This document shows, piece by piece, positions 1-64,000 of a stretch of DNA of 64,000 bases. The DNA lies in IMG/VR virus record IMGVR_UViG_3300036770_007999, positions 1 to 64,000 of that record; one strand, 5' to 3'. Both the position numbers and the translations under genes were made by a program. This DNA is from a virus. The first letter of the stretch is position 1. Each line of letters begins with the position of its first letter. The notes below the pieces were generated by a model, which saw nothing but the letters and a program-made list of their open reading frames with translations, did not search any database and was not told the DNA's origin.

Positions 1-19
1 AGTCTCTCTTGGGGCACCA
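1..19 (+). tRNA. 3' end of a tRNA truncated by the window edge (identity unknown)
   Basis: Ends ...TTGGGGCACCA directly before a tRNA array; the anticodon lies outside the window. Confidence 0.7.
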
Positions 20-26
20 GTTTCAT

Positions 27-119
27 GGAAGAGTTAGCCGAATCGGCATAGCGGCAGCGGTCTTGAAAACCGAAGGCTCAGAAATGGGTGTGTGAGTTCG
101 AGTCTCACCTCTTCCACCA
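27..119 (+). tRNA. tRNA-Ser (anticodon TGA), long variable arm
   Basis: Acceptor GGAAGAG/CTCTTCC, anticodon loop CT-TGA-AA at 62-68, GTTCGAG T-loop, encoded CCA. Confidence 0.95.
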
Positions 120-133
120 CGACGGAGATGCAA

Positions 134-241
134 ATGAAAACCATAGCCGGTTTGTTTTTGTTCACAGCAATTTTAATTGGAACGGGCGAAATGTTAGGTT
201 GTTTGACCCTTACAGATCCCTATTCTACATGGTGTGATTAG
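134..241 (+). CDS. 35-aa hydrophobic peptide MKTIAGLFLFTAILIGTGEMLGCLTLTDPYSTWCD
   Basis: GGAG at 124-127 before ATG 134; the open frame fills the spacer between two tRNAs; not in the supplied ORF track. Confidence 0.5.
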   Translation: MKTIAGLFLFTAILIGTGEMLGCLTLTDPYSTWCD

Positions 242-330
242 GAGAGTGGGCAGGATGGTAATGCAGCTGATTGCTAATCAGTAGATTCACGAAAGTGGGT
301 CACAGGGTTCGACTCCCTGACTCTCCACCA
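241..330 (+). tRNA. tRNA-Ser (anticodon GCT)
   Basis: Acceptor GGAGAGT/ACTCTCC, anticodon arm GCTGA-TTGCTAA-TCAGT, long variable arm, GTTCGAC, CCA. Confidence 0.95.
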
Positions 331-334
331 AGTA

Positions 335-411
335 CGGTCCTTAACTCAGTGGAGCAGAGTGCCTGTCTTCGAAACAGGAAGTCGGCGGTTCAAATCCGTC
401 AGGACCGGCCA
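335..411 (+). tRNA. tRNA-Arg (anticodon TCG)
   Basis: Acceptor CGGTCCT/AGGACCG, arm CCTGT-CTTCGAA-ACAGG, GTTCAAA, CCA. Confidence 0.95.
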
Positions 412-433
412 CAAGTAAATAACCAAGGGAGGC

Positions 434-907
434 ATGATGCCACAGATAGATCCACGAGAAGTAGAACACTATGTGCGGGGGTTGGGTCCTGACACACGCA
501 TCTACCTTGGGGCAGATTCTGAACGTTTCAAGATCGATCGCCAATGGTGGGCTGAATACACCACCGTGGCCGTTATCCATCGCAACGGCAACAACGGTTG
601 CAAAATATTCGGCGAAATGGATCGCCAACGAGATTACGACCAGCGATACAATCGCCCCAGTCTGCGTCTCATGAACGAAGTTTACCGTGTCGGAGAACTG
701 TTCCAACGTCTGGCACCTGTGCTGGCGGACTGGCCTATAGAAGTTCATCTGGACGTCAATCCCAATGAGATGCACGGTTCCAGTTGTGTGGTACAACAGG
801 CTATCGGCTATATCCGAGGTACATGCAATGTCATACCCCGGATCAAGCCTCTGGCCTTTGCAGCTTCTTACGCGGCTGATAGACTCAAAAGCGTAAGAGC
901 AGCCTAG
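434..907 (+). CDS. RNase H-like YkuK (DUF458) family protein
   Basis: Motifs IYLGADS, RLMNEV, EVHLDVN, KP.AFAASYAAD; GGAGG RBS; TAAATA at 416-421. Confidence 0.8.
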   Translation: MMPQIDPREVEHYVRGLGPDTRIYLGADSERFKIDRQWWAEYTTVAVIHRNGNNGCKIFGEMDRQRDYDQRYNRPSLRLMNEVYRVGELFQRLAPVLADWPIEVHLDVNPNEMHGSSCVVQQAIGYIRGTCNVIPRIKPLAFAASYAADRLKSVRAA

Positions 908-911
908 ACCA

Positions 912-985
912 GCGTCCGTAGTTTAGGGGCAAAACGCCACGTTGCCAACGTGGGGTCGAGAGTTCGATTCTCTCCGGACGCTCCA
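912..985 (+). tRNA. tRNA-Gly (anticodon GCC)
   Basis: Acceptor GCGTCCG/CGGACGC, arm CCACG-TTGCCAA-CGTGG, U73, CCA. Confidence 0.95.
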
Positions 986-993
986 GATCAATT

Positions 994-1069
994 CCGTCCA
1001 TAGCGTAGTGGATGACGCAGATGTCTTCTAAACATCTATACGGGGGTTCGATTCCTCCTGGACGGGCCA
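994..1069 (+). tRNA. tRNA-Arg (anticodon TCT)
   Basis: Acceptor CCGTCCA/TGGACGG, arm GATGT-CTTCTAA-ACATC, GTTCGAT, CCA. Confidence 0.95.
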
Positions 1070-1076
1070 GATCCAG

Positions 1077-1105
1077 TTGACAGTAGACGTTGTAAGTGTT
1101 ATACT
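1077..1105 (+). promoter_or_regulatory. sigma70-type promoter for rpoZ
   Basis: TTGACA-17 nt-TATACT. Confidence 0.85.
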
Positions 1106-1131
1106 GATGCGTTACTAAACAGGAGTGTATC

Positions 1132-1371
1132 ATGGCAAGGATATCCAGTGAACTGGCAGCACGTGCAGTAGGCAGCAAATATGATTTGATCCTGATCGCG
1201 GCCCGTAGAGCACGTGAACTGAACCGCGGGTGGCGACCCACTGTGACCTGCGACAATGGCGCTGTGGTCACGGCCTTGCGGGAGATCGAAGCTGGCAACA
1301 TCGGCAGAGACTATCTGCTCAAACCGCCCACCCTTGATCGCCGTGAGCGGCCGCCTGAATCTGATCGTTGA
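1132..1371 (+). CDS. rpoZ: DNA-directed RNA polymerase subunit omega
   Basis: MARIS..., SKYDLILIAARRAREL and VVTALREIEAG match the omega signature; AGGAG RBS. Confidence 0.9.
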   Translation: MARISSELAARAVGSKYDLILIAARRARELNRGWRPTVTCDNGAVVTALREIEAGNIGRDYLLKPPTLDRRERPPESDR

Positions 1372-1738
1372 TCCATGGTCAAGCCTGTGAGAGAAAGCAG
1401 GCTCGCCACCATCCCAACTGTGAGGGAATATTTACCACCCTGGGCTCTGCTGTAGCCGTTATTGGCCGTGCTCCGTGGCTGGAGATGAACATGCCGCAGG
1501 GGAATGTCAAGGTCAGGTTGGTAGCCTGGCAAAGGCTGGTTTGACCAGCATTGGCATCTTAAACACAGCACAGTGGGCTTGACCATGGATCCAGGGCAAT
1601 GCTGATAGTCAGTCGGGCATGATGTATCCGGCCCGGGCCTCTAGCCCCCATGATATATAACTGACATGGATCAACAGCGATGTCAGGGTCTGCAAAGCCC
1701 GCAGGTGCATCGGAAGCATCGGCCTCTCGCTGCCATGG
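1367..1738 (+). ncRNA. Candidate structured non-coding element bounded by inverted repeats
   Basis: Perfect 16-bp inverted repeat 1370-1385/1576-1591, a third arm at 1662-1675, internal hairpins with G-U pairs, no convincing ORF before 1666. Confidence 0.5.
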
Positions 1739-1755
1739 CCTTCGAGGAGACAGAG

Positions 1756-1917
1756 ATGAGCATCAAAGGATTGAAGGAAGCCCTGGCCAAAAAACAGGCA
1801 CAGCAACATCCAGACGGCACTGTGAAAGACAGTATCGGAGCCAAAATCACACCTACTGCACCTGTGCGAGTAGGTGGCAGCAAACCCCAGAAAAAAGCCG
1901 CTGGCAGAGGACGCTAG
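1756..1917 (+). CDS. Small basic hypothetical protein (alternative start at 1666)
   Basis: GAGGAG at 1744-1749 before ATG 1756; Lys-rich; ends KKAAGRGR. Confidence 0.7.
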   Translation: MSIKGLKEALAKKQAQQHPDGTVKDSIGAKITPTAPVRVGGSKPQKKAAGRGR

Positions 1918-1959
1918 AGTCCGGCTCTTTTCTGACTACACAAAAGAAAGGAGCATGAT

Positions 1960-2568
1960 ATGCCAGCCGTATTCTTAGTTTCAGACACCCACTTTGGACA
2001 CGCCGGGGTGTGCAGATTCACCCGCGCAGATGGAACCAAACTGCGTCCCTGGACCGATCCCGACGAAATGGACGAACATCTTGTTAAAGTCTGGAACGAG
2101 CGTGTTAGACCCCAAGATAAGGTTTATCACCTCGGAGACGTGGTGATCAACCGTAAGGCCTTGCGTACCTTGAGCCGACTCAACGGTGACAAGGTGTTGA
2201 TCCGCGGCAACCATGACATTTTTCGCGATGATGAATATCGTGAATACTTTCGTGAACTGCGCGCCTACCATGTGATGAATGGTATGATCCTCAGTCACAT
2301 TCCTGTCCACGAAGCCAGTCTTGGTCGTTTTGGTGTGAACATACACGGACACCTGCACTACCAGCGTGTGAAACGTGCCCGCGGGGTCAATGCCAAAACC
2401 GGAGAAATCTTGTATTCCGATGACATTGACACGCGTTATCACTGTGTGTGCGTGGAGCAAACTCCGGACTTTGCACCAATCCTTTTTGAAGATATCATAA
2501 AGAGGATCAAAGCAGAAGGCGGCACGGTGGGATTCCGCAACGGTAATGGCCCCCAGGGAGCGGATTGA
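1960..2568 (+). CDS. Calcineurin-like metallophosphoesterase
   Basis: DTHFGH, HLGDV, GNHD and HGHLH metal-binding motifs. Confidence 0.92.
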   Translation: MPAVFLVSDTHFGHAGVCRFTRADGTKLRPWTDPDEMDEHLVKVWNERVRPQDKVYHLGDVVINRKALRTLSRLNGDKVLIRGNHDIFRDDEYREYFRELRAYHVMNGMILSHIPVHEASLGRFGVNIHGHLHYQRVKRARGVNAKTGEILYSDDIDTRYHCVCVEQTPDFAPILFEDIIKRIKAEGGTVGFRNGNGPQGAD

Positions 2569-2570
2569 CC

Positions 2571-2735
2571 ATGGCCATGAAACTCTGGGAAGCCACTGTC
2601 CGCCAGCCAGGTCCTGGCACTGCGGAAATTCGGGTGCGTATCGGGGCCGAAACCGCAGAAGAGGCACGCAGGTTGTTGCAACAGTTACACGGTCCAAGAT
2701 CGGTGCCTTATCTGCCCAGACAGGTACCGCAGTAG
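2571..2735 (+). CDS. 54-aa hypothetical protein (MAMKLWEATVRQ...PRQVPQ)
   Basis: Hand-translated; starts 2 nt after the upstream stop and ends immediately before the tmRNA promoter. Confidence 0.65.
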   Translation: MAMKLWEATVRQPGPGTAEIRVRIGAETAEEARRLLQQLHGPRSVPYLPRQVPQ

Positions 2736-2747
2736 TAAATAGTAACA

Positions 2748-3034
2748 TCGCTGTATGAAGCGAAGCAAAATGTGTTCTGGACGCGGGTTCGATTCCCGCC
2801 CGGTCCACCATAAGCATGTTCTTTGAGGTCTTGGTCGTTACCAGCGTGGCGAAAACGGCGACAGAGCATGCTTATGATGGGCCGGATCTGGTTTCGACAG
2901 GGCAAGCAGTAGCAGAGTGGACAGCGGGGTAGGCGATGACCCTAAATCAAGCAAAACCACAAACGCCAACGACGAGCGTTTCGCACTGGCCGCTTGAGCC
3001 TGCTGAGGGTGGAAGCCCGAGAAACAGAACTTCC
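2748..3034 (+). ncRNA. ssrA: Circularly permuted (two-piece) tmRNA, tag ANDERFALAA
   Basis: T-arm and ACCA end (2779-2810) come before the GGGCCGGATCTGGTTTCGAC 5' end (2879); G3:U70 pair; tag ORF 2965-2997; outer boundaries are approximate. Confidence 0.93.
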
Positions 3035-3062
3035 AAAGCCCGCTCTGGCGGGCTTTTTTTTT
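3035..3062 (+). terminator. Intrinsic terminator of the tmRNA
   Basis: AAAGCCCGC-TCTG-GCGGGCTTT followed by a T run. Confidence 0.9.
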
Positions 3063-3132
3063 GACTACAAAATCTCAAGATAAATACTTCTACAGCAACG
3101 CCACATCCTGTGACGTCGGACCAAATCGACGC

Positions 3133-3161
3133 TTGACATTGAAATGTCTTTACTGTAGCAT
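3133..3161 (+). promoter_or_regulatory. Possible sigma70 promoter for the tct genes
   Basis: TTGACA-17 nt-TAGCAT; a TAAATA also lies at 3081-3086. Confidence 0.5.
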
Positions 3162-3226
3162 CACTACATAACGCCGACCGTACGCTAACCAAGCCCAGCT
3201 GACTTAGATTTCACAAGGACCAAATT

Positions 3227-4567
3227 TTGGATCTACCTCTCCTGTTGGCCATGCTGAGTGGCTGTGGCATCGGCATAGTGATCGGCCTGTTTCCGGGCTT
3301 TTCGGTATTGGCCGCGATGCTGATCCTGTTTCCGTTCCTGTCTTCGCTGGATGCCATGTCAATACTGGTATTCTATGCGGCACTGATGACTTCGGCCCAG
3401 TACTGCGGCAGTATCACGGCCACATATTTCGGTGTGCCTGGCGAGAACACCAGCCTGGTGGCCAGCAAAATTGGTTATCGCATGCATACCAGAGGTTGCA
3501 CCAACTTGGCTATTGGCAGCGCGTCAGTGAGCAGTTTCTTGGCCTCGGCGGTGGGTCTGGCACTGATGTGGTTGATCTCACAGCAACAACAACTGTTCAG
3601 CGGATTCTATTCGGTCAAGATCCAGTTGGCCGCCATGCTGTTTGTGGCAGTGTTCCTGCTGATCTACAGCGGCAACAGGATTGCGCACAACACCTGGATG
3701 ATACTAGTAGGTGCCCTGCTGGGTGCCATTGGCTCACATCCTATACAGGCCTATTCTCTGACCTTGCAATGGGATCTGTTGGGACCGGGCCTGTCCATAC
3801 CACTGGTGCTGACCTTGTGTTTCGTGATCCCAAATCTTCTGAGATACCAAAACCGCGGCGGTGCCATCACCAACCCGGCGACCCGATCCATAGACCGATA
3901 CTGGACAGCGCTAATCCTGTGCTGGCGCAATCGCTGGTCGGCCTTGCGTGGCAGCGTGATAGGCAGCGTGATCGGACTCATGCCCGGCGTGGCCATCCTG
4001 GCCAGCAGCACCTCCGCCTATGGGGCCGAACGGCGCATAACCACGCGCAACACAGCGCATCTCATGGCCGCGGAAGCTGCCAACAACAGCGCAGTGGTCA
4101 TGTGTCTCATGCCCTTGATCCTGTTTGGTGTGCCTGTGATCGCCAGCGAATCCATGGTACTGAGTCTGTTGTTGCAACAAGGTGTGCAAATCAACTTGCT
4201 ATGGATGCTGCAATCATACACTGCCGACCTATCTCACCTGGACATCTTGATGCTGACATTGATTCCAATCAATGTGCTGATGTTGATCATGGCATGGCCA
4301 TTGTCGCGCGTGTTGATATCGGTGTACAGCCGCATCCCGATGTGGTGTATGACCAGCGTGATATATGTGGTGTTAGCGGCCGTGATCGTGGCAGATTCTC
4401 TTGCCAGATTGAGTTGGCAAACCGATATTGCCAGTTTGATTGTGCTAGTTCCATTATGCTGGATCATGATCCGTCACAGGCACGATGGGTTACCGTTGGT
4501 GTTCAGTTTTTTGTTGGCTGAACACGTGATCGGTTTGTTAGTAGTAATGAGTGATTTATACTTTTAA
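3227..4567 (+). CDS. tctA: Tripartite tricarboxylate transporter TctA-family permease
   Basis: Polytopic and hydrophobic; GLFPG, YCGSITA...GVPGE, GSVIGLMPG and AAEAANNS..PLILFGVP motifs. Confidence 0.88.
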   Translation: MDLPLLLAMLSGCGIGIVIGLFPGFSVLAAMLILFPFLSSLDAMSILVFYAALMTSAQYCGSITATYFGVPGENTSLVASKIGYRMHTRGCTNLAIGSASVSSFLASAVGLALMWLISQQQQLFSGFYSVKIQLAAMLFVAVFLLIYSGNRIAHNTWMILVGALLGAIGSHPIQAYSLTLQWDLLGPGLSIPLVLTLCFVIPNLLRYQNRGGAITNPATRSIDRYWTALILCWRNRWSALRGSVIGSVIGLMPGVAILASSTSAYGAERRITTRNTAHLMAAEAANNSAVVMCLMPLILFGVPVIASESMVLSLLLQQGVQINLLWMLQSYTADLSHLDILMLTLIPINVLMLIMAWPLSRVLISVYSRIPMWCMTSVIYVVLAAVIVADSLARLSWQTDIASLIVLVPLCWIMIRHRHDGLPLVFSFLLAEHVIGLLVVMSDLYF

Positions 4568-4580
4568 AAAGGAAAAAGCA

Positions 4581-5471
4581 ATGAAAAAAATATACAATGT
4601 TGTGGCCGGTCTGCTGTTGCAGATTCCACTGTTGGCCTGGGCACAAGGAGTGACCTACTTCAGCATGACCAATCCAGACACACCTCATCTGTCAATCACG
4701 GCAGGCTGGATCAAGGACATAGAACAAAACATGCCCATAGACTGGAAAAAAGGCCTGGGCTGTGGTGGCAAAAGGAACGTGGTCAATCATGATGGACCCA
4801 TGTTGGTAGAGATACCTTCGGGCCGTATGTGGTCCAGCCTGCATGACGGCAATGAAGACTGCCTGTTTGACTGGCGACCCAAGACCATCGTGAGCCTGTT
4901 TTCCTATCCGTTTGACATGTGTGTCAAGGCCGACAGTGCTATCCAGACCTTCCAAGACTTTGCTGCCGCCACATCGGTCAAGATTGGCTATCCCACTGCC
5001 ACCACCAATGCCTACTGGGTCAATGCCTACAACGCCCATAACCGTACCCAGCATCGTGGTGTGATGTTCCGGAGCAGCGGTCTTGCCCTGCTGGGTCTGT
5101 TGTCCGGTGACATCGATGTGGCCATCATGGCCAATCTCGTGAGCCAGAACCAAAAAAACGCGCAAAACATCAGGTGCTTTGCCACCACAGCACCCAACAC
5201 AGCCACCAGCCTGTCCAAGTTGACCCCTTACATCCCGCAGCAGATCAACGAATTCCAGCAGACTTTCGCGCTGTTCGCCAGCAATATCACTGAGAGTAAT
5301 CTGGCGAGCATCCAAGACTCGGTGCACCGGTCCGTAGTGGCACTCAAAGACAAACTGCCTGCATCAGTGACTTTCGCAGTGGTAGGCAAAAACATCTCAC
5401 CTGATGAGGCCAAGGCTTTTTATCAGACCAATGTGGAAGACCTTGCCGTGGCCACGAGAAAACTGCAATAG
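4581..5471 (+). CDS. TctC/Bug-like periplasmic substrate-binding protein
   Basis: Signal peptide ending AWA-Q; ALLGLLSGDIDVA motif; adjacent to tctA. Confidence 0.7.
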   Translation: MKKIYNVVAGLLLQIPLLAWAQGVTYFSMTNPDTPHLSITAGWIKDIEQNMPIDWKKGLGCGGKRNVVNHDGPMLVEIPSGRMWSSLHDGNEDCLFDWRPKTIVSLFSYPFDMCVKADSAIQTFQDFAAATSVKIGYPTATTNAYWVNAYNAHNRTQHRGVMFRSSGLALLGLLSGDIDVAIMANLVSQNQKNAQNIRCFATTAPNTATSLSKLTPYIPQQINEFQQTFALFASNITESNLASIQDSVHRSVVALKDKLPASVTFAVVGKNISPDEAKAFYQTNVEDLAVATRKLQ

Positions 5472-6635
5472 ATGAGCATGGATCATGCCATGATCACCAG
5501 CGAGATCGATCTCGCTGGTTTTTACGTGGTGGCTGGCAAGAAATACTACAACAAACTGGAGGCCTATCGTGCTGCCTTGCCCCAGGGTTGGTGGCCGCAC
5601 TGGAACTTCAACGAAGATTATTTCAGCCAACTGGATTGGACGCAAGAGCCACAGGAATCTCTGTGGGAGTGCTATGCCATGCGTGCTCGGGATCTGCGGA
5701 GCCGATACGACCATGTGCAACTGAACTTCACTGGTGGCAGTGACAGTGACAACATAGCCAGAGTATTTTTCGACCACAATATCGTACTGGATTCACTGGT
5801 GCACTGGGACTATTCTGGCTACACCAACCGGCGTGATTATGCGCAGGACACTGCCAATCTGGCCAACGAGACCACGTTGGCAGTGAAACCTCGCATCCAA
5901 GAATATCAGTCACGCTACGACCTGTCCCGGACCGAGGTCAGGCTCGATGACATGATGGCCAAAAACTACGAGTTCTGGCAGCACCAAAGCCGAGACCCAT
6001 ACACAACCAACTATTACCTGCCCGTGATGCCGGCCAAAGAACGTGCGCATGAACTGACACCCACTGCATTGCGTCATCGCAAAGTGGTCAAGATATCGGG
6101 ACTAGACAAACCGTGTGTGGTGCGGCGTGATGGAAGATTCTACTTCCGGTTCACAGACACAGTGGTTCACAACAACATGCTGTACACCAAGTTAGGCGAC
6201 AACGATCTCGAAAAAGACGAATGCTTCTATTGGCATCCGCATGCGGCCAAACTGTTGGTGAAACAGGGTCATGAGGTCAAGAAGTGGTTCAAGGCACGAC
6301 CGCACCTGCTGTGGATCCTGGACAGCCTGGACCACGATCCTGACGCCAATGAACTTTATCAAGAGATGGTGAAAACCATCGTGTACCCGTACTGGAGCAG
6401 CGATTGTTGGCAGTGGGCCAAACCCAAGACCAATGTTGATCACAAAGGATTTTACTGGTTCTATCAAGATCGCTCCACCTTGGCCTTCCGCAATTGGTAC
6501 GACATGGCCATTGGCTACAGCCAAGAAGTGCAGAGCATCTATGCACGCAGTCCTGTGGTCTCGAACTTCAAAAAAAACGGGCACTTCGCAGAATTGCCAG
6601 GAAACTACAGCAAATTCTATGATCTCGGTACCTGA
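5472..6635 (+). CDS. PP-loop (adenine nucleotide alpha hydrolase-like) protein
   Basis: LNFTGGSDS resembles the SGGxDS PP-loop; function unknown. Confidence 0.55.
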   Translation: MSMDHAMITSEIDLAGFYVVAGKKYYNKLEAYRAALPQGWWPHWNFNEDYFSQLDWTQEPQESLWECYAMRARDLRSRYDHVQLNFTGGSDSDNIARVFFDHNIVLDSLVHWDYSGYTNRRDYAQDTANLANETTLAVKPRIQEYQSRYDLSRTEVRLDDMMAKNYEFWQHQSRDPYTTNYYLPVMPAKERAHELTPTALRHRKVVKISGLDKPCVVRRDGRFYFRFTDTVVHNNMLYTKLGDNDLEKDECFYWHPHAAKLLVKQGHEVKKWFKARPHLLWILDSLDHDPDANELYQEMVKTIVYPYWSSDCWQWAKPKTNVDHKGFYWFYQDRSTLAFRNWYDMAIGYSQEVQSIYARSPVVSNFKKNGHFAELPGNYSKFYDLGT

Positions 6636-6642
6636 GACTGCT

Positions 6643-6749
6643 ACAAGCCAGGTTGACCGATAAATGCTAAACTGTTACAGTAGACGCATATAACAACATT
6701 CCAGCGTACAACAAGCCAGGTTGACCAGTAAATCATTATTTCATACAAT
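6643..6749 (+). promoter_or_regulatory. Tandem duplicated early promoters
   Basis: 16-bp direct repeat ACAAGCCAGGTTGACC (6643-6658, 6711-6726); each TTGACC is followed after 17 nt by TACAGT or TACAAT. Confidence 0.8.
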
Positions 6750-6784
6750 AATTACTCATTGATATATTTTAAAGGAATAGCCCT

Positions 6785-7876
6785 ATGTCCCATGAGTCAC
6801 GCACTGTAACCGCGGTTGGTGCCCGCCGAGCCGTAATGAAATGCTTCGCTAAGAAGCGTCCCATGTTCCTGTGGGGCCCTCCCGGCATCGGCAAAAGTGA
6901 AGTGGTAGCCCAGATCACCGAAGACCTAGGTGGATTCATGATCGATCTGCGTCTAGGCCAGATGGATCCCACAGACATCCGCGGTATCCCGTTTTTCAAC
7001 AAAGAACTGGGCAAAATGGACTGGGCTCCTCCTATCGACTTGCCCGATGCGGAACTGGCCAGCCAGTACCCCATCGTGGTATTGTTCATGGACGAGATGA
7101 ACTCGGCAGCCCCGGCGGTACAGGCAGCAGCCTATCAATTGGTGCTTAACCGACGTATCGGCAAATATGTTTTGCCGGACAATGTGGTCATGGTGGCCGC
7201 TGGCAATCGTGAATCGGACAAAGGTGTGACCTATCGCATGCCAACGCCCTTGGCCAATCGTTTCGTCCACGTAGAAATGCGTGCAGATTTTGCTGTATGG
7301 CAGGACTGGGCCGTGACCAATGGTATCCACAAAGATGTGGTGGGTTATCTTTCGTTCGCCAAGCAGGATCTCTATGATTTTGATGCCAAGAGTTCAAGCC
7401 GTGCATTCGCCACACCACGTTCATGGTGCTTCGTGAGTGAACTGTTGGAAGATGAGGATCTTGACGATGTCACGGCCACCGATCTTATCGCTGGCACCAT
7501 CGGAGAGGGTCTGGCAGTGAAGTTCCAGGCGCATCGTAGGATCTCGGGTAAGTTACCGAAACCCGAAGATATCCTGAGCGGCAAAGAAAAAGAACTGCAA
7601 GTCAAAGAAGTTTCGGCCATGTATTCGTTGGTAATCAGTCTGTGCTATGAACTCAAAGATGCCTTAGAAGTGCGCAAGGTGGATCAAAAAGAATTCCATG
7701 CCATGGCAGACAACTTCTTCGGCTACATGATGAAGAACTTCGAGACTGAATTGGTTGTCATGGGTGCCAGGATCGCTCTGACCACCTACAATCTTCCGTT
7801 CCAGCCCACCAAACTCAAGAACTTTGACGAGTTCCACCAGCGGTACGGCAAGTACATCCTGCAGGCCAATTCGTAA
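6785..7876 (+). CDS. MoxR-like AAA+ ATPase
   Basis: Walker A GPPGIGKS, Walker B LFMDE, AAGN, LANRF. Confidence 0.92.
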   Translation: MSHESRTVTAVGARRAVMKCFAKKRPMFLWGPPGIGKSEVVAQITEDLGGFMIDLRLGQMDPTDIRGIPFFNKELGKMDWAPPIDLPDAELASQYPIVVLFMDEMNSAAPAVQAAAYQLVLNRRIGKYVLPDNVVMVAAGNRESDKGVTYRMPTPLANRFVHVEMRADFAVWQDWAVTNGIHKDVVGYLSFAKQDLYDFDAKSSSRAFATPRSWCFVSELLEDEDLDDVTATDLIAGTIGEGLAVKFQAHRRISGKLPKPEDILSGKEKELQVKEVSAMYSLVISLCYELKDALEVRKVDQKEFHAMADNFFGYMMKNFETELVVMGARIALTTYNLPFQPTKLKNFDEFHQRYGKYILQANS

Positions 7877-7920
7877 ACTGTCAACAGGGCGGAATCCCAC
7901 GCGCGAGCGGACATAGGGCT

Positions 7921-8160
7921 ATGTCGGATTCCGCCCTCCCCACTGCCAGGGTCCGGATCGAATTTCGGCCCTACAGCCACGGTGAAGTTCATGATCTGCT
8001 GAGAGAGGTCGCCTTGGATTTCGGACCGCCTGGTGATCGTCGCCGATGGCGATTCGAAACTGCCCAGACTCCAGATACCCAGGTCAATGCATGGATCATA
8101 GACTTCGTTTTTCCAGACGCTCACGATGCCATGATATTTGCACTCAAGTATCAGCGGTAA
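7921..8160 (+). CDS. Small hypothetical protein
   Basis: 79-aa ORF ending AMIFALKYQR; C-terminus resembles that of 12641..12892. Confidence 0.65.
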   Translation: MSDSALPTARVRIEFRPYSHGEVHDLLREVALDFGPPGDRRRWRFETAQTPDTQVNAWIIDFVFPDAHDAMIFALKYQR

Positions 8161-9339
8161 TCATTCCAATAGCAATCTTTTTACCGATGCCAGATCCGGA
8201 TGCAGGGGTCTTTGTCTTCCGTCCACTCTGCCATTGTTCCAGATCCGGATACAGGTATCAAAGTTATCAATCATTTCGTCTACTATGATTTTTCTAAATG
8301 CACCAAAGAAATGAGCCTTGTTGTGTTCTAAGACCGGTAGCATCTCCTGTTGAACACGCATAAGTTCATTCTTATTCAGTGTAGAAAACCGCGTGAGTTC
8401 TTGGACGATAGCATCTAGTCTTTGATCCGGACATTGTATATCATCATATCCTTCGTCGATCCAACGATCGAAAGTTTGGAATCCATAACCGCGTAGATAA
8501 GCAAGATTGCCCGGTGCCGCTGCCAATATGAAAGGCCGTTTGGCTACTATGGGCTTGAACACTTTCTCAGTGAGATGCAGTTTGGGTTCAAGAAACACCG
8601 TTTCGGTCACGAGGTGCCAAAGGCTACTCTGCCACATGCGATATTCCTGGTGTCCAAATCTTGCGCTGAGAGCGCCATTGATCGGAACATTATCCAACAC
8701 CCAGGGTAAAGTTACCAATGTGTCTTGATGTTTGTGCAATATTTTTTTGCTCTGCTCCGAGAGTTCTGTACCAGGGTCGTTTAGCTCTGCCTGCAGTCGC
8801 TCAGGAGTAACATGAAAACTGATTGATGCATTTTGTGTGACTCCTGCGTCAATAAGGCGTGCCAGCAAGGCAACCCGATAAGATCGTTTGTCGAAAACAT
8901 GATTCAAACACAGCAATGCTGTTTTTATAGGCCATTGCTGATGTATATATTGTGCATCGTGATACCAGTCCAAGGCCGCAAAACCATGATAAAAGAAATA
9001 CCAATCCAGTAATTTTCTATCTCGACAGACTTTTTTCTTCAGTTCTGAATGTTCGCTGTTGGCAAGAATCCTGACAATTTTAGTGCTCCATGCAACTCTA
9101 TAATTGTCGTAGATACCAAAATCATCTGACCATATAGGTTCTTGATCATAATGGAACAAAACATTGTGTTCTTGTTGTGGCCTAATGGGGTGGAATTCAC
9201 CTCCATTGCTGAGACGCTGTTTTGTACCAAACGGATAATAATAATGACAGTCTAAGCCAATGGGATCTAGCAAATTGGCGTACAGCACCCAGTAGAGGTT
9301 TTCAATAGAAATCACGACTGTATGTATTCCATATTTCAT
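8161..9339 (-). CDS. Glycosyltransferase-like protein (TEK..KP family), paralogue 1
   Basis: VTETVF...LTEKVFKPI...PF...GFQTFD.WIDEGYD, similar to the GT10 fucosyltransferase motif. Confidence 0.6.
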   Translation of the reverse strand: MKYGIHTVVISIENLYWVLYANLLDPIGLDCHYYYPFGTKQRLSNGGEFHPIRPQQEHNVLFHYDQEPIWSDDFGIYDNYRVAWSTKIVRILANSEHSELKKKVCRDRKLLDWYFFYHGFAALDWYHDAQYIHQQWPIKTALLCLNHVFDKRSYRVALLARLIDAGVTQNASISFHVTPERLQAELNDPGTELSEQSKKILHKHQDTLVTLPWVLDNVPINGALSARFGHQEYRMWQSSLWHLVTETVFLEPKLHLTEKVFKPIVAKRPFILAAAPGNLAYLRGYGFQTFDRWIDEGYDDIQCPDQRLDAIVQELTRFSTLNKNELMRVQQEMLPVLEHNKAHFFGAFRKIIVDEMIDNFDTCIRIWNNGRVDGRQRPLHPDLASVKRLLLE

Positions 9340-9357
9340 TCAAATAAAAGTTCTCGG

Positions 9358-9386
9358 TTGACCAGAAAATCCCAATATCGTATAAT
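9358..9386 (+). promoter_or_regulatory. sigma70-type early promoter
   Basis: TTGACC-17 nt-TATAAT in the same GGTTGACCnnnAAAT context as 6653 and 6721. Confidence 0.85.
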
Positions 9387-9408
9387 AATTACAATATAGG
9401 AGAGATCA

Positions 9409-10686
9409 ATGACCACAGCCACAGCAGATACCACTAACAAAGACGACGCCAAACGCTTTGCCAACCTGATAGGTCCTATGGATGCTAAAGTGGATCGCGA
9501 AGTGCGTGAGATGTTGGTGACAGCCCGGGTGGGCATGTTGCTCCGGGCTTCGTTTTTTGGCAACCTGGCCACCCGACTCAAACTGATCAATGCCGATGAG
9601 TGGTGCGCCACTGCTGCCACCGACGGTAGGAACTTCTATTACAACAGCCGCTTCATCAAGATGCTGAAGCCCAAAGAGATCGAGTTCTTGTTTGGCCACG
9701 AAGTGCTTCATTGTGTGTACGATCACTTTGGTCGGCGCGGTGATCGTGATCCTCAGTTATGGAATATCGCCAATGATTTCTGTGTTAACGGCGATCTCAA
9801 GAAACATCGTGTTGGTGAGTTCATCACTTCAGTACCATGCCTGTATGATCAAAAGTACGAAGGCAAATCGTCAGAAGAGATCTATGATATCCTGTACGAG
9901 AATGCTGAAAAGATCTCCATAGACGATCTCATCGATCGTGTGCTAGATGAGCACATGGATGGCAACGAAGAAAAAGGCGGTGCCGGTAAAAAAGACGGTG
10001 AAGGCCAAGGTCGACCACGGCTCAGTGAAGAAGAAAAGGCCAAGATCCGCGATGAGATCAAAGAAGCCATGCTCAGTGCGGCACAGACCTGTGACGCGGG
10101 CAACCTGCCAGCAGGCATCAAACGCCTGATACAGAATCTTACAGAGCCCAAAATGAACTGGCGCGAACTGCTCCGGATGCAGTTGGAGAGCACCATCAAG
10201 AGTGATTACACTTTTGCCCGGCTCAGCCGCAAAGGCTGGCATCATGAGGCAATCCTGCCCGGCATGCGCACCACTGATGCCATCGACATCGCCATCGGCA
10301 TCGACATGTCGGGTTCGATCTCTGATCAGCAAGGACGAGATTTCCTGGCTGAAGTGCAGGGCATCATGGAAGCATTTGATTCATATCGTATCCATGTATT
10401 ATGCTTCGATACGGAAATCTACAATCCGCGCCAGTATGATTCAGACAATCTGGAAGACATCACAGACTATGAATTGGCTGGTGGCGGCGGTACTGACTTT
10501 GAATGTGTGTTCAATTATCTCAAAGACAATGACATTGAGCCCAAAAAACTTGTGATGTTTACGGATGGTTATCCTTTCGGCTCCTGGGGTGATGAAAACT
10601 ATGCGGATACCGTATGGATCATTCATGGCAATCCCAACCCAGATCCACCGTTTGGTGTGTGGGCCAAGTACGGCAACACCGACTAA
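9409..10686 (+). CDS. DUF2201-type metallopeptidase-like plus VWA domain protein
   Basis: TAATDG, HEVLH (HExxH), MIDAS DMSGS, GGGGTDF, FTDG. Confidence 0.9.
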   Translation: MTTATADTTNKDDAKRFANLIGPMDAKVDREVREMLVTARVGMLLRASFFGNLATRLKLINADEWCATAATDGRNFYYNSRFIKMLKPKEIEFLFGHEVLHCVYDHFGRRGDRDPQLWNIANDFCVNGDLKKHRVGEFITSVPCLYDQKYEGKSSEEIYDILYENAEKISIDDLIDRVLDEHMDGNEEKGGAGKKDGEGQGRPRLSEEEKAKIRDEIKEAMLSAAQTCDAGNLPAGIKRLIQNLTEPKMNWRELLRMQLESTIKSDYTFARLSRKGWHHEAILPGMRTTDAIDIAIGIDMSGSISDQQGRDFLAEVQGIMEAFDSYRIHVLCFDTEIYNPRQYDSDNLEDITDYELAGGGGTDFECVFNYLKDNDIEPKKLVMFTDGYPFGSWGDENYADTVWIIHGNPNPDPPFGVWAKYGNTD

Positions 10687-10702
10687 TCTTGCCAGAATCA
10701 CC

Positions 10703-10738
10703 AAAAACCCTGCTGATTTCCGTAGGCAGGGTTTTTTT
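10703..10738 (+). terminator. Intrinsic terminator
   Basis: AAAAACCCTGC/GCAGGGTTTTT stem followed by a T run. Confidence 0.8.
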
Positions 10739-10755
10739 GTGGCGTAAATATCTGC

Positions 10756-10962
10756 ATGGAGAATGAACCCACACAACTATCGATCACTGATCTAGCAGTG
10801 CTTAAAAACATCATCGATCTGGCCTGCAGCCGAGGTGCGTTTCGTGCGCCGGAGATGAAGGCCGTGGGCGAAGTGTATGACAAACTCTCCGCCTTTCTAG
10901 ACACAGTGATCAAACAGGCCGAAGCAGAGATGCAGGCAGGCCAACAAGGAGACCAAAAATGA
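10756..10962 (+). CDS. Hypothetical protein
   Basis: 68-aa ORF 5 nt after TAAATA (10745-10750); overlaps the next gene by ATGA. Confidence 0.8.
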   Translation: MENEPTQLSITDLAVLKNIIDLACSRGAFRAPEMKAVGEVYDKLSAFLDTVIKQAEAEMQAGQQGDQK

Positions 10963-11645
10963 TCAAACATATCGGAAAACACGGCGACCGTAGGGTAGCC
11001 ATCGTGTTCAGAGAAGTACCAGGTGAAGACCATATGTGCCTGGTAGTATATCCGGACGTATTGCCCGTGGCCATGCATGACAGCATGATGAAAGTGATCG
11101 AATCCGAGCCGGGCCAAACAGCCGAGAATCTCGGCGATGCCCTGTTCCGCAGCCTGTTCAATGACGGCAGGCCCATGTTGCAGACCCTGCATGCAGAAGG
11201 CATGATCAAGAAAGTGCAAACCAAACAGGTCACGGTCACACCCACGGCCACCAGCCATGTGAATCTTGAAGAGATGAACAACATCATCCGCAAGATGAAA
11301 CTGGGTGAGGATGCCATTCGCGAGATGGCGGATCTCGATGCCAATCGCGGCATGACTGGCCGTGTGCGCCAGAAAGATGACTTTGGTCGCGAAGTAGGTG
11401 CGCCCAATGAGTTCGTGCGTGGTGCCAGCGTGGCTGGCAGTGATGCCGCGCGTGCCTTGGACGATGTGGCTATCGCGCAGGATCTGCAGACCCAGGCACA
11501 GCGCATGGCGGCAGAAGCACGGTCATTGTTGGCCGAGAGCGAGAGGCTCATGAAAGAAGCAGCGGTACTCAGCGGTGAACCCACGGCCAAACCTGCTGCC
11601 AAAGCGGGACGGGCCAAAAAGGTCCGGGCCGCCGATGCTGCTTAA
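10959..11645 (+). CDS. Hypothetical protein with coiled-coil C-terminus
   Basis: 228-aa ORF, AGGAG RBS, coupled to its neighbours. Confidence 0.8.
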   Translation: MIKHIGKHGDRRVAIVFREVPGEDHMCLVVYPDVLPVAMHDSMMKVIESEPGQTAENLGDALFRSLFNDGRPMLQTLHAEGMIKKVQTKQVTVTPTATSHVNLEEMNNIIRKMKLGEDAIREMADLDANRGMTGRVRQKDDFGREVGAPNEFVRGASVAGSDAARALDDVAIAQDLQTQAQRMAAEARSLLAESERLMKEAAVLSGEPTAKPAAKAGRAKKVRAADAA

Positions 11646-11934
11646 CGACGATTTCCTGGCAGGGTGGGAGGACATAGTCAACGGTGTTGACAAAGATCAT
11701 TGTCCGATCACCTGTGTGAAAAAAGTGGTGTTCCGTACCCGGCAGGGACAAAAGACCATCAACTTGCGCAATCTCCGTCGACAGGGCATCGATGATGACA
11801 GCATTGAACAGGCCGTGAGTTCGTTCATCGAGGACAATGAAAAAATCATCAAGAGCATGGAACTGGTACTGGACGTGGAAGCAGTGGCTGAGATCGTACA
11901 GCCAGAAACTGACAAACTCCTGAAAGGCATGTGA
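11635..11934 (+). CDS. Hypothetical protein
   Basis: ATG 11635 overlaps the end of the upstream gene. Confidence 0.75.
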   Translation: MLLNDDFLAGWEDIVNGVDKDHCPITCVKKVVFRTRQGQKTINLRNLRRQGIDDDSIEQAVSSFIEDNEKIIKSMELVLDVEAVAEIVQPETDKLLKGM

Positions 11935-12617
11935 TGCATGTTCGCTTGGTATCCTATTCAAGACCCACAGAGGAATTTGCCGAACACGGTATCACAGATG
12001 CGCAGGAACTCATCGCGTATTGCGCCCGTGTCAGCAACCCATCGAACCAATTCAACACAGAGACATCAGAGAAGCTTATCCGATATCTTATCAAACACGC
12101 ACACTGGAGTCCCTTGGAAATGGTGTCTGCTTGCCTGGAGATCACTACCACGAGAGACATCGCGAGACAGATCCTCCGGCACAGAAGTTTCTCATTCCAA
12201 GAGTTCTCACAGCGATATGCTGACCCAGTGCGAGACCTTGAGTTTGAAACACGACCAGCACGTCTGCAGGACACCACCAACAGACAGAACAGCACGGAAC
12301 TGGATCTCCGAGATCCCGATCAACGAGAACTGGCACGTTTATGGATGGAAAAACAACAGGCTGTCATTGGAGCCGCTACAGAAGCCTATATCTGGGCTGT
12401 CACTAACGGCATAGCCAAAGAGCAGGCGCGGGCGGTGTTGCCCGAAGGAAACACCCAGAGCAGGCTCTACATGAATGGCACCTTGCGATCATGGGTGCAT
12501 TTCATTGAGCTCAGGAGTGCCAATGGTACGCAACAAGAACATCAAGCCGTGGCTCGAGCCTGCGCAGAAGTCATAGCCACAGTGTTTCCCATGGCTGCCG
12601 AATTCGTCGGCCAATAG
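11931..12617 (+). CDS. thyX: FAD-dependent thymidylate synthase
   Basis: HWSPLE, QILRHRSFSFQEFSQRY, EQARAVLP, RSWVHFIELR, Q.EH. Confidence 0.96.
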   Translation: MMHVRLVSYSRPTEEFAEHGITDAQELIAYCARVSNPSNQFNTETSEKLIRYLIKHAHWSPLEMVSACLEITTTRDIARQILRHRSFSFQEFSQRYADPVRDLEFETRPARLQDTTNRQNSTELDLRDPDQRELARLWMEKQQAVIGAATEAYIWAVTNGIAKEQARAVLPEGNTQSRLYMNGTLRSWVHFIELRSANGTQQEHQAVARACAEVIATVFPMAAEFVGQ

Positions 12618-12640
12618 TCTCTTATCTGCTATAATACAGC

Positions 12641-12892
12641 ATGAAGATCACGTTCCATACCTTTACCATGGGAGATGTGGAAGATCCTGACATCTATGCG
12701 GCCGAACCTATCTATCGATGGCAACAGACCGAGCAGGGAGTCTGGGCCATGGAACACGCACACGATCTCACTTATTATACCGGCACAGACCCGCACGGTT
12801 TTGGATATCTGATCAGCATAAGAGGCACCATAAATGATCCCAAACGCATCACGGAGTATTTCCTAAGATGGCCCAGACAAGAAAGGTACTAG
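12641..12892 (+). CDS. Small hypothetical protein, probably leaderless
   Basis: Extended -10 TGCTATAAT at 12627-12635, 5 nt before the ATG. Confidence 0.75.
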   Translation: MKITFHTFTMGDVEDPDIYAAEPIYRWQQTEQGVWAMEHAHDLTYYTGTDPHGFGYLISIRGTINDPKRITEYFLRWPRQERY

Positions 12893-13851
12893 TCACTGGC
12901 GGCCTTGGCTTGATCGGACACAATGTGGTCCGGCGCCTACATGACCAAGGACATCAAGTGGTCGTGACTGATATCTGCACCAACTATGGCATAGTACCGC
13001 AGAGCGAGATCGATTATCTCATTGGTGAACGCCGGAAACGCCTGGATCCTGCTACCAGGATCTACAGCGTAGACATCGCGGACCAAGTGGGCATGGATAA
13101 CCTTATGCGCAGCCACCGGCCAGATACCGTGGTACACATGGCCAGTTTCCCCCGGCAAAAAGTGGTGAACGCTGACCCCATGCGTGGCAGCCGGACCATG
13201 AGTGAAGGGCTGCTCAACCTATTGGAACTCAGTGCAAGACATAAGGTAGACAGATTCGTGTACATCTCGTCGAGCATGGTTTACGGTGATTTCGCAGATC
13301 AAGTTCGCGAAGATGCTGCTTGCCGGCCCCAAGGACAGTATGGCATCATGAAGCTGGCCGGAGAATGGCTGGTGCGAGACTACACACGCCGTGGCAGTTT
13401 TGATCATGTCATAATCAGACCCTCCGCAGTGTATGGTGAACTGGACGTAGAAGATCGGGTAATTGCCAAGTTCATGCTGGCCGCGTTGCGTGGAAACGTG
13501 CTGCGAGTAAATGGTGCCACAGAAACTCTGGACTTTACCTATGTGGAGGATGCGGCCGATGGCATCACTGCTGCCGCATTGCTGCCTGTGGCGCGCAACA
13601 AGACCTACAACATCACCAAAAGTCATTCGTGGAGCTTGCTAGAGGCCGCCCGCCTAGCAGTGCGCATCGCCGGTCGAGGCTCGGTAGAGGTACGCGATCG
13701 TGATGCAGATTTCCCCAGCCGAGGTGCGCTGAACATCGACGCCGCACGAAGAGATCTTGGTTTCGATCCCAAAGTAGACATAGAAGAAGGATTCCAGAGA
13801 TATCATGACTGGCTTAAAGATAGCGTTTACTGGTCTCCAAAAACAATATAA
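12868..13851 (+). CDS. NAD-dependent nucleotide-sugar epimerase/dehydratase
   Basis: VTGGLGLIG, SSSMVYG, YGIMK (YxxxK), DFTYVED. Confidence 0.93.
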   Translation: MAQTRKVLVTGGLGLIGHNVVRRLHDQGHQVVVTDICTNYGIVPQSEIDYLIGERRKRLDPATRIYSVDIADQVGMDNLMRSHRPDTVVHMASFPRQKVVNADPMRGSRTMSEGLLNLLELSARHKVDRFVYISSSMVYGDFADQVREDAACRPQGQYGIMKLAGEWLVRDYTRRGSFDHVIIRPSAVYGELDVEDRVIAKFMLAALRGNVLRVNGATETLDFTYVEDAADGITAAALLPVARNKTYNITKSHSWSLLEAARLAVRIAGRGSVEVRDRDADFPSRGALNIDAARRDLGFDPKVDIEEGFQRYHDWLKDSVYWSPKTI

Positions 13852-14911
13852 CAATCTCCGCACAGAGATCCTGGATGCCACCGATGAGGTCTTGCGCACT
13901 GGCCAGCTCATGGACGGCAATTTTACTGCAGAATTTGAAAACTGGTTGGCAAGACGAAACAGCACCAAGTATGCTGTGACCTGTCATTCTGGTACACAGG
14001 CTCTGGAGATCATCGCAGCCTATTATGCCACTGAACGTGAGGCACCTAATCCTCCCACGGTACTGATACCGGCCGTGACCTACGTGGCAACTGCCAATGC
14101 TTTCATGCGCGCGGGCTGGGACATACATTTCGTTGATGTGGATGCCTCGGGTATATTCGACATGCGGTCGATACCTGATGTAAGTTATCAGGCCATGGTC
14201 TTGGTAGGTCTATACGGGGCTGCTATCACCCACATAGGTGATACCAAGATCTGGCGGCAGACAGTGTTGCGCGATGGTCTCGTAATAGAAGATGCAGCAC
14301 AGCATTGGCTGGCCAGTGGTGCGATCCGTATCGGCCAGGCCGCAGCGATCAGTTTCGATCCCATGAAGAATTTGGCTGCTTATGGCAACGGCGGCGCCCT
14401 AGTTACGAATGATGCTGATCTATATCGCTATGCACAGGCCTGGCGCAACAACGGCAAGCCCGACCATCATCATGTTGGAACCAACAGCCGGATGAGCGAA
14501 ATAGACTGTGCCCAGTTGCTGGTAAAAACACGCTACATCGATGAGTGGCAACAACGGCGTGGCAAAATAGCGCAGTTCTGGATGGACAAGTTGCAATCGT
14601 CAGCGGTGCGCTGTCTTGTCACTCGAGACAACTGGCACGACCATTCTTTTCACAAGTTCGTTATCGACGTAGAAGCACGCGACATACTGCAAAAGAATCT
14701 GGCCATACGTGGCATAGAAACCCGGGTGCATTATGCGCAGCCTCTGCATGAGATCGATATCTATCGGCAGTGGCCTGGTCCCACTTTCCTGAGTTCGGCT
14801 TCGGCACTGTGCCGCAGGGTGTTGAGCCTGCCTATCTATCCTGAGCTCACAGATCTGCAGGTGGAGTATATAGCGGATCAGGTACGAGATTGTGTGACCA
14901 GTTCTGGATGA
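13805..14911 (+). CDS. DegT/DnrJ/EryC1/StrS PLP-dependent sugar aminotransferase
   Basis: SGTQAL, EDAAQ, SFDPMKNL..GNGG, NSRMSE, LSLPIYP. Confidence 0.93.
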   Translation: MTGLKIAFTGLQKQYNNLRTEILDATDEVLRTGQLMDGNFTAEFENWLARRNSTKYAVTCHSGTQALEIIAAYYATEREAPNPPTVLIPAVTYVATANAFMRAGWDIHFVDVDASGIFDMRSIPDVSYQAMVLVGLYGAAITHIGDTKIWRQTVLRDGLVIEDAAQHWLASGAIRIGQAAAISFDPMKNLAAYGNGGALVTNDADLYRYAQAWRNNGKPDHHHVGTNSRMSEIDCAQLLVKTRYIDEWQQRRGKIAQFWMDKLQSSAVRCLVTRDNWHDHSFHKFVIDVEARDILQKNLAIRGIETRVHYAQPLHEIDIYRQWPGPTFLSSASALCRRVLSLPIYPELTDLQVEYIADQVRDCVTSSG

Positions 14912-16707
14912 AGCATCATGGCATAGGTAGCAAGCCATGCCCATTCGTAGCTTTTCTTGATCGCGTCAAAATCTCCCCCGACTTCTTCATAGTAACGCAC
15001 AGCATCCTGGGCACCGCGCAGACTCCAGACACCGTTGACACCATCGCCTTTAGATAGCCATTCTGCCAATCGGTATTCATTCTCTACATCTGGAAGACTG
15101 TGCCGAAGTTTCAGGCATTCTCTGAAAGCGGTACGCCAACAGGTCCAGGGATCGTTGTCGTAGTAGGCAGTACCTGATACCATGGGCACAACCTCGTGTG
15201 GATCTTCCAAGGTAAAATCCAGCCCCTGCCCTGTATTGGCCATCACTAAATTTACATTGTAGGCTATCATGGCCTGGTGTCCGTACACCAAGTGATTCAC
15301 AGGATTGTAGGCATGGAAAATATAGTGTTTGGGCTGTTGCATGCGATCCGGCTGCCATGACCAATCAAAGTCTGCATTGACCTGCAGTTTAGCAAACACA
15401 GCAAAGAACCAAGGCGTGCGACTTTTTTCGGCCGCGGCTTGATAAGCAGCCACCCGACCGTTCACACCATCCACACGATGCAATTGATTAGGCGCCATGT
15501 GGTTGGTCAGCGCACCTTGCAGTATGTTCCAGTGATGCTCGGCTCCATGTTCTCCATTGGAGATGAATACTATGTCTAAAGGTCGATCCTGTATCCAATT
15601 GCGATAGTTTCGATCAATCCATGCGTAGTCGTAGACTTGCGACTTAATAAATGGTACTGCTTCTTTAGGTACCACTACTAGTCCTGCTCCGACACTGAGC
15701 GGAACCACAGTCCTTGTCTGGTCTCTCCATAGAGATATAGTCGGTATCCTATTTGTATTCATGTCTTGGCAGGCAAACAAAGCGATAGGACCGGACCAAT
15801 GTGAATTTTGTATCGCTGTAACTTGACTGTCATGTTGATGCCGCACAACTGGTACAGGTTTCCTTGGCACCGTGATATCGCTGACAAAATTTAGATCGTA
15901 CCATTCCAACAGTTGAAATTCCGAGATCTTGGCACGGAACGTGGGCACATGCATGAAAAAGGTATCGCCAAACTTCTGTTCTTCGCTGGGGAAAACGTGC
16001 AGCATGTGGTTCTGCCAGGACTCCGGATGCCATGAGAAATCAAAATTGTAGTAGTTGCAGATGGTGCTACAGATCCATACAAATTCTTGATCGTTAGGTA
16101 TGCTGGTTGCCAGTCTGGTCAGGGTATCTTTGTAGTTGTTGAAATATCGTATCCGGCGAGCCACTGGCTGACAGAATTCGTCAACGGTACCATTCATGTG
16201 ATCTATGAGATAGATCGCCGCGGCCTTGGCACGCACACGGCTTCCGCTCTGGCTCACATACTTGGTTTGACTTCCGCCCGGTACAAGATACCGAGGTCCA
16301 CCGGTTTTTTGCCATTGGGTACCGAATTCATAGTGGAAGGGCGGATCAGTATAGTCAGGGTGCCAGGAGAAATCAAAGTCTGTGACACTGTCGGTGTTTT
16401 CCCAAAGATCGAGATCTGTTGTCATTGCGATCACGGGTGATGTATGATAGTTGGTGTCCGTATATCTCGATTTTGGAATCAAATAGGTACCAGAATCACG
16501 TTGCCATTGGCTGGCCCAGGCATGTCGTTGAGAGGCCTGCCACGGTGGGGGTTCCCAAAGGAAGTCGAAGTCTGCATAGTCCGCTAAGTACGTCACTATC
16601 CAACAGTAACGTGTGCGACTTTGTTGTCGTGCATGCTCGACGCTCAAAGCCTCACGCTCATGAGCAAACAGATTAGGCTTTTTTCCGATATAAAATACGT
16701 CAAACAT
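14878..16707 (-). CDS. Multi-repeat glycosyltransferase-like protein
   Basis: Four (D/N)FD(F/W).W.P repeats; C-terminal domain resembles 32823..33749 (VDGV.G..AA, NPVN.L.YG, WR..FRE..K). Confidence 0.6.
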   Translation of the reverse strand: MFDVFYIGKKPNLFAHEREALSVEHARQQSRTRYCWIVTYLADYADFDFLWEPPPWQASQRHAWASQWQRDSGTYLIPKSRYTDTNYHTSPVIAMTTDLDLWENTDSVTDFDFSWHPDYTDPPFHYEFGTQWQKTGGPRYLVPGGSQTKYVSQSGSRVRAKAAAIYLIDHMNGTVDEFCQPVARRIRYFNNYKDTLTRLATSIPNDQEFVWICSTICNYYNFDFSWHPESWQNHMLHVFPSEEQKFGDTFFMHVPTFRAKISEFQLLEWYDLNFVSDITVPRKPVPVVRHQHDSQVTAIQNSHWSGPIALFACQDMNTNRIPTISLWRDQTRTVVPLSVGAGLVVVPKEAVPFIKSQVYDYAWIDRNYRNWIQDRPLDIVFISNGEHGAEHHWNILQGALTNHMAPNQLHRVDGVNGRVAAYQAAAEKSRTPWFFAVFAKLQVNADFDWSWQPDRMQQPKHYIFHAYNPVNHLVYGHQAMIAYNVNLVMANTGQGLDFTLEDPHEVVPMVSGTAYYDNDPWTCWRTAFRECLKLRHSLPDVENEYRLAEWLSKGDGVNGVWSLRGAQDAVRYYEEVGGDFDAIKKSYEWAWLATYAMMLHPELVTQSRT

Positions 16708-17809
16708 GATCAGGATTGATGAAATATACAATAACACATTTTGGCCTTGGTTGCGATCTAATAGGCCAGGAACAAGGATGTTTTTTCATGATCCCTTTGG
16801 GCGCAGCGATGCCGAAAGTCTTTACAATTATGGACAAGACACACAACAAGAAAGTAATTATATGTATTTCTTTGACCAGGAGCCCATACATTTAGATCTA
16901 CACATGTCTACCTTCGATGATGTAGTAAGGAGAAACCTCGACATTTGTTGGCCCCATCAGACCCCGGGTTCGATTGTTACCAGTGAACAGCACAGTGAGT
17001 TTGTGGAGAGCATCTGCAACACCTATGGTTGGCGCAGTCATTATTATTTTTTCCACGGATGGGCCAGTCTGGATTGGTTCCGAGGTTATGATAGGACTTT
17101 TTTGATGCCAGATCCCAAAGACAGAAAGATCACGAAAAGTTTTATCAGCGCAAATCGCATCGTGGGCGGTAAAAGAGATCATCGCATCATACTGATGTAC
17201 AAATTATTCAAGAAAAAAATCAACAACGCCCACATAAGTTTTCCCGGGATCTGTCCTGCCGAAGGCACACACATAACGTCACTGGTTCACAAATGGCACG
17301 ATCAATACCCAGATATGCCAGAAACTTTTGCTGCACAGAACCTGCCTTGGAATTTCCAGGGTGAGACCGATCATCCCATGCACAGTTGCTGGTTGAGCCT
17401 CTTTGATCAGTGTGCCGAGACCTGTGCCTATGTGGTGACCGAGACTGTGCAACAGGGCAATCGGCATCATCTCACTGAAAAAACTTTCAAACCTATCTGT
17501 TTACAAATGCCTTTTGTTTTGGCGTCCACACAGGGCAGCCTCGACTATCTTAAAAGTTATGGATTCCGGACTTTCAATCATGTCTGGGATGAAAGTTATG
17601 ATCATGAAAGCGACGATCATCGGCGTATAGAAATGATAGCACACATTCTCAAGTCACTGGATGACTGTTCACCTGCTGAATTACACAGCATATATAGACA
17701 CACATATGAAACTGTGGTCTGGAACTATCAACACTTTTACGGCGGTGATTTTGAACGCCTGTTGTGGAAAGAATTGCAGCACATGATGCAGGACATGAAA
17801 CAGACATGA
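16706..17809 (+). CDS. Glycosyltransferase-like protein (TEK..KP family), paralogue 2
   Basis: VVTETV...LTEKTFKPI...PF...GFRTFN..WDESYD. Confidence 0.6.
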   Translation: MIRIDEIYNNTFWPWLRSNRPGTRMFFHDPFGRSDAESLYNYGQDTQQESNYMYFFDQEPIHLDLHMSTFDDVVRRNLDICWPHQTPGSIVTSEQHSEFVESICNTYGWRSHYYFFHGWASLDWFRGYDRTFLMPDPKDRKITKSFISANRIVGGKRDHRIILMYKLFKKKINNAHISFPGICPAEGTHITSLVHKWHDQYPDMPETFAAQNLPWNFQGETDHPMHSCWLSLFDQCAETCAYVVTETVQQGNRHHLTEKTFKPICLQMPFVLASTQGSLDYLKSYGFRTFNHVWDESYDHESDDHRRIEMIAHILKSLDDCSPAELHSIYRHTYETVVWNYQHFYGGDFERLLWKELQHMMQDMKQT

Positions 17810-18990
17810 TCAATTTCTGTTACGATTCGCTGGGAGACAATCCCGATCTCGGTTATCCTAATCTAGCGCAGCCGGCACTGGCTCCGGACGAATTTGATAC
17901 AACATGGCCCAGGGTGCTGCCGCTCAGGCTGCTGATGTATCTACAACAGTTTGGTCATCATTTCCAAAGCTGGCATGTAGCACACGCGCCCAAGGGCAGT
18001 TGGTATCCTATCGCATTGGCCTGGCATGACTTTGAATGCGATTATTTGGCACTGGCTTCTCACACTGCCCTGGCACGCGCCAGGCGCGGTGAAATCAAGT
18101 TCTTTTTCTACTACCACGAAGGCGATCACCCTGGCAGGATCCAACAGAGATTTGATCTTCTGTGCCGGCAGCATGATCTGCCTCATGACTGTTATCTGTT
18201 CATTAGTGCCAACAGCGCAGCCGATCAATATCCGCGCTGTTATTATTTCAATGATCATGAATATTTTCTCAGTTACATCAATCGTAGACAAACAGCAGAC
18301 TGGTGCGACCGCAGTGAAAGGCCTTATGAATTTACCGCACTGAATCGCATCCATAAATGGTGGCGGGCTTCGATTATGAGTGATCTATATCATGAGAAAG
18401 TATTGGATCACAGTCTATGGAGTTATAACACGGTGCTGACAGAAGATGATCGACCCGAAGACAATCCCATCAGATTGGATGCGAGATCAGATTGGTCAAC
18501 GAAATTGCAACAGTTTCTTTCTGGAGCGCCTTATGAATGCGACGGTGCTGACGCAGTATCTCACAACGATCATAGACGCATCAATGTTGATCTTTATACC
18601 AAAAGTTACTGCCATCTTGTGTTGGAAACTCTGTTCGATGTGGATCAGAGTGGGGGCACATTCCTCACCGAAAAGACCTGGAAATGCATGAAATTTGGAC
18701 AGCCTTTTGTAATCATTGGCCCTGTGGGCAGTCTAGATATCTTACGCAGATCTGGGTATCGCGTGTTTGACCATGCTATTGACAATGCCTACGACACTAT
18801 AGAAGACAACACTGACAGATACCTGGCTGTGAGAAAATCCATCGCCGAGATCAAAAAGCAGGACATGCATCAGTGGTACCTAAGGTGTCTCGACGATGTA
18901 AAATATAACCAATGGCAATTTCACACCAAAGCCAATGGAACCTTAGATTGTTTGGTTAAAAAATTAACTGAACACTCGTACACCATATAG
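17806..18990 (+). CDS. Glycosyltransferase-like protein (TEK family), paralogue 3
   Basis: LVLETLF...FLTEKTWK...QPF...GYRVFD..IDNAYD; ATGA overlap with the upstream gene. Confidence 0.6.
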   Translation: MINFCYDSLGDNPDLGYPNLAQPALAPDEFDTTWPRVLPLRLLMYLQQFGHHFQSWHVAHAPKGSWYPIALAWHDFECDYLALASHTALARARRGEIKFFFYYHEGDHPGRIQQRFDLLCRQHDLPHDCYLFISANSAADQYPRCYYFNDHEYFLSYINRRQTADWCDRSERPYEFTALNRIHKWWRASIMSDLYHEKVLDHSLWSYNTVLTEDDRPEDNPIRLDARSDWSTKLQQFLSGAPYECDGADAVSHNDHRRINVDLYTKSYCHLVLETLFDVDQSGGTFLTEKTWKCMKFGQPFVIIGPVGSLDILRRSGYRVFDHAIDNAYDTIEDNTDRYLAVRKSIAEIKKQDMHQWYLRCLDDVKYNQWQFHTKANGTLDCLVKKLTEHSYTI

Positions 18991-20448
18991 CTTTTCAAAT
19001 CGGTCAGCGTCTGATCGATCGTTGACCATGGGTTCGCCGCGGATGTTGAGGCTGGTATTTAACAGCATGGAACAACCGGTTCGTGCATGCCAGGCCTCCA
19101 GCAACCGACGGAATCCGGATCCATCAGCCGGCACAGTCTGTACTCGAGCAGTACCATCTACATGTGAGATTGCAGAATACAAATCAGGTCTGCGCACGCG
19201 GGCCACGATCTGCATGTATCTTGAAGCGGCGAAACTGCGCGGCATCTCAAAATAGTCCGCCACATACTCTTCCAATATGGCTGGTGCAAAAGGTCGGAAT
19301 TTCTGTCTGCGTTTGATTGCATTCACTAGGTCTTTGATTTCCGGTCCTCTAGGGTCCGCGAGCAGACTGCGATTGCCCAGTGCGCGCGGACCAAACTCAG
19401 CACGGCCGCTAGCCACACCAGCAATAGCATGGGCACAGAGATGATCAACAACGTCGTCAACAGGATAAGGCCCAGGAATATCATGACCAAGATAAGCATG
19501 GCGCCAGTTAAGTCTTCCGCCATGAGCCAAAGCCGCTGCACCCAGGCTCGATCCTGCGTCGCCCGGGTTGGGCATGATCCAGATGTTGTCATATACGTCT
19601 CCTATTCTTGCGTTGGCCACGCAGTTCAATGCCACTCCACCCATGTATACGAGATTATCGCTGTTGACCAGACTCCTGGCCCGCTGCACGACATTGTGTA
19701 TCATTTGCTCGGCTAGATGTTGACCTGCTGCGGCCAAATCTACAGCCTTGTAAGCACTGAGTTCATCGTCATCGAACCCTATGTGCAGATTCCTTCGCAT
19801 GCGGACATCAATTAGATCGTCTATGCAATGATCTCGTAACCAAGCAGTACCTAGACCAGATCCGTAAGCGGCCATGCCCATGGTGATGTATTCTTCTTCC
19901 ATGGGCTTCAAGCCCACGGCTTTTGTGATGGCCGAATAGAAAAGGCCGATGGAATGTGGATAACCTTGCCTCCATACACGCTGATACTGGGCATGCCCAT
20001 CGTGATCGTACCAGGCACGGAATATAGATACGGTATCCATCTCGCCTATGGCATCTATCACCACCACAGCGGCCTCTTGGAAAGGTGAAGTCTGGAATCC
20101 AGCAGCGGCATGACTGAGATGATGAGGATAACTCGCTTCTCTACGAGCAGGATGTTGATACCAAGAGCCTAGGTGTTGCCGTATGGCCTGACCAGTGGTC
20201 CAGGGCCCATACTCTCGCTGCCCGCTGCGCCATTGTTGGAGATTGTGCATCCATGGACGCTCGTAGAATGCCACTGTGTCAAATTCATGATCACAACATT
20301 CTCGTAAAAGATCCGGATGTATGTTGGGATCATTCTTTATCTTACTGTAGCGTTCAGAATGTCCTGCAAACATGATCTCGCCGTCTTGGCGCACCACAGT
20401 GACAGCAGCATCGTGGAATCCGGCACTGATGCCTAACACCTTTTTCAT
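18964..20448 (-). CDS. NodU/CmcH/TobZ-family O-carbamoyltransferase
   Basis: HDAA, HHLSHAA, GGVALNC, GRAEFGPRALGNRS, RPFAP, HVDGTARVQTV, LNTSLN. Confidence 0.95.
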   Translation of the reverse strand: MKKVLGISAGFHDAAVTVVRQDGEIMFAGHSERYSKIKNDPNIHPDLLRECCDHEFDTVAFYERPWMHNLQQWRSGQREYGPWTTGQAIRQHLGSWYQHPARREASYPHHLSHAAAGFQTSPFQEAAVVVIDAIGEMDTVSIFRAWYDHDGHAQYQRVWRQGYPHSIGLFYSAITKAVGLKPMEEEYITMGMAAYGSGLGTAWLRDHCIDDLIDVRMRRNLHIGFDDDELSAYKAVDLAAAGQHLAEQMIHNVVQRARSLVNSDNLVYMGGVALNCVANARIGDVYDNIWIMPNPGDAGSSLGAAALAHGGRLNWRHAYLGHDIPGPYPVDDVVDHLCAHAIAGVASGRAEFGPRALGNRSLLADPRGPEIKDLVNAIKRRQKFRPFAPAILEEYVADYFEMPRSFAASRYMQIVARVRRPDLYSAISHVDGTARVQTVPADGSGFRRLLEAWHARTGCSMLLNTSLNIRGEPMVNDRSDADRFEKLYGVRVFS

Positions 20449-20546
20449 TTGTAGATAAAAGGATCTCGTTTACGCAATTCTTTAAGTTTCTTGCGGTACC
20501 GTATTTCCAAGCGAATCTTTTGCCATAGGTCCTTGAGCCATTTCAT
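20445..20546 (-). CDS. 33-aa basic peptide MKWLKDLWQKIRLEIRYRKKLKELRKRDPFIYK
   Basis: Hand-translated; ATGA overlaps with both neighbours; AGGAG RBS. Confidence 0.8.
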   Translation of the reverse strand: MKWLKDLWQKIRLEIRYRKKLKELRKRDPFIYK

Positions 20547-21601
20547 TGTGTTTCTCCTGTCATGCGATATATGTAGTCCGGATCGCGCCAACAGTAATCA
20601 TATTCGGTCTGCTGGTGCGCTGTTTTTACCGCGGCCACATCTAGATGGCTGTTCAACTGTTGCCAGATATCTTGATAATCGGTGGTGCCAAAACTGCGCT
20701 CAAGATCCACCTGACCTATCTGCGGGTGCCCAATGGTGAGAGCAGGATCATCAGGATCAAATCCATTGTGTTGCAGCCACTCACGGAATTCAGACAATTG
20801 TTGATGCATGAACGGATGCTGCCCGGGATCCTGGCCCCATTCGATATCAAAGTCTGCTGCTGCTTCAGTCTGGCTGCGCAAGGTCGTGGTGGTCAGTTCA
20901 TCTAGACGGCTGTCTCGGCCCTCATCTTGGAAGACTTCCCAGTGATGCTTGCCCACGGCTTTGTTTACTCCTACGTATACCCCTCCCATTGGGCGTGCAA
21001 TGGTATTGATACCAAATAGATCGAGATCTTCTGTGTCTAATGCGAATCGAGGAGCATGATTCCAACACATGAGTTGGCTAGGCCTTTGCCATTCTGGCAG
21101 TGTGTGTTTTTTCCGCCAACTCAAGGCCCAGGTTTCAAATTCGTGGCACAGGAGATTGAGTTGACTGATATGCCATCGAGTTTCGGCATCGGCTGCATTC
21201 CAGTACTGGCTCATGCTGCCACTCACGCCTTGTAGATCTTCAAAGTATCTGTGCAGGCGATTGAAACGATCGTGTCGCAGCCTGTGTTCGCTGTCAAGGC
21301 AGTCTGCGTACTCAAACATGTCGTTGATCTCATAGCCCAGTCTTTTATCATTGATATGAGCGATAGATCGGTTGATCTCGCGGCACAGAAATTGGCCGTT
21401 TCTAGGTGAATCTGCGAAGCCAAGAAAACAGTAATGTTTTTGCAGCGCCATTGATCGTGCCAGCACATCGTCTAATGCGGCCAGCCAGCGTCTGGCCAAA
21501 GAATTATCCCAGACATCGATCCACACAGTGATATCGTGGCGAGAGTCGGTATTTCTAAGAACAATCTCTACGGTATCAATCAATGCTTTGCCACCAATCA
21601 T
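20543..21601 (-). CDS. Hypothetical protein in the radical SAM operon
   Basis: 352-aa ORF coupled to its neighbours; no motif recognised. Confidence 0.8.
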   Translation of the reverse strand: MIGGKALIDTVEIVLRNTDSRHDITVWIDVWDNSLARRWLAALDDVLARSMALQKHYCFLGFADSPRNGQFLCREINRSIAHINDKRLGYEINDMFEYADCLDSEHRLRHDRFNRLHRYFEDLQGVSGSMSQYWNAADAETRWHISQLNLLCHEFETWALSWRKKHTLPEWQRPSQLMCWNHAPRFALDTEDLDLFGINTIARPMGGVYVGVNKAVGKHHWEVFQDEGRDSRLDELTTTTLRSQTEAAADFDIEWGQDPGQHPFMHQQLSEFREWLQHNGFDPDDPALTIGHPQIGQVDLERSFGTTDYQDIWQQLNSHLDVAAVKTAHQQTEYDYCWRDPDYIYRMTGETQ

Positions 21602-22865
21602 AAATGTGCGGGTCCTGTTTCAAAATATCAGTCATGGTGAATCGATCTTTGCGGATCTGTTCTAGCCGCAGGATGCGCTGTTTGCCTCGGCGAAGTGCTT
21701 GTGCGTACTGATCGGGCCACTGCTGTTGGAAGGTAGGTCTTTGCTTCAACTGCAACAAAGTATCCTGCAATACGCCCTTGGTACAATCTGCCAGGTGGTC
21801 TATTCGTTGATCCAATATTGATCTAGGCAATGCCAACGGACTCATCACGATGTCGGGAGAAAAACTGAAAATCACTTTGGCCAGAATATCTACTCCGAAT
21901 CGATCGGCCAATTGCTGTAAATTAATCACTTCAAACAGTCCCGGCAAGGTCAGCGTGAAGTCGATGCGCATCTGCCTCCGATGTGTGGCTATATCCAGTC
22001 CCTGGGCAAAATTCCTGCACCACTGGTCGTAGTCGAGCCCGGTGCGTATATATTCTCCTGTGATTCCGGTCCCGTCGAGACTGGCACAGATCTGCCAATC
22101 TCGCACATGTTGGAGAATATCACGGTAAAGATTGACACCACCATAGTCAACCCTAGAGAGATTAGTGTTATATCTAGCATATAGTTTTGCACCATCTCCC
22201 AATTCGATGATGCGTTTCATGTACCTCCAATGTTGCTCGTACATCAAAGGTTCGCCACCTACCCAGTAGATTTCCTCCACTCTGTGTTGCTCTACCGCCT
22301 CAGCGAATTCCGCTTCGATCTGGGTGTCTTGGAACCGAGTAATTTCCCGTCTTACTTCGGGCTTCATCCAATGATTTTTAGGATTCGACCAATCTACCAT
22401 GTTGTGTTGGCGTTGCTCGCTCTCCCAGGCCGAGCTCAACATGTCGCCACACGTGCGACATTTGAAATTGCAAAGATTTGAGAACCTGTAGTCCCAACTC
22501 ACTGGTTTCATTTCCGTCTGACCATCAGCATCAGTCTTTTCGATGGCTTCCGCATATTTGTGCCCAAACATGCTATTGAAGTAGCTGCGGTACACATCAG
22601 TGTTCAATAATTTTTGATTGCACACTTCGCATTCGGGCAAGGTTTCTCCGGCCATCATGCGACGACGCACCGACCGCATGTGATCTGAATTCCAGTGTTG
22701 TTCCAAGGTGATAGGCACGTATCTACCTGTGCCAGCTGATGTATCGATATACTGTTGGAAGTTCTGAGCTGGTTCTCGACTGGCGCAGCACATCCTGCGC
22801 TCAGTCTGTGGACTCAAGTAGGTGTGAGTCCACGGTGCCATGCACAGTGTTTCAGATCGGATCAT
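21576..22865 (-). CDS. Radical SAM enzyme with N-terminal twitch/SPASM-like Cys domain
   Basis: CNFKCRTC, GGEP, N-terminal C..PW...CC...CEVC. Confidence 0.9.
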   Translation of the reverse strand: MIRSETLCMAPWTHTYLSPQTERRMCCASREPAQNFQQYIDTSAGTGRYVPITLEQHWNSDHMRSVRRRMMAGETLPECEVCNQKLLNTDVYRSYFNSMFGHKYAEAIEKTDADGQTEMKPVSWDYRFSNLCNFKCRTCGDMLSSAWESEQRQHNMVDWSNPKNHWMKPEVRREITRFQDTQIEAEFAEAVEQHRVEEIYWVGGEPLMYEQHWRYMKRIIELGDGAKLYARYNTNLSRVDYGGVNLYRDILQHVRDWQICASLDGTGITGEYIRTGLDYDQWCRNFAQGLDIATHRRQMRIDFTLTLPGLFEVINLQQLADRFGVDILAKVIFSFSPDIVMSPLALPRSILDQRIDHLADCTKGVLQDTLLQLKQRPTFQQQWPDQYAQALRRGKQRILRLEQIRKDRFTMTDILKQDPHIYDWWQSID

Positions 22866-24066
22866 AGTCTAACGCTTCTGCTAACTCCCAGATCACTGCA
22901 CGGAGATTTTGTCCGCGACGTTGATCTAATCTCTGTATCTGTTCGCGTATCTGTTCCAAGGGCATGCTTTCACCGGCCGTCATGAAATCTCTGATCTGAT
23001 CAAAATGCTGTCGATGAAAGGGCCTCACAGTGGCAGTATCTAAACGGCGTGCGGCAAGCTCTTTGGCCTGCGGTGGCAAACTGGTAATGCTGAAATATCG
23101 TGCCTCGTGCAGCATGTTCCAGTAAATGAAATCAAAATCTTGCATGTCAATCCATTCAGCAAGACTTTCAAGATGCCACACATTGAAAATGTTTACCGTG
23201 CTGCATACCTGTAGTTGGATATTTTTGTTCACAGATCGCAGCCTACGGAATCGATCGAGATTGTGCATGACTTCCGCCCACACAGCATTGGTGCGCTGGT
23301 ATTCGAATCTCTCACCGAGATCATCAATGCTAAACGCTATCTCCACAGTCTTGAAATGTTTCCAAATGTTTTCGGCCAGTTCCGGATAATGCGTTCCGTT
23401 GGTGTTGTAGTGTATCTCAACCTGGGATGCTATGCCACGATCCACCATGCCCTCGAGTATGTCAAAATGTTCTTGGATCATGAAGGGTTCGCCTCCGGTG
23501 AATTCTATGTAACGGATCTGATCCATCATGCCGTCTATCTGATTCCAGAATGTGCGATTTTCTCTGGGCCATGCTCCCTGTCGCAGCATCTGATAATGCA
23601 GGCTGCTTTTACGGAAGGCAGGATCCGGAATGTGTGTTAGTTCTTCTGTGGCAAAGGCGGAACTGCTCCACGAACCGCAGATTCGGCATTTTAGATTGCA
23701 AATATTGCCCAGTTTGAGATCCAGGAACATCAGAGGTCTAGGATGGTCGGTCCATGGCTCATCAGAGATCATGTGTTTGAGTCTATCCAGCGTGTGCATA
23801 CGTTTGCTGGTCCTGCCAGCATCTTCTTCGGCCCAGCACTTGCGACATGTAGCAGGACGTTGCTCTGCCAGAAATGCTTGCCTGAGTTGACGCATGTATT
23901 CGCTGTTCTGCACAGTCTTGAGATTGGCACTGGCGAGATTGTATTTCACACAGTCAGAATCTACGATTTCTTCTTCAGCCAAACAACACGGTCGCACAGT
24001 CCCAATGGGACTGGTTTCTAGGCTGACCCAAGGTAACACACAAAATTTGCTGTGAGGTATCTTCAT
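22852..24066 (-). CDS. Radical SAM enzyme with N-terminal twitch/SPASM-like Cys domain
   Basis: CNLKCRIC, GGEP, YNTNG, CVLPW...PCC...CRKC. Confidence 0.9.
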   Translation of the reverse strand: MKIPHSKFCVLPWVSLETSPIGTVRPCCLAEEEIVDSDCVKYNLASANLKTVQNSEYMRQLRQAFLAEQRPATCRKCWAEEDAGRTSKRMHTLDRLKHMISDEPWTDHPRPLMFLDLKLGNICNLKCRICGSWSSSAFATEELTHIPDPAFRKSSLHYQMLRQGAWPRENRTFWNQIDGMMDQIRYIEFTGGEPFMIQEHFDILEGMVDRGIASQVEIHYNTNGTHYPELAENIWKHFKTVEIAFSIDDLGERFEYQRTNAVWAEVMHNLDRFRRLRSVNKNIQLQVCSTVNIFNVWHLESLAEWIDMQDFDFIYWNMLHEARYFSITSLPPQAKELAARRLDTATVRPFHRQHFDQIRDFMTAGESMPLEQIREQIQRLDQRRGQNLRAVIWELAEALDYDPI

Positions 24067-25322
24067 AACAGCGCTTCAAGTTCTGGAAGATGATCTAGCC
24101 ATCGTTCGCGGCGTATGTCATCCAGTTGGTGAGTCTTCCTCCAGAAATTGTCTAAGAGATGGGTATTATTTGTTGCCATCATGAACTTGATCGCCGATTC
24201 AAATCCCACTGTGGCACGATTAAGTTGGTCGTATGGACGCAACCATTCTAGATGCTCCTCGAATTTGATTCTCAGCCTCTGTTTGTATTTGATAGGAGCG
24301 ATATCTATGCGATAGTGAGCAGGATCTTGAAGGATATTGACATTGAGATCTTGAGGCGCGATAAGCCCTTGTTCGACCCATGATCGATGGAAATCTGGCA
24401 GATGCCATGCATTCATGATTGACAGCGTAGGCGAGATGTAAAAATCCACGTCAGGGCAGACCTCTAGCATCCTACGGCGATTTTCCTCCACCACTGCCCA
24501 GTCCGTACCTTTGCGGATGTATTCAGCTCTCGATCCCATGGCGTCAAGGCTGGCACCCACTGCCACGGAATCAAATTGGCGCCAATAATCGAATACCGAA
24601 CGATCTTTGAGTTTGGTGTGTGTGAAGTTTGTGTTGTATATCAAACGTACATCAAATCTTTGGCGACGTTCCAGTTCCTCAAGGATGCGATAGTGCTCAT
24701 GCATCATGAGTGGCTCGCCACCGGCGAAGTAGATCTGTTCTACATAGTCGATGTGTGGCAACAACTGTTCCCACATGTCTGTTTCAGTCTGACCAGCATA
24801 GTTCAAGGGAACGTTGTTGCCACGCCATTCAGGACCAGCCAGTCGGGCCTGGTCTTGATACCAAGAGCTGGAAAATATGTGACCGCAACTGCGGCAACGT
24901 AGATTGCAAAGATTACTGAATCGGATATCCCAATAGGTCATCTCAAATGGTGTGGTAGCCAATTTCTTGATGTGATGGCCATGATGCTTGTTTGCGCTGC
25001 GCCGCCCACTGAAAAATCCCGACTGTTCTTGTTCATAACAGCGTGTGCAGGCCGGGTTGGCAGTTTCGCTCAACATATCAGCACGCAGTTTGGTCATGGC
25101 AGCACCGTGCCAGATCTCTGCCAGGGTATTTTCCTTGCAGTGTCCCACTGGATGTGCCATCTCTGCATGGCAGCAAGGATATGCTTCACCGGTAGGGTAA
25201 GCATGCAGATGTATCCAGGGATAGATGCAGAAGGTTCGTGATTGTTTGAGCAGGAATTCTTCACGTTCCGTGAGTTTTGTAGGACGAACCAGATCGGCAC
25301 TGTTGTAATTATAAACTGTCAT
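24063..25322 (-). CDS. Radical SAM enzyme with N-terminal twitch/SPASM-like Cys domain
   Basis: CNLRCRSC, GGEP, CIYPW...PCC...CTRC. Confidence 0.9.
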   Translation of the reverse strand: MTVYNYNSADLVRPTKLTEREEFLLKQSRTFCIYPWIHLHAYPTGEAYPCCHAEMAHPVGHCKENTLAEIWHGAAMTKLRADMLSETANPACTRCYEQEQSGFFSGRRSANKHHGHHIKKLATTPFEMTYWDIRFSNLCNLRCRSCGHIFSSSWYQDQARLAGPEWRGNNVPLNYAGQTETDMWEQLLPHIDYVEQIYFAGGEPLMMHEHYRILEELERRQRFDVRLIYNTNFTHTKLKDRSVFDYWRQFDSVAVGASLDAMGSRAEYIRKGTDWAVVEENRRRMLEVCPDVDFYISPTLSIMNAWHLPDFHRSWVEQGLIAPQDLNVNILQDPAHYRIDIAPIKYKQRLRIKFEEHLEWLRPYDQLNRATVGFESAIKFMMATNNTHLLDNFWRKTHQLDDIRRERWLDHLPELEALL

Positions 25323-26643
25323 ACCACTCCTTCAACCCTGGAAAGGTTGCACCAAAATTCTTGTTACGTCGTTGGTCGTACTGCTGATAAAACTGTCGGA
25401 AATCATTCAGGAGTTTGGTGCTGTCAAATGCTTCACTGTGTGGAGTTTCCACTACATCTAAGTAATCGATCAGCCGTTGTACATGATTGCGTTCGTGTGG
25501 TTGCAGGTAGATATTGCTCTCCCACTGATCCAACCAGTAGCGCAGCCGATTTCGATGCCGCATACGGATGTGTTCGGGCAATACCAAGGGACTTTGGAAG
25601 CTAGGGAACCGCAGTATGTTCAAGGTGAAGTTGGGGAAGTCGGCACCGTATTGTTGTTTCCAGATCATGACATAGGTCAAGAATTCCGGCAGGCTCTCCA
25701 GGCACAAGGCATTCACAGTACACATCACATGCAGCCCCCGAAGCCTACGGATTTCCATGATCTGGTTCATGTTGTACACCCATTGGGTATAGTCTAGACC
25801 ATCACGGATGTATTCCGCATGTGGCCCTATACTTTCCATGCTGGTGTACAGATCCAGTTCGATGTCTGCACAGGCATCCAGCAGTCGTCGCACCGTGTCA
25901 AACTCCATGCCGAGATTTGAGTTGATGGCTAGTCGGGTTTGAGATCGCCCGGGGTTGTCCCGGAACCAGTCAATGAGCTGCCAGGTGTAGCCGGACATGA
26001 GCGGCTCGCCGCCTGTAACACGGAGTTCGTCCAGTGTGCGGTGAAGATCGGTTTCCCACCATGAGAAAAAAGCGTCCACGTACGGATTAGGTTCTCCAAA
26101 GCGAAAAAGTTGAGCAGCAGCATGATCGTGGGTAAAATGATTTCTGCCATCTGAAATGAGACCTTGGTAGGGTCCATTGTTCCGGATGTCTTTAACCCAT
26201 GTACTACTGAAAGCAGGATTACAGTAAGAGCAAGCAAACTGGCAAGTACGATCAAACGATATCTCAAGGGTTCGCAGATTGATATCCTGATCTGGCGGCG
26301 TGCCAGCAGCCTCATGTAGGTGATGTATTTCATAGATCTTGCTTTTATATATGCGATCGCTCACAGCATCTCGCCCCATGTCCTCGATCTTCCAGCAGTA
26401 TTCGCAGCCGGCGGGCCTCCGGCCCGCCTGCATGTCCGCACGATCCTGTTTTTTCAGATCAGTATTGTGCAGCAGTCTGGGATTGGTTTTCACTGCTTCA
26501 CGGTCGACCTGGTGTGCTGGCGGGTGGTGGCAACTGGTAGTCATACCGGATCCTAGCCATATGGTGGCGTTGTACCATTTGGCGCCGCAAAAACTGGCGG
26601 ATATTGGATCCAGCACCTGCTGGCGATATTCTAGGTCATCCAT
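25309..26643 (-). CDS. Radical SAM enzyme (C.AKW/SCHHP subtype)
   Basis: CQFACSYC, GGEP, CGAKW...SCHHP...CEYCW. Confidence 0.9.
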   Translation of the reverse strand: MDDLEYRQQVLDPISASFCGAKWYNATIWLGSGMTTSCHHPPAHQVDREAVKTNPRLLHNTDLKKQDRADMQAGRRPAGCEYCWKIEDMGRDAVSDRIYKSKIYEIHHLHEAAGTPPDQDINLRTLEISFDRTCQFACSYCNPAFSSTWVKDIRNNGPYQGLISDGRNHFTHDHAAAQLFRFGEPNPYVDAFFSWWETDLHRTLDELRVTGGEPLMSGYTWQLIDWFRDNPGRSQTRLAINSNLGMEFDTVRRLLDACADIELDLYTSMESIGPHAEYIRDGLDYTQWVYNMNQIMEIRRLRGLHVMCTVNALCLESLPEFLTYVMIWKQQYGADFPNFTLNILRFPSFQSPLVLPEHIRMRHRNRLRYWLDQWESNIYLQPHERNHVQRLIDYLDVVETPHSEAFDSTKLLNDFRQFYQQYDQRRNKNFGATFPGLKEWYDSL

Positions 26644-27772
26644 GTTGTTTTATGAAATGGAAAAATCTTTCAGGGAAAGACCTACGGGTCTCTGCAGTGA
26701 ACACATCTAGATGTTGTTGATTGTATTTACAGACATCCTCACAGGCCGCAAGAAAACTAGCAAGATCCTGATCACAGAGATCTGCTACCGTGTCGATGAT
26801 CCGATCCATTCGATCCTGTGAATTCTCTATCGTGTCAAAACTTTCGTCGATCACATGATTGAATGTGCGGAATCCTAAACATCGCAAATCACGATAGAAG
26901 CCCGGCGTGGAGGCCACTATGAAAGGATGACCCATGGCCAAGGGTTTGGCTATCTTCTCTGTGCGGAAACTGATGTCACTCTCGGCGCAAACAGTTTCGG
27001 TTATCACACTGAAATAGGTATCAAGATAGGCAGCAGGCTCTAGATATATTTCTCCCCATTCTCGACGGAACAGTTCTTGTTTGAGATAGGTCCGATCAGT
27101 GATGGGACCGAACACCGGTTGTCTATATCTCGCTACCTCATAGTGATCAGGTAGACGACGCAGTTCGGACGTGGTGGCCATGACATTGATGTCGCCCTCT
27201 ACAAAATCAAAATAACGCACCACAGTAGGTTTGGCATCCAGCATGGTGTAAAGGCTGTGATCCAGCAGGCCACGGCGCCGCATGCGTTCATAGAGATATT
27301 TCCTGTGTGGCCGCGCACGCCCGTTGAGGAAAAGAAAAGTGTATGGCTTGTTTTTTTGATCAAAGATGTCCTGTGTGCGCGACTGCGCTGTGCGATTTTC
27401 AGGATAGTCCATGATCCTGATCAAAAAATGATCCAGCGTGAGGCAAGCATATTGGGGCGCAATATCAGCACCCCCTATCAGCAATATCTTGCCTTGGATC
27501 ACACGTTCAGCAATCTTGATCTGCAGGATTTGCGATTCTAGCGTCCAAGATCCTTCACAGGCATTGCAAAAAATCATGCGGTATAGACCACTATCGGCCA
27601 TGTCACAGAAACGTTGCATGTTATCCAACAAATTTTGCCGCCCTACCACGTACACTGCCCCTGCTTGATTGGGCACCTCGGCAAAGTCATAGAAACAATT
27701 AGTGGCATAGGATTCTAACATGTCAAACACTTCGCTGAATCGGTCAACAAACAGTTTAGGCACGTTTTGCAT
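26636..27772 (-). CDS. Glycosyltransferase-like protein (TEK..KP family), paralogue 4
   Basis: VITETV...FRTEKIAKPL...HPF...GFRTFN..IDESFD. Confidence 0.6.
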   Translation of the reverse strand: MQNVPKLFVDRFSEVFDMLESYATNCFYDFAEVPNQAGAVYVVGRQNLLDNMQRFCDMADSGLYRMIFCNACEGSWTLESQILQIKIAERVIQGKILLIGGADIAPQYACLTLDHFLIRIMDYPENRTAQSRTQDIFDQKNKPYTFLFLNGRARPHRKYLYERMRRRGLLDHSLYTMLDAKPTVVRYFDFVEGDINVMATTSELRRLPDHYEVARYRQPVFGPITDRTYLKQELFRREWGEIYLEPAAYLDTYFSVITETVCAESDISFRTEKIAKPLAMGHPFIVASTPGFYRDLRCLGFRTFNHVIDESFDTIENSQDRMDRIIDTVADLCDQDLASFLAACEDVCKYNQQHLDVFTAETRRSFPERFFHFIKQHG

Positions 27773-29144
27773 GCTGCTCACATTCTGTCCACCACTGTCG
27801 CATCTGTGGAAACACACCAAGGAAGTTGGTACCGCGACGCCGATCGTGTTCTGAGAAAAATCTCCAAAAGTCCGCGCGCTCCTGCGTGCAATCACGCTTT
27901 TGTCCATCTCTCATCCAGGCGATGTCTCGGCGCAGGCGTTGTACTTCAAAATCTCGGAATCCATTCAATGGATCGCGATCGGTTGCCAGGTTCAGTTCCA
28001 TCCAGTCAGCGGTGCGTTCCAGGATGGCAGCATAGCTTTCAGGCAGGATCTGCAGGCTCTGCCAAGCGGGCTGTCGCAGCACCGGTGTGTCAAACCAGAT
28101 GCGTTGATATCCAGCCGTGTTTTCTTTGCGTAGTTCTAAGATGACCTCTAACAGTTTCTGCAGACCCAACACAGATAGATTGTTCATGGTGATGATAAAC
28201 GTTAGACTGTTGCGCCCCGGTATCTCATCAAGCCATTGGGCACAACGACTTAGGCATAGATGGGCATCAAGACCGTGTCGGATGTATTCAGCATGTGCCA
28301 GGAACCCTGAATCTATCGACACAAACTGCATGAAATGTTCTATGTTTGTGGCACACAGTCTTTTGGTATAGTTTAGATACTTCTGCCACAGTTTTTCTTC
28401 CACTGAGAAATTGCTGGTTACATTTAGATGTAGGTCGGGCTTGGGCATGGCCAGCACATAGTCAAACACTCGATAGGTATTGCGATCCATCAAGGGTTCA
28501 CCGCCGGTCATACGGAAATGGCGCAGTCGAGGATACAGAGTGGGCCACCAGGCCCAGAAAGCATCTACCCAAGGATTATGCTCCCTAGCAGGAATAGGGC
28601 GACGCTCACCGCGAAAATGATCGGGATCATTGTGAGGCGTGGCAGTAGGATAGGCGCCATGCCTTTCTACTTCGGCCTGCCAGGTGCTAGAAAACTGAGG
28701 ACTGCAATAACTACAGGCCAGATTACAAGCATGATTAAAATTGACTTCCACATAACTGGGTATAACATCATCCTCATCTCCTGTGCTTGCAGCAATACGA
28801 TCAAAATCAATGGCTGCCCAGGGTTCGCCGGATCTGTAGTGTCTGTCAGACATCTCACCTAGATCTTCCATGTTCCAACAGTACTGGCATTCTGCCGGCC
28901 GTTCGCCGCGCAGCATCATCTGGCGTTGAACCTTTTTGTGAGCAGTGTTGTGCAGGGCGCCAGGTGTGCGTCCTATCTCTTCGATGGGTATCCTGTGTAA
29001 GGGCGGGTGATAGCAGGAATTGTTCATGCCAGTGGCGAGATGCAGGCTTACCTGCTTCCACTTGGCGAGGCATAGGCTGGGACTGACGCTGTCTAAACGC
29101 TGTTTCATTGCCTCGGCATCATTGAGGAATCGTGACTTTGTCAT
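27756..29144 (-). CDS. Radical SAM enzyme (C.AKW/SCYHP subtype)
   Basis: CNLACSYC, GGEP, CLAKW...SCYHP...CQYCW; start moved to ATG 29144. Confidence 0.9.
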   Translation of the reverse strand: MTKSRFLNDAEAMKQRLDSVSPSLCLAKWKQVSLHLATGMNNSCYHPPLHRIPIEEIGRTPGALHNTAHKKVQRQMMLRGERPAECQYCWNMEDLGEMSDRHYRSGEPWAAIDFDRIAASTGDEDDVIPSYVEVNFNHACNLACSYCSPQFSSTWQAEVERHGAYPTATPHNDPDHFRGERRPIPAREHNPWVDAFWAWWPTLYPRLRHFRMTGGEPLMDRNTYRVFDYVLAMPKPDLHLNVTSNFSVEEKLWQKYLNYTKRLCATNIEHFMQFVSIDSGFLAHAEYIRHGLDAHLCLSRCAQWLDEIPGRNSLTFIITMNNLSVLGLQKLLEVILELRKENTAGYQRIWFDTPVLRQPAWQSLQILPESYAAILERTADWMELNLATDRDPLNGFRDFEVQRLRRDIAWMRDGQKRDCTQERADFWRFFSEHDRRRGTNFLGVFPQMRQWWTECEQHAKRA

Positions 29145-29149
29145 TTTTG

Positions 29150-29848
29150 TCACGAGTGCAAGGCCAGCCAGGCCAGCACCGTTGGTTTGAGATACTCTGC
29201 AAAGTCTCGATGAGCCTCTGGAGTTGGGTGTTCGTGGCAAAAATATCCGTGCTCTTCCCACCAGCACCACTCTTTTATCTGCTGGTCCCAGGCAAATACC
29301 ATTTCGCGAGAGGGAACTATGGCATCTGCGTGCATGCGCCAACCCACATCGCTGGCTCCCCATCCTTGAATAAACCACTGACTGTTCAATCGATCAGCGA
29401 TCCATCTTTGCCAACTATGGTGCAGCACTGTCCATCTTGATGGCATTTCCACATGCTTTGGTATGTCACTCAACCCTCCTATCCAGGCTATGGGATTGGG
29501 TAAGGCATGTTGTATGTCAAGGAACAACTGTGTTTCAACACTGCGTCTCCGGGCGCCAAAAAAAGGCTCATTGATTATCCAATCGTGCGCCGATGTGCCA
29601 TTGATCTTGGCGCTGTCTCTGCCCGGTTCGGTGTAAATCCACACTATGGGACATTGCGGTGACAGGCGTTGAGCTCGCAATTGTTCTAAAATGTCCAAGT
29701 TACCTTGTCCAGGTCTAGCACAATGCTGATATTCTTTGCCCCAGAAATCTGCCAAGCATACATCTTGCGGTTGATCCTGGTTAGAATCATAGTTGTCTTT
29801 GGTGTAGCCTTTCCAGGCCCAACTGTCTCCGGCAAATATGTAGGTCAT
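29150..29848 (-). CDS. SGNH/GDSL-like hydrolase or acyltransferase
   Basis: N-terminal AGDSW, GQGN, C-terminal EHPT...H. Confidence 0.65.
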   Translation of the reverse strand: MTYIFAGDSWAWKGYTKDNYDSNQDQPQDVCLADFWGKEYQHCARPGQGNLDILEQLRAQRLSPQCPIVWIYTEPGRDSAKINGTSAHDWIINEPFFGARRRSVETQLFLDIQHALPNPIAWIGGLSDIPKHVEMPSRWTVLHHSWQRWIADRLNSQWFIQGWGASDVGWRMHADAIVPSREMVFAWDQQIKEWCWWEEHGYFCHEHPTPEAHRDFAEYLKPTVLAWLALHS

Positions 29849-30708
29849 TTTAGATCTCGCTTGAGCTGCGCATAGATCTGATCACCAATGTATTGTTCAG
29901 GGCAGAAACGACACTGGTCTATGGGCTTGTCTAGATTGTTGATAAAATGCTGTTTTTGTTCCCTGGTATGATCGATTCTCAGTGGACGGTAATCCAGCAT
30001 CAGCACCCGGTCCTCGGCACTGAGAGTCAGTTGATGTTGTCGATCAAATTCCGGCAATACAGCCACTACCCCACATTTATACAGTTCACCACGGATAAAA
30101 TGATGGCAGGTTTTCATGTGACAGGTATCATGTGCTTTTTTTGGATCACTCTGGTGCAACGACAGTGCTCCTGTCTGCTTGACGATGGCACCTTGATGGA
30201 ACCACCAATTGTACTCAATCTTAACTGGCACCTTGGCCGAGTCGGTTATTATCATGTATTGCTGATAAAGATTGTCGCTATTGAATGTCACTGTACATGG
30301 TAATTGCAAAAAGTCATGTACTTTGGCAACGATTTCTTTTTTGTGTTGCTTGTTGTGGATTCCGATCCATAACTCGATATTGCGATGTTTTTGCAATAAT
30401 GGATATAAATCAGCCCTGCGGTCCAACCTAAAACCATTGGAAATGATGCGTATGGTTCGACCTGGCCATAGTTGATTGACGCCTTGCACCCAATCAAGAA
30501 ACGTGGGATTCATCAAGGGCTCTCCACCCAAGATCGAGATGCTGCCAATGTTGATTTCTTGTGCCCACTGCTGATATGTATCAGCATAGTCTGACCAGCG
30601 TTGATATCCGGTAAAGACATAATTATTAAAACGATTGCAACCTGGGCACGCAAGATTGCACATGTTAGTGATGTAAAATTCAACATAGGGTATGTGCAGT
30701 TTGGTCAT
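29845..30708 (-). CDS. Radical SAM enzyme with C-terminal Cys cluster
   Basis: CNLACPGC, GGEP, SNG, C-terminal C...C...YKC...CRFC. Confidence 0.9.
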   Translation of the reverse strand: MTKLHIPYVEFYITNMCNLACPGCNRFNNYVFTGYQRWSDYADTYQQWAQEINIGSISILGGEPLMNPTFLDWVQGVNQLWPGRTIRIISNGFRLDRRADLYPLLQKHRNIELWIGIHNKQHKKEIVAKVHDFLQLPCTVTFNSDNLYQQYMIITDSAKVPVKIEYNWWFHQGAIVKQTGALSLHQSDPKKAHDTCHMKTCHHFIRGELYKCGVVAVLPEFDRQHQLTLSAEDRVLMLDYRPLRIDHTREQKQHFINNLDKPIDQCRFCPEQYIGDQIYAQLKRDLK

Positions 30709-30744
30709 GTCGATCTTGGTCGCTGCTTAATTTGTTGTCATTGC

Positions 30745-31740
30745 TCATCTGGTTTCAGATTGTATCAAGGCTATCACCTCTTGATGATCTAGATTCAGCA
30801 ATCTATCACGGTTGTGTTTTAATATAGGCAGCATTTCGGTATAGGTCTGTTGTATTTCGTTCAAAGACCAGGTAGCCAACCGGTCTAAATTCTTTTCAAT
30901 GTCAGTACACTGCCCCGAGTAATGATCCTCATTATAGCCTTCATCCCACCACTGATCGAACGTCTTGAATCCCAATCTGCGGAGGCGTGATATGTACCAT
31001 TGAGGTCCTTGCACCATAAAGGGTGTCATCATGACCATTGGACGCCATGTTTTTTCTGTGGGGAAAAAAGTATTGCCCATTGAATAAGTCTCAGTCACAA
31101 TCTCAACAAAAAAATGTTGATAGTGATTGATCAATCCATACCCGGCAGGATTGGTTATAGGGTAGATATAAACATCATCCAGCGTGATAGGACTATTTTT
31201 CCAAAGATGTACGATGTCATCTAGCCGGTCTATGTGGTTGAAGTTGATGAGATCTTCAATCCCGATATTCTGATTATGGTAGTCATTGCCAGGATCATAG
31301 TGAAAACTTTGCAAAGTGCGCGAGGCATGACGACTGTGCAGATAGCTGGCCAATTTTAATCTATGCCAATTGGATCTTGCCACAAAGGATCCAAAGGTTC
31401 TAAAATTGTGATCGAACTGTTTGATCATGGGAGCTCGTACACTGGCCTGCTCTTTGGCCCAATTTAAATACATCCAAGGAAAATTGCGTCGGAGACGTAT
31501 TTCCGGATGGGCTTCAAAAATATTACCGGTCCTGATCTCTATTCGAGATTTGTCATAATCAGTTTTGTCAGCAATATCGTTGATATACTGATACACGTCC
31601 AATGTGTCAAGATCAGGTCCTTCGGTATTGAGATCGATGGTGATATCTTGAGATTGGCACATAGCGATCGATAACTCAATCAAAAATTTTTCTTTATGCC
31701 ATATACGACCATCGGTTGTGATCAAGTCAATTTTGGTCAC
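30745..31740 (-). CDS. Glycosyltransferase-like protein (TEK..RP family), paralogue 5
   Basis: IVTETY...FPTEKTWRP...PF...GFKTFD.WWDEGY. Confidence 0.6.
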   Translation of the reverse strand: MTKIDLITTDGRIWHKEKFLIELSIAMCQSQDITIDLNTEGPDLDTLDVYQYINDIADKTDYDKSRIEIRTGNIFEAHPEIRLRRNFPWMYLNWAKEQASVRAPMIKQFDHNFRTFGSFVARSNWHRLKLASYLHSRHASRTLQSFHYDPGNDYHNQNIGIEDLINFNHIDRLDDIVHLWKNSPITLDDVYIYPITNPAGYGLINHYQHFFVEIVTETYSMGNTFFPTEKTWRPMVMMTPFMVQGPQWYISRLRRLGFKTFDQWWDEGYNEDHYSGQCTDIEKNLDRLATWSLNEIQQTYTEMLPILKHNRDRLLNLDHQEVIALIQSETR

Positions 31741-32783
31741 TGATTGATACCCCGCATGTAAGTGTAAATATCGGTTACCAGGTGATTGCCCTTACCACAT
31801 TGGTGTGCGCATCTTTCTAACCTGCTATCATCATTCCAACTCGATTCTATGACGTTGAACCACGGGCCATGGATGATATCATAAAGTTTGGTAAAATTAA
31901 GATTGGCCATGTGTGCACCGCCTGCACGCTCAAAAAGATCCGCCATACGTGCATGATCTGGATGATTTTCCGCCTCAAACCCATACAATCTGTCCGCTAA
32001 AAATCCACAAGGAAATACATAGCCATCTGCACCGATATAGATAATACTGAGTTTTTTGGAGATACAGTTTATATCAACGGTTTTGTAATCAGATTGTTGT
32101 TGCAATTGCTGATATCCTGGATTGACCAATGCAGGATCCGTGGGCAATTTAAGGAAAAAAATCTTTTTGCCATCCAGCACCGGAACACTGTGTACTAGCT
32201 CGTGTTGTTTATTGACGAATCGTGTTGTATACTTGGCCATAAAATTCTTAAATCCAAGATCCTTGCTCATTTGTCTGGCTTTTTCGATCTGATGTTGGTT
32301 ATGTTCAAAAACCAGGAATTGCCATGTGGCCTGGCCGCCTTGCTCAATGAAAGCCTTGGCATGGGTTATCACTTTGTCAAAAGCCACACCTTTACGGTAC
32401 AAGTGATTGGTAGATCGCAACCCGTCAATACCAAAAATTACTTCATCACTGCTGCCAAGCGCATTCGCCAGATCCCGCCACCAATGTGTGGATCTGATCC
32501 CACCATTGGTGCTGACAAAAATCTTTGCCGGTGACACCGATCTCAACCAAAAAATGATTTCGATCAAATCTGGGTGAGTACAAGGGTCACCGTAGGTTCC
32601 ACAAAATCTAATGACCTCAAGTGAAGACAACAGATCCTGGGGTAATTTTTCTTTTAACCAAGTCAGTCTCAAAGACACATCGGGTACAGTAGGCCATTTG
32701 GGTCCACCATAAAGGTTTCTGCTACACTGCGGACAGGCAGCATTGCATGCTGTGGTAATCTCAAGTTCAAGTTGTTTGATCAA
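31737..32783 (-). CDS. Radical SAM enzyme with C-terminal SPASM/twitch domain
   Basis: CNAACPQC, GTYGDP, STNGG, C...DGYVFPC...CAHQC. Confidence 0.9.
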   Translation of the reverse strand: MIKQLELEITTACNAACPQCSRNLYGGPKWPTVPDVSLRLTWLKEKLPQDLLSSLEVIRFCGTYGDPCTHPDLIEIIFWLRSVSPAKIFVSTNGGIRSTHWWRDLANALGSSDEVIFGIDGLRSTNHLYRKGVAFDKVITHAKAFIEQGGQATWQFLVFEHNQHQIEKARQMSKDLGFKNFMAKYTTRFVNKQHELVHSVPVLDGKKIFFLKLPTDPALVNPGYQQLQQQSDYKTVDINCISKKLSIIYIGADGYVFPCGFLADRLYGFEAENHPDHARMADLFERAGGAHMANLNFTKLYDIIHGPWFNVIESSWNDDSRLERCAHQCGKGNHLVTDIYTYMRGINQ

Positions 32784-32822
32784 TTTATCTCAAGCTCTTC
32801 AGAATCGCTGTAAGTTTTGCAT

Positions 32823-33749
32823 CTACCAACCTTCTTGTCTCCGTATCACATCTATCTCGCGGACCATGATACCTTGGTTCGACCAATTGCTGCGGTAATG
32901 ATGTTTGAAGAATCTGCTGTGAGAGGCATCCATGCTGATCACAGGAAGATCAAGTCGTGTTTTTAACGCATCTTCATGATCTCGGACAACAGAATCTGGA
33001 TCTAAGAACTGGGTTTCTTGCCATATCTGTTCTAGCGCATCAAACCATTGTACTTCTCTGTGATCCCAATCTGTAAGCATGGTTTTATAGGTACCTTGAC
33101 GTGCACCGACCATGGCCCAGACACCATGCTCCACATCGCGTCCTACGTTGTGCCATATAGTGAGATGGTCAAAATTTCTTCGGTGTACTCGATCTCGGAA
33201 TTCGGTCACAGAGGGTCGACGACCTTTGTCTAGGCACATCTTTACACCTTCTCGAAATCCTGCACGCCAGGCATGCTTGGCGGATCCGTTGGGATATGTA
33301 GTGGAATAACAGTCATGCATGGCCCAGTACAAGGGATCAAAACAGAATTCAACCTGGGTTTCATCACGTCCGTCAGTATTTTCATGTGTTTTCATGTTCA
33401 GCACAAAATCTCTGGTCCATGAACTAATACCACCGTTGCCATACATTAAGCCGTTGACGTGATTGCGGGCACGCCAACGGAACACGGCTTGTTCCCATTG
33501 TTCGTCTGGCAGTTTCAATGTTAGATTGAAAAAACGCTCATCTGGCACATTGTCACCATCAATGAGAATGAAACGTTTGGTATCAGATGCTTCCGCTGCT
33601 GCTTTGTGGGCAGCATCAGATCCTTTGATGCCATCCACTCTCTTGGCCCAAGGGATCATGTTGCGAATGCGCACCCAGAATTCTTCCTTCTGTGGTTCAT
33701 CGTAACTGAGATAAATGCAGTCCAGATCTGCTACGTCAATTGATGTCAT
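32823..33749 (-). CDS. GT-A-like glycosyltransferase-related protein
   Basis: LSYDEP, RVDGIKG, IDGDN (DxD), N.VNGLMYGNGG, WRAGFREGVK. Confidence 0.6.
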   Translation of the reverse strand: MTSIDVADLDCIYLSYDEPQKEEFWVRIRNMIPWAKRVDGIKGSDAAHKAAAEASDTKRFILIDGDNVPDERFFNLTLKLPDEQWEQAVFRWRARNHVNGLMYGNGGISSWTRDFVLNMKTHENTDGRDETQVEFCFDPLYWAMHDCYSTTYPNGSAKHAWRAGFREGVKMCLDKGRRPSVTEFRDRVHRRNFDHLTIWHNVGRDVEHGVWAMVGARQGTYKTMLTDWDHREVQWFDALEQIWQETQFLDPDSVVRDHEDALKTRLDLPVISMDASHSRFFKHHYRSNWSNQGIMVREIDVIRRQEGW

Positions 33750-34092
33750 TAGTGATTTTTTTCCATTTTTGGTGTGGACGATCCGGCGCAACTACCACAC
33801 ACACGTCTCGATGATCGCAGGGCACTCCATGTTCGCTGTGCCTAGCCAGTTTTGAAACCTGGATCCGGGGTTCCAACACCATCATCCGGCCATCTTGTAT
33901 ACGGACCTGATAAGACGCACGCACATAAGTGGCCTGATCCACTTCTATGTACGTACCTGGCAATTGTTCCATAGAATAAAACAAAGGATGCCCCCGATCA
34001 TCATGATAGAGTCGATAGGTCACCGGCGCCGGCTCCGGCCATTGGAATTCGCTCAGCGCCGTCCAGAAATTTTGGGTGGTAGAATCACTCAT
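33736..34092 (-). CDS. Hypothetical protein
   Basis: 118-aa ORF overlapping both neighbours. Confidence 0.75.
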   Translation of the reverse strand: MSDSTTQNFWTALSEFQWPEPAPVTYRLYHDDRGHPLFYSMEQLPGTYIEVDQATYVRASYQVRIQDGRMMVLEPRIQVSKLARHSEHGVPCDHRDVCVVVAPDRPHQKWKKITNDIN

Positions 34093-34823
34093 CCGATTAG
34101 CCACGACTTGATATGATAGTGCACCGGACCCCATTGAGCCACTGTGTTGATGCGCACAGGATCGATTTCCAATGTGAGTTCTTTTGTCCAATCATTGGTC
34201 TTGATTGGGTTGATGCCCGGTTTCATGTGGACTATAGATGGTCCTAGGCCCGAAGGCAGTGTCACACGCTCTATCCCCATGATCACAGCCGCCATGGCAT
34301 AAACTACATCCGTGGTAGGTTCTTCATCGGGGTATTTCAACAAGGTTCGATATGACGCCCAATAGATGAAAATCGCGCGTACGAGCCTGAAAAATTCCTG
34401 CGCTGTCTGGCTCACGCGCCAATAAGTTACGGCATTGTACACATCTGGCAAGTGGTTGTGATCAAATGTTCGACGATAGGTCCGGCACAATGTGTGTTGA
34501 TCGTAGAAGTCTCGAGCACCTTGGCTGATCACCACATCTCGCAGTTCAAACAAGTTCCACCAGTGATCGATTGGACTGGCCAAGATCATGTCTGCTTCCA
34601 GTTTGATGGTTTCACGATAAGGGCTGACCTGCCAGCACTGCCAGTCGTTAGCGAAACCACCTAGGTCGCCATGCGGTAAATCTAGATCCGTAATCACAGT
34701 GACGTGGGCGTCCGGATGCCATGTGAGGATGCTGCGACGCAGTCTGTCAGCGCAGGCTTTGTAGTCCGAGCCATCTCGATCCACGGCCATGATCAGATAG
34801 CCACGTTCATGCGTGATCGGCAA
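34089..34823 (-). CDS. GT8-like glycosyltransferase
   Basis: GYLIMA, SPYRETIKLEADM (DxD-like), TDVVYA, VHMK; TTG start inferred. Confidence 0.6.
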   Translation of the reverse strand: MPITHERGYLIMAVDRDGSDYKACADRLRRSILTWHPDAHVTVITDLDLPHGDLGGFANDWQCWQVSPYRETIKLEADMILASPIDHWWNLFELRDVVISQGARDFYDQHTLCRTYRRTFDHNHLPDVYNAVTYWRVSQTAQEFFRLVRAIFIYWASYRTLLKYPDEEPTTDVVYAMAAVIMGIERVTLPSGLGPSIVHMKPGINPIKTNDWTKELTLEIDPVRINTVAQWGPVHYHIKSWLIG

Positions 34824-35562
34824 CGATGGCCTCCAACTGTGTTTTGCCCATGGCATGGAAATCCTGCGATATCGTGATCCAACGAGCACGATTGGCAGTG
34901 TCTTGGAAATCTACACGATACTGGTCCTGGCCAGTCTGTCGTAGCCTGTGGTCAGGTATCAGCGTGGCCAGGCCCCAAGGAATCGCGGCATGATCCAACC
35001 AGTGTCCATCACTGACCAACATGGCTATGCTGAGGGCGTGATCGTTGCGATAGGTGGCCTGGCGTATCTTGTAGAGATCGCGATAATGGCTCCAATTATC
35101 ACGCACCATCCGCATCATATCGAAAATGAAACGTGCGTGATCGCTGCGACGGAACATCATCACAGTGGCCCACCACATGGGCATCCGATGTTCCCCGAAG
35201 TGATTCAACCCCTGGAAATCGTTGCAGCCAGTGATGTCATAGGCTGATCGGTGTGCTAGAAAATCTTGATCTGCCTCAAACAGGCTGCCAAGAGTATCGC
35301 TGGCCACCACGTAGTCGGCATCCAGCACCAAGGTACGATCCCACGGCGTGACATCATATGCATCAACCCTACTGGCATTGTGCCAGGCCACATGTCCTAG
35401 ATCAGTGAAATGTCTGCTGTTGCTGCTGTGCGGATATTGGTCAGTGACAATGTAAGTGGGTATGCCAAGATGACGCTGAATGTTGCCGGCATTCCAGCGG
35501 GCCATGGCCTCATAGTCAGTGGCACCATTGTTTACAGCAAAAATCAATGCTCCAGTGGTCAT
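34807..35562 (-). CDS. GT8-like glycosyltransferase
   Basis: GALIFA, TPWDRTLVLDADY (DxD), RNDHALSIA, FHAMGK. Confidence 0.65.
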   Translation of the reverse strand: MTTGALIFAVNNGATDYEAMARWNAGNIQRHLGIPTYIVTDQYPHSSNSRHFTDLGHVAWHNASRVDAYDVTPWDRTLVLDADYVVASDTLGSLFEADQDFLAHRSAYDITGCNDFQGLNHFGEHRMPMWWATVMMFRRSDHARFIFDMMRMVRDNWSHYRDLYKIRQATYRNDHALSIAMLVSDGHWLDHAAIPWGLATLIPDHRLRQTGQDQYRVDFQDTANRARWITISQDFHAMGKTQLEAIVADHA

Positions 35563-35864
35563 CTCTGCTGCGCGAGTGAGTCATGTTCGATCAACCATGC
35601 CGTCATCTGTTCCTGCCATCGCTGCATGGCAATATCACGCAGTTCCGCAACCGTGATGCGCACCGGTGTCTGATAGAGGTCCAAGATCACTGCTTCGGCA
35701 TCCGGACAAACTGCCAGGAGGTTCAGCAGTTCCGGGCCGGCCTGCCACATGCCACCAGAATAGGCAAAGGTCATTTTGGCTTGATATTTTTCTATGAGCA
35801 AACGCCGGGCTGCTGCATGTTCAAATCGGGCACGCCCGTGCGCAATCAATTGATCAGTATCCAT
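35559..35864 (-). CDS. Hypothetical protein, first gene of the modification operon
   Basis: 101-aa ORF 6 nt after a -10 box; ATGA overlap downstream. Confidence 0.75.
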   Translation of the reverse strand: MDTDQLIAHGRARFEHAAARRLLIEKYQAKMTFAYSGGMWQAGPELLNLLAVCPDAEAVILDLYQTPVRITVAELRDIAMQRWQEQMTAWLIEHDSLAQQR

Positions 35865-35870
35865 AGGATG

Positions 35871-35899
35871 ATTTTAACAGAAATGTGTTGCAAAGTAAA
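35871..35899 (-). promoter_or_regulatory. sigma70-type promoter of the modification operon
   Basis: Minus strand TTTACT-17 nt-TAAAAT with TGn extended -10. Confidence 0.65.
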
Positions 35900-35917
35900 G
35901 GGCTCTAAGGCCCTTTT
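35897..35917 (-). terminator. Hairpin terminator after the fibre genes
   Basis: AAAGGGC-6 nt-GCCCTTT. Confidence 0.55.
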
Positions 35918-35942
35918 GGTGAGATGCTATCTGTTTGCTAGG

Positions 35943-36950
35943 TTAGGCCACTGCGGCAGCAATCGTGGGTGTACCCCATGCAGCCGATGTTAGATATGTG
36001 GTGCTAGGCGGCAGATATGTGAGCAAGGTAGTAGGTGCTGTGCCGGTGATCGTGGTGCTGGGACTGGAAGTGGCAGTGCCACCGGAAATGTTTGCAGTGG
36101 TTCCTGCAGCCGAAGTACCGTCATCGCTCCAGACCGTGGTAAAGGTCAGTATGTTAGAACCTGCATCAAGAGCCACCTGGGTGCGGATGAACTCTGGGGT
36201 GTAGGGGGCAGATGCATTGTTGAGTTGGAAGATGGTAGTGGCTGCTGCGCCTGGCGTGAGGTTGTAAAATCCCGTGGTTGTTGCCAGGGTGGTCTCCGTG
36301 CCTCCAGAGCCGTTGAGACGTGTGGTGCCGGTGTAGGCTTGGCCTGCGATGGTGTTGGTGGTGGAATTCACACGACCTGTGAAATAGATCTGGCCGGGCT
36401 GGCCGGCCAGGGTGTTCCAGTCTGGATCATGGTCTGTGCCTGTGCTGGACTTACCGTACTGTAGTTTGCAGATGCCGCCGGCATTGAAAAAGTAACGTGC
36501 AGCATTGGCCGATGCGAAAGTCAGAGTATGAGTGAAAGTGATGGTCCATGCAGCGGTGCCAGATCCTGTGGTACCGGTCTTGGATGTGGTACCGGAAAAT
36601 GTACCAACTTCTGTGCCAGATGCCACTGCGTTGCCTCTATTGCTGGTGATGTTGGTGAGATCGGTATTCAATGCAGCCAGGATAGTGATGGTATCACCAG
36701 TGACAGGGGCGGTGCGCGCCGTGATAGAAGTGCCTGTGTGGTTGCCCATGGCAGCGATGTTGTTCACAAGACTGGCCCAATTTGTAGCGGTCACAGTAGC
36801 AGCAGCACTCACAGTGCTCAATGCTGACTGACCGTATCCTTTGTCGCCTGATCCGGTCGACCAGATATCGTTCACATTTGCGCCTGATGTTGTTGAAGCG
36901 AATCCGTTGTAATCTGTGGCCTGGATCAATCCACCTACTGAATACGTCAT
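35943..36950 (-). CDS. Thr/Gly/Ala-rich virion structural (fibre-associated) protein
   Basis: I.ATDYN, GYGQ, ARYFFNAGG motifs; position after the fibre gene. Confidence 0.7.
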   Translation of the reverse strand: MTYSVGGLIQATDYNGFASTTSGANVNDIWSTGSGDKGYGQSALSTVSAAATVTATNWASLVNNIAAMGNHTGTSITARTAPVTGDTITILAALNTDLTNITSNRGNAVASGTEVGTFSGTTSKTGTTGSGTAAWTITFTHTLTFASANAARYFFNAGGICKLQYGKSSTGTDHDPDWNTLAGQPGQIYFTGRVNSTTNTIAGQAYTGTTRLNGSGGTETTLATTTGFYNLTPGAAATTIFQLNNASAPYTPEFIRTQVALDAGSNILTFTTVWSDDGTSAAGTTANISGGTATSSPSTTITGTAPTTLLTYLPPSTTYLTSAAWGTPTIAAAVA

Positions 36951-36960
36951 GTCGTGTTCC

Positions 36961-38313
36961 TTATTTGATAGTGACTATGGCTTCTACCATGCCTTCGTTG
37001 GTGTCTTGTCGATCTTCCAGAGCACGACCAATCACATTGAATGCAGTGGCTTCTCCGGGCAGGGCGGCACGGGCAAGACCATTGCCGGCAGCTACCAACC
37101 GATCGCCTTTGCGCACAGCGCCTACCACGCGCACAGGAACTCGACCTGTCATGGCCACTGGAGGGTGTGTGGCATCTGACCCTGCACCATGATTCATGGT
37201 AAAGGCTGCACGGGTACTTATCACACCAAAAACATTATCACTGAGTTCCTGACGGCTTTTGGTAATTTCTGCGCTGCCTCCCAGTTCTACCACAGTTCCT
37301 GGTTCATACACAGTATCAGCATGGAATCTCTCCGCAACGTCAGCATACAAGGCCGTGGTCGCGGTGGCAAACACAGTGTTGAAATATCCTGAGCTGGACC
37401 CAAGGTTGCCAACACCGTTGGCATTGAGGTTTGTGAGTCCGGTCACACCCGGGATGCCTGTAGCTCCATTGATGTTGATTGCAGTAGTGTTCACGCCACC
37501 GTCATTGACTTGAAGTGTGAGATTGCCATCTTGTGTTTGATTGCGCAGGAAAACATCACTGCCTGTGATGATAATGCGTGCATCGCTGTCCGCGCCCACT
37601 GACAGGCCGGAATCGTTGAGTATGCCTAGTGTGCCCGTGGTAGTTTGATTTACATTGCGTTGGATAAAACCAGTGCTGGCGATACCACCCAGTAGATTAG
37701 AATCTGATGCGGTGCCACGAAACAGAGCATTGCTTACAGTAGAACTAAGTTGGATACCGGGTCCGATGGTAGCGAATCCTGTGATGGCTACCTGTGGTGT
37801 AAAAGTGGCATCTTTGGAAATGATACCAACAATGGTATTGTTTACGAACAGTTGTACAACTACGTGATCCACGGCCACGTTGTCTGTGATGGTGGTCACA
37901 ATTGCGCCAGAAGTGCCCTGGCCTGATGTGGAAGCCGGTCCTACCAGGATAAAGGAGGTACCGTTGTAAACTTTTAATTGCTGATTGGTAGTGTCAAACC
38001 AAAGATCGCCTGTGACGTTGCTGGTGGGAGTGCTGGCACTGGCAGTGGCAGCAGAGATAGTCTTGAACGTGGTACCGTTGTAGACCTTCATGGTATTGGT
38101 GGATTTGTCCCACCAAAGCTGACCTGTGAGTGGCGCACCTGGAGCAGTGGTATTGGCACCGTTTTCCAAGAGGTGGATAAAGTTTTCATCCAGGAACTCA
38201 CCGTAGCCCGCGTAGTTCTTGCCTACCAGGATCATGCTTGAACTGGTATTGATGGTACCATCCGCCACTGTGGCGAATATAGTACCGTCTGTTAAGTTAA
38301 TGGTATATGCCAT
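36961..38313 (-). CDS. Tail fibre-like protein with C-terminal intramolecular chaperone (peptidase G2-like) domain
   Basis: G(Q/D)LW.D repeats; YADVAERF...GTVV...GVIST...GRVPVRV.G...KGDRLV. Confidence 0.75.
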   Translation of the reverse strand: MAYTINLTDGTIFATVADGTINTSSSMILVGKNYAGYGEFLDENFIHLLENGANTTAPGAPLTGQLWWDKSTNTMKVYNGTTFKTISAATASASTPTSNVTGDLWFDTTNQQLKVYNGTSFILVGPASTSGQGTSGAIVTTITDNVAVDHVVVQLFVNNTIVGIISKDATFTPQVAITGFATIGPGIQLSSTVSNALFRGTASDSNLLGGIASTGFIQRNVNQTTTGTLGILNDSGLSVGADSDARIIITGSDVFLRNQTQDGNLTLQVNDGGVNTTAININGATGIPGVTGLTNLNANGVGNLGSSSGYFNTVFATATTALYADVAERFHADTVYEPGTVVELGGSAEITKSRQELSDNVFGVISTRAAFTMNHGAGSDATHPPVAMTGRVPVRVVGAVRKGDRLVAAGNGLARAALPGEATAFNVIGRALEDRQDTNEGMVEAIVTIK

Positions 38314-38362
38314 GTTGTTGCTCCGTCCTATCTGTATTTATGCAACTGTAATCTACCCATAT

Positions 38363-38983
38363 TTATGCAGCACTGAGGTTTGTCAGTGTCTGTATACGCA
38401 CAGTGTAATCTATCTGTATCTGCCGATTAAGACTCTTTTGCACCGGATGGAAGATCACATGGGTGATCAACATTAGATCTTCGCCTGTACCTTCCCAGGC
38501 TTTAAGTCCTAGTTCGTCAAAAACAAATTCTCCGTTGAAATTGGTGGAGTTGTCAAAGGCCTGCTGTCCGGCTGGTTCACCATAGTCTAATAGACAACTT
38601 ACCAAGATGTCTGTGTACACACGACCAGAAGTGTGCAACACAGTGAGATTGTTGCGTGTGGGATCTGTGTTGGCAGCGGAGTTTTGGTTGACTACCTTGA
38701 GATAGGTTTGGTTGTATAGATCCGCATTCTGCCCGGTGACATTAGGCGGCAAATAGGTTATCACGCCGGTAGGGTCTACGCTGGAACCGCCATTGCCAAA
38801 TGCCATGGCATAGATATAGCCTACGCGCTGGCTGTTCACAGTAAGTTCTGCCAAGCTCTGCGCTAGAGCGATGCTCATGTTTTCGTAATGGATCGCGTTC
38901 TTTTTGTCTACCAAAACCTCGGACGTGACAGGATCATAAATCCTGACGTGTCCTTCTATATGGACAGGACCCAGCGCAATCAT
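38363..38983 (-). CDS. Virion structural protein (baseplate/fibre connector-like)
   Basis: KNAIH, AFGNGG, FDELGL, THVIFHPVQKSLNR; context. Confidence 0.65.
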   Translation of the reverse strand: MIALGPVHIEGHVRIYDPVTSEVLVDKKNAIHYENMSIALAQSLAELTVNSQRVGYIYAMAFGNGGSSVDPTGVITYLPPNVTGQNADLYNQTYLKVVNQNSAANTDPTRNNLTVLHTSGRVYTDILVSCLLDYGEPAGQQAFDNSTNFNGEFVFDELGLKAWEGTGEDLMLITHVIFHPVQKSLNRQIQIDYTVRIQTLTNLSAA

Positions 38984-39123
38984 GCTCGCTGCTCCAGGAT
39001 CACCGTACCGGTATTGGGATCGGAGATTTTGATGTGTTCGTCGATGTTGAGTCCAGTACTTTCATTGGGTCGAGCCGCAGGTTGCTGTGCTGGAATCGGA
39101 ATAGAATTTTGGGTATCGCTCAT
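38980..39123 (-). CDS. 47-aa hypothetical protein
   Basis: ATG 5 nt after TAAATA; HIKISDPNTG resembles HVRIYDPVT of the next gene. Confidence 0.65.
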   Translation of the reverse strand: MSDTQNSIPIPAQQPAARPNESTGLNIDEHIKISDPNTGTVILEQRA

Positions 39124-39139
39124 GTTATTATTTATGGTG

Positions 39140-42100
39140 TCAAAGTCCGCGTATAAATCTAGCCGCCAGGGTTTCTGTTTCCTGTAGTGGCACACCGTCG
39201 CTGGCAGTATTGATACCGGGCCGGTACCAACTTTCACTACGGCGTACCCTGATACTGACTTGGTATCCTGAGTCTGGTGCTGTGGCAAACACTATGGTCA
39301 CTGGATCACTGCCGGTCACAGTGTAACCCGATGTCTGCAGGATGCCACCAACATAGACCTCTACTGCCTCTACCAGTTCTGTGGAATCTAGATCAGTGAT
39401 CACGATGCTTTCTGCTACAAACAGTGTCTGCGTGCCATCTGCTAGAAAATTGTCAAAAACCACTCTATCCTGATATTCCGCTGGCAACAAATTGCCTAAA
39501 CCGATGTCGTACACGGCCGTACCCGCGGCATGTTCTGCCGCGCCTGTGCCTGCTGTGCCTCGGCGCAGGCCGCTGATGGTGTTGTTCACAGTGTCTCGGT
39601 TGCGATAGGCTATGCGCTCGCCATTGATGGTTATCAATCCAAATATGCCCTGCGGCAGATTGGGTTCACTCAATCGGCTGGCATCCTGCACGTAGATCGT
39701 GTCTCCTTGTGCTGCCAAACTTTGTGCCAGCACTGTGGTGGTGTCTGGTGTGATACGGTATGTGCCTTGAGTACCACGCATGTCTTGGAATATGCGGAAC
39801 GCAAGGGCGTTGGGTACCACACTCTGTGTGAAACTGGTTATGGCCACCACGTCTGCGGGGCCAATCACTGTGCCCAGCAAGATTACCCGGGTTCCTTCTA
39901 CCACGAAGCCTGATCCTTCGAACAGATAGAAACCATTCAAAGTCACTTCAATTCGGCTTGCGTTGACGATGTCACGCCCTGTGTCAAATTCATTGGTCTG
40001 GATCACAGATCCTGTGCCAAAATCAAACGATCCGGGGGTGTCGGACACCGTGGCTTCGTCGTACAGCGTGGTGTCGTAGCCTTCGCTGATCTGGATACCG
40101 GTGGTGGTGGGACCCACAAAAACTTGTGTCAGTATGTTCTGTTCTCGGGTGTCATTGAACGTGGTCACGGTCAGGACGTCGCCAAACAAAGGCAGGATGC
40201 TGCTGCCGGATCGGAACACAAGATTAGTACCAGAGATAAAGTAACCAGCAGCATGGTTGACGGAAATCAAGACTTGTGAGCCTACGTCTGGAAGATCGGT
40301 CAGTGTTATGGTACGATCTGTGCTGCCATCGTCAGGATCCACTTGGTAGTCGACGCCCTGTGTCAAAGGTTCACCGTCTAAGTACACAGATACTTCGTTG
40401 TCTGCTATAAGACTCTGATCGTAGCCACCACGCGTGGGCAAATAGTATTGCAGGCTAGATCCGTCTGCGATATACTCCACACCTTCAGCTGGACGCACCC
40501 GCCGCCCATTGACCTCAACAATGATGTTGACAGGATTGGTACCTTGGAGGCTGTTGTCCAAGGGGAATATCAAGGTGCTGCCGTCACCTATGTCGTTCTG
40601 TTGCACCGGCGCGCTCCAGGATCCCGAACCTGCGCCCAGGGCAGTAACGGCCACATAATCGGTGACAGTGAGCGTTTGACCAAACACGATATTGGTAGCG
40701 AAGTTGCCTGAGGCCGAGAAAGTAAAGTTGTCTGTGGGATCACCGTTGATGAATATGGCAAATTCAGATATGAGGCTGGTCTGTACCGGCACAGTGATGG
40801 TGTTGTTGGGTTGTGTGCCGGTATAGGCCTCGCGGAAGATCTGATTTCCACCGCCCAGACCGTATATCTGTATGGCTATCACATCACCCGCATTGGCACC
40901 TGAGATCACGCGCAGGGTGTGTGCTACCCAATCCACAACATAATCTTGGTCCTCTATCAACTGCACGCCGTTGGTGATGTTGTACACCATGACCATGACC
41001 AACATGTCTACTTGGTCTGCAAAACTTAGATCGGCGTCTGCAGATGTGTATTCATAGTTGATCTGGCCAAGAGCGAATCCATGTCCGTCGCCTAACCAGT
41101 CGCCACCGGGCGTGGTAAACACACGGAAGTCCAGAGTGTCGAATATGGCACCCGGTACCAGTTCTTCAGGCGCATGGCTGGAGTAGGTGTCAACGAAGGC
41201 GCCGCCGGCCACTGTGATGGCATTGGCTGGACCAGTGGTAGGAGGATCACCGTTGTAGGCCGGAGCAGGCAAGGTACCCAGATAGGGATCAGTGAACTCG
41301 CTTTCATAGATCGCATCCAGGATCGCGGGATCGTATGTGGGTTGGCCCTCGGGTCCGATGGAGATGTTATCAAAAGGATTGATGTCGTAGTTGCCCACAT
41401 CAAATCCGGTGTTCTGATTGAAATTGGGACCACTGACCTGCACACCTGGATAGTCTACACCCGATATCAACAAGGCCAGATCCAGTCCAGGTTCGTTCAC
41501 CGTGGGTGCATAAAAGCCCATGGTGCGATCCACACCACTCAGCGTGGCAGCATCTACCAAGGTCCAGTCCTCGGGATCAAAAGTCGCGGTTTCAACTGCT
41601 GTGCTGTCGTCGCTGCTGGCAGACCACACTCGGTCTTGATAGCGTACCTGCGTGCCATTGTCATACTGCACATTGGGCTGCCAATCCACAATGGTGGTCT
41701 GGTATTGATAACGGTCATATCGCAGGGTAGTGGTAAATTCTCTGATCTTTTGGTTGCCCATCACTGCCACGGCCCTGGCACCGGTGCCGTTGCCACCTTC
41801 CAGCGTAATTAACGCTGTGGTCAGATAACCTTCACCAGGAGATACTACGTCTATGGCGATTACCTGTCCTGCGCTGTTGATACGAGCCGTGAGCACAGCA
41901 GGCGTTTCTGCTTCACCGGTGACGATCACCTGTGGCGGTACCGTATAGCCAGATCCCCCGTCTACCACTGCGACAGATTCTATGGTCAGCAGATAGTTCT
42001 GGAACCATTGATTCCATGGCAAGGTCTGCCAGATCGGACTGGTGCTGGGTGTGCTGGATGTAGTGCTCAAGGGATCATCGAGATTGTCGTCGAGCACTGG

Positions 42101-45100
42101 GCTGATAAACAAGTTCTGTGCGGAATCCCAGAAGGCCGGCACATCAAAGTCTGTCACAGTACCATCATACACATCATTGCCCTGATAGATCAGGTTGAAC
42201 TCACGGATCTGAGTATGATAGGGCTTGACTTCCTGGATGTAGTTCAACACGAAATCTTGGTTGTCCTGGCGATATATCTGGAACGGTTGCAGGTTGCGTA
42301 TCACATGATCCACGTCAATCAGGCTGGTCTTTGTGAGCCACAGCGGTGCTACCTGCTCGCTCAGTATGAAGTTGAACATCAGCACTAACAGACGATTGCG
42401 CTCTATGGCAAGATCATCGATGAAGATCTCTTGATTGATGGCCTGAATGATCCTTCGTGTTTCCGTCACGGGTTCTTGATCGAAATACTGCGCATCAAAA
42501 ACTTCCACGTCAAAACCAAACCTACCAATGCTGTAGTCCCAGATCTCCGGTGAGATAGCAATGGTTCCAGATTCTAGGCCTACTCGTGTGTACACACCGT
42601 CTTCAAACACGTAGATCTCGAATTTGCCTTGAGCATTGGCCGTGACCTTGACACTGCTGCCAGGTGCTACCGTGATGGTTTCCAGATCGCTGAAGTTGGC
42701 CACTTCAGCAGCGATCACTGTTAGTGGATCGTAACCAGGAGCATACCAATCAATGTATGACCAGTAGCGCTTGGTGTCATAGTTCTGCACACGCACCAGG
42801 GCCAGTGTGCGGCTGCCGGGGGCGGTACCGGCCTGTACTTCGTAGATGGTCCAGAGGCCATCGTTGGTTGCATCTGATTGCACCAAGTATAGGTAACCAA
42901 CGGGCACCTGTGCCAGATCTTGATAACTCAGTTCCGTATCATTGGCCACGCGTTTGTTCCAGGCACCGCTGCCTGCTGCTGGTTCTGGCTCTTCGCTGTC
43001 CAACAATGGAAAGCGCCTGGTTTCAGCCAAGGGTAAAGTAGCCATCACACGGTTGGCCGCCACCAAATAGTTTTCCAAGGCCAGGAACCTGTTGGCGAAT
43101 AGGCTCTGACGCGGCCGGAACTGGACGCCGTACAGTTCGCTGGGTGGTAGGAATGGATCTGGTACCAGGTTGCCTGCTATATCGACTCCGCAGAAACTGT
43201 CCTGCAGTTTGCGATACAGACTATCGGTAAGGAAGCCGTCGCCGCGTCCTTGCGGTATCAGTTGGTATTCAAGGTGTACAGCATCTTGATTGCGCTGCTG
43301 ATCGTATTCCACGTGCAACACTGTGTCTTCGGCCTGGATATAGGGCAGGCCGTTGTAGATGGCTATGGTGCTGGCATTGATGGGGGCGATGTAGGCGATG
43401 CCGCTGCTGCGCGGTGCTTCGATGTAGCGCGTGATGGTATCTACGCTCAAGGTTTTGCGGGCTGCTCGATCTACTGTGCGAATACCAGTGACCCAGAAGA
43501 AGTAGGTGGTCTGGAATAGACCTTGTGCATCTATGTTGCTGGTCACGCTGTAACTGTTGATGTCGCGCACAGTGCCTGGACCGGTGTACTGCGCAGGCGG
43601 CACTGTGCTGGAGATCCACTGGAACACTTCCACGGTGCTGCCAGGAAACAGTTGTCCCCAGCGCCGGCTGGCATAAACGATGTCATCCTGATTGGGATCG
43701 ATAAATCTGGCGTTGGTGGTGTTCCACCAGATCTGCCCCACCCGTGCCTGCGTCCAGGCATCTCCATAGTTGTTCACAGCACCCACGTTGTAGGCTGCCG
43801 GATCTATGGCGCCGATATAGTCCAGATTCTGACGAACAGCACCCAACACGCGACCCTGCAAGGGATCAAAGAAATCAAAATACTGTTTGCTGGATCCCAG
43901 GAATCGGTCATACATGAACACTGTGTTCAAAAGATCAACATCGACCACAGGAGTCTGCTGCCGGATCGCCTGCCAACTTGGTTCACGTGTGGCGTTCACG
44001 TATTCGATCATGGCTCCATAGTTTGCAGCACTGTCTCCGCTGTCATCACCTGGTGCCCCTACCAGGAGCACGCCGGTGGTATAGTCTATGGCAGAACCAA
44101 ACTGATCCAAGGGCGACAGCGCACTGTCATACAGTTGTTGACCAAACACAAACTGTCCGGGGTTATTCACGCTGGCATTGGCAGCAGGCAAGAAGTCATA
44201 GGTGTAGACCACTCCACTCTGTGTGACCGCATCCAGGAATTCTGTGCTGCGACCATCGAATATGGTAGTGTTGTTGTCAAAGGTACAAGGGTTGAATGCG
44301 CTGCCGTCCGGCGCTCCTACTACCAAGTCCACAGTGCTGTCACTGACAAACACTGTGGTTCCAAAATGGGAGTAGGATTGGGGGACAGGACTCGCGATGG
44401 TCTGCGTGTATACATAGGTTAGAATGCCTAGATCATCAAACACAGTTCCTGTACCAGGCATCACTCGCAGTTTGTTCAAGACTGGTGCAGCATCAAAGTT
44501 AGTCACCGACAGCACCAGTCTAGCCCCTATGATCCTGATCTTGCTGGGTGCCAAGGGTGCAGTGACAAAAGTCACTGTGTTGGTGTCGGGATCGTAGGTG
44601 TAGTTTGCGGGATCTGACTGCAGCACGTTGTCCACATAAACCAAAGTGGTATAGGTGTCTACGGCGGGTGCCGCATACAGTGCACCAGTGGAAAATTCCG
44701 TTGTGATGCCATCGGCATCGTAGTCTAGATCCTGTGTCAAAGACACAGTGACATTGGGGATGGCAGCGTCTCTGATGGCCTGGGCCATCACGGCCGACCA
44801 GTTTGTGGCCTGCCAAAAATCAGTGTCTGTGATGGCTGTGCCCGCGGGTACCGGAACACGAGCACGATACAGGCTTACTCCGCCCAGCAACACATAGTCA
44901 TCCACGGCGTAGGTCAAGGCGCTGTTGTGCGCGGCCACTATGGGCACTACCACGAATCTGTCATTGACACGCAGATAGTCGCCTGGAGACAGCACAGGAT
45001 TTGCCACAGGGCTGGTGGTGATGCCGTACACTCGGCTCTGATTCAGTTGATATTCCACGTGGCCGGCTTCGGGCAGCACGGCACCATCATAGGGTGCGCC

Positions 45101-48100
45101 AATGTAGAGGCTGCAGTCATTGATGCATTGGTCTACTGTGAAGCCATATTGACCACCTTGGAATGGTTCGGCATCTACCAGGGTCTGCACCAGGGAAAAC
45201 TGATTGGTTTCGATCACCAGAGTATCACCCACAGCAATGTCTGTGTCCAGTGTGACTGTGTTGCCGGCGATGCTGAATGTGCCTCCAATGTTGTCCTGTT
45301 CATTGAGCAGGAACTCCCCATTGAGTTTGACATTGATGGGGGCGCCAGGTAACGAAAGGCTCTGTACCGTGGTATAACTTAAAGTAGCCGCATTGGTTAT
45401 CTGGAAAGCCTGCACAGATCGATCGAACACATAGACCTTGCCTTCTTGGGAATCGGAACCAGGGGTGCCGATCAAGACCTGGCGTCCATCGGTAGTGGTG
45501 CTAACACTATGACCAAATCTGGCATCGGCTGCCAGGCCCGGCACAATAATCTCGGCTACTGGTTGCCAATAGTCAGTGGCCCGCACACGGATCTCTGTGC
45601 CCGAGGCCGGTGCTGTCACGAATGTGAGATCCAGTGAACTGCCCTCACCAAAGTCATAGTCATATTTGGGGCGCTGTATCACATTGTCCACATACACGGA
45701 AATGCTGTTGACCGATGTGGCGGAATATATGTTGTCCAAGGGAAAAACCAGGGTGGATCCATCACCGGTAAACGTGGCTGCAGAACGACGCGTAATGGCC
45801 ACAGTCTGTCCTGCAGTGGGTGTAACGAGCAGCACTACCGATGTGGCGTTGACCACGTAGTCCGTATTCAAAGTCTGTAACACATTGCCCACTACCACTG
45901 CCAACTGTGCACTGGTATCCACCACGACATGGTCCACATAGTTGAAACTTGCAGTGGTACCATCGGCCACATACTCCACTGATTGCTGTTGCACATCTAT
46001 GCGTCCATAGGCGTAGACACGGTTGCCTCCGGGAGCACCAATGTACATCCAGCGTTCGTCATTGCTGACAGTAACGCTGTATCCAAATTCGTCTGCGACT
46101 GTGATCTTTTCGTCCTGCGGTATCACCAAGATCTGATGCTTCACAAAGGCGTTAGACGTGGGTGGGTTGAATATCACCAAGGCATAACCATGATTGCTCA
46201 GGCTTTCCGGTGCACCAATCACGGCCCAGGTCTGGTCGCCCATGTCCATGCTAGAGCCAAAGCCTGCAGTGCCGGTGGTCAGCAGTTCGATGATGATGTT
46301 TTCAGAGTAAGCTTGTCCGGCAGTTTTCACATATGAGTAGACCACTCCGCCCGGCAACACACCCGGTGCACCCACCATGGCAGCAAGATTCTGGAAGCCT
46401 TGTGTTACCGCGGTGCCAAATCTGGCATTCTCGATCTGGATTTCTGGTTCGATCACCGTGGCCGGGGCAAAAGGATTGGTTTTTTCCAGCACGGTCCACA
46501 GGTCTTGACCGTTATTGTCCACCCACACTCGCGATCCTGATGACAGTTCACGGCTGTAAGATAGGTTCACCACGTCGCTGGCCTGGGCCACACGTGCGGT
46601 ATCCAGCGAGAATCCTACTCCGGATCCGGTTACTTCGGTCTGGCTGCCTAAGAAAACCAGGTTGATCAAGACTGACTGGAGACCAGGTACAGCGGCCACA
46701 CGATAGGTGCCGTCAATGGTAACATTGAAAAACTTGATAATGAGATAATCATTCACGCGAAGATTGTGTTGCCGCGAGAACTCTACCAATGCTCTGCCAT
46801 CAAGGTTGTCTGACACAGACAGTATACGACCGGGCACTTCACGCACACGATACACGTTCCAATCATGGGGGTTGCTCTTGGCCACCCATATTGTATTGCC
46901 CAGGGCCAAGTCTTGGATTTCTTGGTCAAGGCTGGCAGCAACAGCCACAGGATTTTCCAGATCAAACACTGTGTAATCTACGTCGTCAAGATTCACATAG
47001 CCAGCGGTGGGCAGGCTGTTTTCCGTCACGGGTGTGACTGTGGTAGGCAGCACATCAGGACTGGTAAGTCGTTGGCTGCTTTTCCAGATGTTCTGCAGCA
47101 GCACTGTCTGATCTGCTTCGCTGGATTGATCTGGTTGGATGATCTGGATCAGGCTGGGATCGCTGCGCAACAGGCTCTGATCCAGCAACAGTTCCACATA
47201 GTTGCGATTGGCAGTGGCTCCATAGGTGGCTTTCTGCATGGCCCACAGTTCAAATATGTCATACTGTGCTGTTTCTTTGCCGAGATCTGCAAAACTGAAC
47301 AGTTCTGCGGCCTGGCGTGTACCTTTGGTGCCCAGGAACTGCTGATAGAGATTGACCTGGCTCACATCATCCAAGTTCAAGGCCTGCATGTATTCGCGTG
47401 GTCTGAATCCAATCAAGCCATAACTGAATAGATCTACTTCAGTTTCTAGATTGGCATTGTACACGCTGTAGGCCGTGGCCAATTGATCGCTGGCATTGGC
47501 GGAGTTGGGCAACAGACCTTTCTGTATGTCGTCGTAGTCACTCTTTATCCATTCTGCGTAGTTGAATTCCTGTGAAGGCTGTATGATCCGGCTGGCCGAC
47601 CAGTATTCATTCTTGAACAGCACGATTTCGCCCTTGGCATACACACGATTTGGATCCCATTCTACGATGTTGTCTTCGTTGATCACGAAGCCAGGAGCAT
47701 CCACTGTGCCGTTCCAGTCGCCGGAAATCCAACCTGACACCAGCACACGATTCTGTCTGAGACCGGTAACGGGTTGATAGATCAAGTCAGCGAATGTGCT
47801 GACATTGTCTAGGACCACTAAATGCTCATAGGCTGTGAATCGCAGATTTAGATAATTGATGGTATTGGAACTCAGGCTGGTAGCCCGAAAGGTGTTGTCT
47901 ACACGTTCGATCACGAGATCCGCTGCCGGCAAGGGCTGGCGGTTCTGATTGAGGATGAGATTTTCTGGACGCAGAGTATTGACGCTGTCTACTATGCTGA
48001 GTGGCTGCGTAACAGATACTGAGGTAGCACCTGGGTTGAGATTGATGATGGTGCCAGGTGCCCAGCCTTGACCGCTCCAGTAAAGAAACTCTTGGCACAT

Positions 48101-51100
48101 CTGCAACCAGTTCAGAATGTAACCATTTTCTCTGGTGTCAAAAACAAAACCCTGCCTCTCTAACAACAATCCATAACTGTATAGGAAGTCGCACACACCT
48201 GTTGCTGTCTGGAAGGTATATCCGTAAGGCACCTGCACAACATTATCTGAATGGTCCAGCGCGATGCGCACTGTGGTACCACCGGCTGTGATCGGTATGT
48301 TGTTGCCATTGGGTCGGCTGGCCAAAATCTCAAAATAAGGTCTTGCAGTGCTATAACCATAGACCTGCCAACCCGTATCTGTGGCCTGTACCACTACGCT
48401 GCTGAACACACTCTGATTGAATGGTTGATTCTTGTACAGCAAGATCTGGTAACTTTCATCCGGTAACAGCAGGCTGGTGTTGAGACTGTTGGGGGTAGAA
48501 CGCTCAGTGAAGATCTTGAGATAGCGTTTGTCCGTGAAACCACCCACACGCCAACACAGGCGCATATCAGTATTGGCCAGCGTGGTCTCTAGCAGATCAG
48601 TGCTGTTGGCACCCAACTGTCTATTGTAATCAATGATCCAATCTATGTAACTGGCCCGGCTGACACCATTGCCGTATAGAGGCGCTATCTGTTTGCTGTC
48701 CAGACGATACCTGCCATCCCACACATACTGATCTAGATTTGCATCAAATTTGTAACGATCACGATCCACAAACAGACCAAAGAATTTGGCAGGCTTGGTC
48801 AGAGCCAACAGCCGCATCACAGCAAAAGGCCATGCGGAGGACGACCGCCAAACATTTTCTACTGGACCGTCGTCACCAAAGGTCCAGGATCGGCGGAAAC
48901 TGGTGGTATCATAGTTGCCAGTGGTTACTTCGATGGGCGGCAACAATTCACCTTCAGATCCTGCAGGAATCACACTGAGCAGATCAGGTCTTGCATACTG
49001 TGGCAGGATGTATTCACCGGCGGGATCTCGCACCAGGCCTTGGGCAAGATCTTCCCATAGCACCAAGTTGCCCGATGTATAAGGAGCCGGGCCATAGTAA
49101 TCCGACCACCATGCAGGTTCTTGGCTGAATCCCAACATCTCCCAGGGTTGGGTATTTGGTGCTGTAGTATCATAGAAAAAGTTATAGATACCTCGCCATG
49201 CACCCAACAAGGGCTGACGGTTCAATTTGTTAGCACTCTGGCTGTAATTCCAAGTGAATCCATCTTGTGCGAGATAGGTCTGGCTGGTGTAATCCAACTT
49301 GTTCCAGCCCACCCAACTCAGGAAGTCCGGCGCCAGGATTTCTGTGATTTCTGCCAAGGTATAATCGGTGGTGCGGAACTGTCCTGGAATCACCTCTGCC
49401 TCGCTCAGTGGTATCTCGCTCACGATCTTGATGTTGTTGAAGATCCTGGTCTCAAATTCCAACAGGACATCATCGCGATAATCTCCGAAGGCCACGGTGA
49501 TGGAGCCGTCATGTCCTCGGATCACCAGGGTGGGTTCAAGATAGGTAGTGTCAAGGTACATCTCGGGACGATAAGCAGGATACAGACCCATCTTGCTGGG
49601 TGTGTTGGGCACGAAACTGCCGTAGGTAGCAGAGAACTCGCGGATCTCGATCTGATCACCCACGGCCAATGGCACAGATATATCTATGGTGGCGCTGTCT
49701 ATGCCGACCGTGTATTCGTATCCGCGCACCAGGATGCGACCATTGAGATACACGTTCATGCCTTTGTAATTGCTGCTGGTATAATCGTAGGTTTGTACTG
49801 TATCAAACACTGATGTGCTGATAGGACTGTACACATACACTGTGCTGGTGTAATTTTCTCCAGACGGCATCATGTCTGACCAATAGAATGGGCTTACATT
49901 ATTGCGTCCCAGACCCATCTGGATTATGACATCATCCAAGACCTGGGTAGGTGTGGAGTTGATGAAATCGCCCTGTGCTGCCAGATTCATCATGCGTGCT
50001 TTGAATTTCTGATATTCACGACTGTTGAATTCTATGGCAGCCACTACTTCAAACTGTGGTTGGCGCAGGAAGGTACCGGCCAAGCTCAAGGGCGCGCTGT
50101 GCTGCACGATGTTGTCGCCATAGATCAGGATGTTTCCTAGATCTCTGGTGTTGTTGGCACCGTCAATGGGGCCCTGGATGTTGCGCAGATTCTGCCCGAT
50201 ACTCTGGTAATGATTGCGTATGCTGCCTAGAGTAAATGCGGCAGCATCTTGGTTGATGGCATTGTTTTCGAGGTTTAACGGCACCTGATAGAAGGCAACT
50301 GCGCTGGCCCGATTGCTGATGGCCTGCACTTCAATAATGGTGCCTACGGCCGGTGGTGATGATAGGTCGATCACAGTGCTCTGCCCCACAATGCTGTAGG
50401 CATAATCCGTGGGATCGATGAATTCGGTACCCAGGAAAATCTGCAGAGGAGCAAACACTGAGGTTTCGTCAATGGGCACATCCAGCACCAGAGGTTCATC
50501 ATCCCAGACAAAACGGAACACCTGGCGGCTGCGATTTTGTTGCGCAGCGGGCTGCCAACCTATGAGATCCGAGAAGGTCACACGATCGATGTATTGACGC
50601 ACAAATCCTGTGCTTACAGGTTCTGTAACGCTGACCGCATCTCTCACATACAGGAATGTGTCTGTGTAGAGATAGTTGTCAAACAGGATGTCGCCTACGT
50701 TGTTGAAGTTTAAGAAACGCAGAGCAAAGCCCAGGACCTGATCGGTGATCTGTGTCTCGCCCACGGCATATCCAAACAGCCGGCTGCCTGCAAAGGTAGT
50801 GCTGGGATAAACAGCACTGTCGCCCAGGCTGTGACCTTGCGAATCATAAACATCGAACAAGGGAGTCTGGTTCACAGATGTCTTCTGTTGCGATGGTATC
50901 CAGTTCACACCATCAAACCAAAAACTGAGACCTTGTTGGGTGTTGCCGCTGAGACATACCACAGTCTGATTGATCAGAGCCTGTCCCAGGGGTGCTTCAG
51001 TGAGATTGATGATAGGAATAGAATTAGGATCACCGTCGGGATCGATAAACTCTACCTGGTAAATTTTGTTACGCACATCTGGATCTATATCAGCCGCAAA

Positions 51101-53233
51101 GATAACACGGCTGCCCGTAAGCAAGGTATATCCGTCAGTGCTAAATCCTGTCTGACCATTGATATCACTGAATGCATCTGTAGCAGAGAAATCAATGATA
51201 TCCACGGGCTGTTTACCTTGGGTGCCAAAGTTGAACAGGCGCAGATTAGCACGGAATTCGATGATGGGCCTCTTGCCTCGGGCACGTTCATTGAACACAG
51301 CGATCTGGTTGTTGTAATCTGCTGTGGCCTGTATCACGTCGCGATGGAACCAACGATTTGATCTGCTCCAGGCGTTGCGATCCTGCGCAGCCCGGTTTAT
51401 AGTAATATAGTCAGGCACCTCCGGAGCATTCAACGTCTCATCAAAAGGTGTACTGTCATATCCGTTACTGTCAAAGGGCGTGGTACGGCTCTCAGTGTAG
51501 GTCTCTGGTGTTACAAAGTCAGACACCGGAATCAATCTGATACCGTTGCCCAAGGTAGCGTTCAGCACGCCTTCAACAGGCAATGGTGCTCCTGCAGGAC
51601 CGCCGGCTCCACGATTGGCCAGACTTTCTGCTATTGTGTCATAGATAAATTGATGAAAAGTGTCTGGAGTGTGCGATGCACCAGTCATCTTCTGACCTTC
51701 GTGTACATGGAAAGCGCCGAAGTATGCTTCACCGTCTATGAAACCCACACGGCTATCTATGCCCGGGCCGGTGCCCACGCCCTCTACATAATATTCGAGA
51801 TTTTGAAACTCGGCTGGTTCTGTGAGTCCGCGGAACTGTACCTTGAGGCCGTTGGTAAACGCGACCCCATTGGGGCTGATGTAGTTCTTAGCACCGATGA
51901 TGTCGTCGATGCTGATGGGATTGTTTTCGCTCTGATCCACCAACTGTATGCGGCCGAATATGGCAGGATCGGTGCCATCCTGGTAGTACAGCGTGTCAAG
52001 CACCGCGGTAAGCAAAGGTATCTGCTCAAAAAATCCCGAAGCATTCTTGAACCACTGGGTACTGGCATATTGTTCGCCAAACCGTATGCGAAACTTGGTA
52101 AGGTTAGGTACGGTGCGAATGCTGGCCAGTTGTATGTAAAAATTTCCGTCATTGTCAGGAATGTAATTGATCTGCCACACCGAGTAACGCTGTGCCTGTG
52201 TCGTGATGTCAGTGGTCTGATCAAATAGCGTGGTATCATAACTGCCGATCAATCCGTTGGTAACGATTTCTGGAGGGTTATCTGGCAACAACGGATCAAA
52301 CTGTGATGTAATCTGCCAACCGCCGTCCTGTGCATTGATGATCTGGTTGGTAAAGATCACAGTACGGCCATTGAGATTGGTTATACCGTCTATGCCATTG
52401 GGATTGGCGGATAGGAATTGATCCACATACACATTATTGATCTGATTGAATTTCAAACCAGTCACAAGATCTACAGGAGCCAGTTCGGTGAGTCCAAAAT
52501 AGAAATCCTGGGCGCTCTTCAATGGCACATTGAAGGTCACTGTGCCTAGATCTTCTCCGTTGTTGATCACTCCCAGCACATCTCTGCTGGAGATATTAGG
52601 AGTAGACGGAATGCGTCCATCTACACCTGGATTGGTCTGTATCCAGAATCCGTGACCAGGTTGGTTGACTTGGAATGTGTAATTGCCGCCACGAACCAGG
52701 GTGATTATGGGATTGTTGCCCGCTTCATCACTGAACTGATATGCACCCTGACTGCGAGTTATCTCCCAAGCATCGGTGGTGGGGTAAACTGTGCTACCCA
52801 CATCTACAGAGTCTGGGCCCTGTGGCAACCAGAAATACTGGCTGTAGTTGGTAAATTTATCAAGATCACAGAACGGATCCCAACTGTAGAATTCGCTCTG
52901 CCACAGTCGATCCTGGCGTTCAGTGTCAGCGCCCTGTAGATCCAAAGCATCCAACATGCCCGGATACGTGATAGCATCGCGTGCTCGGTTAGTATCCGGA
53001 GCAAAAAACACCACTCCTGGTTCTAACTGATATTCTGCTCTGGTTTCGGTAGGTTCTGTGACATAATTGTCAGCCGGATTCACCCCCGGGCCTACGCGGC
53101 GCCCTACAAATCCTTGGGTGCGTTTGAGATTGGGTTCCTGTGTGAGTTGATCCAGGGTAGCAGACAGGAACTGCTTGTTGGTGGACGTGCGAAAGATCTC
53201 TGGTAGTAGATCTACTGTTCTGCGGCGGGCCAT
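39140..53233 (-). CDS. Giant 4697-aa virion (baseplate/tail) protein
   Basis: Uninterrupted ORF coupled to the wedge gene; FG-GAP-like and (A/G)DG.T..F repeats. Confidence 0.85.
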   Translation of the reverse strand: MARRRTVDLLPEIFRTSTNKQFLSATLDQLTQEPNLKRTQGFVGRRVGPGVNPADNYVTEPTETRAEYQLEPGVVFFAPDTNRARDAITYPGMLDALDLQGADTERQDRLWQSEFYSWDPFCDLDKFTNYSQYFWLPQGPDSVDVGSTVYPTTDAWEITRSQGAYQFSDEAGNNPIITLVRGGNYTFQVNQPGHGFWIQTNPGVDGRIPSTPNISSRDVLGVINNGEDLGTVTFNVPLKSAQDFYFGLTELAPVDLVTGLKFNQINNVYVDQFLSANPNGIDGITNLNGRTVIFTNQIINAQDGGWQITSQFDPLLPDNPPEIVTNGLIGSYDTTLFDQTTDITTQAQRYSVWQINYIPDNDGNFYIQLASIRTVPNLTKFRIRFGEQYASTQWFKNASGFFEQIPLLTAVLDTLYYQDGTDPAIFGRIQLVDQSENNPISIDDIIGAKNYISPNGVAFTNGLKVQFRGLTEPAEFQNLEYYVEGVGTGPGIDSRVGFIDGEAYFGAFHVHEGQKMTGASHTPDTFHQFIYDTIAESLANRGAGGPAGAPLPVEGVLNATLGNGIRLIPVSDFVTPETYTESRTTPFDSNGYDSTPFDETLNAPEVPDYITINRAAQDRNAWSRSNRWFHRDVIQATADYNNQIAVFNERARGKRPIIEFRANLRLFNFGTQGKQPVDIIDFSATDAFSDINGQTGFSTDGYTLLTGSRVIFAADIDPDVRNKIYQVEFIDPDGDPNSIPIINLTEAPLGQALINQTVVCLSGNTQQGLSFWFDGVNWIPSQQKTSVNQTPLFDVYDSQGHSLGDSAVYPSTTFAGSRLFGYAVGETQITDQVLGFALRFLNFNNVGDILFDNYLYTDTFLYVRDAVSVTEPVSTGFVRQYIDRVTFSDLIGWQPAAQQNRSRQVFRFVWDDEPLVLDVPIDETSVFAPLQIFLGTEFIDPTDYAYSIVGQSTVIDLSSPPAVGTIIEVQAISNRASAVAFYQVPLNLENNAINQDAAAFTLGSIRNHYQSIGQNLRNIQGPIDGANNTRDLGNILIYGDNIVQHSAPLSLAGTFLRQPQFEVVAAIEFNSREYQKFKARMMNLAAQGDFINSTPTQVLDDVIIQMGLGRNNVSPFYWSDMMPSGENYTSTVYVYSPISTSVFDTVQTYDYTSSNYKGMNVYLNGRILVRGYEYTVGIDSATIDISVPLAVGDQIEIREFSATYGSFVPNTPSKMGLYPAYRPEMYLDTTYLEPTLVIRGHDGSITVAFGDYRDDVLLEFETRIFNNIKIVSEIPLSEAEVIPGQFRTTDYTLAEITEILAPDFLSWVGWNKLDYTSQTYLAQDGFTWNYSQSANKLNRQPLLGAWRGIYNFFYDTTAPNTQPWEMLGFSQEPAWWSDYYGPAPYTSGNLVLWEDLAQGLVRDPAGEYILPQYARPDLLSVIPAGSEGELLPPIEVTTGNYDTTSFRRSWTFGDDGPVENVWRSSSAWPFAVMRLLALTKPAKFFGLFVDRDRYKFDANLDQYVWDGRYRLDSKQIAPLYGNGVSRASYIDWIIDYNRQLGANSTDLLETTLANTDMRLCWRVGGFTDKRYLKIFTERSTPNSLNTSLLLPDESYQILLYKNQPFNQSVFSSVVVQATDTGWQVYGYSTARPYFEILASRPNGNNIPITAGGTTVRIALDHSDNVVQVPYGYTFQTATGVCDFLYSYGLLLERQGFVFDTRENGYILNWLQMCQEFLYWSGQGWAPGTIINLNPGATSVSVTQPLSIVDSVNTLRPENLILNQNRQPLPAADLVIERVDNTFRATSLSSNTINYLNLRFTAYEHLVVLDNVSTFADLIYQPVTGLRQNRVLVSGWISGDWNGTVDAPGFVINEDNIVEWDPNRVYAKGEIVLFKNEYWSASRIIQPSQEFNYAEWIKSDYDDIQKGLLPNSANASDQLATAYSVYNANLETEVDLFSYGLIGFRPREYMQALNLDDVSQVNLYQQFLGTKGTRQAAELFSFADLGKETAQYDIFELWAMQKATYGATANRNYVELLLDQSLLRSDPSLIQIIQPDQSSEADQTVLLQNIWKSSQRLTSPDVLPTTVTPVTENSLPTAGYVNLDDVDYTVFDLENPVAVAASLDQEIQDLALGNTIWVAKSNPHDWNVYRVREVPGRILSVSDNLDGRALVEFSRQHNLRVNDYLIIKFFNVTIDGTYRVAAVPGLQSVLINLVFLGSQTEVTGSGVGFSLDTARVAQASDVVNLSYSRELSSGSRVWVDNNGQDLWTVLEKTNPFAPATVIEPEIQIENARFGTAVTQGFQNLAAMVGAPGVLPGGVVYSYVKTAGQAYSENIIIELLTTGTAGFGSSMDMGDQTWAVIGAPESLSNHGYALVIFNPPTSNAFVKHQILVIPQDEKITVADEFGYSVTVSNDERWMYIGAPGGNRVYAYGRIDVQQQSVEYVADGTTASFNYVDHVVVDTSAQLAVVVGNVLQTLNTDYVVNATSVVLLVTPTAGQTVAITRRSAATFTGDGSTLVFPLDNIYSATSVNSISVYVDNVIQRPKYDYDFGEGSSLDLTFVTAPASGTEIRVRATDYWQPVAEIIVPGLAADARFGHSVSTTTDGRQVLIGTPGSDSQEGKVYVFDRSVQAFQITNAATLSYTTVQSLSLPGAPINVKLNGEFLLNEQDNIGGTFSIAGNTVTLDTDIAVGDTLVIETNQFSLVQTLVDAEPFQGGQYGFTVDQCINDCSLYIGAPYDGAVLPEAGHVEYQLNQSRVYGITTSPVANPVLSPGDYLRVNDRFVVVPIVAAHNSALTYAVDDYVLLGGVSLYRARVPVPAGTAITDTDFWQATNWSAVMAQAIRDAAIPNVTVSLTQDLDYDADGITTEFSTGALYAAPAVDTYTTLVYVDNVLQSDPANYTYDPDTNTVTFVTAPLAPSKIRIIGARLVLSVTNFDAAPVLNKLRVMPGTGTVFDDLGILTYVYTQTIASPVPQSYSHFGTTVFVSDSTVDLVVGAPDGSAFNPCTFDNNTTIFDGRSTEFLDAVTQSGVVYTYDFLPAANASVNNPGQFVFGQQLYDSALSPLDQFGSAIDYTTGVLLVGAPGDDSGDSAANYGAMIEYVNATREPSWQAIRQQTPVVDVDLLNTVFMYDRFLGSSKQYFDFFDPLQGRVLGAVRQNLDYIGAIDPAAYNVGAVNNYGDAWTQARVGQIWWNTTNARFIDPNQDDIVYASRRWGQLFPGSTVEVFQWISSTVPPAQYTGPGTVRDINSYSVTSNIDAQGLFQTTYFFWVTGIRTVDRAARKTLSVDTITRYIEAPRSSGIAYIAPINASTIAIYNGLPYIQAEDTVLHVEYDQQRNQDAVHLEYQLIPQGRGDGFLTDSLYRKLQDSFCGVDIAGNLVPDPFLPPSELYGVQFRPRQSLFANRFLALENYLVAANRVMATLPLAETRRFPLLDSEEPEPAAGSGAWNKRVANDTELSYQDLAQVPVGYLYLVQSDATNDGLWTIYEVQAGTAPGSRTLALVRVQNYDTKRYWSYIDWYAPGYDPLTVIAAEVANFSDLETITVAPGSSVKVTANAQGKFEIYVFEDGVYTRVGLESGTIAISPEIWDYSIGRFGFDVEVFDAQYFDQEPVTETRRIIQAINQEIFIDDLAIERNRLLVLMFNFILSEQVAPLWLTKTSLIDVDHVIRNLQPFQIYRQDNQDFVLNYIQEVKPYHTQIREFNLIYQGNDVYDGTVTDFDVPAFWDSAQNLFISPVLDDNLDDPLSTTSSTPSTSPIWQTLPWNQWFQNYLLTIESVAVVDGGSGYTVPPQVIVTGEAETPAVLTARINSAGQVIAIDVVSPGEGYLTTALITLEGGNGTGARAVAVMGNQKIREFTTTLRYDRYQYQTTIVDWQPNVQYDNGTQVRYQDRVWSASSDDSTAVETATFDPEDWTLVDAATLSGVDRTMGFYAPTVNEPGLDLALLISGVDYPGVQVSGPNFNQNTGFDVGNYDINPFDNISIGPEGQPTYDPAILDAIYESEFTDPYLGTLPAPAYNGDPPTTGPANAITVAGGAFVDTYSSHAPEELVPGAIFDTLDFRVFTTPGGDWLGDGHGFALGQINYEYTSADADLSFADQVDMLVMVMVYNITNGVQLIEDQDYVVDWVAHTLRVISGANAGDVIAIQIYGLGGGNQIFREAYTGTQPNNTITVPVQTSLISEFAIFINGDPTDNFTFSASGNFATNIVFGQTLTVTDYVAVTALGAGSGSWSAPVQQNDIGDGSTLIFPLDNSLQGTNPVNIIVEVNGRRVRPAEGVEYIADGSSLQYYLPTRGGYDQSLIADNEVSVYLDGEPLTQGVDYQVDPDDGSTDRTITLTDLPDVGSQVLISVNHAAGYFISGTNLVFRSGSSILPLFGDVLTVTTFNDTREQNILTQVFVGPTTTGIQISEGYDTTLYDEATVSDTPGSFDFGTGSVIQTNEFDTGRDIVNASRIEVTLNGFYLFEGSGFVVEGTRVILLGTVIGPADVVAITSFTQSVVPNALAFRIFQDMRGTQGTYRITPDTTTVLAQSLAAQGDTIYVQDASRLSEPNLPQGIFGLITINGERIAYRNRDTVNNTISGLRRGTAGTGAAEHAAGTAVYDIGLGNLLPAEYQDRVVFDNFLADGTQTLFVAESIVITDLDSTELVEAVEVYVGGILQTSGYTVTGSDPVTIVFATAPDSGYQVSIRVRRSESWYRPGINTASDGVPLQETETLAARFIRGL

Positions 53234-56200
53234 CAGTATGCTCCGCCAGTGCTAGTAATTCCCGACGCAGGTGCCACGTTGGTTATGCCACTAGCACTGG
53301 TGCCCGATCCACGTCCGGCAGACCCTTGCGTGATGGCTCCAGGATAGAGTCCCGACACTGTGGTCTGGCTGCGCAGATTGCTCTGTGTCAAGGCATCAAT
53401 CACTTCGATGTCTGTGACTGTGGCAGCGTTCACAAAGATCTCGTTGGGCGCAGATCGTATTTCATAAAGGTCTCCAAAACTTTTCAAAGGATTCAAGGGC
53501 ACCAAGACCACGGACGCTATGATCGATCCTAGTTGTTCGTGTAGATAGGCAGCCAGTTCAGAGAAGAAGAAGTTGTCTCCAAAGTCCCATTTGTCTATGG
53601 TGAAATATTCGTTGATGGCAGCCACTACAGCGCTCTTGATCTCGCTCACTGACGCTGTTGTCTTGGGATCGCGCACCACCTTGATGGTGGCTCGAAGTTC
53701 TGGTGCGGCCTTGGCACCAAATAGAGGTTTGAACACCACAGAGTTCAGCACGATGTTGTCTGAAATCATCTTGAAGTCATTGAGGCCGCTGTAGGCAGTG
53801 GTCAGTTCGTCTATGGTAGGCAACGGTGGCTCGGGCACGGAATCTGTAGTGTCTCTGATGTAGTTTTGATACTGGGTATAGTATTCCTGTGGTACCACAT
53901 AGAGATCGATGATGTTGGTGATGCCAGGATCGATCACATTGGTCAAAGGTGAATTGTGACGGTACTGGAAATACAGGCTCTGCCGGCCAGTCTGTGCCTG
54001 GAAATCTGCGCGTGGTATCAGGGTACGTTGCAGCACTCCATTGATTGTGGTAATCTCCAGGCTGTAGAACGCCTGTTCTGTGGTAGCATAAAACACCTGG
54101 CCGTTCACGAACTCGCTCTTGACCAATTCTATAGCATCTTTGGTGGGGTATGCTGCGTTGACCACTCCGGGTTCCAGAGGAAGATATCTTTCTAGATCAT
54201 CAAAGTCAATGGTCTGTTGGAAGAACACCAACTTGTTGGTAGGTGCCACAGCAGGAGCAACCAAGGTATCAAAGAAATCAGGGTCATCGGCCACTCCATC
54301 CCCGTCGCTGTCTGCATAACTCACGACCACTTGATAATCATTTACATAGCCATCACTCTGCACAGGTTGCGCGATGATGTCCACTGTGATGTCTGTGGCT
54401 AAGGCTTCGTTGCTGTCAGGCCTGCTGTTGCTTTTTAGGATCTTGACGAAATCATTGATCACCAGTCCGGTACGGCTGTCGTAGATCTCTTCAGAACCGT
54501 CAAACGTGAAACGGGTCTGTATCACGGATGCAAACACATATTGCAGTGAACGCGAAGTCACAGTATAACTTACACCATCGGTAACAAACTGTATCATCCA
54601 ACTTGCATCAAGATTGGCTCCGGCAGTGCTTCCAGCATTCACAAGACTGAACGCAGCATCGGCCGCAAGATTGGTAGATGTTATGATATACCAGGTGCCT
54701 GGCGTCCCGGTAATGTTGCCGGTGTTGTCATAGCCCAGTCCAAAGTTGCGGAACAGTTCAATCTGCTGGATCATGTTGTTGACCAGACTGGAAGGAAAGT
54801 CTGTGACCAACTTGGGAATAACCTGAGTGGCTAGGGCACCGGTGGGCACGAAGTTGTTAAGGGCCACTGGGCCCGACCCGTCTGGCAGATTGCCAAGACC
54901 ACTGTTGGTGCCGTCTAAAATAACGGCTGTCACGGTGGCCCAGACCACCAGTTTTTCGTCGGCCCGTACAGGAACTCCGGCCACCAAACGATTGTTGGCA
55001 TCAAAGAAAAATCCTGGTGGCGGTTCAAACTTGATCAAACTGCCCTGGGTGATATAACGAGTGTTGTTGCTGCTGAATGAACCAACGGGCTGAGGTGCAG
55101 CCGCTGTGCCTACATAGAAAAAACCCGTGGTTTCATTTACCAGACGCGTGCTTTGTTGCCATGCCAGGTTCAGCACGGCCAGATTGGGCCGTATGAAGTT
55201 GGCATAGTAGAACTGAGTGAAACCTCTGGACGGCAACAAGGGTTCCACGGTGGTGTTGAGCACATCTACGATGTCGTTGCGATTGATCCAGTCAAAATCA
55301 AAGGTAGGCAGTTGGTTGCTACGATAGATCACACCGTCACTGCCAAAGATATTGGTGCTGCTGTATTTGCCTGTGATGTCCGTGAGATCCACATACCGGC
55401 TGGTTCCGATGGAACTGCGTGCCACGGCTTTGCTCTTGATAATGGAGTTGTATTGTGTGAACGGAAAATTGTTATAATCTTCGCCGTTGACCATCCTGTT
55501 TTGGGTGTAATAACGAGCCGGGGCGCGCTGTTTGATCTCCTGGATGGTCTCCCTGGGCTGCGCATTGCTCACAGGTTGTGTGATTCCGCAGGTGAATGTG
55601 GCAGTCTCCAGACGACCAAATCTGCTTACATAAGAGATCTGTATGGCCACGCTCTGCATCTCTTCGGGATTGATGATGTAGCGCAGACCGTTGGATGCGC
55701 GCACATAGGCTCGGAAGGTGCCCACGGGAACTTCGGCGAACACACCATCACCAAAGGTAAGCGTGATCTGATCGTTGGCTCGGCTGGTGATGGAATAAAA
55801 TTGTCGTTGATCCGGAGCCAACTGTTCCACTGCTCCGGCATAGATATTTTCTACAAAAGTCCATTCTGCGGAAATACTGCCTACGTCATCTAACTTGTAT
55901 AACCAATGATCTTGGTCGTTGCAGCCTTCGATGTTGATGTTCACAGCACGATTGGGGATGGCTTCGGCTAGGTTAAAGTCTTGATTCTGCAGCACACCCT
56001 GTTTGAACAGGAAGAAAAATCCAGTATTTTCCGAACCAAATCCCAGTTGATCGTTGCGATAGAGTATGTTGAAACGCCCTGATGGCCTAGGTGCAGGTTC
56101 ATACACAAAATCGCGTCCTTCGGATGTGCCACTCACTGCCTCAAAGGGCATGTTGATACCGTCCACTGTGGCAGTGTATGGTATCACCGGCAGGAATCCT

Positions 56201-56778
56201 GGCACAAGATTGATGGCGTATTCAGAAGTACGCACTCCCAGCAGGGTCTGTTCGTTGCCAGGCCGACCAAATTTCTGGCTGTCAACCAGGGCAGCATTGA
56301 TGATCTGTGTGAACTGCTCCAGCCAATCGCCGTTGGTGGGATCGTTCCAGTCCACAGTGACGTTGGCGAGATTGACGCCGTTGTAGTCCACGAGATTTTC
56401 TGTGGTGCTCACAGACTGCACCTTGATAAAACCCTGGGCAGCGTTGTTGCGTTTGGGCGTGTAGGAAACCAGATTGGCCAGGCGTACCACACTATCCCTG
56501 CGCTCTGCTGTGTCAAGAAAATTCTCGCGTGCGTTGAGATCGTTGCGGAAGGCCAGGGCCTGGCCCATGAACGCCATCACATCTAATAGAGCGATGAACT
56601 CCGATGATTCTATGTAGTCATTGAATGTTTCAGGATAGTAAAGGCGAAGATAGTCAACAAAACTCTTGCGCAGGGTTTCGAAATCGTAACTCTGGAAGTC
56701 GGCTTCTCGATAGGTCTGGTACAGTCTTTTCCAGTCTTCTACGCCGAATATAGCAGTCTGTCTAGCGGTCTTGGCCAT
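53233..56778 (-). CDS. Baseplate wedge subunit (T4 gp6-like)
   Basis: YDFETLR, E.FLDTAERRDSV..LA....Y.P, FGDG.F..VP, QNRMV..EDY. Confidence 0.85.
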   Translation of the reverse strand: MAKTARQTAIFGVEDWKRLYQTYREADFQSYDFETLRKSFVDYLRLYYPETFNDYIESSEFIALLDVMAFMGQALAFRNDLNARENFLDTAERRDSVVRLANLVSYTPKRNNAAQGFIKVQSVSTTENLVDYNGVNLANVTVDWNDPTNGDWLEQFTQIINAALVDSQKFGRPGNEQTLLGVRTSEYAINLVPGFLPVIPYTATVDGINMPFEAVSGTSEGRDFVYEPAPRPSGRFNILYRNDQLGFGSENTGFFFLFKQGVLQNQDFNLAEAIPNRAVNINIEGCNDQDHWLYKLDDVGSISAEWTFVENIYAGAVEQLAPDQRQFYSITSRANDQITLTFGDGVFAEVPVGTFRAYVRASNGLRYIINPEEMQSVAIQISYVSRFGRLETATFTCGITQPVSNAQPRETIQEIKQRAPARYYTQNRMVNGEDYNNFPFTQYNSIIKSKAVARSSIGTSRYVDLTDITGKYSSTNIFGSDGVIYRSNQLPTFDFDWINRNDIVDVLNTTVEPLLPSRGFTQFYYANFIRPNLAVLNLAWQQSTRLVNETTGFFYVGTAAAPQPVGSFSSNNTRYITQGSLIKFEPPPGFFFDANNRLVAGVPVRADEKLVVWATVTAVILDGTNSGLGNLPDGSGPVALNNFVPTGALATQVIPKLVTDFPSSLVNNMIQQIELFRNFGLGYDNTGNITGTPGTWYIITSTNLAADAAFSLVNAGSTAGANLDASWMIQFVTDGVSYTVTSRSLQYVFASVIQTRFTFDGSEEIYDSRTGLVINDFVKILKSNSRPDSNEALATDITVDIIAQPVQSDGYVNDYQVVVSYADSDGDGVADDPDFFDTLVAPAVAPTNKLVFFQQTIDFDDLERYLPLEPGVVNAAYPTKDAIELVKSEFVNGQVFYATTEQAFYSLEITTINGVLQRTLIPRADFQAQTGRQSLYFQYRHNSPLTNVIDPGITNIIDLYVVPQEYYTQYQNYIRDTTDSVPEPPLPTIDELTTAYSGLNDFKMISDNIVLNSVVFKPLFGAKAAPELRATIKVVRDPKTTASVSEIKSAVVAAINEYFTIDKWDFGDNFFFSELAAYLHEQLGSIIASVVLVPLNPLKSFGDLYEIRSAPNEIFVNAATVTDIEVIDALTQSNLRSQTTVSGLYPGAITQGSAGRGSGTSASGITNVAPASGITSTGGAY

Positions 56779-56826
56779 TTGGTCTCACTGTGTCTTGTAT
56801 TTATCGCAGGTAAAAACTGCGCAGTT

Positions 56827-57201
56827 TTACAAGAAACTGGCCCGGCGAGTCTCTTGATCAAAGAATATGGCCAGGCGTTCTGCGGTTTCGCTGGCTACAA
56901 CCTGCACTTGGACTTCTACCAAGATGCCGTTGTCCTGCGGATACACAGTGGCATCTGAGATGTACACACGAGGATCGCCGCCGGCCACACGCTGTATTTC
57001 TTGCAGGATACCTTGTTCCGTTTCCGGAGTCTGGCTTTCAAACACATAGCCCCAGATGGTGGTGCCGTATCCAGGTCGCCCTGGCAGTTCTCCCTGCTGG
57101 ATGTTGAAAGCGTTGGCGAGATCACGCTTGATCAGTTCGAAGTCCAACAAAGTGAACTTCTTGAACTGGTTGATGGTGTTGAATCCAATGAATGTTGGCA
57201 T
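56827..57201 (-). CDS. Baseplate wedge subunit (gp25-like)
   Basis: GELPGRPGYGT.IW..VFE...DPRV. Confidence 0.85.
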   Translation of the reverse strand: MPTFIGFNTINQFKKFTLLDFELIKRDLANAFNIQQGELPGRPGYGTTIWGYVFESQTPETEQGILQEIQRVAGGDPRVYISDATVYPQDNGILVEVQVQVVASETAERLAIFFDQETRRASFL

Positions 57202-57211
57202 GATGTATTTA

Positions 57212-59560
57212 CTATGTTCTTATGCCGTCACCAGAGGCCAAGGGTGGCAGGCCACGCCGTCTGCGTTCTTGATTGATGCGCTCCAGCACTATGGGATCGT
57301 CTCCGGAGTATGTGAGATCAGCATCCGGTGTGGAGCTGTATAGACCTTGACCGAAATTGGGCGTTGGCACCTTGGCATTGCCGATGATGTTGGTCACGGC
57401 CTGATCCAGTTGTCCACGTTCCACAGTGCCAGTGAACCCACCTAATTGTATGCCGCCGGCAACCAGTTCTGTGGCCTTGTTGTTGACAAAATTCACGGCA
57501 TATTGTGCTGATTTGGCCACAGAATTGATCTCTGAAGCCACGTCTGGAGGCACAGCGCCATTGACCCAGGCCACGGTGTTGTTGACACCAAATCTCGAAG
57601 CGGTCTGTACAAAACTGGCCAGATCCTGTGGTCGTTCAGATCCTGTGACCACGCCGGCAGACCTTAGTCCATCCAAAGCCGATACCATGATCTCATTTTG
57701 CGTGGCACTCTGCAAGGCAGGGTCGGCCAAGAGGCTGCTCAGGTTACCTACACCGGCCTTGCCAGTCCATACCGATGGTGAACTCAGCACAGACTGCAAC
57801 TGGGCGGGATCTTTGAGATAGGTCTGCACTGTGCCGGGTTTGAGGAATCCTGCGCCTTCCAGTTGACCGGCGCTGATGCCAAACTCACCAATGCCCTTGT
57901 CCAGGCTTACCACATCAAAACTCTGGCCAACATCCAGTCGGGTCTGGGCCAGCAAACCAGTGACCTGGCCCAGATCTAGACTGCCCACTGAAAGTTCGGC
58001 CGGTGTCTGTTCCAGGAAGGCCGCGGCATCTATGGGTGCGGTGACCGGCACTGTGTCCAGCCCGGACAAGACCTCTGCTGTGGCCCTGGTGAGATCGGCC
58101 GCGGGAGGGTCACTGACATTGGTCACGGTGCTCACGCCTTGATTGTGATAGGGATAGGGTTCATGCGTAGGCGCACGCGTGACTATGGTCTTGAGTTTGC
58201 CAAATTCCACTGTCCAACCTTGATCAGGCACGAATCGAGTATCTGCCAGGCTGAGATCGCGGAGATCACTGGGTGTATTCACCGGCGCGCCGCCGCCAGA
58301 GTTTAGGCTGATACAGCCCGCTTTGAGATTCATGGAAGATCCTGCGTCCCATGATCCTGCTGATGTGTTTTTGAGATTGAGACTTCCATCGCTCTTGATG
58401 CCAATGAGATTTTTGCTGTACAGGGTCATGCTGCCGGTGCCTATGAGGTCCAAGGTGGCATCGGCCTGTGCCTTGAACGTGGTCGATTTCATGTTGATGG
58501 CGCCGCCCGCAAACATGTTTATGTCGCGGTCCGCGTGCAGATTGATGGTGCCTTGGGTGCGCACGTTCACAGAATTAGTAGAGAACACATCTACTGTGCC
58601 TTGCTTGCCAAACTCCAGCCAGGTCTGGCCGTTGGCATGTATGATATAGAAACAGTCACCGTCGTCGCTCATGGTGATCTGGTGGCCCTTGGCTGTGCGT
58701 ATGCGCACCAGGCTGTCTTTGCCTTCTAGATTGCCGTCGTCCATGACGATGCTGTGGCCGCCTTGGCGAGAGATAACCTGGATGTCTTCTGGTGTGAGTT
58801 CGCCACGCTCCAAGCGATTCTTGATCTCCAGATCTGATATACCGCTCTGATATACGGGCTTGCCAGGTGTGACCATGCCGTAGCAGGCAGAAGGTGATTC
58901 TCGCTGGCTGTTGGATGTGATGGGGCCACGCACTGTATCCCGGATCAAACCTTGCTGCATCATGATGCCGGCCATCACGGAGTGAACCGGTTTGGGCTGG
59001 TCAAAGAACCTGGGATTCTCTGAAATGGCAGTGTTTTCGGTGTTGATCTCTGTGACTGGCAGTTGTGTGGCACCAGCAAAATAACTGTCCTGTGGACCGT
59101 TGGCCAGTTCAAAACGCTGACTGGCACCAATGGCCGGAATCATGTGATTAACACTGACATTGGGCACGCAACCGATGTAGTAACCTTGGTTTGGGTCGCC
59201 TTCGATGAAGAAACAGATCACTTCGGTGCCAAGGTCGGGTGGTGTGAACCATATGCCGTAACTCTGTTGATTGCCCGTGAATGTGCCTACTCCGGCATTG
59301 GTACCAGAGTGAGGTGTAGAACCATAGAATGGCGGGATGTAACTGACAGTGCGCCAGGTGCTGGGGTCAGCGAGATCGGGCGAGCCGTCGGGATTAGAGG
59401 CACCGAACTGATTGATCCAGACCTGCAAGCGTCCGGCACGTGTGGGATCGATGTTGTTGGTCACGATGCCAATGAAAGGGCCCATCTCTGTGGGCATGCC
59501 GCCGCGGTCGAACTTGTATTGCTGGCTGCGGCCTTTGGTGCGGATTATGTTGTTGGGCAT
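57212..59560 (-). CDS. Baseplate central spike/hub (gp5/VgrG-like)
   Basis: N.DP...GRLQV, PPDLGTEV..F (OB fold), RIRTAKGHQITMSD and beta-helix-like repeats. Confidence 0.8.
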   Translation of the reverse strand: MPNNIIRTKGRSQQYKFDRGGMPTEMGPFIGIVTNNIDPTRAGRLQVWINQFGASNPDGSPDLADPSTWRTVSYIPPFYGSTPHSGTNAGVGTFTGNQQSYGIWFTPPDLGTEVICFFIEGDPNQGYYIGCVPNVSVNHMIPAIGASQRFELANGPQDSYFAGATQLPVTEINTENTAISENPRFFDQPKPVHSVMAGIMMQQGLIRDTVRGPITSNSQRESPSACYGMVTPGKPVYQSGISDLEIKNRLERGELTPEDIQVISRQGGHSIVMDDGNLEGKDSLVRIRTAKGHQITMSDDGDCFYIIHANGQTWLEFGKQGTVDVFSTNSVNVRTQGTINLHADRDINMFAGGAINMKSTTFKAQADATLDLIGTGSMTLYSKNLIGIKSDGSLNLKNTSAGSWDAGSSMNLKAGCISLNSGGGAPVNTPSDLRDLSLADTRFVPDQGWTVEFGKLKTIVTRAPTHEPYPYHNQGVSTVTNVSDPPAADLTRATAEVLSGLDTVPVTAPIDAAAFLEQTPAELSVGSLDLGQVTGLLAQTRLDVGQSFDVVSLDKGIGEFGISAGQLEGAGFLKPGTVQTYLKDPAQLQSVLSSPSVWTGKAGVGNLSSLLADPALQSATQNEIMVSALDGLRSAGVVTGSERPQDLASFVQTASRFGVNNTVAWVNGAVPPDVASEINSVAKSAQYAVNFVNNKATELVAGGIQLGGFTGTVERGQLDQAVTNIIGNAKVPTPNFGQGLYSSTPDADLTYSGDDPIVLERINQERRRRGLPPLASGDGIRT

Positions 59561-59561
59561 G

Positions 59562-62500
59562 CTATGGCTCTCTTACTGTGTCTTGTGGTGTGCGGTTGTT
59601 GACAGGAGCATTGGCCTGCTGCTGTCTGATGTTCAGTTGTCGTGTCAATTCGTTGGCTACTACCCGGTTTATCAATCCTGCGTTGAACGCAGCAGTGACA
59701 TCTTGCACAGAAGTGAAGGTCAAGGGCCGGCCTGTGGCCGTGGTAAAGGTCACTGCCGGAATGCCTGTGCCTTCACCGGTGGCGCCGTACTGTCCAAAGA
59801 TGCTGGTGGGCGTGCTGGCGGGTCCGATGATCTGGCCACCGCTGGTGGGTGCTGTGCTGGGAGCGGCCGGAGCGACCACTCCTTCGGCTGCCAAGGAATC
59901 CGGAGTCAAGGGGTTGGTGCTGCTGGCAGTTCCGGTAACAGCGCCGATGGGATTGGTCGCCAGTTGATTGACCTGATCTCTTCGGGCCTGGGCCATGACA
60001 CCAGCGGCCTGTTGTTGGCGCTCTGCGAAGGTGCCGGATCCGGCCTGGCGCAGCAGCCGTCGCGTTTCTGCTTCGGTCTCGTTGGGCAGTGCGGACACGT
60101 CTCGCTGATTGGCATCCACCTGATCGCGATCTTGCTGCGGTAGATCAAACAGGATCAACACACCTTCTAGATCCTGTGTGAAACGTCCAGCGTTGAACTT
60201 GCTGACCACTTTTTTTGCACGATAGATATAACTCTGGCGTGCAGATCCGGCTGATGTGCTGGTCCGATCAAAGTTATTGGTGGTAGGATCCATCACGCCA
60301 GTATCAAGATTGTAATCCACAGGAAGATTGAAAGCGATTTCAAACATGACCTCTTGCCCTTCATAGTTGATGGTGCCATCATCCAGGAAAGGTCCATAAT
60401 TTTGTCCTGCACCGGCCACACCGGCCCAGAGTTCTCCTTGCTGCAACCAGGCCGGGTCGCCCACTATCTCCAGGCTCACCTCTCCTTGATCTCCAGGAGA
60501 GTACAGGTAATCTGCAGCATTTGCACTGGGCTCGTTGGTGGGCCCTTGAGCTCCCATGGCGCTCTGGGCGCTGCGTGGCGAGAATGATCGTTTGAGATAC
60601 TCTCTATAGTCCGTGGTCTGAGTGGCTGGTTGAACCGACTGTGTGCTTGCACTGTTGATGGTGAGATAATAGATGTAGTTGAAATCCTGTTCAAATTTTA
60701 AGATCTGTGTGTTCTCGCCCGTGAACCAGTAGTTGTATTTTTTGTGCGTGCCTTGGAACCGGGCCTGGGGGAAATAATCACTCTGCAGATCGTTTACCTT
60801 GTAGGGGCTGAGTTGATAGGTTATGTCGTAGGCATAGTCGTTGCGTTTGGGATCATAACCGGCCGTGGTCTTGGGCACAGTCTGGATGCCCACGCGATAC
60901 CAAGCCGTTACTTCGGCCGGTGTGCCGTTGTCGCGTTCTTTCTGAGTCTTGGGATCTCGGATCTTGGTCTGTTGATCGTAGATATAGGTGCTGGTACGAG
61001 TGTACTGATCAATGAACTGCATGATGCTCATGCCGGCCAAGGCCGATGTGTTTTTGGCATCTTTGTTTTGGCTCTGCGTGGCTGGATTTTTTTGCTGGTT
61101 GGCAGGTGCCTTGGCACCTGGACCCATGGGCACTAAGCGCTGGTTGGTTTCACCCGGCGGTACCACGCGCGCATTTTGCAGGGCCGGAGTCAAGATCTCG
61201 ATCCGATAGGTATCGGGCACAGTGTACACGCCCTCGGTCACTAGATCTGCCTGATATTGATTCAAGGCCTGGCTCAGGCCCTGTGTTATAGTAGGTGTGC
61301 TAGCCGCCGATGCTTTGGGTGGCGCCGCGGTGGTTGCACCAGGTGCTGTAGGAAACACAGTGACCCCGGGTATCTCTCCCGGATCTGTGGCTGTGCGATT
61401 GGCCACCGATACTCCAGGAACCTCTCCAGGATCTGTGGGCGTGGCTGCTCCTGCGCGACTGGAAGATGAAAACGCCAGCGGGCCGTTGAACAGTTCCTGC
61501 AACGTCTTGCTGGTGATCTCTACATTGTATGGTATCACACCACGCGCAGGTCCCGTGGCGATGAGATTCTGCGGACAAACAGCCTCACAGGTATATTCTG
61601 TGATGCGGTCAGCCACGCGAAACTTGATGGATTTGAACTGGAACGGTATGAACTTTTCAATGGCTTGCTCAGTGGTCCTGGAGCCATCGGCCAACAGGCG
61701 GCTGCCTTTGATAGGAAGGTATTGATTGCCTGTTTGATCATAACCATAGAACCGGATCACCATGAGATAGTTCTGTGCCGCATAGTTTTGATCGCCGGTG
61801 CCGCCAGATCCGGCAACATACTGCTGTACTGCCCGGTATAGCCTGGGTAGAAAGGTGATACCGTTGGGTTCTATGATCTTGAAATCCAGTTCGGCCACAT
61901 TGTGTGGCCCTGCAGTGCCCTTGCCGGATATCATGCTGGTAACACGCAGATCGTCAATATAGAAATCTTCCTGGAAATACTGATTGCGCCCAGCATCAAG
62001 ACTGAACGTGGTTACGCCTGGAATTTCGCCGGGATCGGTCTGCCCATTGGTACCGGTGTTGCCAAACCCGGTACTGATCGGAATGCCTGCGCTCTGTATC
62101 AAGAGATTGTAGCCGGCAAGATTTTTCTGCTGCGTGCGGATGAGCCTGGCATAGTCTTGCGGACTCATGAGATAGATGCTGATGCTGTAGGTGTAACTGG
62201 CATATTTGTCCAGCACATTGTCCTGTGTGATGATTCGTCCTTGTTCACCGCCAAACAACACATTGATGCTGGCACGCACATCATCGCCCGCGGCTGCCAC
62301 TCCGGCATTCTGTGCTGCCTGGGTAGTCTGTGTATTGGGTGGCGGTGCGCCAGGTGCGGGCAGAGTGGCGGGCGTGGCTTGAGTTTGTCCTTGGCGGCGC
62401 ACAGGATCATTCAGGCCGCGGTCCTGTGCTACTCCTGGTACACCAGAGGTCGGAGTCTGTTGGGCATTTGTGACTTCGTCGTTTTCCTGGGGCCGGGCCA

Positions 62501-62891
62501 CGCCATCGATCTCGATCACCAAAGCAGGTGGTGGTGGATTAGTGGCACTCGCGCCTTCGTCGCGTGCTGTCTGCGCTTCTCGCACGGTTTGGCCGGCGCT
62601 TTGCCGAGGCGCTGAGGCTGCCTGCTGGGCAGCGGAGATCTCACGATTTACCTGCGCCAGTTCCGCTTCCAATTGCGCTTCTTCTTCGCGCAGTCTTTGC
62701 AATGTGCGTTGCACCACTCTGACCTGAACCTGTTGCTGTTCCCGGTCGGCTGTCTGGTCGGGTTGCAGTTGTTCCAGTGCCAGTTGGCGTCTCTGCAGGT
62801 TCTGTTCTGTTGCTTGGATTCGGAACCGCACTGTCTCCAACTGCCGGGTGATACTGCTGCGCCGATCGTACAGGATGTTGATGTCGGCCAT
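59562..62891 (-). CDS. Putative baseplate hub protein with low-complexity arms
   Basis: N.L..YASYTY, F.IIEP.G..F, LEIVGDP.W, V.S.F..G.FTQ.L; position between gp53-like and gp5-like genes. Confidence 0.6.
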   Translation of the reverse strand: MADINILYDRRSSITRQLETVRFRIQATEQNLQRRQLALEQLQPDQTADREQQQVQVRVVQRTLQRLREEEAQLEAELAQVNREISAAQQAASAPRQSAGQTVREAQTARDEGASATNPPPPALVIEIDGVARPQENDEVTNAQQTPTSGVPGVAQDRGLNDPVRRQGQTQATPATLPAPGAPPPNTQTTQAAQNAGVAAAGDDVRASINVLFGGEQGRIITQDNVLDKYASYTYSISIYLMSPQDYARLIRTQQKNLAGYNLLIQSAGIPISTGFGNTGTNGQTDPGEIPGVTTFSLDAGRNQYFQEDFYIDDLRVTSMISGKGTAGPHNVAELDFKIIEPNGITFLPRLYRAVQQYVAGSGGTGDQNYAAQNYLMVIRFYGYDQTGNQYLPIKGSRLLADGSRTTEQAIEKFIPFQFKSIKFRVADRITEYTCEAVCPQNLIATGPARGVIPYNVEITSKTLQELFNGPLAFSSSSRAGAATPTDPGEVPGVSVANRTATDPGEIPGVTVFPTAPGATTAAPPKASAASTPTITQGLSQALNQYQADLVTEGVYTVPDTYRIEILTPALQNARVVPPGETNQRLVPMGPGAKAPANQQKNPATQSQNKDAKNTSALAGMSIMQFIDQYTRTSTYIYDQQTKIRDPKTQKERDNGTPAEVTAWYRVGIQTVPKTTAGYDPKRNDYAYDITYQLSPYKVNDLQSDYFPQARFQGTHKKYNYWFTGENTQILKFEQDFNYIYYLTINSASTQSVQPATQTTDYREYLKRSFSPRSAQSAMGAQGPTNEPSANAADYLYSPGDQGEVSLEIVGDPAWLQQGELWAGVAGAGQNYGPFLDDGTINYEGQEVMFEIAFNLPVDYNLDTGVMDPTTNNFDRTSTSAGSARQSYIYRAKKVVSKFNAGRFTQDLEGVLILFDLPQQDRDQVDANQRDVSALPNETEAETRRLLRQAGSGTFAERQQQAAGVMAQARRDQVNQLATNPIGAVTGTASSTNPLTPDSLAAEGVVAPAAPSTAPTSGGQIIGPASTPTSIFGQYGATGEGTGIPAVTFTTATGRPLTFTSVQDVTAAFNAGLINRVVANELTRQLNIRQQQANAPVNNRTPQDTVREP

Positions 62892-62894
62892 GCG

Positions 62895-63194
62895 TTAGAA
62901 CCCCAGGGCGCTGCGCAACACGCTGAGTTTGGGGAGATAGATCTGTGTGTTGGCCACGAAGTCCCAGGGCGGTGCTGTCAATGTATTGGGATTGCGCTGA
63001 TAGAACACCCACCACAGGGTAGCATTGTCGTAGAGGTCGAAGGCCAGGAGATCAGGACGATACTGATAGGTCTGATTGATCAGGAACAGCCGGTCATCGG
63101 ATTCCGAGGGTATGGGCCGATTCACCATGTTTGACAGATAGAACTGCTGATATGGTGTGGTGAAGTAGGGGCTGGTAGAGTCGTACTGGGCCAT
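62895..63194 (-). CDS. Baseplate wedge subunit (gp53-like, LysM-like)
   Basis: YQYRPDLLAFDLY....LWWVF..RN. Confidence 0.8.
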   Translation of the reverse strand: MAQYDSTSPYFTTPYQQFYLSNMVNRPIPSESDDRLFLINQTYQYRPDLLAFDLYDNATLWWVFYQRNPNTLTAPPWDFVANTQIYLPKLSVLRSALGF

Positions 63195-64000
63195 TACCAG
63201 AATCCTCCTTTGAGCAGATCGCCATTGGCATACTGTTTAAGGCTGAACTGGCGACTGACTTGTTCGCGGCTCTGCATGGGTTTCAAGATGAGACCGACGT
63301 CCAGTTTGGTTGGCACATAGGTGCTGTCTGCTGTGCCCAATACCGGCACCGGCGGTGGAAAGGGCTGTGCTCCTTTGGTGAGACCGGCAGCAGTGAGCCT
63401 GGCCCATACGCTTTCAAATATGTTGGTTGGCACGGCCTGCCGTTGCCGGCGCTGTAGCAGTCCTGGCGGTATGGTGTTTTTGCTGCGCGCCCGGATGTAG
63501 TCGATGTCTTGCGGCAAGTTGTAGTTGAACTGGGCCACTACACAGGGATGCTGGTTGTATTGAAAATCTCCGTAACCGGACAAGTATACCAGGGGTGGTG
63601 GTGTGCCACGCTGAGGATCTTGACCGTAGAACATCTTGGTCACTGATTTGAAAAAATGTATCACGGCCAAGAGATATTCGGCTTCGGCTGTGTCCTGCGC
63701 AGTGAACGTGGCTTCGATCTGTATGTCGCCTACCTTGCTGCCTTGATAGAAGAAACCGCGATAGTTGCTGTGCGTGAGATTGTACTCGTTGTAGGTGGCT
63801 TCATATACCGTGGTGATGCGCGGAGTATAGGGAAAGATCACGCCATTGGTACGCCGCAAAGGTGCCAGTATTCCAGATCCGGGCTGACCGGCTGAGTCAG
63901 GTGCGTTGTAGAGATAGTTGCTCTGTGGTGCCAGGCTCAAGCGCACACGCCAGTCTGTGTCGTTGTTCTGTTTGCGCTGGCTCTGTATGGCTGCCTGCTG
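63194..64000 (-). CDS. Baseplate/tail tube initiator-like protein, 5'-truncated by the window
   Basis: Frame stays open to 64000 (QQAAIQSQRKQNNDTDWRVRL...); FPYTP.I, F.AQ, G.PPP...L.GYG. Confidence 0.7.
   Translation of the reverse strand, partial: QQAAIQSQRKQNNDTDWRVRLSLAPQSNYLYNAPDSAGQPGSGILAPLRRTNGVIFPYTPRITTVYEATYNEYNLTHSNYRGFFYQGSKVGDIQIEATFTAQDTAEAEYLLAVIHFFKSVTKMFYGQDPQRGTPPPLVYLSGYGDFQYNQHPCVVAQFNYNLPQDIDYIRARSKNTIPPGLLQRRQRQAVPTNIFESVWARLTAAGLTKGAQPFPPPVPVLGTADSTYVPTKLDVGLILKPMQSREQVSRQFSLKQYANGDLLKGGFW

What the first reader, a model, noticed from the sequence alone, without database searches (positions are those of the whole stretch)
1367..1592. Unexplained ~220-nt element closed by a perfect 16-bp inverted repeat, directly after rpoZ
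Seen: GATCCATGGTCAAGCC (1370-1385) is the exact reverse complement of 1576-1591. Inside are a nested stem GGTCAGGTT..AGCCT-GGCAA-AGGCT..GGTTTGACC with G-U pairs favouring the + strand, ATGCC/GGCAT, TGCTGT/ACAGCA and TCCC/GGGA. No credible ORF is present in an otherwise dense genome. Inference: a structured ncRNA co-transcribed with omega. An RNAP-binding 6S-like decoy is attractive given size and neighbour but is speculative. An invertible DNA segment is an alternative, since a minus-strand TAAATA lies at 1429-1434.
Basis: partly seen in the sequence, partly recalled or inferred. Interest (0 to 1): 0.75.

Follow-up and report, generated by a model that had tools for sequence, protein, structure and literature searches.

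The report
Uncatalogued double-pseudoknot RNA of jumbo phages
The stretch behind this giant phage's omega gene encodes a real, roughly 222-base knotted RNA from a family that is in no catalogue and sits like an extra gene inside the tRNA clusters of uncultured phages; its job is unknown, and it is neither a 6S-like RNA nor a DNA flip-switch.

Summary
The 16-bp inverted repeat (1370-1385/1576-1591) is exact. It is the only repeat of that quality in the 64-kb window.

It is the closing helix P1 of a + strand RNA, 1370-1591. I found 24 copies, 23 of them distinct, in IMG/VR and metagenome contigs. Across them 95.5% of cells pair, and 47 of 70 pairs show compensatory double changes. P1 changes sequence completely yet still pairs.

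A 6-bp pseudoknot (1417-1422 with 1569-1574) pairs in all 23 copies and covaries. A second pseudoknot (GCCA/UGGC) is invariant but unproven.

Every copy lies in a phage tRNA/tmRNA cluster, on the tRNA strand. In four loci a tRNA-Arg begins at the base after P1. One locus has a perfect sigma-70 promoter that would start transcription at P1. rpoZ is a frequent neighbour but not an obligatory one.

No Rfam family matches, even at E up to 10. No Ro60 gene, coding signal or inverted DNA form was found.

Best reading: a discrete stable RNA matured along with the tRNAs and acting through its knotted core. Its function is untested.

The scan met this family before in another genome (e1-5699774).

The parts
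1370..1386 (+). P1, 5' strand of the 17-bp closing helix (16 perfect pairs plus U1386-G1575)
   Evidence: exact repeat. helix 1: 15 of 17 pairs show double changes and 93.6% of cells pair. In L024 the sequence is wholly different but still pairs. C-A-U at 1374-1376 is nearly invariant.
1387..1397 (+). Conserved unpaired junction strand GUGAGAGAAAG (family consensus GUGnGnGAAAG)
   Evidence: Invariant columns in the 23-sequence alignment. The RNAalifold pairing of GUG with CAC fails in 6 copies and is replaced by PK1.
1405..1408 (+). GCCA, proposed 5' strand of pseudoknot PK2
   Evidence: Invariant in 21-22 of 23 copies. It is complementary to the invariant UGGC in the P7 loop (95.4% paired, no covariation, so unproven).
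1412..1427 (+). P3 hairpin (UCCC/GGGA) with an 8-nt loop. Loop bases 1417-1422 (ACUGUG) are the 5' strand of pseudoknot PK1.
   Evidence: helix 3 is 100% paired. PK1 (helix 4) is 100% paired in 23/23 copies, and 3 of its 6 pairs show double changes: ACUGUG/CACAGU, ACUGCC/GGCAGU, ACUACC/GGUAGU, ACUGCU/AGCAGU.
1435..1501 (+). Conserved CCA (1435-1437), then domain P4-P7. P4 is 1438-1442/1497-1501 and P5 is 1449-1453/1489-1494. Hairpin P6 is 1455-1457/1464-1466. Hairpin P7 is 1471-1474/1481-1484, and its loop UGGC (1476-1479) is the PK2 3' strand.
   Evidence: helices 5-8: 88-100% paired. P6 has double changes in 3 of 3 pairs and P7 in 4 of 4.
1502..1557 (+). Variable peripheral domain: stem P8 (1504-1510/1551-1557), hairpin P9 (1511-1530) and hairpin P10 (1535-1549)
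   Evidence: helices 9-11: 97%, 91.5% and 100% paired, with double changes in 6, 6 and 5 pairs. P10 is missing in 8 of 23 copies and P9 in 2, so the tRNA-like look of this domain is not conserved.
1558..1568 (+). Conserved single-stranded linker CUUAAACACAG (family consensus UCUUAAACAC, counting U1557)
   Evidence: Nearly invariant columns.
1569..1574 (+). CACAGU, 3' strand of pseudoknot PK1. It runs straight into the P1 3' strand, so P1 and PK1 can stack into a helix of about 23 bp (inference).
1575..1591 (+). P1, 3' strand
   Evidence: In L033, L034, L035 and L055 a tRNA-Arg gene starts at the base after this strand.
1077..1105 (+). Probable promoter of the unit rpoZ - RNA - small basic protein - phosphoesterase - tmRNA (TTGACA-17-TATACT, with TG)
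   Evidence: 11 of 12 matches. This is a consensus match only.
1132..1371 (+). rpoZ (RNA polymerase omega). An upstream neighbour, not part of the RNA.

Best explanation
Bases 1370-1591 (+) are the gene of a discrete, highly structured non-coding RNA of about 222 nt. It belongs to an uncatalogued family carried by uncultured jumbo phages.

Shown: a 17-bp closing helix P1; two multi-helix domains, P4-P7 and P8-P10; a 6-bp pseudoknot PK1 that pairs the P3 loop with the strand running into the P1 3' arm; and invariant single strands GUGnGnGAAAG, GCCA, CCACCC, UGGC and UCUUAAACAC.

Inferred: a second pseudoknot, GCCA/UGGC. P1, PK1 and P3 stack into a rod, and the A-rich junction strands pack against it, giving a rigid knotted core.

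Inferred from gene layout: the RNA is made as part of the phage's tRNA/tmRNA transcripts and is freed by the enzymes that mature tRNAs. Where a tRNA follows it, RNase P cutting at that tRNA's 5' end makes its 3' end. In this window neither flank is a tRNA, so release would need RNase III on the P1-PK1 helix, RNase E, or similar.

Most likely mode of action (inference, untested): the freed, stable RNA works in trans. Its conserved knotted core would be a specific binding surface for a host or phage protein of RNA processing, translation or transcription, as the stable RNPs formed by other ornate RNAs do.
For: The family is real. 24 copies score 46-275 bits, and 23 distinct ones are aligned.

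Structure. 95.5% of 1520 cells pair and 47 of 70 pairs show double changes. No shuffle out of 500 reaches this, and slid controls give 31-42%. PK1 was not part of the search model, yet it pairs in 23/23 copies with 3 covarying pairs.

Strand. The + strand scores about 264 bits and the - strand about 19, and there are many G-U cells.

Boundaries. Conservation begins and ends exactly at the P1 arms. Metagenome contigs with other upstream sequence break at 1368-1374.

It behaves as a gene in a tRNA array. All copies lie in tRNA/tmRNA clusters on the tRNA strand. tRNA-Arg starts at the base after P1 in 4 loci. tRNA-Gly ends 4 nt before P1 in L035. The CCA of tRNA-Thr overlaps the first bases of P1 in 5 loci. 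L032 has TTGACA-17-TGcTATAAT ending 4 nt before P1.

There is one copy per record. There is no coding signal.

Against: No partner protein has been identified. Ro60/TROVE is absent from six partial phage records.

In this window and its close relatives the RNA is flanked by mRNA (rpoZ upstream, a small basic protein downstream), not by tRNAs. Excision here is therefore an assumption, and a cis role in that transcript is not excluded.

Strongly conserved unpaired bases fit a ribozyme or a ligand pocket as well as they fit a protein site. PK2 has no covariation.
Confidence: 0.5

Rival explanations
1. A cis-acting element of the tRNA/tmRNA operon transcript. It might modify RNA polymerase (processive antitermination, as HK022 put RNAs do), or it might act as a processing or insulation module that protects the flanking rpoZ and downstream messages.
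For: It always lies inside long, highly structured polycistronic units on the transcribed strand. In this window it lies between the promoter at 1077 and the only terminator-like site at 3035. rpoZ is within about 450 nt upstream in 16-17 of 23 loci.
Against: The position within arrays varies: after rpoZ, after tRNA-Thr, between two tRNAs, or directly behind its own promoter. Flush tRNA junctions would cut it from the transcript. At 222 nt with two dispensable peripheral arms it is far larger than the put RNAs. rpoZ is not nearby in 7 loci.
Confidence: 0.2
2. A ribozyme, either self-cleaving to help cut the tRNA array or a trans-acting catalyst on tRNA-like substrates.
For: It has invariant unpaired junction bases around a pseudoknotted core. 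Its ends abut tRNA ends exactly. Small HDV-like 'theta' ribozymes are known next to phage tRNAs (PMC10879173, listed). GAAAG and A-rich strands beside a long-range helix next to P1 recall J3/4-P4-J2/4 of RNase P (from my own knowledge).
Against: No self-cleaving ribozyme or RNase P model matches at E up to 10, in the window or in 7 homologue loci. The AGAUGAA look-alike of RNase P CR-IV is not conserved in the family. The strand order differs from P4 of RNase P. Where tRNAs flank it, RNase P and tRNA 3' processing already explain the ends.
Confidence: 0.1
3. A riboswitch-like sensor that controls the downstream gene (the small basic protein at 1756-1917, or the phosphoesterase).
For: The fold is complex with a conserved core. 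In L032 the element sits between a perfect promoter and the phosphoesterase start codon, 16 nt away. A phosphoesterase lies within 3 kb in 13 loci (12 downstream, one upstream).
Against: The downstream neighbour varies: tRNA-Arg in 4 loci, a membrane protein in L024, and 165 nt of spacer here. There is no expression platform (no terminator or RBS-sequestering alternative) adjoining P1. A 17-bp P1 is far too stable for a switching helix.
Confidence: 0.05
4. One reading: a 6S-like decoy that binds RNA polymerase and is functionally tied to omega.
For: The size is about 220 nt with a long closing helix, and rpoZ is often adjacent.
Against: The fold is branched and pseudoknotted. It has no central open-promoter-like bubble between two long helices. 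No 6S model hits. Seven loci have no rpoZ within 3 kb, and in one record (G004) rpoZ lies 2.4 kb away.
Confidence: 0.03
5. A DNA-level element (an invertible segment, cruciform or attachment site bounded by the inverted repeat), or a small protein gene on the - strand (1311..1586).
For: The repeat is a perfect 16 bp. A 91-codon - strand frame is open here and in about half of the homologues.
Against: The arms covary with G-U pairs that would be A-C mismatches on the other strand. Inner helices and a pseudoknot covary too. No recombinase gene is adjacent. No strand-changing joints appear in the contigs of 4 runs. There is no codon periodicity, 11 of 23 copies lack any open frame, and the - frame runs antisense into rpoZ.
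Confidence: 0.02

Closest known systems
Phage T4 RNAC and RNAD (species 1 and 2 stable RNAs of the T4 tRNA region)
   Same: They are small non-tRNA RNAs encoded inside a phage tRNA cluster on the tRNA strand and made from the same transcripts. Their role is unknown (PMC3014915).
   Different: I could not test sequence or structure relatedness, because no T4 sequence was compared. The present RNA is larger (about 222 nt) and pseudoknotted. blastn found no match in 50,697 cultured-phage records.
raiA motif RNA (Rfam RF03072; PMC12968392)
   Same: Both are about 200 nt, with a closing P1 formed by the two ends and a multi-way junction with an optional P2. Both have a hairpin P3 whose loop forms a 6-bp pseudoknot, a second short pseudoknot, a GAA(A)-type junction strand after P1, variable peripheral arms and a conserved core. 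The function of raiA is still unknown.
   Different: There is no match to RF03072 at E up to 10. P1 here is an unbroken helix without the conserved GU and GGU bulges. P3 has no kink loop. Here PK1 pairs the P3 loop with the strand entering the P1 3' arm, not with an internal P5-P6 linker. The hosts are phages of probable Betaproteobacteria, not Firmicutes or Actinobacteria.
6S RNA (RF00013)
   Same: Similar length and a long terminal helix. The gene sits next to an RNA polymerase subunit gene in many loci.
   Different: No central bubble architecture and no model match. The link to rpoZ is not universal.
Bacterial Y RNA / YrlA (RF02553)
   Same: A long helix is formed by the 5' and 3' ends. 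In this window the domain at 1502-1557 looks like a cloverleaf without an anticodon arm. Some phages with tRNA and tmRNA genes encode Y RNAs (PMC4201824, listed).
   Different: YrlA matches in the homologue loci fall on tRNAs, not on the element. No TROVE/Ro60 gene is present in six partial records. The tRNA-like arm P10 is absent from 8 of 23 members.
RNase P RNA (P4 core)
   Same: A long-range helix lies directly 5' of the P1 3' strand and is flanked by conserved A-rich strands (GAAAG and AAACAC). The RNA lives among tRNA genes.
   Different: No RNase P model matches. The 5' strand of the long-range helix is a hairpin loop and does not follow the GAAAG strand. There is no P2/P3 or P15 equivalent. 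The CR-IV look-alike is not conserved.

Membership tests
6S RNA | Match to the 6S covariance models | tested here: not met
   cmscan at E up to 10 gives no 6S hit in window 1100-2000 or over the element in 7 homologue loci.
6S RNA | Long, largely double-stranded rod with a large central bubble that mimics an open promoter | tested here: not met
   The covariation-supported fold is a multi-way junction with 10 helices and a pseudoknot.
6S RNA | Binds the sigma-70 holoenzyme and templates pRNA | not testable with these tools
   This needs a gel shift and in vitro transcription.
Y RNA / YrlA | Match to RF02553 or RF00019 | tested here: not met
   Weak YrlA hits (19-25 bits against a gathering score of 69) lie on tRNA genes, never on the element. 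There are none in the window.
Y RNA / YrlA | A Ro60/Rsr (TROVE) gene in the same genome, usually adjacent | tested here: inconclusive
   PF05731 was not found in G000-G005, but these records are only 2-60% complete.
Y RNA / YrlA | Conserved tRNA-like domain (acceptor, D and T arms) | tested here: not met
   P10 is absent in 8 of 23 members and P9 in 2. The loops are not conserved.
raiA motif RNA | Match to RF03072 | tested here: not met
   No hit at E up to 10.
raiA motif RNA | P1 split into P1a/b/c by conserved GU and GGU bulges, and a kinked P3a/P3b (PMC12968392) | tested here: not met
   P1 is a continuous 17-bp helix and P3 is a plain 4-bp hairpin.
raiA motif RNA | P3 loop pairs with the linker between P5 and P6 (PK1). 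The linker from P4 to P1 forms PK2. | tested here: not met
   Here the P3 loop pairs with the strand that enters the P1 3' arm. PK2 would join the 5' junction strand to the P7 loop.
RNase P RNA | Match to the bacterial or archaeal RNase P models, with conserved CR-I, CR-IV and CR-V in the right order | tested here: not met
   No hit. The CR-IV-like AGAUGAA varies within the family. GAAAG is not followed by the long-range helix strand.
Invertible DNA segment | Inverted repeats conserved as DNA sites, an adjacent recombinase, and both orientations present in a population | tested here: not met
   The arms covary freely, with G-U on one strand. The neighbours are rpoZ, a small basic protein and a phosphoesterase. 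No strand-changing joints appear in the contigs of 4 runs (weak, because contigs drop rare forms).
Retron msr-msd RNA | Terminal inverted repeats plus a reverse transcriptase gene directly downstream | tested here: not met
   The downstream ORFs have no RT domain. In 4 loci the next gene is tRNA-Arg.
Stable RNAs of phage tRNA clusters (the T4 RNAC/RNAD kind) | Encoded within the phage tRNA cluster on the tRNA strand | tested here: met
   True of 23 of 23 loci.
Stable RNAs of phage tRNA clusters (the T4 RNAC/RNAD kind) | Released from tRNA precursor transcripts by tRNA-processing nucleases, and accumulates as a stable species | not testable with these tools
   The only evidence is suggestive layout: tRNA-Arg starts at the base after P1 in 4 loci, and tRNA 3' ends abut or overlap P1 in 6. 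No RNA run was listed.

The most novel reading that the evidence does not exclude
The RNA is the catalytic or scaffolding RNA of a new phage ribonucleoprotein or ribozyme that acts on the translation or tRNA apparatus, or on RNA polymerase, during infection. It might, for example, process or protect the phage's own tRNA/tmRNA set, or neutralise a host tRNA-targeting defence. That would make it a new functional class of large RNA, not just another orphan motif.
Probability: 0.12. Interest if true: 0.85.

Novelty: new variant of a known kind. Interest (0 to 1): 0.62.

Why it matters
Large RNAs with elaborate conserved folds are rare, and those whose function is known are mostly central machines (RNase P, tmRNA, SRP RNA, riboswitches, ribozymes). 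This is a well-supported example of about 220 nt that is specific to uncultured jumbo phages. It sits among their tRNA and tmRNA genes and is in neither Rfam 15 nor the papers I searched.

The covariation-backed secondary structure, the proven pseudoknot and the exact ends make it ready for synthesis, structure determination, cleavage assays and pull-downs. It also adds to the long-standing puzzle of why phages carry non-tRNA stable RNAs in their tRNA clusters, as T4 does with RNAC and RNAD.

For annotation, it corrects the idea that the element belongs functionally to rpoZ.

Tried and rejected
- **Rfam.** At gathering thresholds over the whole window only tRNAs and a beta-type two-piece tmRNA appear. 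At E up to 10 nothing meaningful overlaps the element, in the window or in 7 homologue loci.
- **Minimum-energy folding.** It does not tell the strands apart: -94.9 kcal/mol (z -3.2) on + and -88.7 kcal/mol (z -3.4) on -. Only covariation does.
- **RNase P look-alike motifs** (GAGAGAAAG, AGAUGAAC, ACAG..GGCUU). I rejected these after the family alignment showed AGAUGAA to be variable and GGCUU to be part of P1.
- **tRNA-like cloverleaf at 1502-1557.** Rejected, because P10 is missing in 8 members.
- **Ro60/TROVE gene.** Not found in six partial records.
- **Cultured phages.** blastn of two family members against 50,697 records found no match. The earlier 1.6-kb query hit only tRNA-Arg.
- **Cellular genomes.** The core pattern hit 4 contigs out of 185,579 species genomes, and none passed the model at E 0.01. 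By my estimate about ten chance hits to the pattern are expected in the metagenome scan, and 9 of its 24 loci also failed the model.
- **Expression.** No RNA holder was listed for the stretch.
- **The small basic protein at 1756-1917.** No family in Pfam, PHROGs, NCBIfam or the ESM Atlas.
- **A frame error of mine.** My first tblastn query for this small protein was one base out of frame, so the 'smallbasic' adjacency there reflects DNA similarity of the region, not a protein match.
- **Literature searches.** They found no description of this family.

Full report
**The setting.** The window is the first 64 kb of a 78-kb IMG/VR virus record that CheckV rates 22% complete, so it is a fragment of a jumbo phage. 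Its first 3 kb form an RNA-gene cluster. They hold five tRNAs, an RNase H-like ORF, rpoZ, the flagged stretch, a small basic ORF, a metallophosphoesterase and a two-piece beta-type tmRNA. rpoZ is genuine (PF01192 E 1.8e-12; TIGR00690 above its cut-off). Its stop codon overlaps the first two bases of the repeat.

**The observation.** The 16-nt arms at 1370-1385 and 1576-1591 are perfectly complementary. No other inverted repeat of that quality within 400 nt exists in the window. Minimum-energy folds are better than shuffles on both strands (z -3.2 and -3.4), so folding energy alone decides nothing.

**Homologues.** The omega protein led to six related loci, three of which carry the element at 80-90% identity. 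In those alignments conservation starts and stops exactly at the two arms while the flanks diverge. In one locus a 143-codon ORF lies between rpoZ and an intact element.

A covariance model built from these four found diverged copies in other phage records. A pattern made of invariant core bases then found more copies in IMG/VR and in metagenomes. Pattern hits in cellular genomes all failed the model. In total there are 24 copies scoring 46-275 bits, of which 23 distinct ones were aligned. Each record holds one copy.

**Structure.** On the 23-sequence alignment 94.7% of cells pair and 44 of 65 predicted pairs show changes on both sides. No shuffle out of 500 reaches these values, and sliding the partners by 1-3 columns drops pairing to 32-43%. 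P1 is the clearest case: 15 of its 17 pairs covary, and in the most distant members its sequence is entirely different.

Inspecting the conserved 'unpaired' bases showed that the P3 loop (ACUGUG, 1417-1422) is complementary to CACAGU (1569-1574). That strand runs straight into the P1 3' arm. The family contains ACUGUG/CACAGU, ACUGCC/GGCAGU, ACUACC/GGUAGU and ACUGCU/AGCAGU. Counted formally, this pseudoknot pairs in 23 of 23 sequences, with double changes at 3 of 6 positions. It was not part of the model that made the alignment.

A second candidate pseudoknot joins GCCA (1405-1408) to UGGC in the P7 loop (1476-1479). It is invariant and therefore unproven. With both pseudoknots included, 95.5% of cells pair and 47 of 70 pairs covary.

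The + strand is the RNA strand. It scores about 264 bits against about 19 for the - strand, and there are many G-U cells.

The others pair in 56-81% of cells and are displaced by better-supported helices.

**Not coding, not DNA-level.** Variation shows no codon periodicity. Eleven copies have no open frame, and indels of 2-19 nt occur in the arms. Contigs from four metagenome runs show no strand-changing joints. Their loose ends cluster at 1368-1374, so the element occurs behind different upstream sequences and begins at P1.

**Context.** All copies lie in tRNA/tmRNA clusters on the tRNA strand. rpoZ is within about 450 nt upstream in 16-17 loci, but it is absent within 3 kb in seven. In one record (G004) it lies 2.4 kb downstream.

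The junctions are informative:
- In L033, L034, L035 and L055 a tRNA-Arg starts at the base after the last P1 pair. RNase P cleavage would therefore create the RNA's 3' end.
- In L035 a tRNA-Gly ends 4 nt before P1.
- In five loci the CCA end of tRNA-Thr overlaps the first bases of P1.
- In L032 a perfect TTGACA-17-TGcTATAAT promoter ends 4 nt before P1, so transcription would start at about the first P1 base.

In this window the only strong promoter is upstream of rpoZ, and the only terminator-like site follows the tmRNA. Here the RNA is therefore co-transcribed with omega and would have to be cut out, or it stays in the transcript.

**What it is not.** No Rfam family matches over the element at E up to 10, in the window or in seven homologue loci.
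- 6S is excluded by architecture.
- YrlA is excluded by the non-conserved tRNA-like arm, and no TROVE gene was found, though the records are incomplete.
- RNase P is excluded by motif order and by the lack of conservation of the look-alike motifs.
- raiA is excluded by its defining P1 bulges, its P3 kink and its pseudoknot wiring.

raiA remains the nearest architectural analogue. The nearest analogues by genomic setting are T4 RNAC and RNAD.

**Mechanism.** Shown: a conserved, knotted RNA with defined ends that sits in tRNA arrays. Inferred: it is matured with the tRNAs, stacks P1-PK1-P3 into a rod against which the A-rich strands pack, and acts in trans through its invariant core, most likely as a protein-binding RNA. 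Cis action on the transcript, catalysis and ligand sensing remain open, in that order of likelihood. I could obtain no expression data.

**Relation to earlier notes of this scan.** A look-up by sequence showed that the scan had already met a relative in another genome, behind tRNA-Thr. It was described there as an uncatalogued double-pseudoknot phage RNA with raiA as its closest analogue (e1-5699774). My results were derived independently from this window and agree with that description. They add the proof of PK1, the flush tRNA-Arg junctions and the dedicated promoter. Those additions argue that RNase III is not generally needed to define the ends.

Noticed in passing
window 1640-1680 (third arm 1662-1675): CATGGATCAAC (1665-1675) is an exact complement of 1367-1377 (I8). 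This follows from the outer part of P1 (GATCCATGGATC) being palindromic. The block CCCCCATGATATATAAC..ACATGGATCAAC is also conserved in L003 and L004 but not in L002. It may be a promoter or leader for the small basic gene, not a switch partner. It belongs to another first-reader note (e1-6093994).
   Followed up: partly
window 1374-1377 / 1584-1587: Inside the otherwise freely covarying P1, the step C-A-U(-G), paired with (C-)A-U-G, is nearly invariant across the family (columns 10-12 paired with 294-296). It could be a recognition or cleavage determinant.
   Followed up: no
L051/L052, L045, L050, L038: The encoded CCA end of tRNA-Thr overlaps the first bases of P1. Full maturation of the tRNA and a full-length P1 therefore cannot both come from one transcript. 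This may be a competition or an ordered processing step.
   Followed up: partly
L032:1721-1760 (- strand of locus): A perfect sigma-70 promoter (TTGACA, 17 nt, TGcTATAAT) lies directly in front of the RNA. The phosphoesterase start codon follows 16 nt after P1, giving a compact promoter-RNA-gene unit that differs from the layout in this window.
   Followed up: partly
L003:3230-3661 (= L022): A 143-codon ORF is inserted between rpoZ and the element in one close relative, and the phosphoesterase gene has moved upstream of rpoZ. Gene cassettes are shuffled around an intact RNA.
   Followed up: no
window 1756-1917: A small basic ORF (53 aa, ending KPQKKAAGRGR) has the RBS GAGGAG. Related sequence follows the RNA in about ten close loci, and a clear protein homologue (MPIKGLKE...) lies next to rpoZ in L007. 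It has no family in Pfam, PHROGs, NCBIfam or the ESM Atlas. It could be an RNA-binding partner, but this is pure speculation.
   Followed up: partly
window 2694-3059: The phage encodes a two-piece (permuted) tmRNA of the betaproteobacterial type (RF01850 158 bits; RF04321 140 bits). Relatives carry one or two copies. This suggests a betaproteobacterial host.
   Followed up: no
window 1370-1396 and 1559-1612: Summed contig depth in four soil, freshwater and subsurface metagenome runs peaks 5-10 fold at the two P1 arms relative to rpoZ. Many related phages in these samples therefore share these segments.
   Followed up: no
window 3227-5471: TctA-like (446 aa) and TctC/Bug-like (306 aa) ORFs lie directly after the RNA cluster in a phage record. 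I judged this only from the ORF translations. Another first-reader note also flags it.
   Followed up: no

What the first reader, a model, noticed from the sequence alone, without database searches (positions are those of the whole stretch)
2736..3062. Phage-encoded, circularly permuted and minimised tmRNA
Seen: the acceptor piece (about 2748-2810, T-arm plus ACCA) precedes the coding piece (from 2879). GGGCCGG pairs with CCGGTCC, giving the G3:U70 alanine determinant. Inter-piece helices form at 2773-2779/2898-2904 and 2749-2754/2921-2926. A 68-nt intervening segment folds into a 14-bp stem (2809-2822/2863-2876). The tag ANDERFALAA is followed by under 40 nt before the terminator, leaving no room for the usual pseudoknots 2-4. 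Known: two-piece tmRNAs occur in alphaproteobacteria, some cyanobacteria and a Dechloromonas-related betaproteobacterial lineage. Inference: either captured from such a host or an independent permutation in phage; expressed from a TAAATA promoter to sustain ribosome rescue.
Basis: partly seen in the sequence, partly recalled or inferred. Interest (0 to 1): 0.85.

Follow-up and report, generated by a model that had tools for sequence, protein, structure and literature searches.

The report
Two-piece tmRNA gene in jumbo phage
A giant uncultured phage carries an intact-looking, rearranged ("two-piece") copy of tmRNA, the RNA that frees stalled ribosomes; the call is sound, but such phage genes are already catalogued and its small size is normal for its family.

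Summary
Window 2749-3059 (+) is a circularly permuted tmRNA gene. Rfam beta_tmRNA scores 158 bits against a cut-off of 84 over the full model, and ARAGORN calls a permuted tmRNA with tag ANDERFALAA.

It lies in a jumbo myophage fragment (baseplate genes, tRNA cluster, about 22% complete). No integrase or SmpB was found in the 78 kb held.

Three corrections:
- **Not specially minimised.** Bacterial beta-type tmRNAs have the same short 3' tail, and a compact pseudoknot 2 fits there and covaries with Accumulibacter's.
- **Not an independent permutation.** It belongs to a widespread phage-borne subgroup: more than 120 IMG/VR contigs, plus cultured Stenotrophomonas phages already listed as "Permuted" in print.
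- **Not simply copied from a host.** The 5' two-thirds is phage-type, while the tag and pseudoknot 2 resemble Rhodocyclaceae.

The TAAATA box gains support. It ends exactly 7 nt before the RNA start in 14 of 71 relatives and precedes structural genes in this phage.

Expression and processing remain untested. This scan has noted phage two-piece tmRNAs on other DNA many times. Verdict: new member of a known kind.

The parts
2736..2741 (+). TAAATA box, candidate T4-late-like promoter core. The predicted transcript start is at about 2747-2749.
   Evidence: It ends exactly 7 nt before the first paired base of the acceptor piece in 14 of 71 distinct phage relatives, the window included. In the window, 9 of 14 TAAATA sites lie just upstream of gene starts on the right strand, including the baseplate wedge and tail-fibre-like genes. 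No sigma-70-type site was called here. Promoter function is inferred, not shown.
2749..2810 (+). Acceptor piece (62 nt). It comprises the P2c 5' strand 2749-2754, the P2a 5' strand 2773-2779, the T-arm 2783-2799, the acceptor 3' strand 2800-2806, discriminator A2807 and CCA 2808-2810.
   Evidence: Rfam alignments, ARAGORN, sequence, and covariation of P2c.
2811..2878 (+). Intervening segment (68 nt), expected to be removed on maturation. Its closing stem is 2811-2822/2863-2874, extended by C2809:G2876 and A2810:U2875. An inner hairpin follows, and the 4-nt leader UGAU 2875-2878 lies before G2879.
   Evidence: The fold gives z = -6.6. A closing stem is present in 79 of 84 distinct phage spacers, with compensatory changes at most positions. 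TGAT precedes the coding piece in 71 of 85.
2879..2964 (+). Coding piece, 5' part. It comprises the acceptor 5' strand 2879-2885 (G2881 is G3), the D-loop analogue 2886-2897, the P2a 3' strand 2898-2904, the P2c 3' strand 2921-2926 and the pseudoknot 1 hairpin 2927-2930/2939-2942, then single-stranded sequence up to the resume codon.
   Evidence: Rfam alignment. The distance from the 5' end to the resume codon is 86 nt, against a median of 85 in bacteria. Covariation is shown.
2965..2997 (+). Tag reading frame: resume codon GCC, peptide ANDERFALAA, stop TGA.
   Evidence: ARAGORN. The same peptide is encoded in Accumulibacter, Thauera and other Rhodocyclaceae, and in many phage contigs.
3007..3035 (+). 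Compact pseudoknot 2. Stem 1 is GGG 3007-3009 with CCC 3016-3018. Stem 2 is UGGAAG 3010-3015 with CUUCCA 3030-3035. The A-rich loop 3019-3029 holds ACAGAA.
   Evidence: The pseudoknot search scores 9; shuffled sequences reach 9 in 7% of trials. Accumulibacter phosphatis has one at the same offset after the stop, with the same loop motif and both stems changed: GGAC/GUCC and GUAGCC/GGCUAU.
3035..3062 (+). Intrinsic terminator: a 9-bp stem, a 4-nt loop and a T run. This is the 3' end of the coding piece.
   Evidence: Terminator scan and the last helix of the Rfam model.
27..1069 (+). Cluster of five tRNA genes (Ser, Ser, Arg, Gly, Arg) upstream on the same strand. This is the genomic setting of the tmRNA.
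   Evidence: ARAGORN and Rfam. In the relatives L102 and L111 the tmRNA also lies beside large tRNA arrays.

Best explanation
This is an intact-looking two-piece (circularly permuted) tmRNA gene of the betaproteobacterial type, carried by a jumbo myophage. It belongs to a widespread phage-borne subgroup.

Inferred mechanism:
1. One precursor of about 310 nt is transcribed, probably from the TAAATA late-type box, and ends at the terminator.
2. The acceptor stem and the spacer hairpin stack into one long helix.
3. Host RNase P cuts before G2879. Host tRNA 3'-end enzymes trim back to CCA2810, and the 68-nt spacer is discarded.
4. The 62-nt acceptor piece and the roughly 180-nt coding piece stay together through the acceptor stem and helices P2a and P2c.
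5. Host alanyl-tRNA synthetase charges the RNA through G3:U70. Host SmpB and EF-Tu deliver it to ribosomes stalled on broken mRNAs.
6. Translation resumes at GCC2965 and adds ANDERFALAA, a host-type degradation tag, and the ribosome is released.

The likely benefit is to keep ribosomes available late in a long infection.

Shown here: gene identity, anatomy, conservation of the structure, and phage context. Inferred: transcription, processing, charging, tagging and the benefit to the phage.
For: **Identity.** RF01850 scores 158.2 bits over the full model, RF04321 scores 140.4 bits, and ARAGORN calls a permuted tmRNA.

**Alanine identity and CCA.** G3:U70, discriminator A and an encoded CCA are read from the sequence.

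**Selection on structure.**
- P2c is 98.7% paired, with four columns changed on both sides.
- P2a is 99.7% paired.
- The spacer closing stem is conserved with compensatory changes in 79 of 84 relatives.
- Pseudoknot 2 is conserved against Accumulibacter with both stems changed.

**Selection on the tag.** Relatives encode tags of the form AN(D/E)xx(F/Y)A(L/I/M)AA.

**Phage context.**
- Baseplate wedge phrog_10646 at E 1e-279, baseplate hub and virion proteins.
- About 35% amino-acid identity to 350-kb Erwinia, Serratia and Yersinia jumbo phages.
- The record is an IMG/VR virus, 22% complete.
- A phage phosphoesterase gene lies directly upstream.
- A source-sample contig bridges that gene into the tmRNA without a difference (record 1).

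**Relatives.** All twelve sampled phage relatives pass the RF01850 cut-off at 102-158 bits.
Against: There is no expression or processing evidence. The only public runs holding the sequence are kept as assembled contigs, which cannot show RNA ends.

No SmpB was found in the 78 kb held, so the RNA must rely on the host's, and the host is unknown.

The middle of helix P2 has several non-standard pairs in the Rfam alignment. A thermodynamic fold of the two pieces does not recover P2c.

The second stem of pseudoknot 1 was not resolved.
Confidence: 0.85

Rival explanations
1. Chimeric origin. The tRNA-like two-thirds (acceptor piece, spacer, P2, pseudoknot 1) is the phage lineage's own. The tag plus pseudoknot 2 module was acquired by recombination with the ssrA of a Rhodocyclaceae host (Accumulibacter-like). 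This would retarget the phage tmRNA to that host's proteolysis system. It refines the best explanation rather than replacing it.
For: In the 5' part (153 nt), the best matches are phage contigs at 88-90%, and bacteria reach at most 77%.

In the 3' part (73 nt), sister contig L102 matches at 95%. The next 13 best are all Accumulibacter or other Rhodocyclaceae at 81-84%. The phage rows nearest in the 5' part fall to 56-70% there.

The tag codons are 94-97% identical to Accumulibacter. The 11 nt after the stop codon are identical to Accumulibacter phosphatis.

The AU test does not reject placing the window and L102 with the bacteria (p 0.169), although the best tree nests them among phages.
Against: The 3' part is only 73 nt. 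The shared tag peptide and a GC content higher than in most phage relatives (59% against about 45%) could produce the likeness by convergence, or by retention of an ancestral state.

At 81-84% identity this would not be a recent transfer. No formal recombination test was run, and the sample was drawn with one sequence pattern.
Confidence: 0.35
2. Decoy or inhibitor. The RNA titrates host SmpB or alanyl-tRNA synthetase to shut down host trans-translation, and does not tag proteins itself. This is what has been reported for the tRNA-like-domain-only RNA of mycobacteriophage DS6A.
For: Phage DS6A carries little more than the tRNA-like domain, and such a molecule inhibits tmRNA in E. coli (PMC4131195 and PMC11915505). 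No phage SmpB was found here.
Against: A full tag frame with a host-type C-terminal ALAA is kept across more than 100 phage relatives. The distance to the resume codon is kept at 86 nt, against 85 in bacteria. Pseudoknot 2 is kept by compensatory changes. A decoy needs none of these.
Confidence: 0.07
3. Passenger or attachment-site remnant. On this reading the gene is host ssrA DNA picked up by imprecise excision, or kept as an integration site, or it is host sequence joined in by misassembly, and it has no role in the phage.
For: tmRNA genes are common integration sites, and ssrA fragments occur in prophages (PMC9004378; PMC4383910 listed).
Against: The gene is complete, not a fragment. No integrase was found in 78 kb. 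Virion and other phage genes lie on both sides.

The 5' part is of the phage type. That type was not seen in any bacterial chromosome sampled, only on two tiny contigs of 887 and 1,071 bp binned into MAGs.

Neighbouring genes recur beside the tmRNA in related phage contigs: the omega-like gene in L102, the phosphoesterase in L007 and L111, and the ATPase and HNH genes in L081.
Confidence: 0.03

Closest known systems
Betaproteobacterial two-piece tmRNA (Rfam RF01850; Dechloromonas/Rhodocyclaceae lineage, Sharkady and Williams 2004, cited in PMC3985003 and PMC3968760)
   Same: - Same gene order and break point.
- Same acceptor stem with G3:U70, T-arm and P2 helices.
- 85-86 nt from the 5' end to the resume codon.
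- Identical tag peptide ANDERFALAA.
- One small pseudoknot after the tag, then a terminator.
- The full model is matched.
   Different: - It is carried by a phage.
- It scores lower: 158 bits against 169-296 for bacterial genes.
- The acceptor piece begins with a GUAUGAAG-type lead where Rhodocyclaceae have GUAAUUCCGG.
- The spacer is 68 nt against 4-42 nt in the bacteria looked at.
- The upstream box is TAAATA, where the bacterial model has TTGA...TATAAT.
Permuted tmRNAs of cultured Stenotrophomonas phages (Menderavirus: Mendera, Moby, Marzo, IME-SM1; and vB_Sm_QDWS359)
   Same: - Same phage subgroup features: the GUAUGAAG lead, a long stem-closed spacer ending in UGAU, permuted order, and a position next to tRNA genes.
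- Marzo passes RF01850 at 94.6 bits.
- These are already annotated as tmRNA in GenBank.
- Mendera and Moby are listed as 'Permuted' in Table S1 of PMC9004378.
   Different: - Only about 80% identity, over the acceptor piece.
- Different tags: VAANDDSYTVRIAA and ANDSVYAQAIAA.
- Different phage groups (160-kb T4-like and 62-kb siphophage) and different hosts.
- By the published distribution of two-piece forms those hosts have one-piece tmRNA. This was not tested here.
Two-piece ssrA of Methylophilales phage Melnitz and the pelagimyophages (PMC9004378)
   Same: It is a phage-encoded, complete, permuted tmRNA, proposed there to sustain the hijacked translation machinery. That paper counted 53 two-piece forms among 133 distinct phage tmRNAs.
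   Different: Melnitz's gene is of the alphaproteobacterial type and carries a glutamine riboswitch. Here the type is beta, and Rfam found no riboswitch in the window.
One-piece tmRNAs of mycobacteriophages (Bxz1 group) and the tRNA-like-domain-only RNA of phage DS6A (PMC4131195)
   Same: These are phage-borne tmRNA genes without a phage SmpB.
   Different: They have the standard gene order (Bxz1 group) or no tag frame at all (DS6A). Here the gene is permuted and has a full tag frame.

Membership tests
Two-piece (circularly permuted) tmRNA, beta type (Rfam RF01850 / RF04321) | Score at or above the curated Rfam gathering threshold over the full model | tested here: met
   RF01850 scores 158.2 bits against 84, model 1-331 of 331. 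RF04321 scores 140.4 bits against 47, model 1-213 of 213.
Two-piece (circularly permuted) tmRNA, beta type (Rfam RF01850 / RF04321) | Permuted order: a 3' tRNA-like half ending in CCA lies upstream of the 5' half that carries the tag frame | tested here: met
   ACCA ends at 2810 and the 5' strand GGGCCGG starts at 2879. ARAGORN flags the gene as permuted.
Two-piece (circularly permuted) tmRNA, beta type (Rfam RF01850 / RF04321) | Seven-pair acceptor stem with the G3:U70 alanine determinant, and a T-arm | tested here: met
   The stem is 2879-2885/2800-2806 with G2881:U2804. The T-arm is GCGGG/CCCGC with loop UUCGAUU.
Two-piece (circularly permuted) tmRNA, beta type (Rfam RF01850 / RF04321) | Inter-piece helix P2 holds the two RNAs together and is supported by covariation | tested here: met
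   P2a is 99.7% paired. P2c is 98.7% paired, has four columns with double changes, and falls to 27-39% when slid. The middle of P2 is only partly standard in the window.
Two-piece (circularly permuted) tmRNA, beta type (Rfam RF01850 / RF04321) | Tag reading frame with an alanine resume codon, a hydrophobic C-terminus and a stop codon | tested here: met
   GCC at 2965, peptide ANDERFALAA, TGA at 2995-2997. The peptide is identical to that of Rhodocyclaceae.
Two-piece (circularly permuted) tmRNA, beta type (Rfam RF01850 / RF04321) | Reduced pseudoknot set: one before and one after the tag (PMC3985003) | tested here: inconclusive
   Pseudoknot 2 is found, with compensatory changes against Accumulibacter. 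For pseudoknot 1, only the hairpin stem 2927-2930/2939-2942 was seen; it is fully paired in six rows without insertions or deletions and 72% paired in 52-53 MAFFT-aligned rows. Its second stem was not resolved.
Two-piece (circularly permuted) tmRNA, beta type (Rfam RF01850 / RF04321) | The precursor is cut into two mature RNAs that act in trans-translation with SmpB | not testable with these tools
   The public runs that hold the sequence are kept as contigs only. No SmpB was found in the 78-kb record.
Bacterial Rhodocyclaceae ssrA (a host gene recently captured) | Groups with the bacterial genes and shares their lead sequence and short spacer | tested here: not met
   In the tree, the 52 bacterial rows form one side of a branch (99/74, and 100% of bootstrap trees). 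The window falls on the phage side with L102 (100/98). The lead and spacer are of the phage type. The AU test leaves some room (p 0.169), and the 3' part is bacterial-like.

The most novel reading that the evidence does not exclude
Phage-borne beta-type two-piece tmRNAs form a virus-only lineage with three features. First, they have a stem-closed spacer ending in UGAU. Second, many have a T4-late-like TAAATA box set exactly 7 nt before the RNA start. Third, they circulate among phages, including phages of hosts that have one-piece tmRNA.

Within this lineage, the window's gene would be a chimera. It would have swapped its tag and pseudoknot 2 module with the ssrA of a Rhodocyclaceae host, so that phages adapt the degradation tag to each host by modular exchange.
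Probability: 0.3. Interest if true: 0.5.

Novelty: new member of a known kind. Interest (0 to 1): 0.28.

Why it matters
Phage tmRNAs suggest that ribosome rescue limits large phages late in infection. This example adds a clean jumbo-phage case with a host-type tag.

The broader pattern seen here is worth a focused comparative study:
- a virus-only subgroup;
- a positioned late-type promoter box;
- a conserved precursor hairpin;
- a possibly exchanged tag module.

That pattern could also help predict hosts from the tag. The single locus, however, changes nothing known about tmRNA. Standard tools already find it, and published surveys list its kind.

Tried and rejected
- **Independent permutation in phage.** Rejected. 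The full beta model, the break point, the spacer design and pseudoknot 2 are all shared with the bacterial genes.
- **ARAGORN's second call.** The unpermuted 'tmRNA' at 2644-2810 with tag AQTGTAVVNSNIAV reuses the same T-arm and overlaps the end of a protein frame. No Rfam model supports it.
- **Rival pairing in the thermodynamic fold.** GUUCUG 2774-2779 pairs with CAGAAC 3025-3030. Rejected: relatives with a different loop motif (ACCAAAA) keep GUUCUG, and phage Marzo changes P2a together with its Rfam partner instead.
- **Host inference from the neighbouring TctA-like gene.** No match at E 1e-40 in 151 sampled Burkholderiales genomes. This is uninformative.
- **Expression and processing from public runs.** All runs are contigs. 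The pile-up over 2740-3010 is from many relatives. The marine RNA run's 151-nt contig over 2754-2865 proves nothing.
- **A first pairwise alignment with arbitrary L102 coordinates** was meaningless.
- **The quick tree was unreliable.** A constrained tree scored 119 log-likelihood units better, so only the careful tree is used.
- **A MAFFT alignment mixing phage and bacterial rows** shifted P2c by one base and understated pairing at 67%. It was redone within the phage type.
- **A gene inside the spacer.** No such gene is present. A 38-codon frame starting at ATG 2816 runs out of the spacer into the coding piece, with no ribosome-binding site (read).
- **Unpublished genome G029.** It is one of the 151 genomes tallied. 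No specific claim rests on it.

Full report
**1. What is there**

ARAGORN calls a permuted tmRNA at 2718-3088 on the + strand with the tag ANDERFALAA. Rfam's betaproteobacterial two-piece model RF01850 matches 2694-3059 at 158.2 bits. The curated cut-off is 84, all 331 model positions are matched, and E is 7e-49. The general permuted model RF04321 gives 140.4 bits.

- T-arm 2783-2787/2795-2799.
- Acceptor 3' strand 2800-2806, followed by ACCA 2807-2810.
- Acceptor 5' strand 2879-2885. This gives seven pairs, with G2881:U2804 as the G3:U70 alanine determinant.
- Helix 2773-2779/2898-2904 (Rfam's P2a).
- Helix 2749-2754/2921-2926 (P2c).
- A 68-nt intervening segment, 2811-2878.
- The tag frame 2965-2997.
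- A terminator at 3035-3056 plus a T run.

The intervening segment together with the acceptor strands folds at -46.1 kcal/mol, z = -6.6.

**2. It is more than chance and is under selection**

It also finds 101 places in bacterial genomes.

Among 53 distinct phage-type relatives, P2c is paired in 98.7% of 318 cells. Four of its columns change on both sides, and sliding one strand drops pairing to 27-39%. P2a is 99.7% paired.

All twelve phage relatives that I passed through Rfam exceed the RF01850 cut-off, at 102-158 bits.

**3. The context is a phage**

The window is the first 64 kb of a 78,136-bp IMG/VR virus record that CheckV rates 22% complete. The evidence for a phage is:
- It encodes a baseplate wedge protein (phrog_10646, E 1e-279), a baseplate hub with tail lysozyme, and virion structural proteins.
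- The wedge protein is about 35% identical to those of 350-470-kb jumbo myophages: Erwinia pEa_SNUABM_47, Serratia BF, Yersinia fHe-Yen9-04 and Sinorhizobium Phosso.
- Five tRNA genes lie upstream.
- A phage-type phosphoesterase gene ends shortly before the tmRNA.
- A contig of the probable source sample bridges that gene into the tmRNA without a difference.
- Neither an integrase nor SmpB is found in the 78 kb. Because the record is a fragment, this does not show that the phage lacks them.

**4. 'Minimised' is a family trait, and pseudoknot 2 is present**

The window aligns to the end of the bacterial model with only about ten positions missing after the stop codon, 62 nt against 72.

Accumulibacter phosphatis has 40 nt between its stop codon and its terminator, and the window has 37. 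In both, this stretch forms a small H-type pseudoknot at the same offset, with the same A-rich loop (ACAGAA).
- Window: GGG/CCC and UGGAAG/CUUCCA, at 3007-3035.
- Accumulibacter: GGAC/GUCC and GUAGCC/GGCUAU.

Both stems differ between the two while pairing is kept. A strict search finds a pseudoknot scoring 9 or more in 43% of family members, against 7% of shuffled sequences.

Reviews state that two-piece tmRNAs typically keep only pseudoknots 1 and 2 (PMC3985003; PMC3968760). The gene is in fact longer than the bacterial ones because of its spacer: ARAGORN places the tag at position 248 here, against 183-221 in bacteria.

**5. A phage-borne subgroup, not a fresh capture and not a new permutation**

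Phage copies and bacterial copies differ consistently.

| Feature | Phage copies | Rhodocyclaceae copies |
|---|---|---|
| Acceptor piece starts with five pairing bases, then | GUAUGAAG | GUAAUUCCGG |
| Spacer length | median 82 nt | about 4 nt in Accumulibacter, up to 42 in others |

The spacer design itself is shared. Thauera has a 38-nt hairpin followed by UGAG. One small-genome betaproteobacterium (G068) has a 30-nt hairpin followed by UGAU.

In 79 of 84 distinct phage spacers a stem closes the spacer end to end, with compensatory changes at most positions. TGAT precedes the coding piece in 71 of 85.

In a careful maximum-likelihood tree of 132 rows, the 52 bacterial rows form one side of a branch (99/74, and 100% of bootstrap trees). 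All phage-derived rows lie on the other side. The window pairs with contig L102 (100/98) and is nested among IMG/VR rows.

The only 'bacterial' records with the phage type are contigs of 887 and 1,071 bp binned into MAGs.

Cultured Stenotrophomonas phages (Marzo L004, vB_Sm_QDWS359 L003) carry the same subgroup features.

Within Burkholderiales in the GTDB sense, only 4 of 151 evenly sampled genomes pass the RF01850 cut-off, so the bacterial form is confined to a small group.

The sample was drawn with one sequence pattern, which biases it towards close relatives of the window's T-arm region.

**6. A mosaic signal**

| Part of the gene | Best phage matches | Best bacterial matches |
|---|---|---|
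| 5' part, 153 nt (acceptor piece, tRNA-like domain, P2, pseudoknot 1) | 88-90% | at most 77% |
| 3' part, 73 nt (tag, pseudoknot 2) | L102 at 95%; the 5'-nearest phage rows fall to 56-70% | next 13 best are all Accumulibacter or other Rhodocyclaceae, 81-84% |

The 11 nt after the stop codon are identical to Accumulibacter's. Consistent with conflicting signal, the AU test does not reject placing the window and L102 with the bacteria (p 0.169).

This may mean exchange of the tag module with a Rhodocyclaceae host's ssrA. It could equally reflect the shared peptide, base composition (59% GC here against about 45% in the nearest phage rows), or retained ancestry. I rate the exchange reading at about one in three.

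**7. The promoter**

No sigma-70-type site is called directly upstream. The same is true in 14 of 71 distinct phage relatives, a sharp peak. Another 13 have a TTGAC-N-TAnnnT promoter there instead, and four follow a tRNA gene.

TAAATA is not over-represented in the window: 14 sites against 13.5 expected. However, nine of the 14 sit just upstream of gene starts on the right strand. These include the baseplate wedge gene (site at 56798, minus strand) and the tail-fibre-like gene (site at 38335, minus strand).

This resembles the T4 late promoter TATAAATA (consensus as cited in PMC9004378). It suggests late transcription starting at about 2747-2749. This is inference and no transcript was seen.

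**8. How it most likely works**

See the best explanation. Steps shown here are gene identity, anatomy, structural conservation and phage context. Steps inferred from what is established for tmRNA and two-piece tmRNA are (PMC11915505, PMC3985003):
- RNase P cleavage before G2879;
- 3' trimming to CCA2810;
- charging through G3:U70;
- delivery by host SmpB and EF-Tu;
- tagging with ANDERFALAA.

In the precursor, the acceptor stem, three of the four ACCA/UGAU positions and the 14-bp spacer stem stack into one helix. This brings both processing sites together. Whether a double-strand nuclease also cuts there is speculation.

**9. Novelty**

PMC9004378 counted 53 two-piece forms among 133 distinct phage tmRNAs. 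Its Table S1 lists Stenotrophomonas phages Mendera and Moby as 'Permuted'. GenBank records of Marzo, Bhz51, Yut2 and Yut3 annotate the feature as tmRNA. The 2025 tmRNA database holds 79 phage sequences.

Earlier notes of this scan describe the same kind of gene on other phage DNA many times, including two relatives that I reached independently as L123 and L019.

I did not find described, in the papers I could search:
- the clean phage/bacterium split of the beta type;
- the fixed-distance TAAATA box;
- the UGAU leader;
- the mosaic signal.

These are comparative observations on a biased sample, not established results.

**10. Verdict**

It is a new member of a known kind. Interest is low to moderate.

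Noticed in passing
window 3227-5471 (+): Directly downstream of the tmRNA the phage encodes a TctA-family membrane transporter subunit (Pfam PF01970, E 2e-53). Next comes a weak TctC-like receptor (23.1 bits, below the 27-bit cut-off). This is an unusual cargo for a phage. No close homologue (E 1e-40) was found in 151 sampled Burkholderiales genomes.
   Followed up: partly
window 416, 2736, 3081, 10745 (+); 38335, 38360, 39129, 56798, 57206 (-): TAAATA boxes lie 4-30 nt upstream of gene starts on the coding strand, including virion genes. They are probably this jumbo phage's late promoter core, often in the form (G/C)(C/A/G)(A/G)TAAATA.
   Followed up: partly
window 39140-53233 (-): A single open frame of 4,697 codons lies next to tail-fibre-like and baseplate genes. 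It was not examined.
   Followed up: no
L084 and L101 (IMG/VR contigs): Some phage two-piece tmRNAs encode very long tags of 28-30 residues. They look like two tag units in tandem, for example ANDDSF...ANDSRFALAA.
   Followed up: no
G003 (Azonexus MAG): C4:160906-161234 and C4:199718-200020: This bacterial genome has two full-length beta_tmRNA matches (283 and 205 bits) about 39 kb apart. The second may be prophage-borne or a duplicate.
   Followed up: no
L133 (887-bp contig, Cypionkella MAG) and L225 (1,071-bp contig, Flavobacteriaceae MAG): Phage-type two-piece tmRNAs sit on tiny contigs binned into MAGs of unrelated bacteria. This is most likely phage DNA mis-binned, and it is a trap for tmRNA surveys of MAGs.
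   Followed up: partly
L231 (genome G068, 2.0 Mb): A small-genome betaproteobacterium has a beta-type tmRNA (169 bits). Its lead (GUAUAUCUGG) and its 30-nt spacer ending in UGAU are intermediate between the phage type and the Rhodocyclaceae type. It is a possible clue to where the phage subgroup came from.
   Followed up: no
L081:12513-12557 (-): A COG2908 RNA motif (RF02939, 59.7 bits, just over its cut-off) lies about 500 nt from the tmRNA of a related 79-kb phage contig.
   Followed up: no
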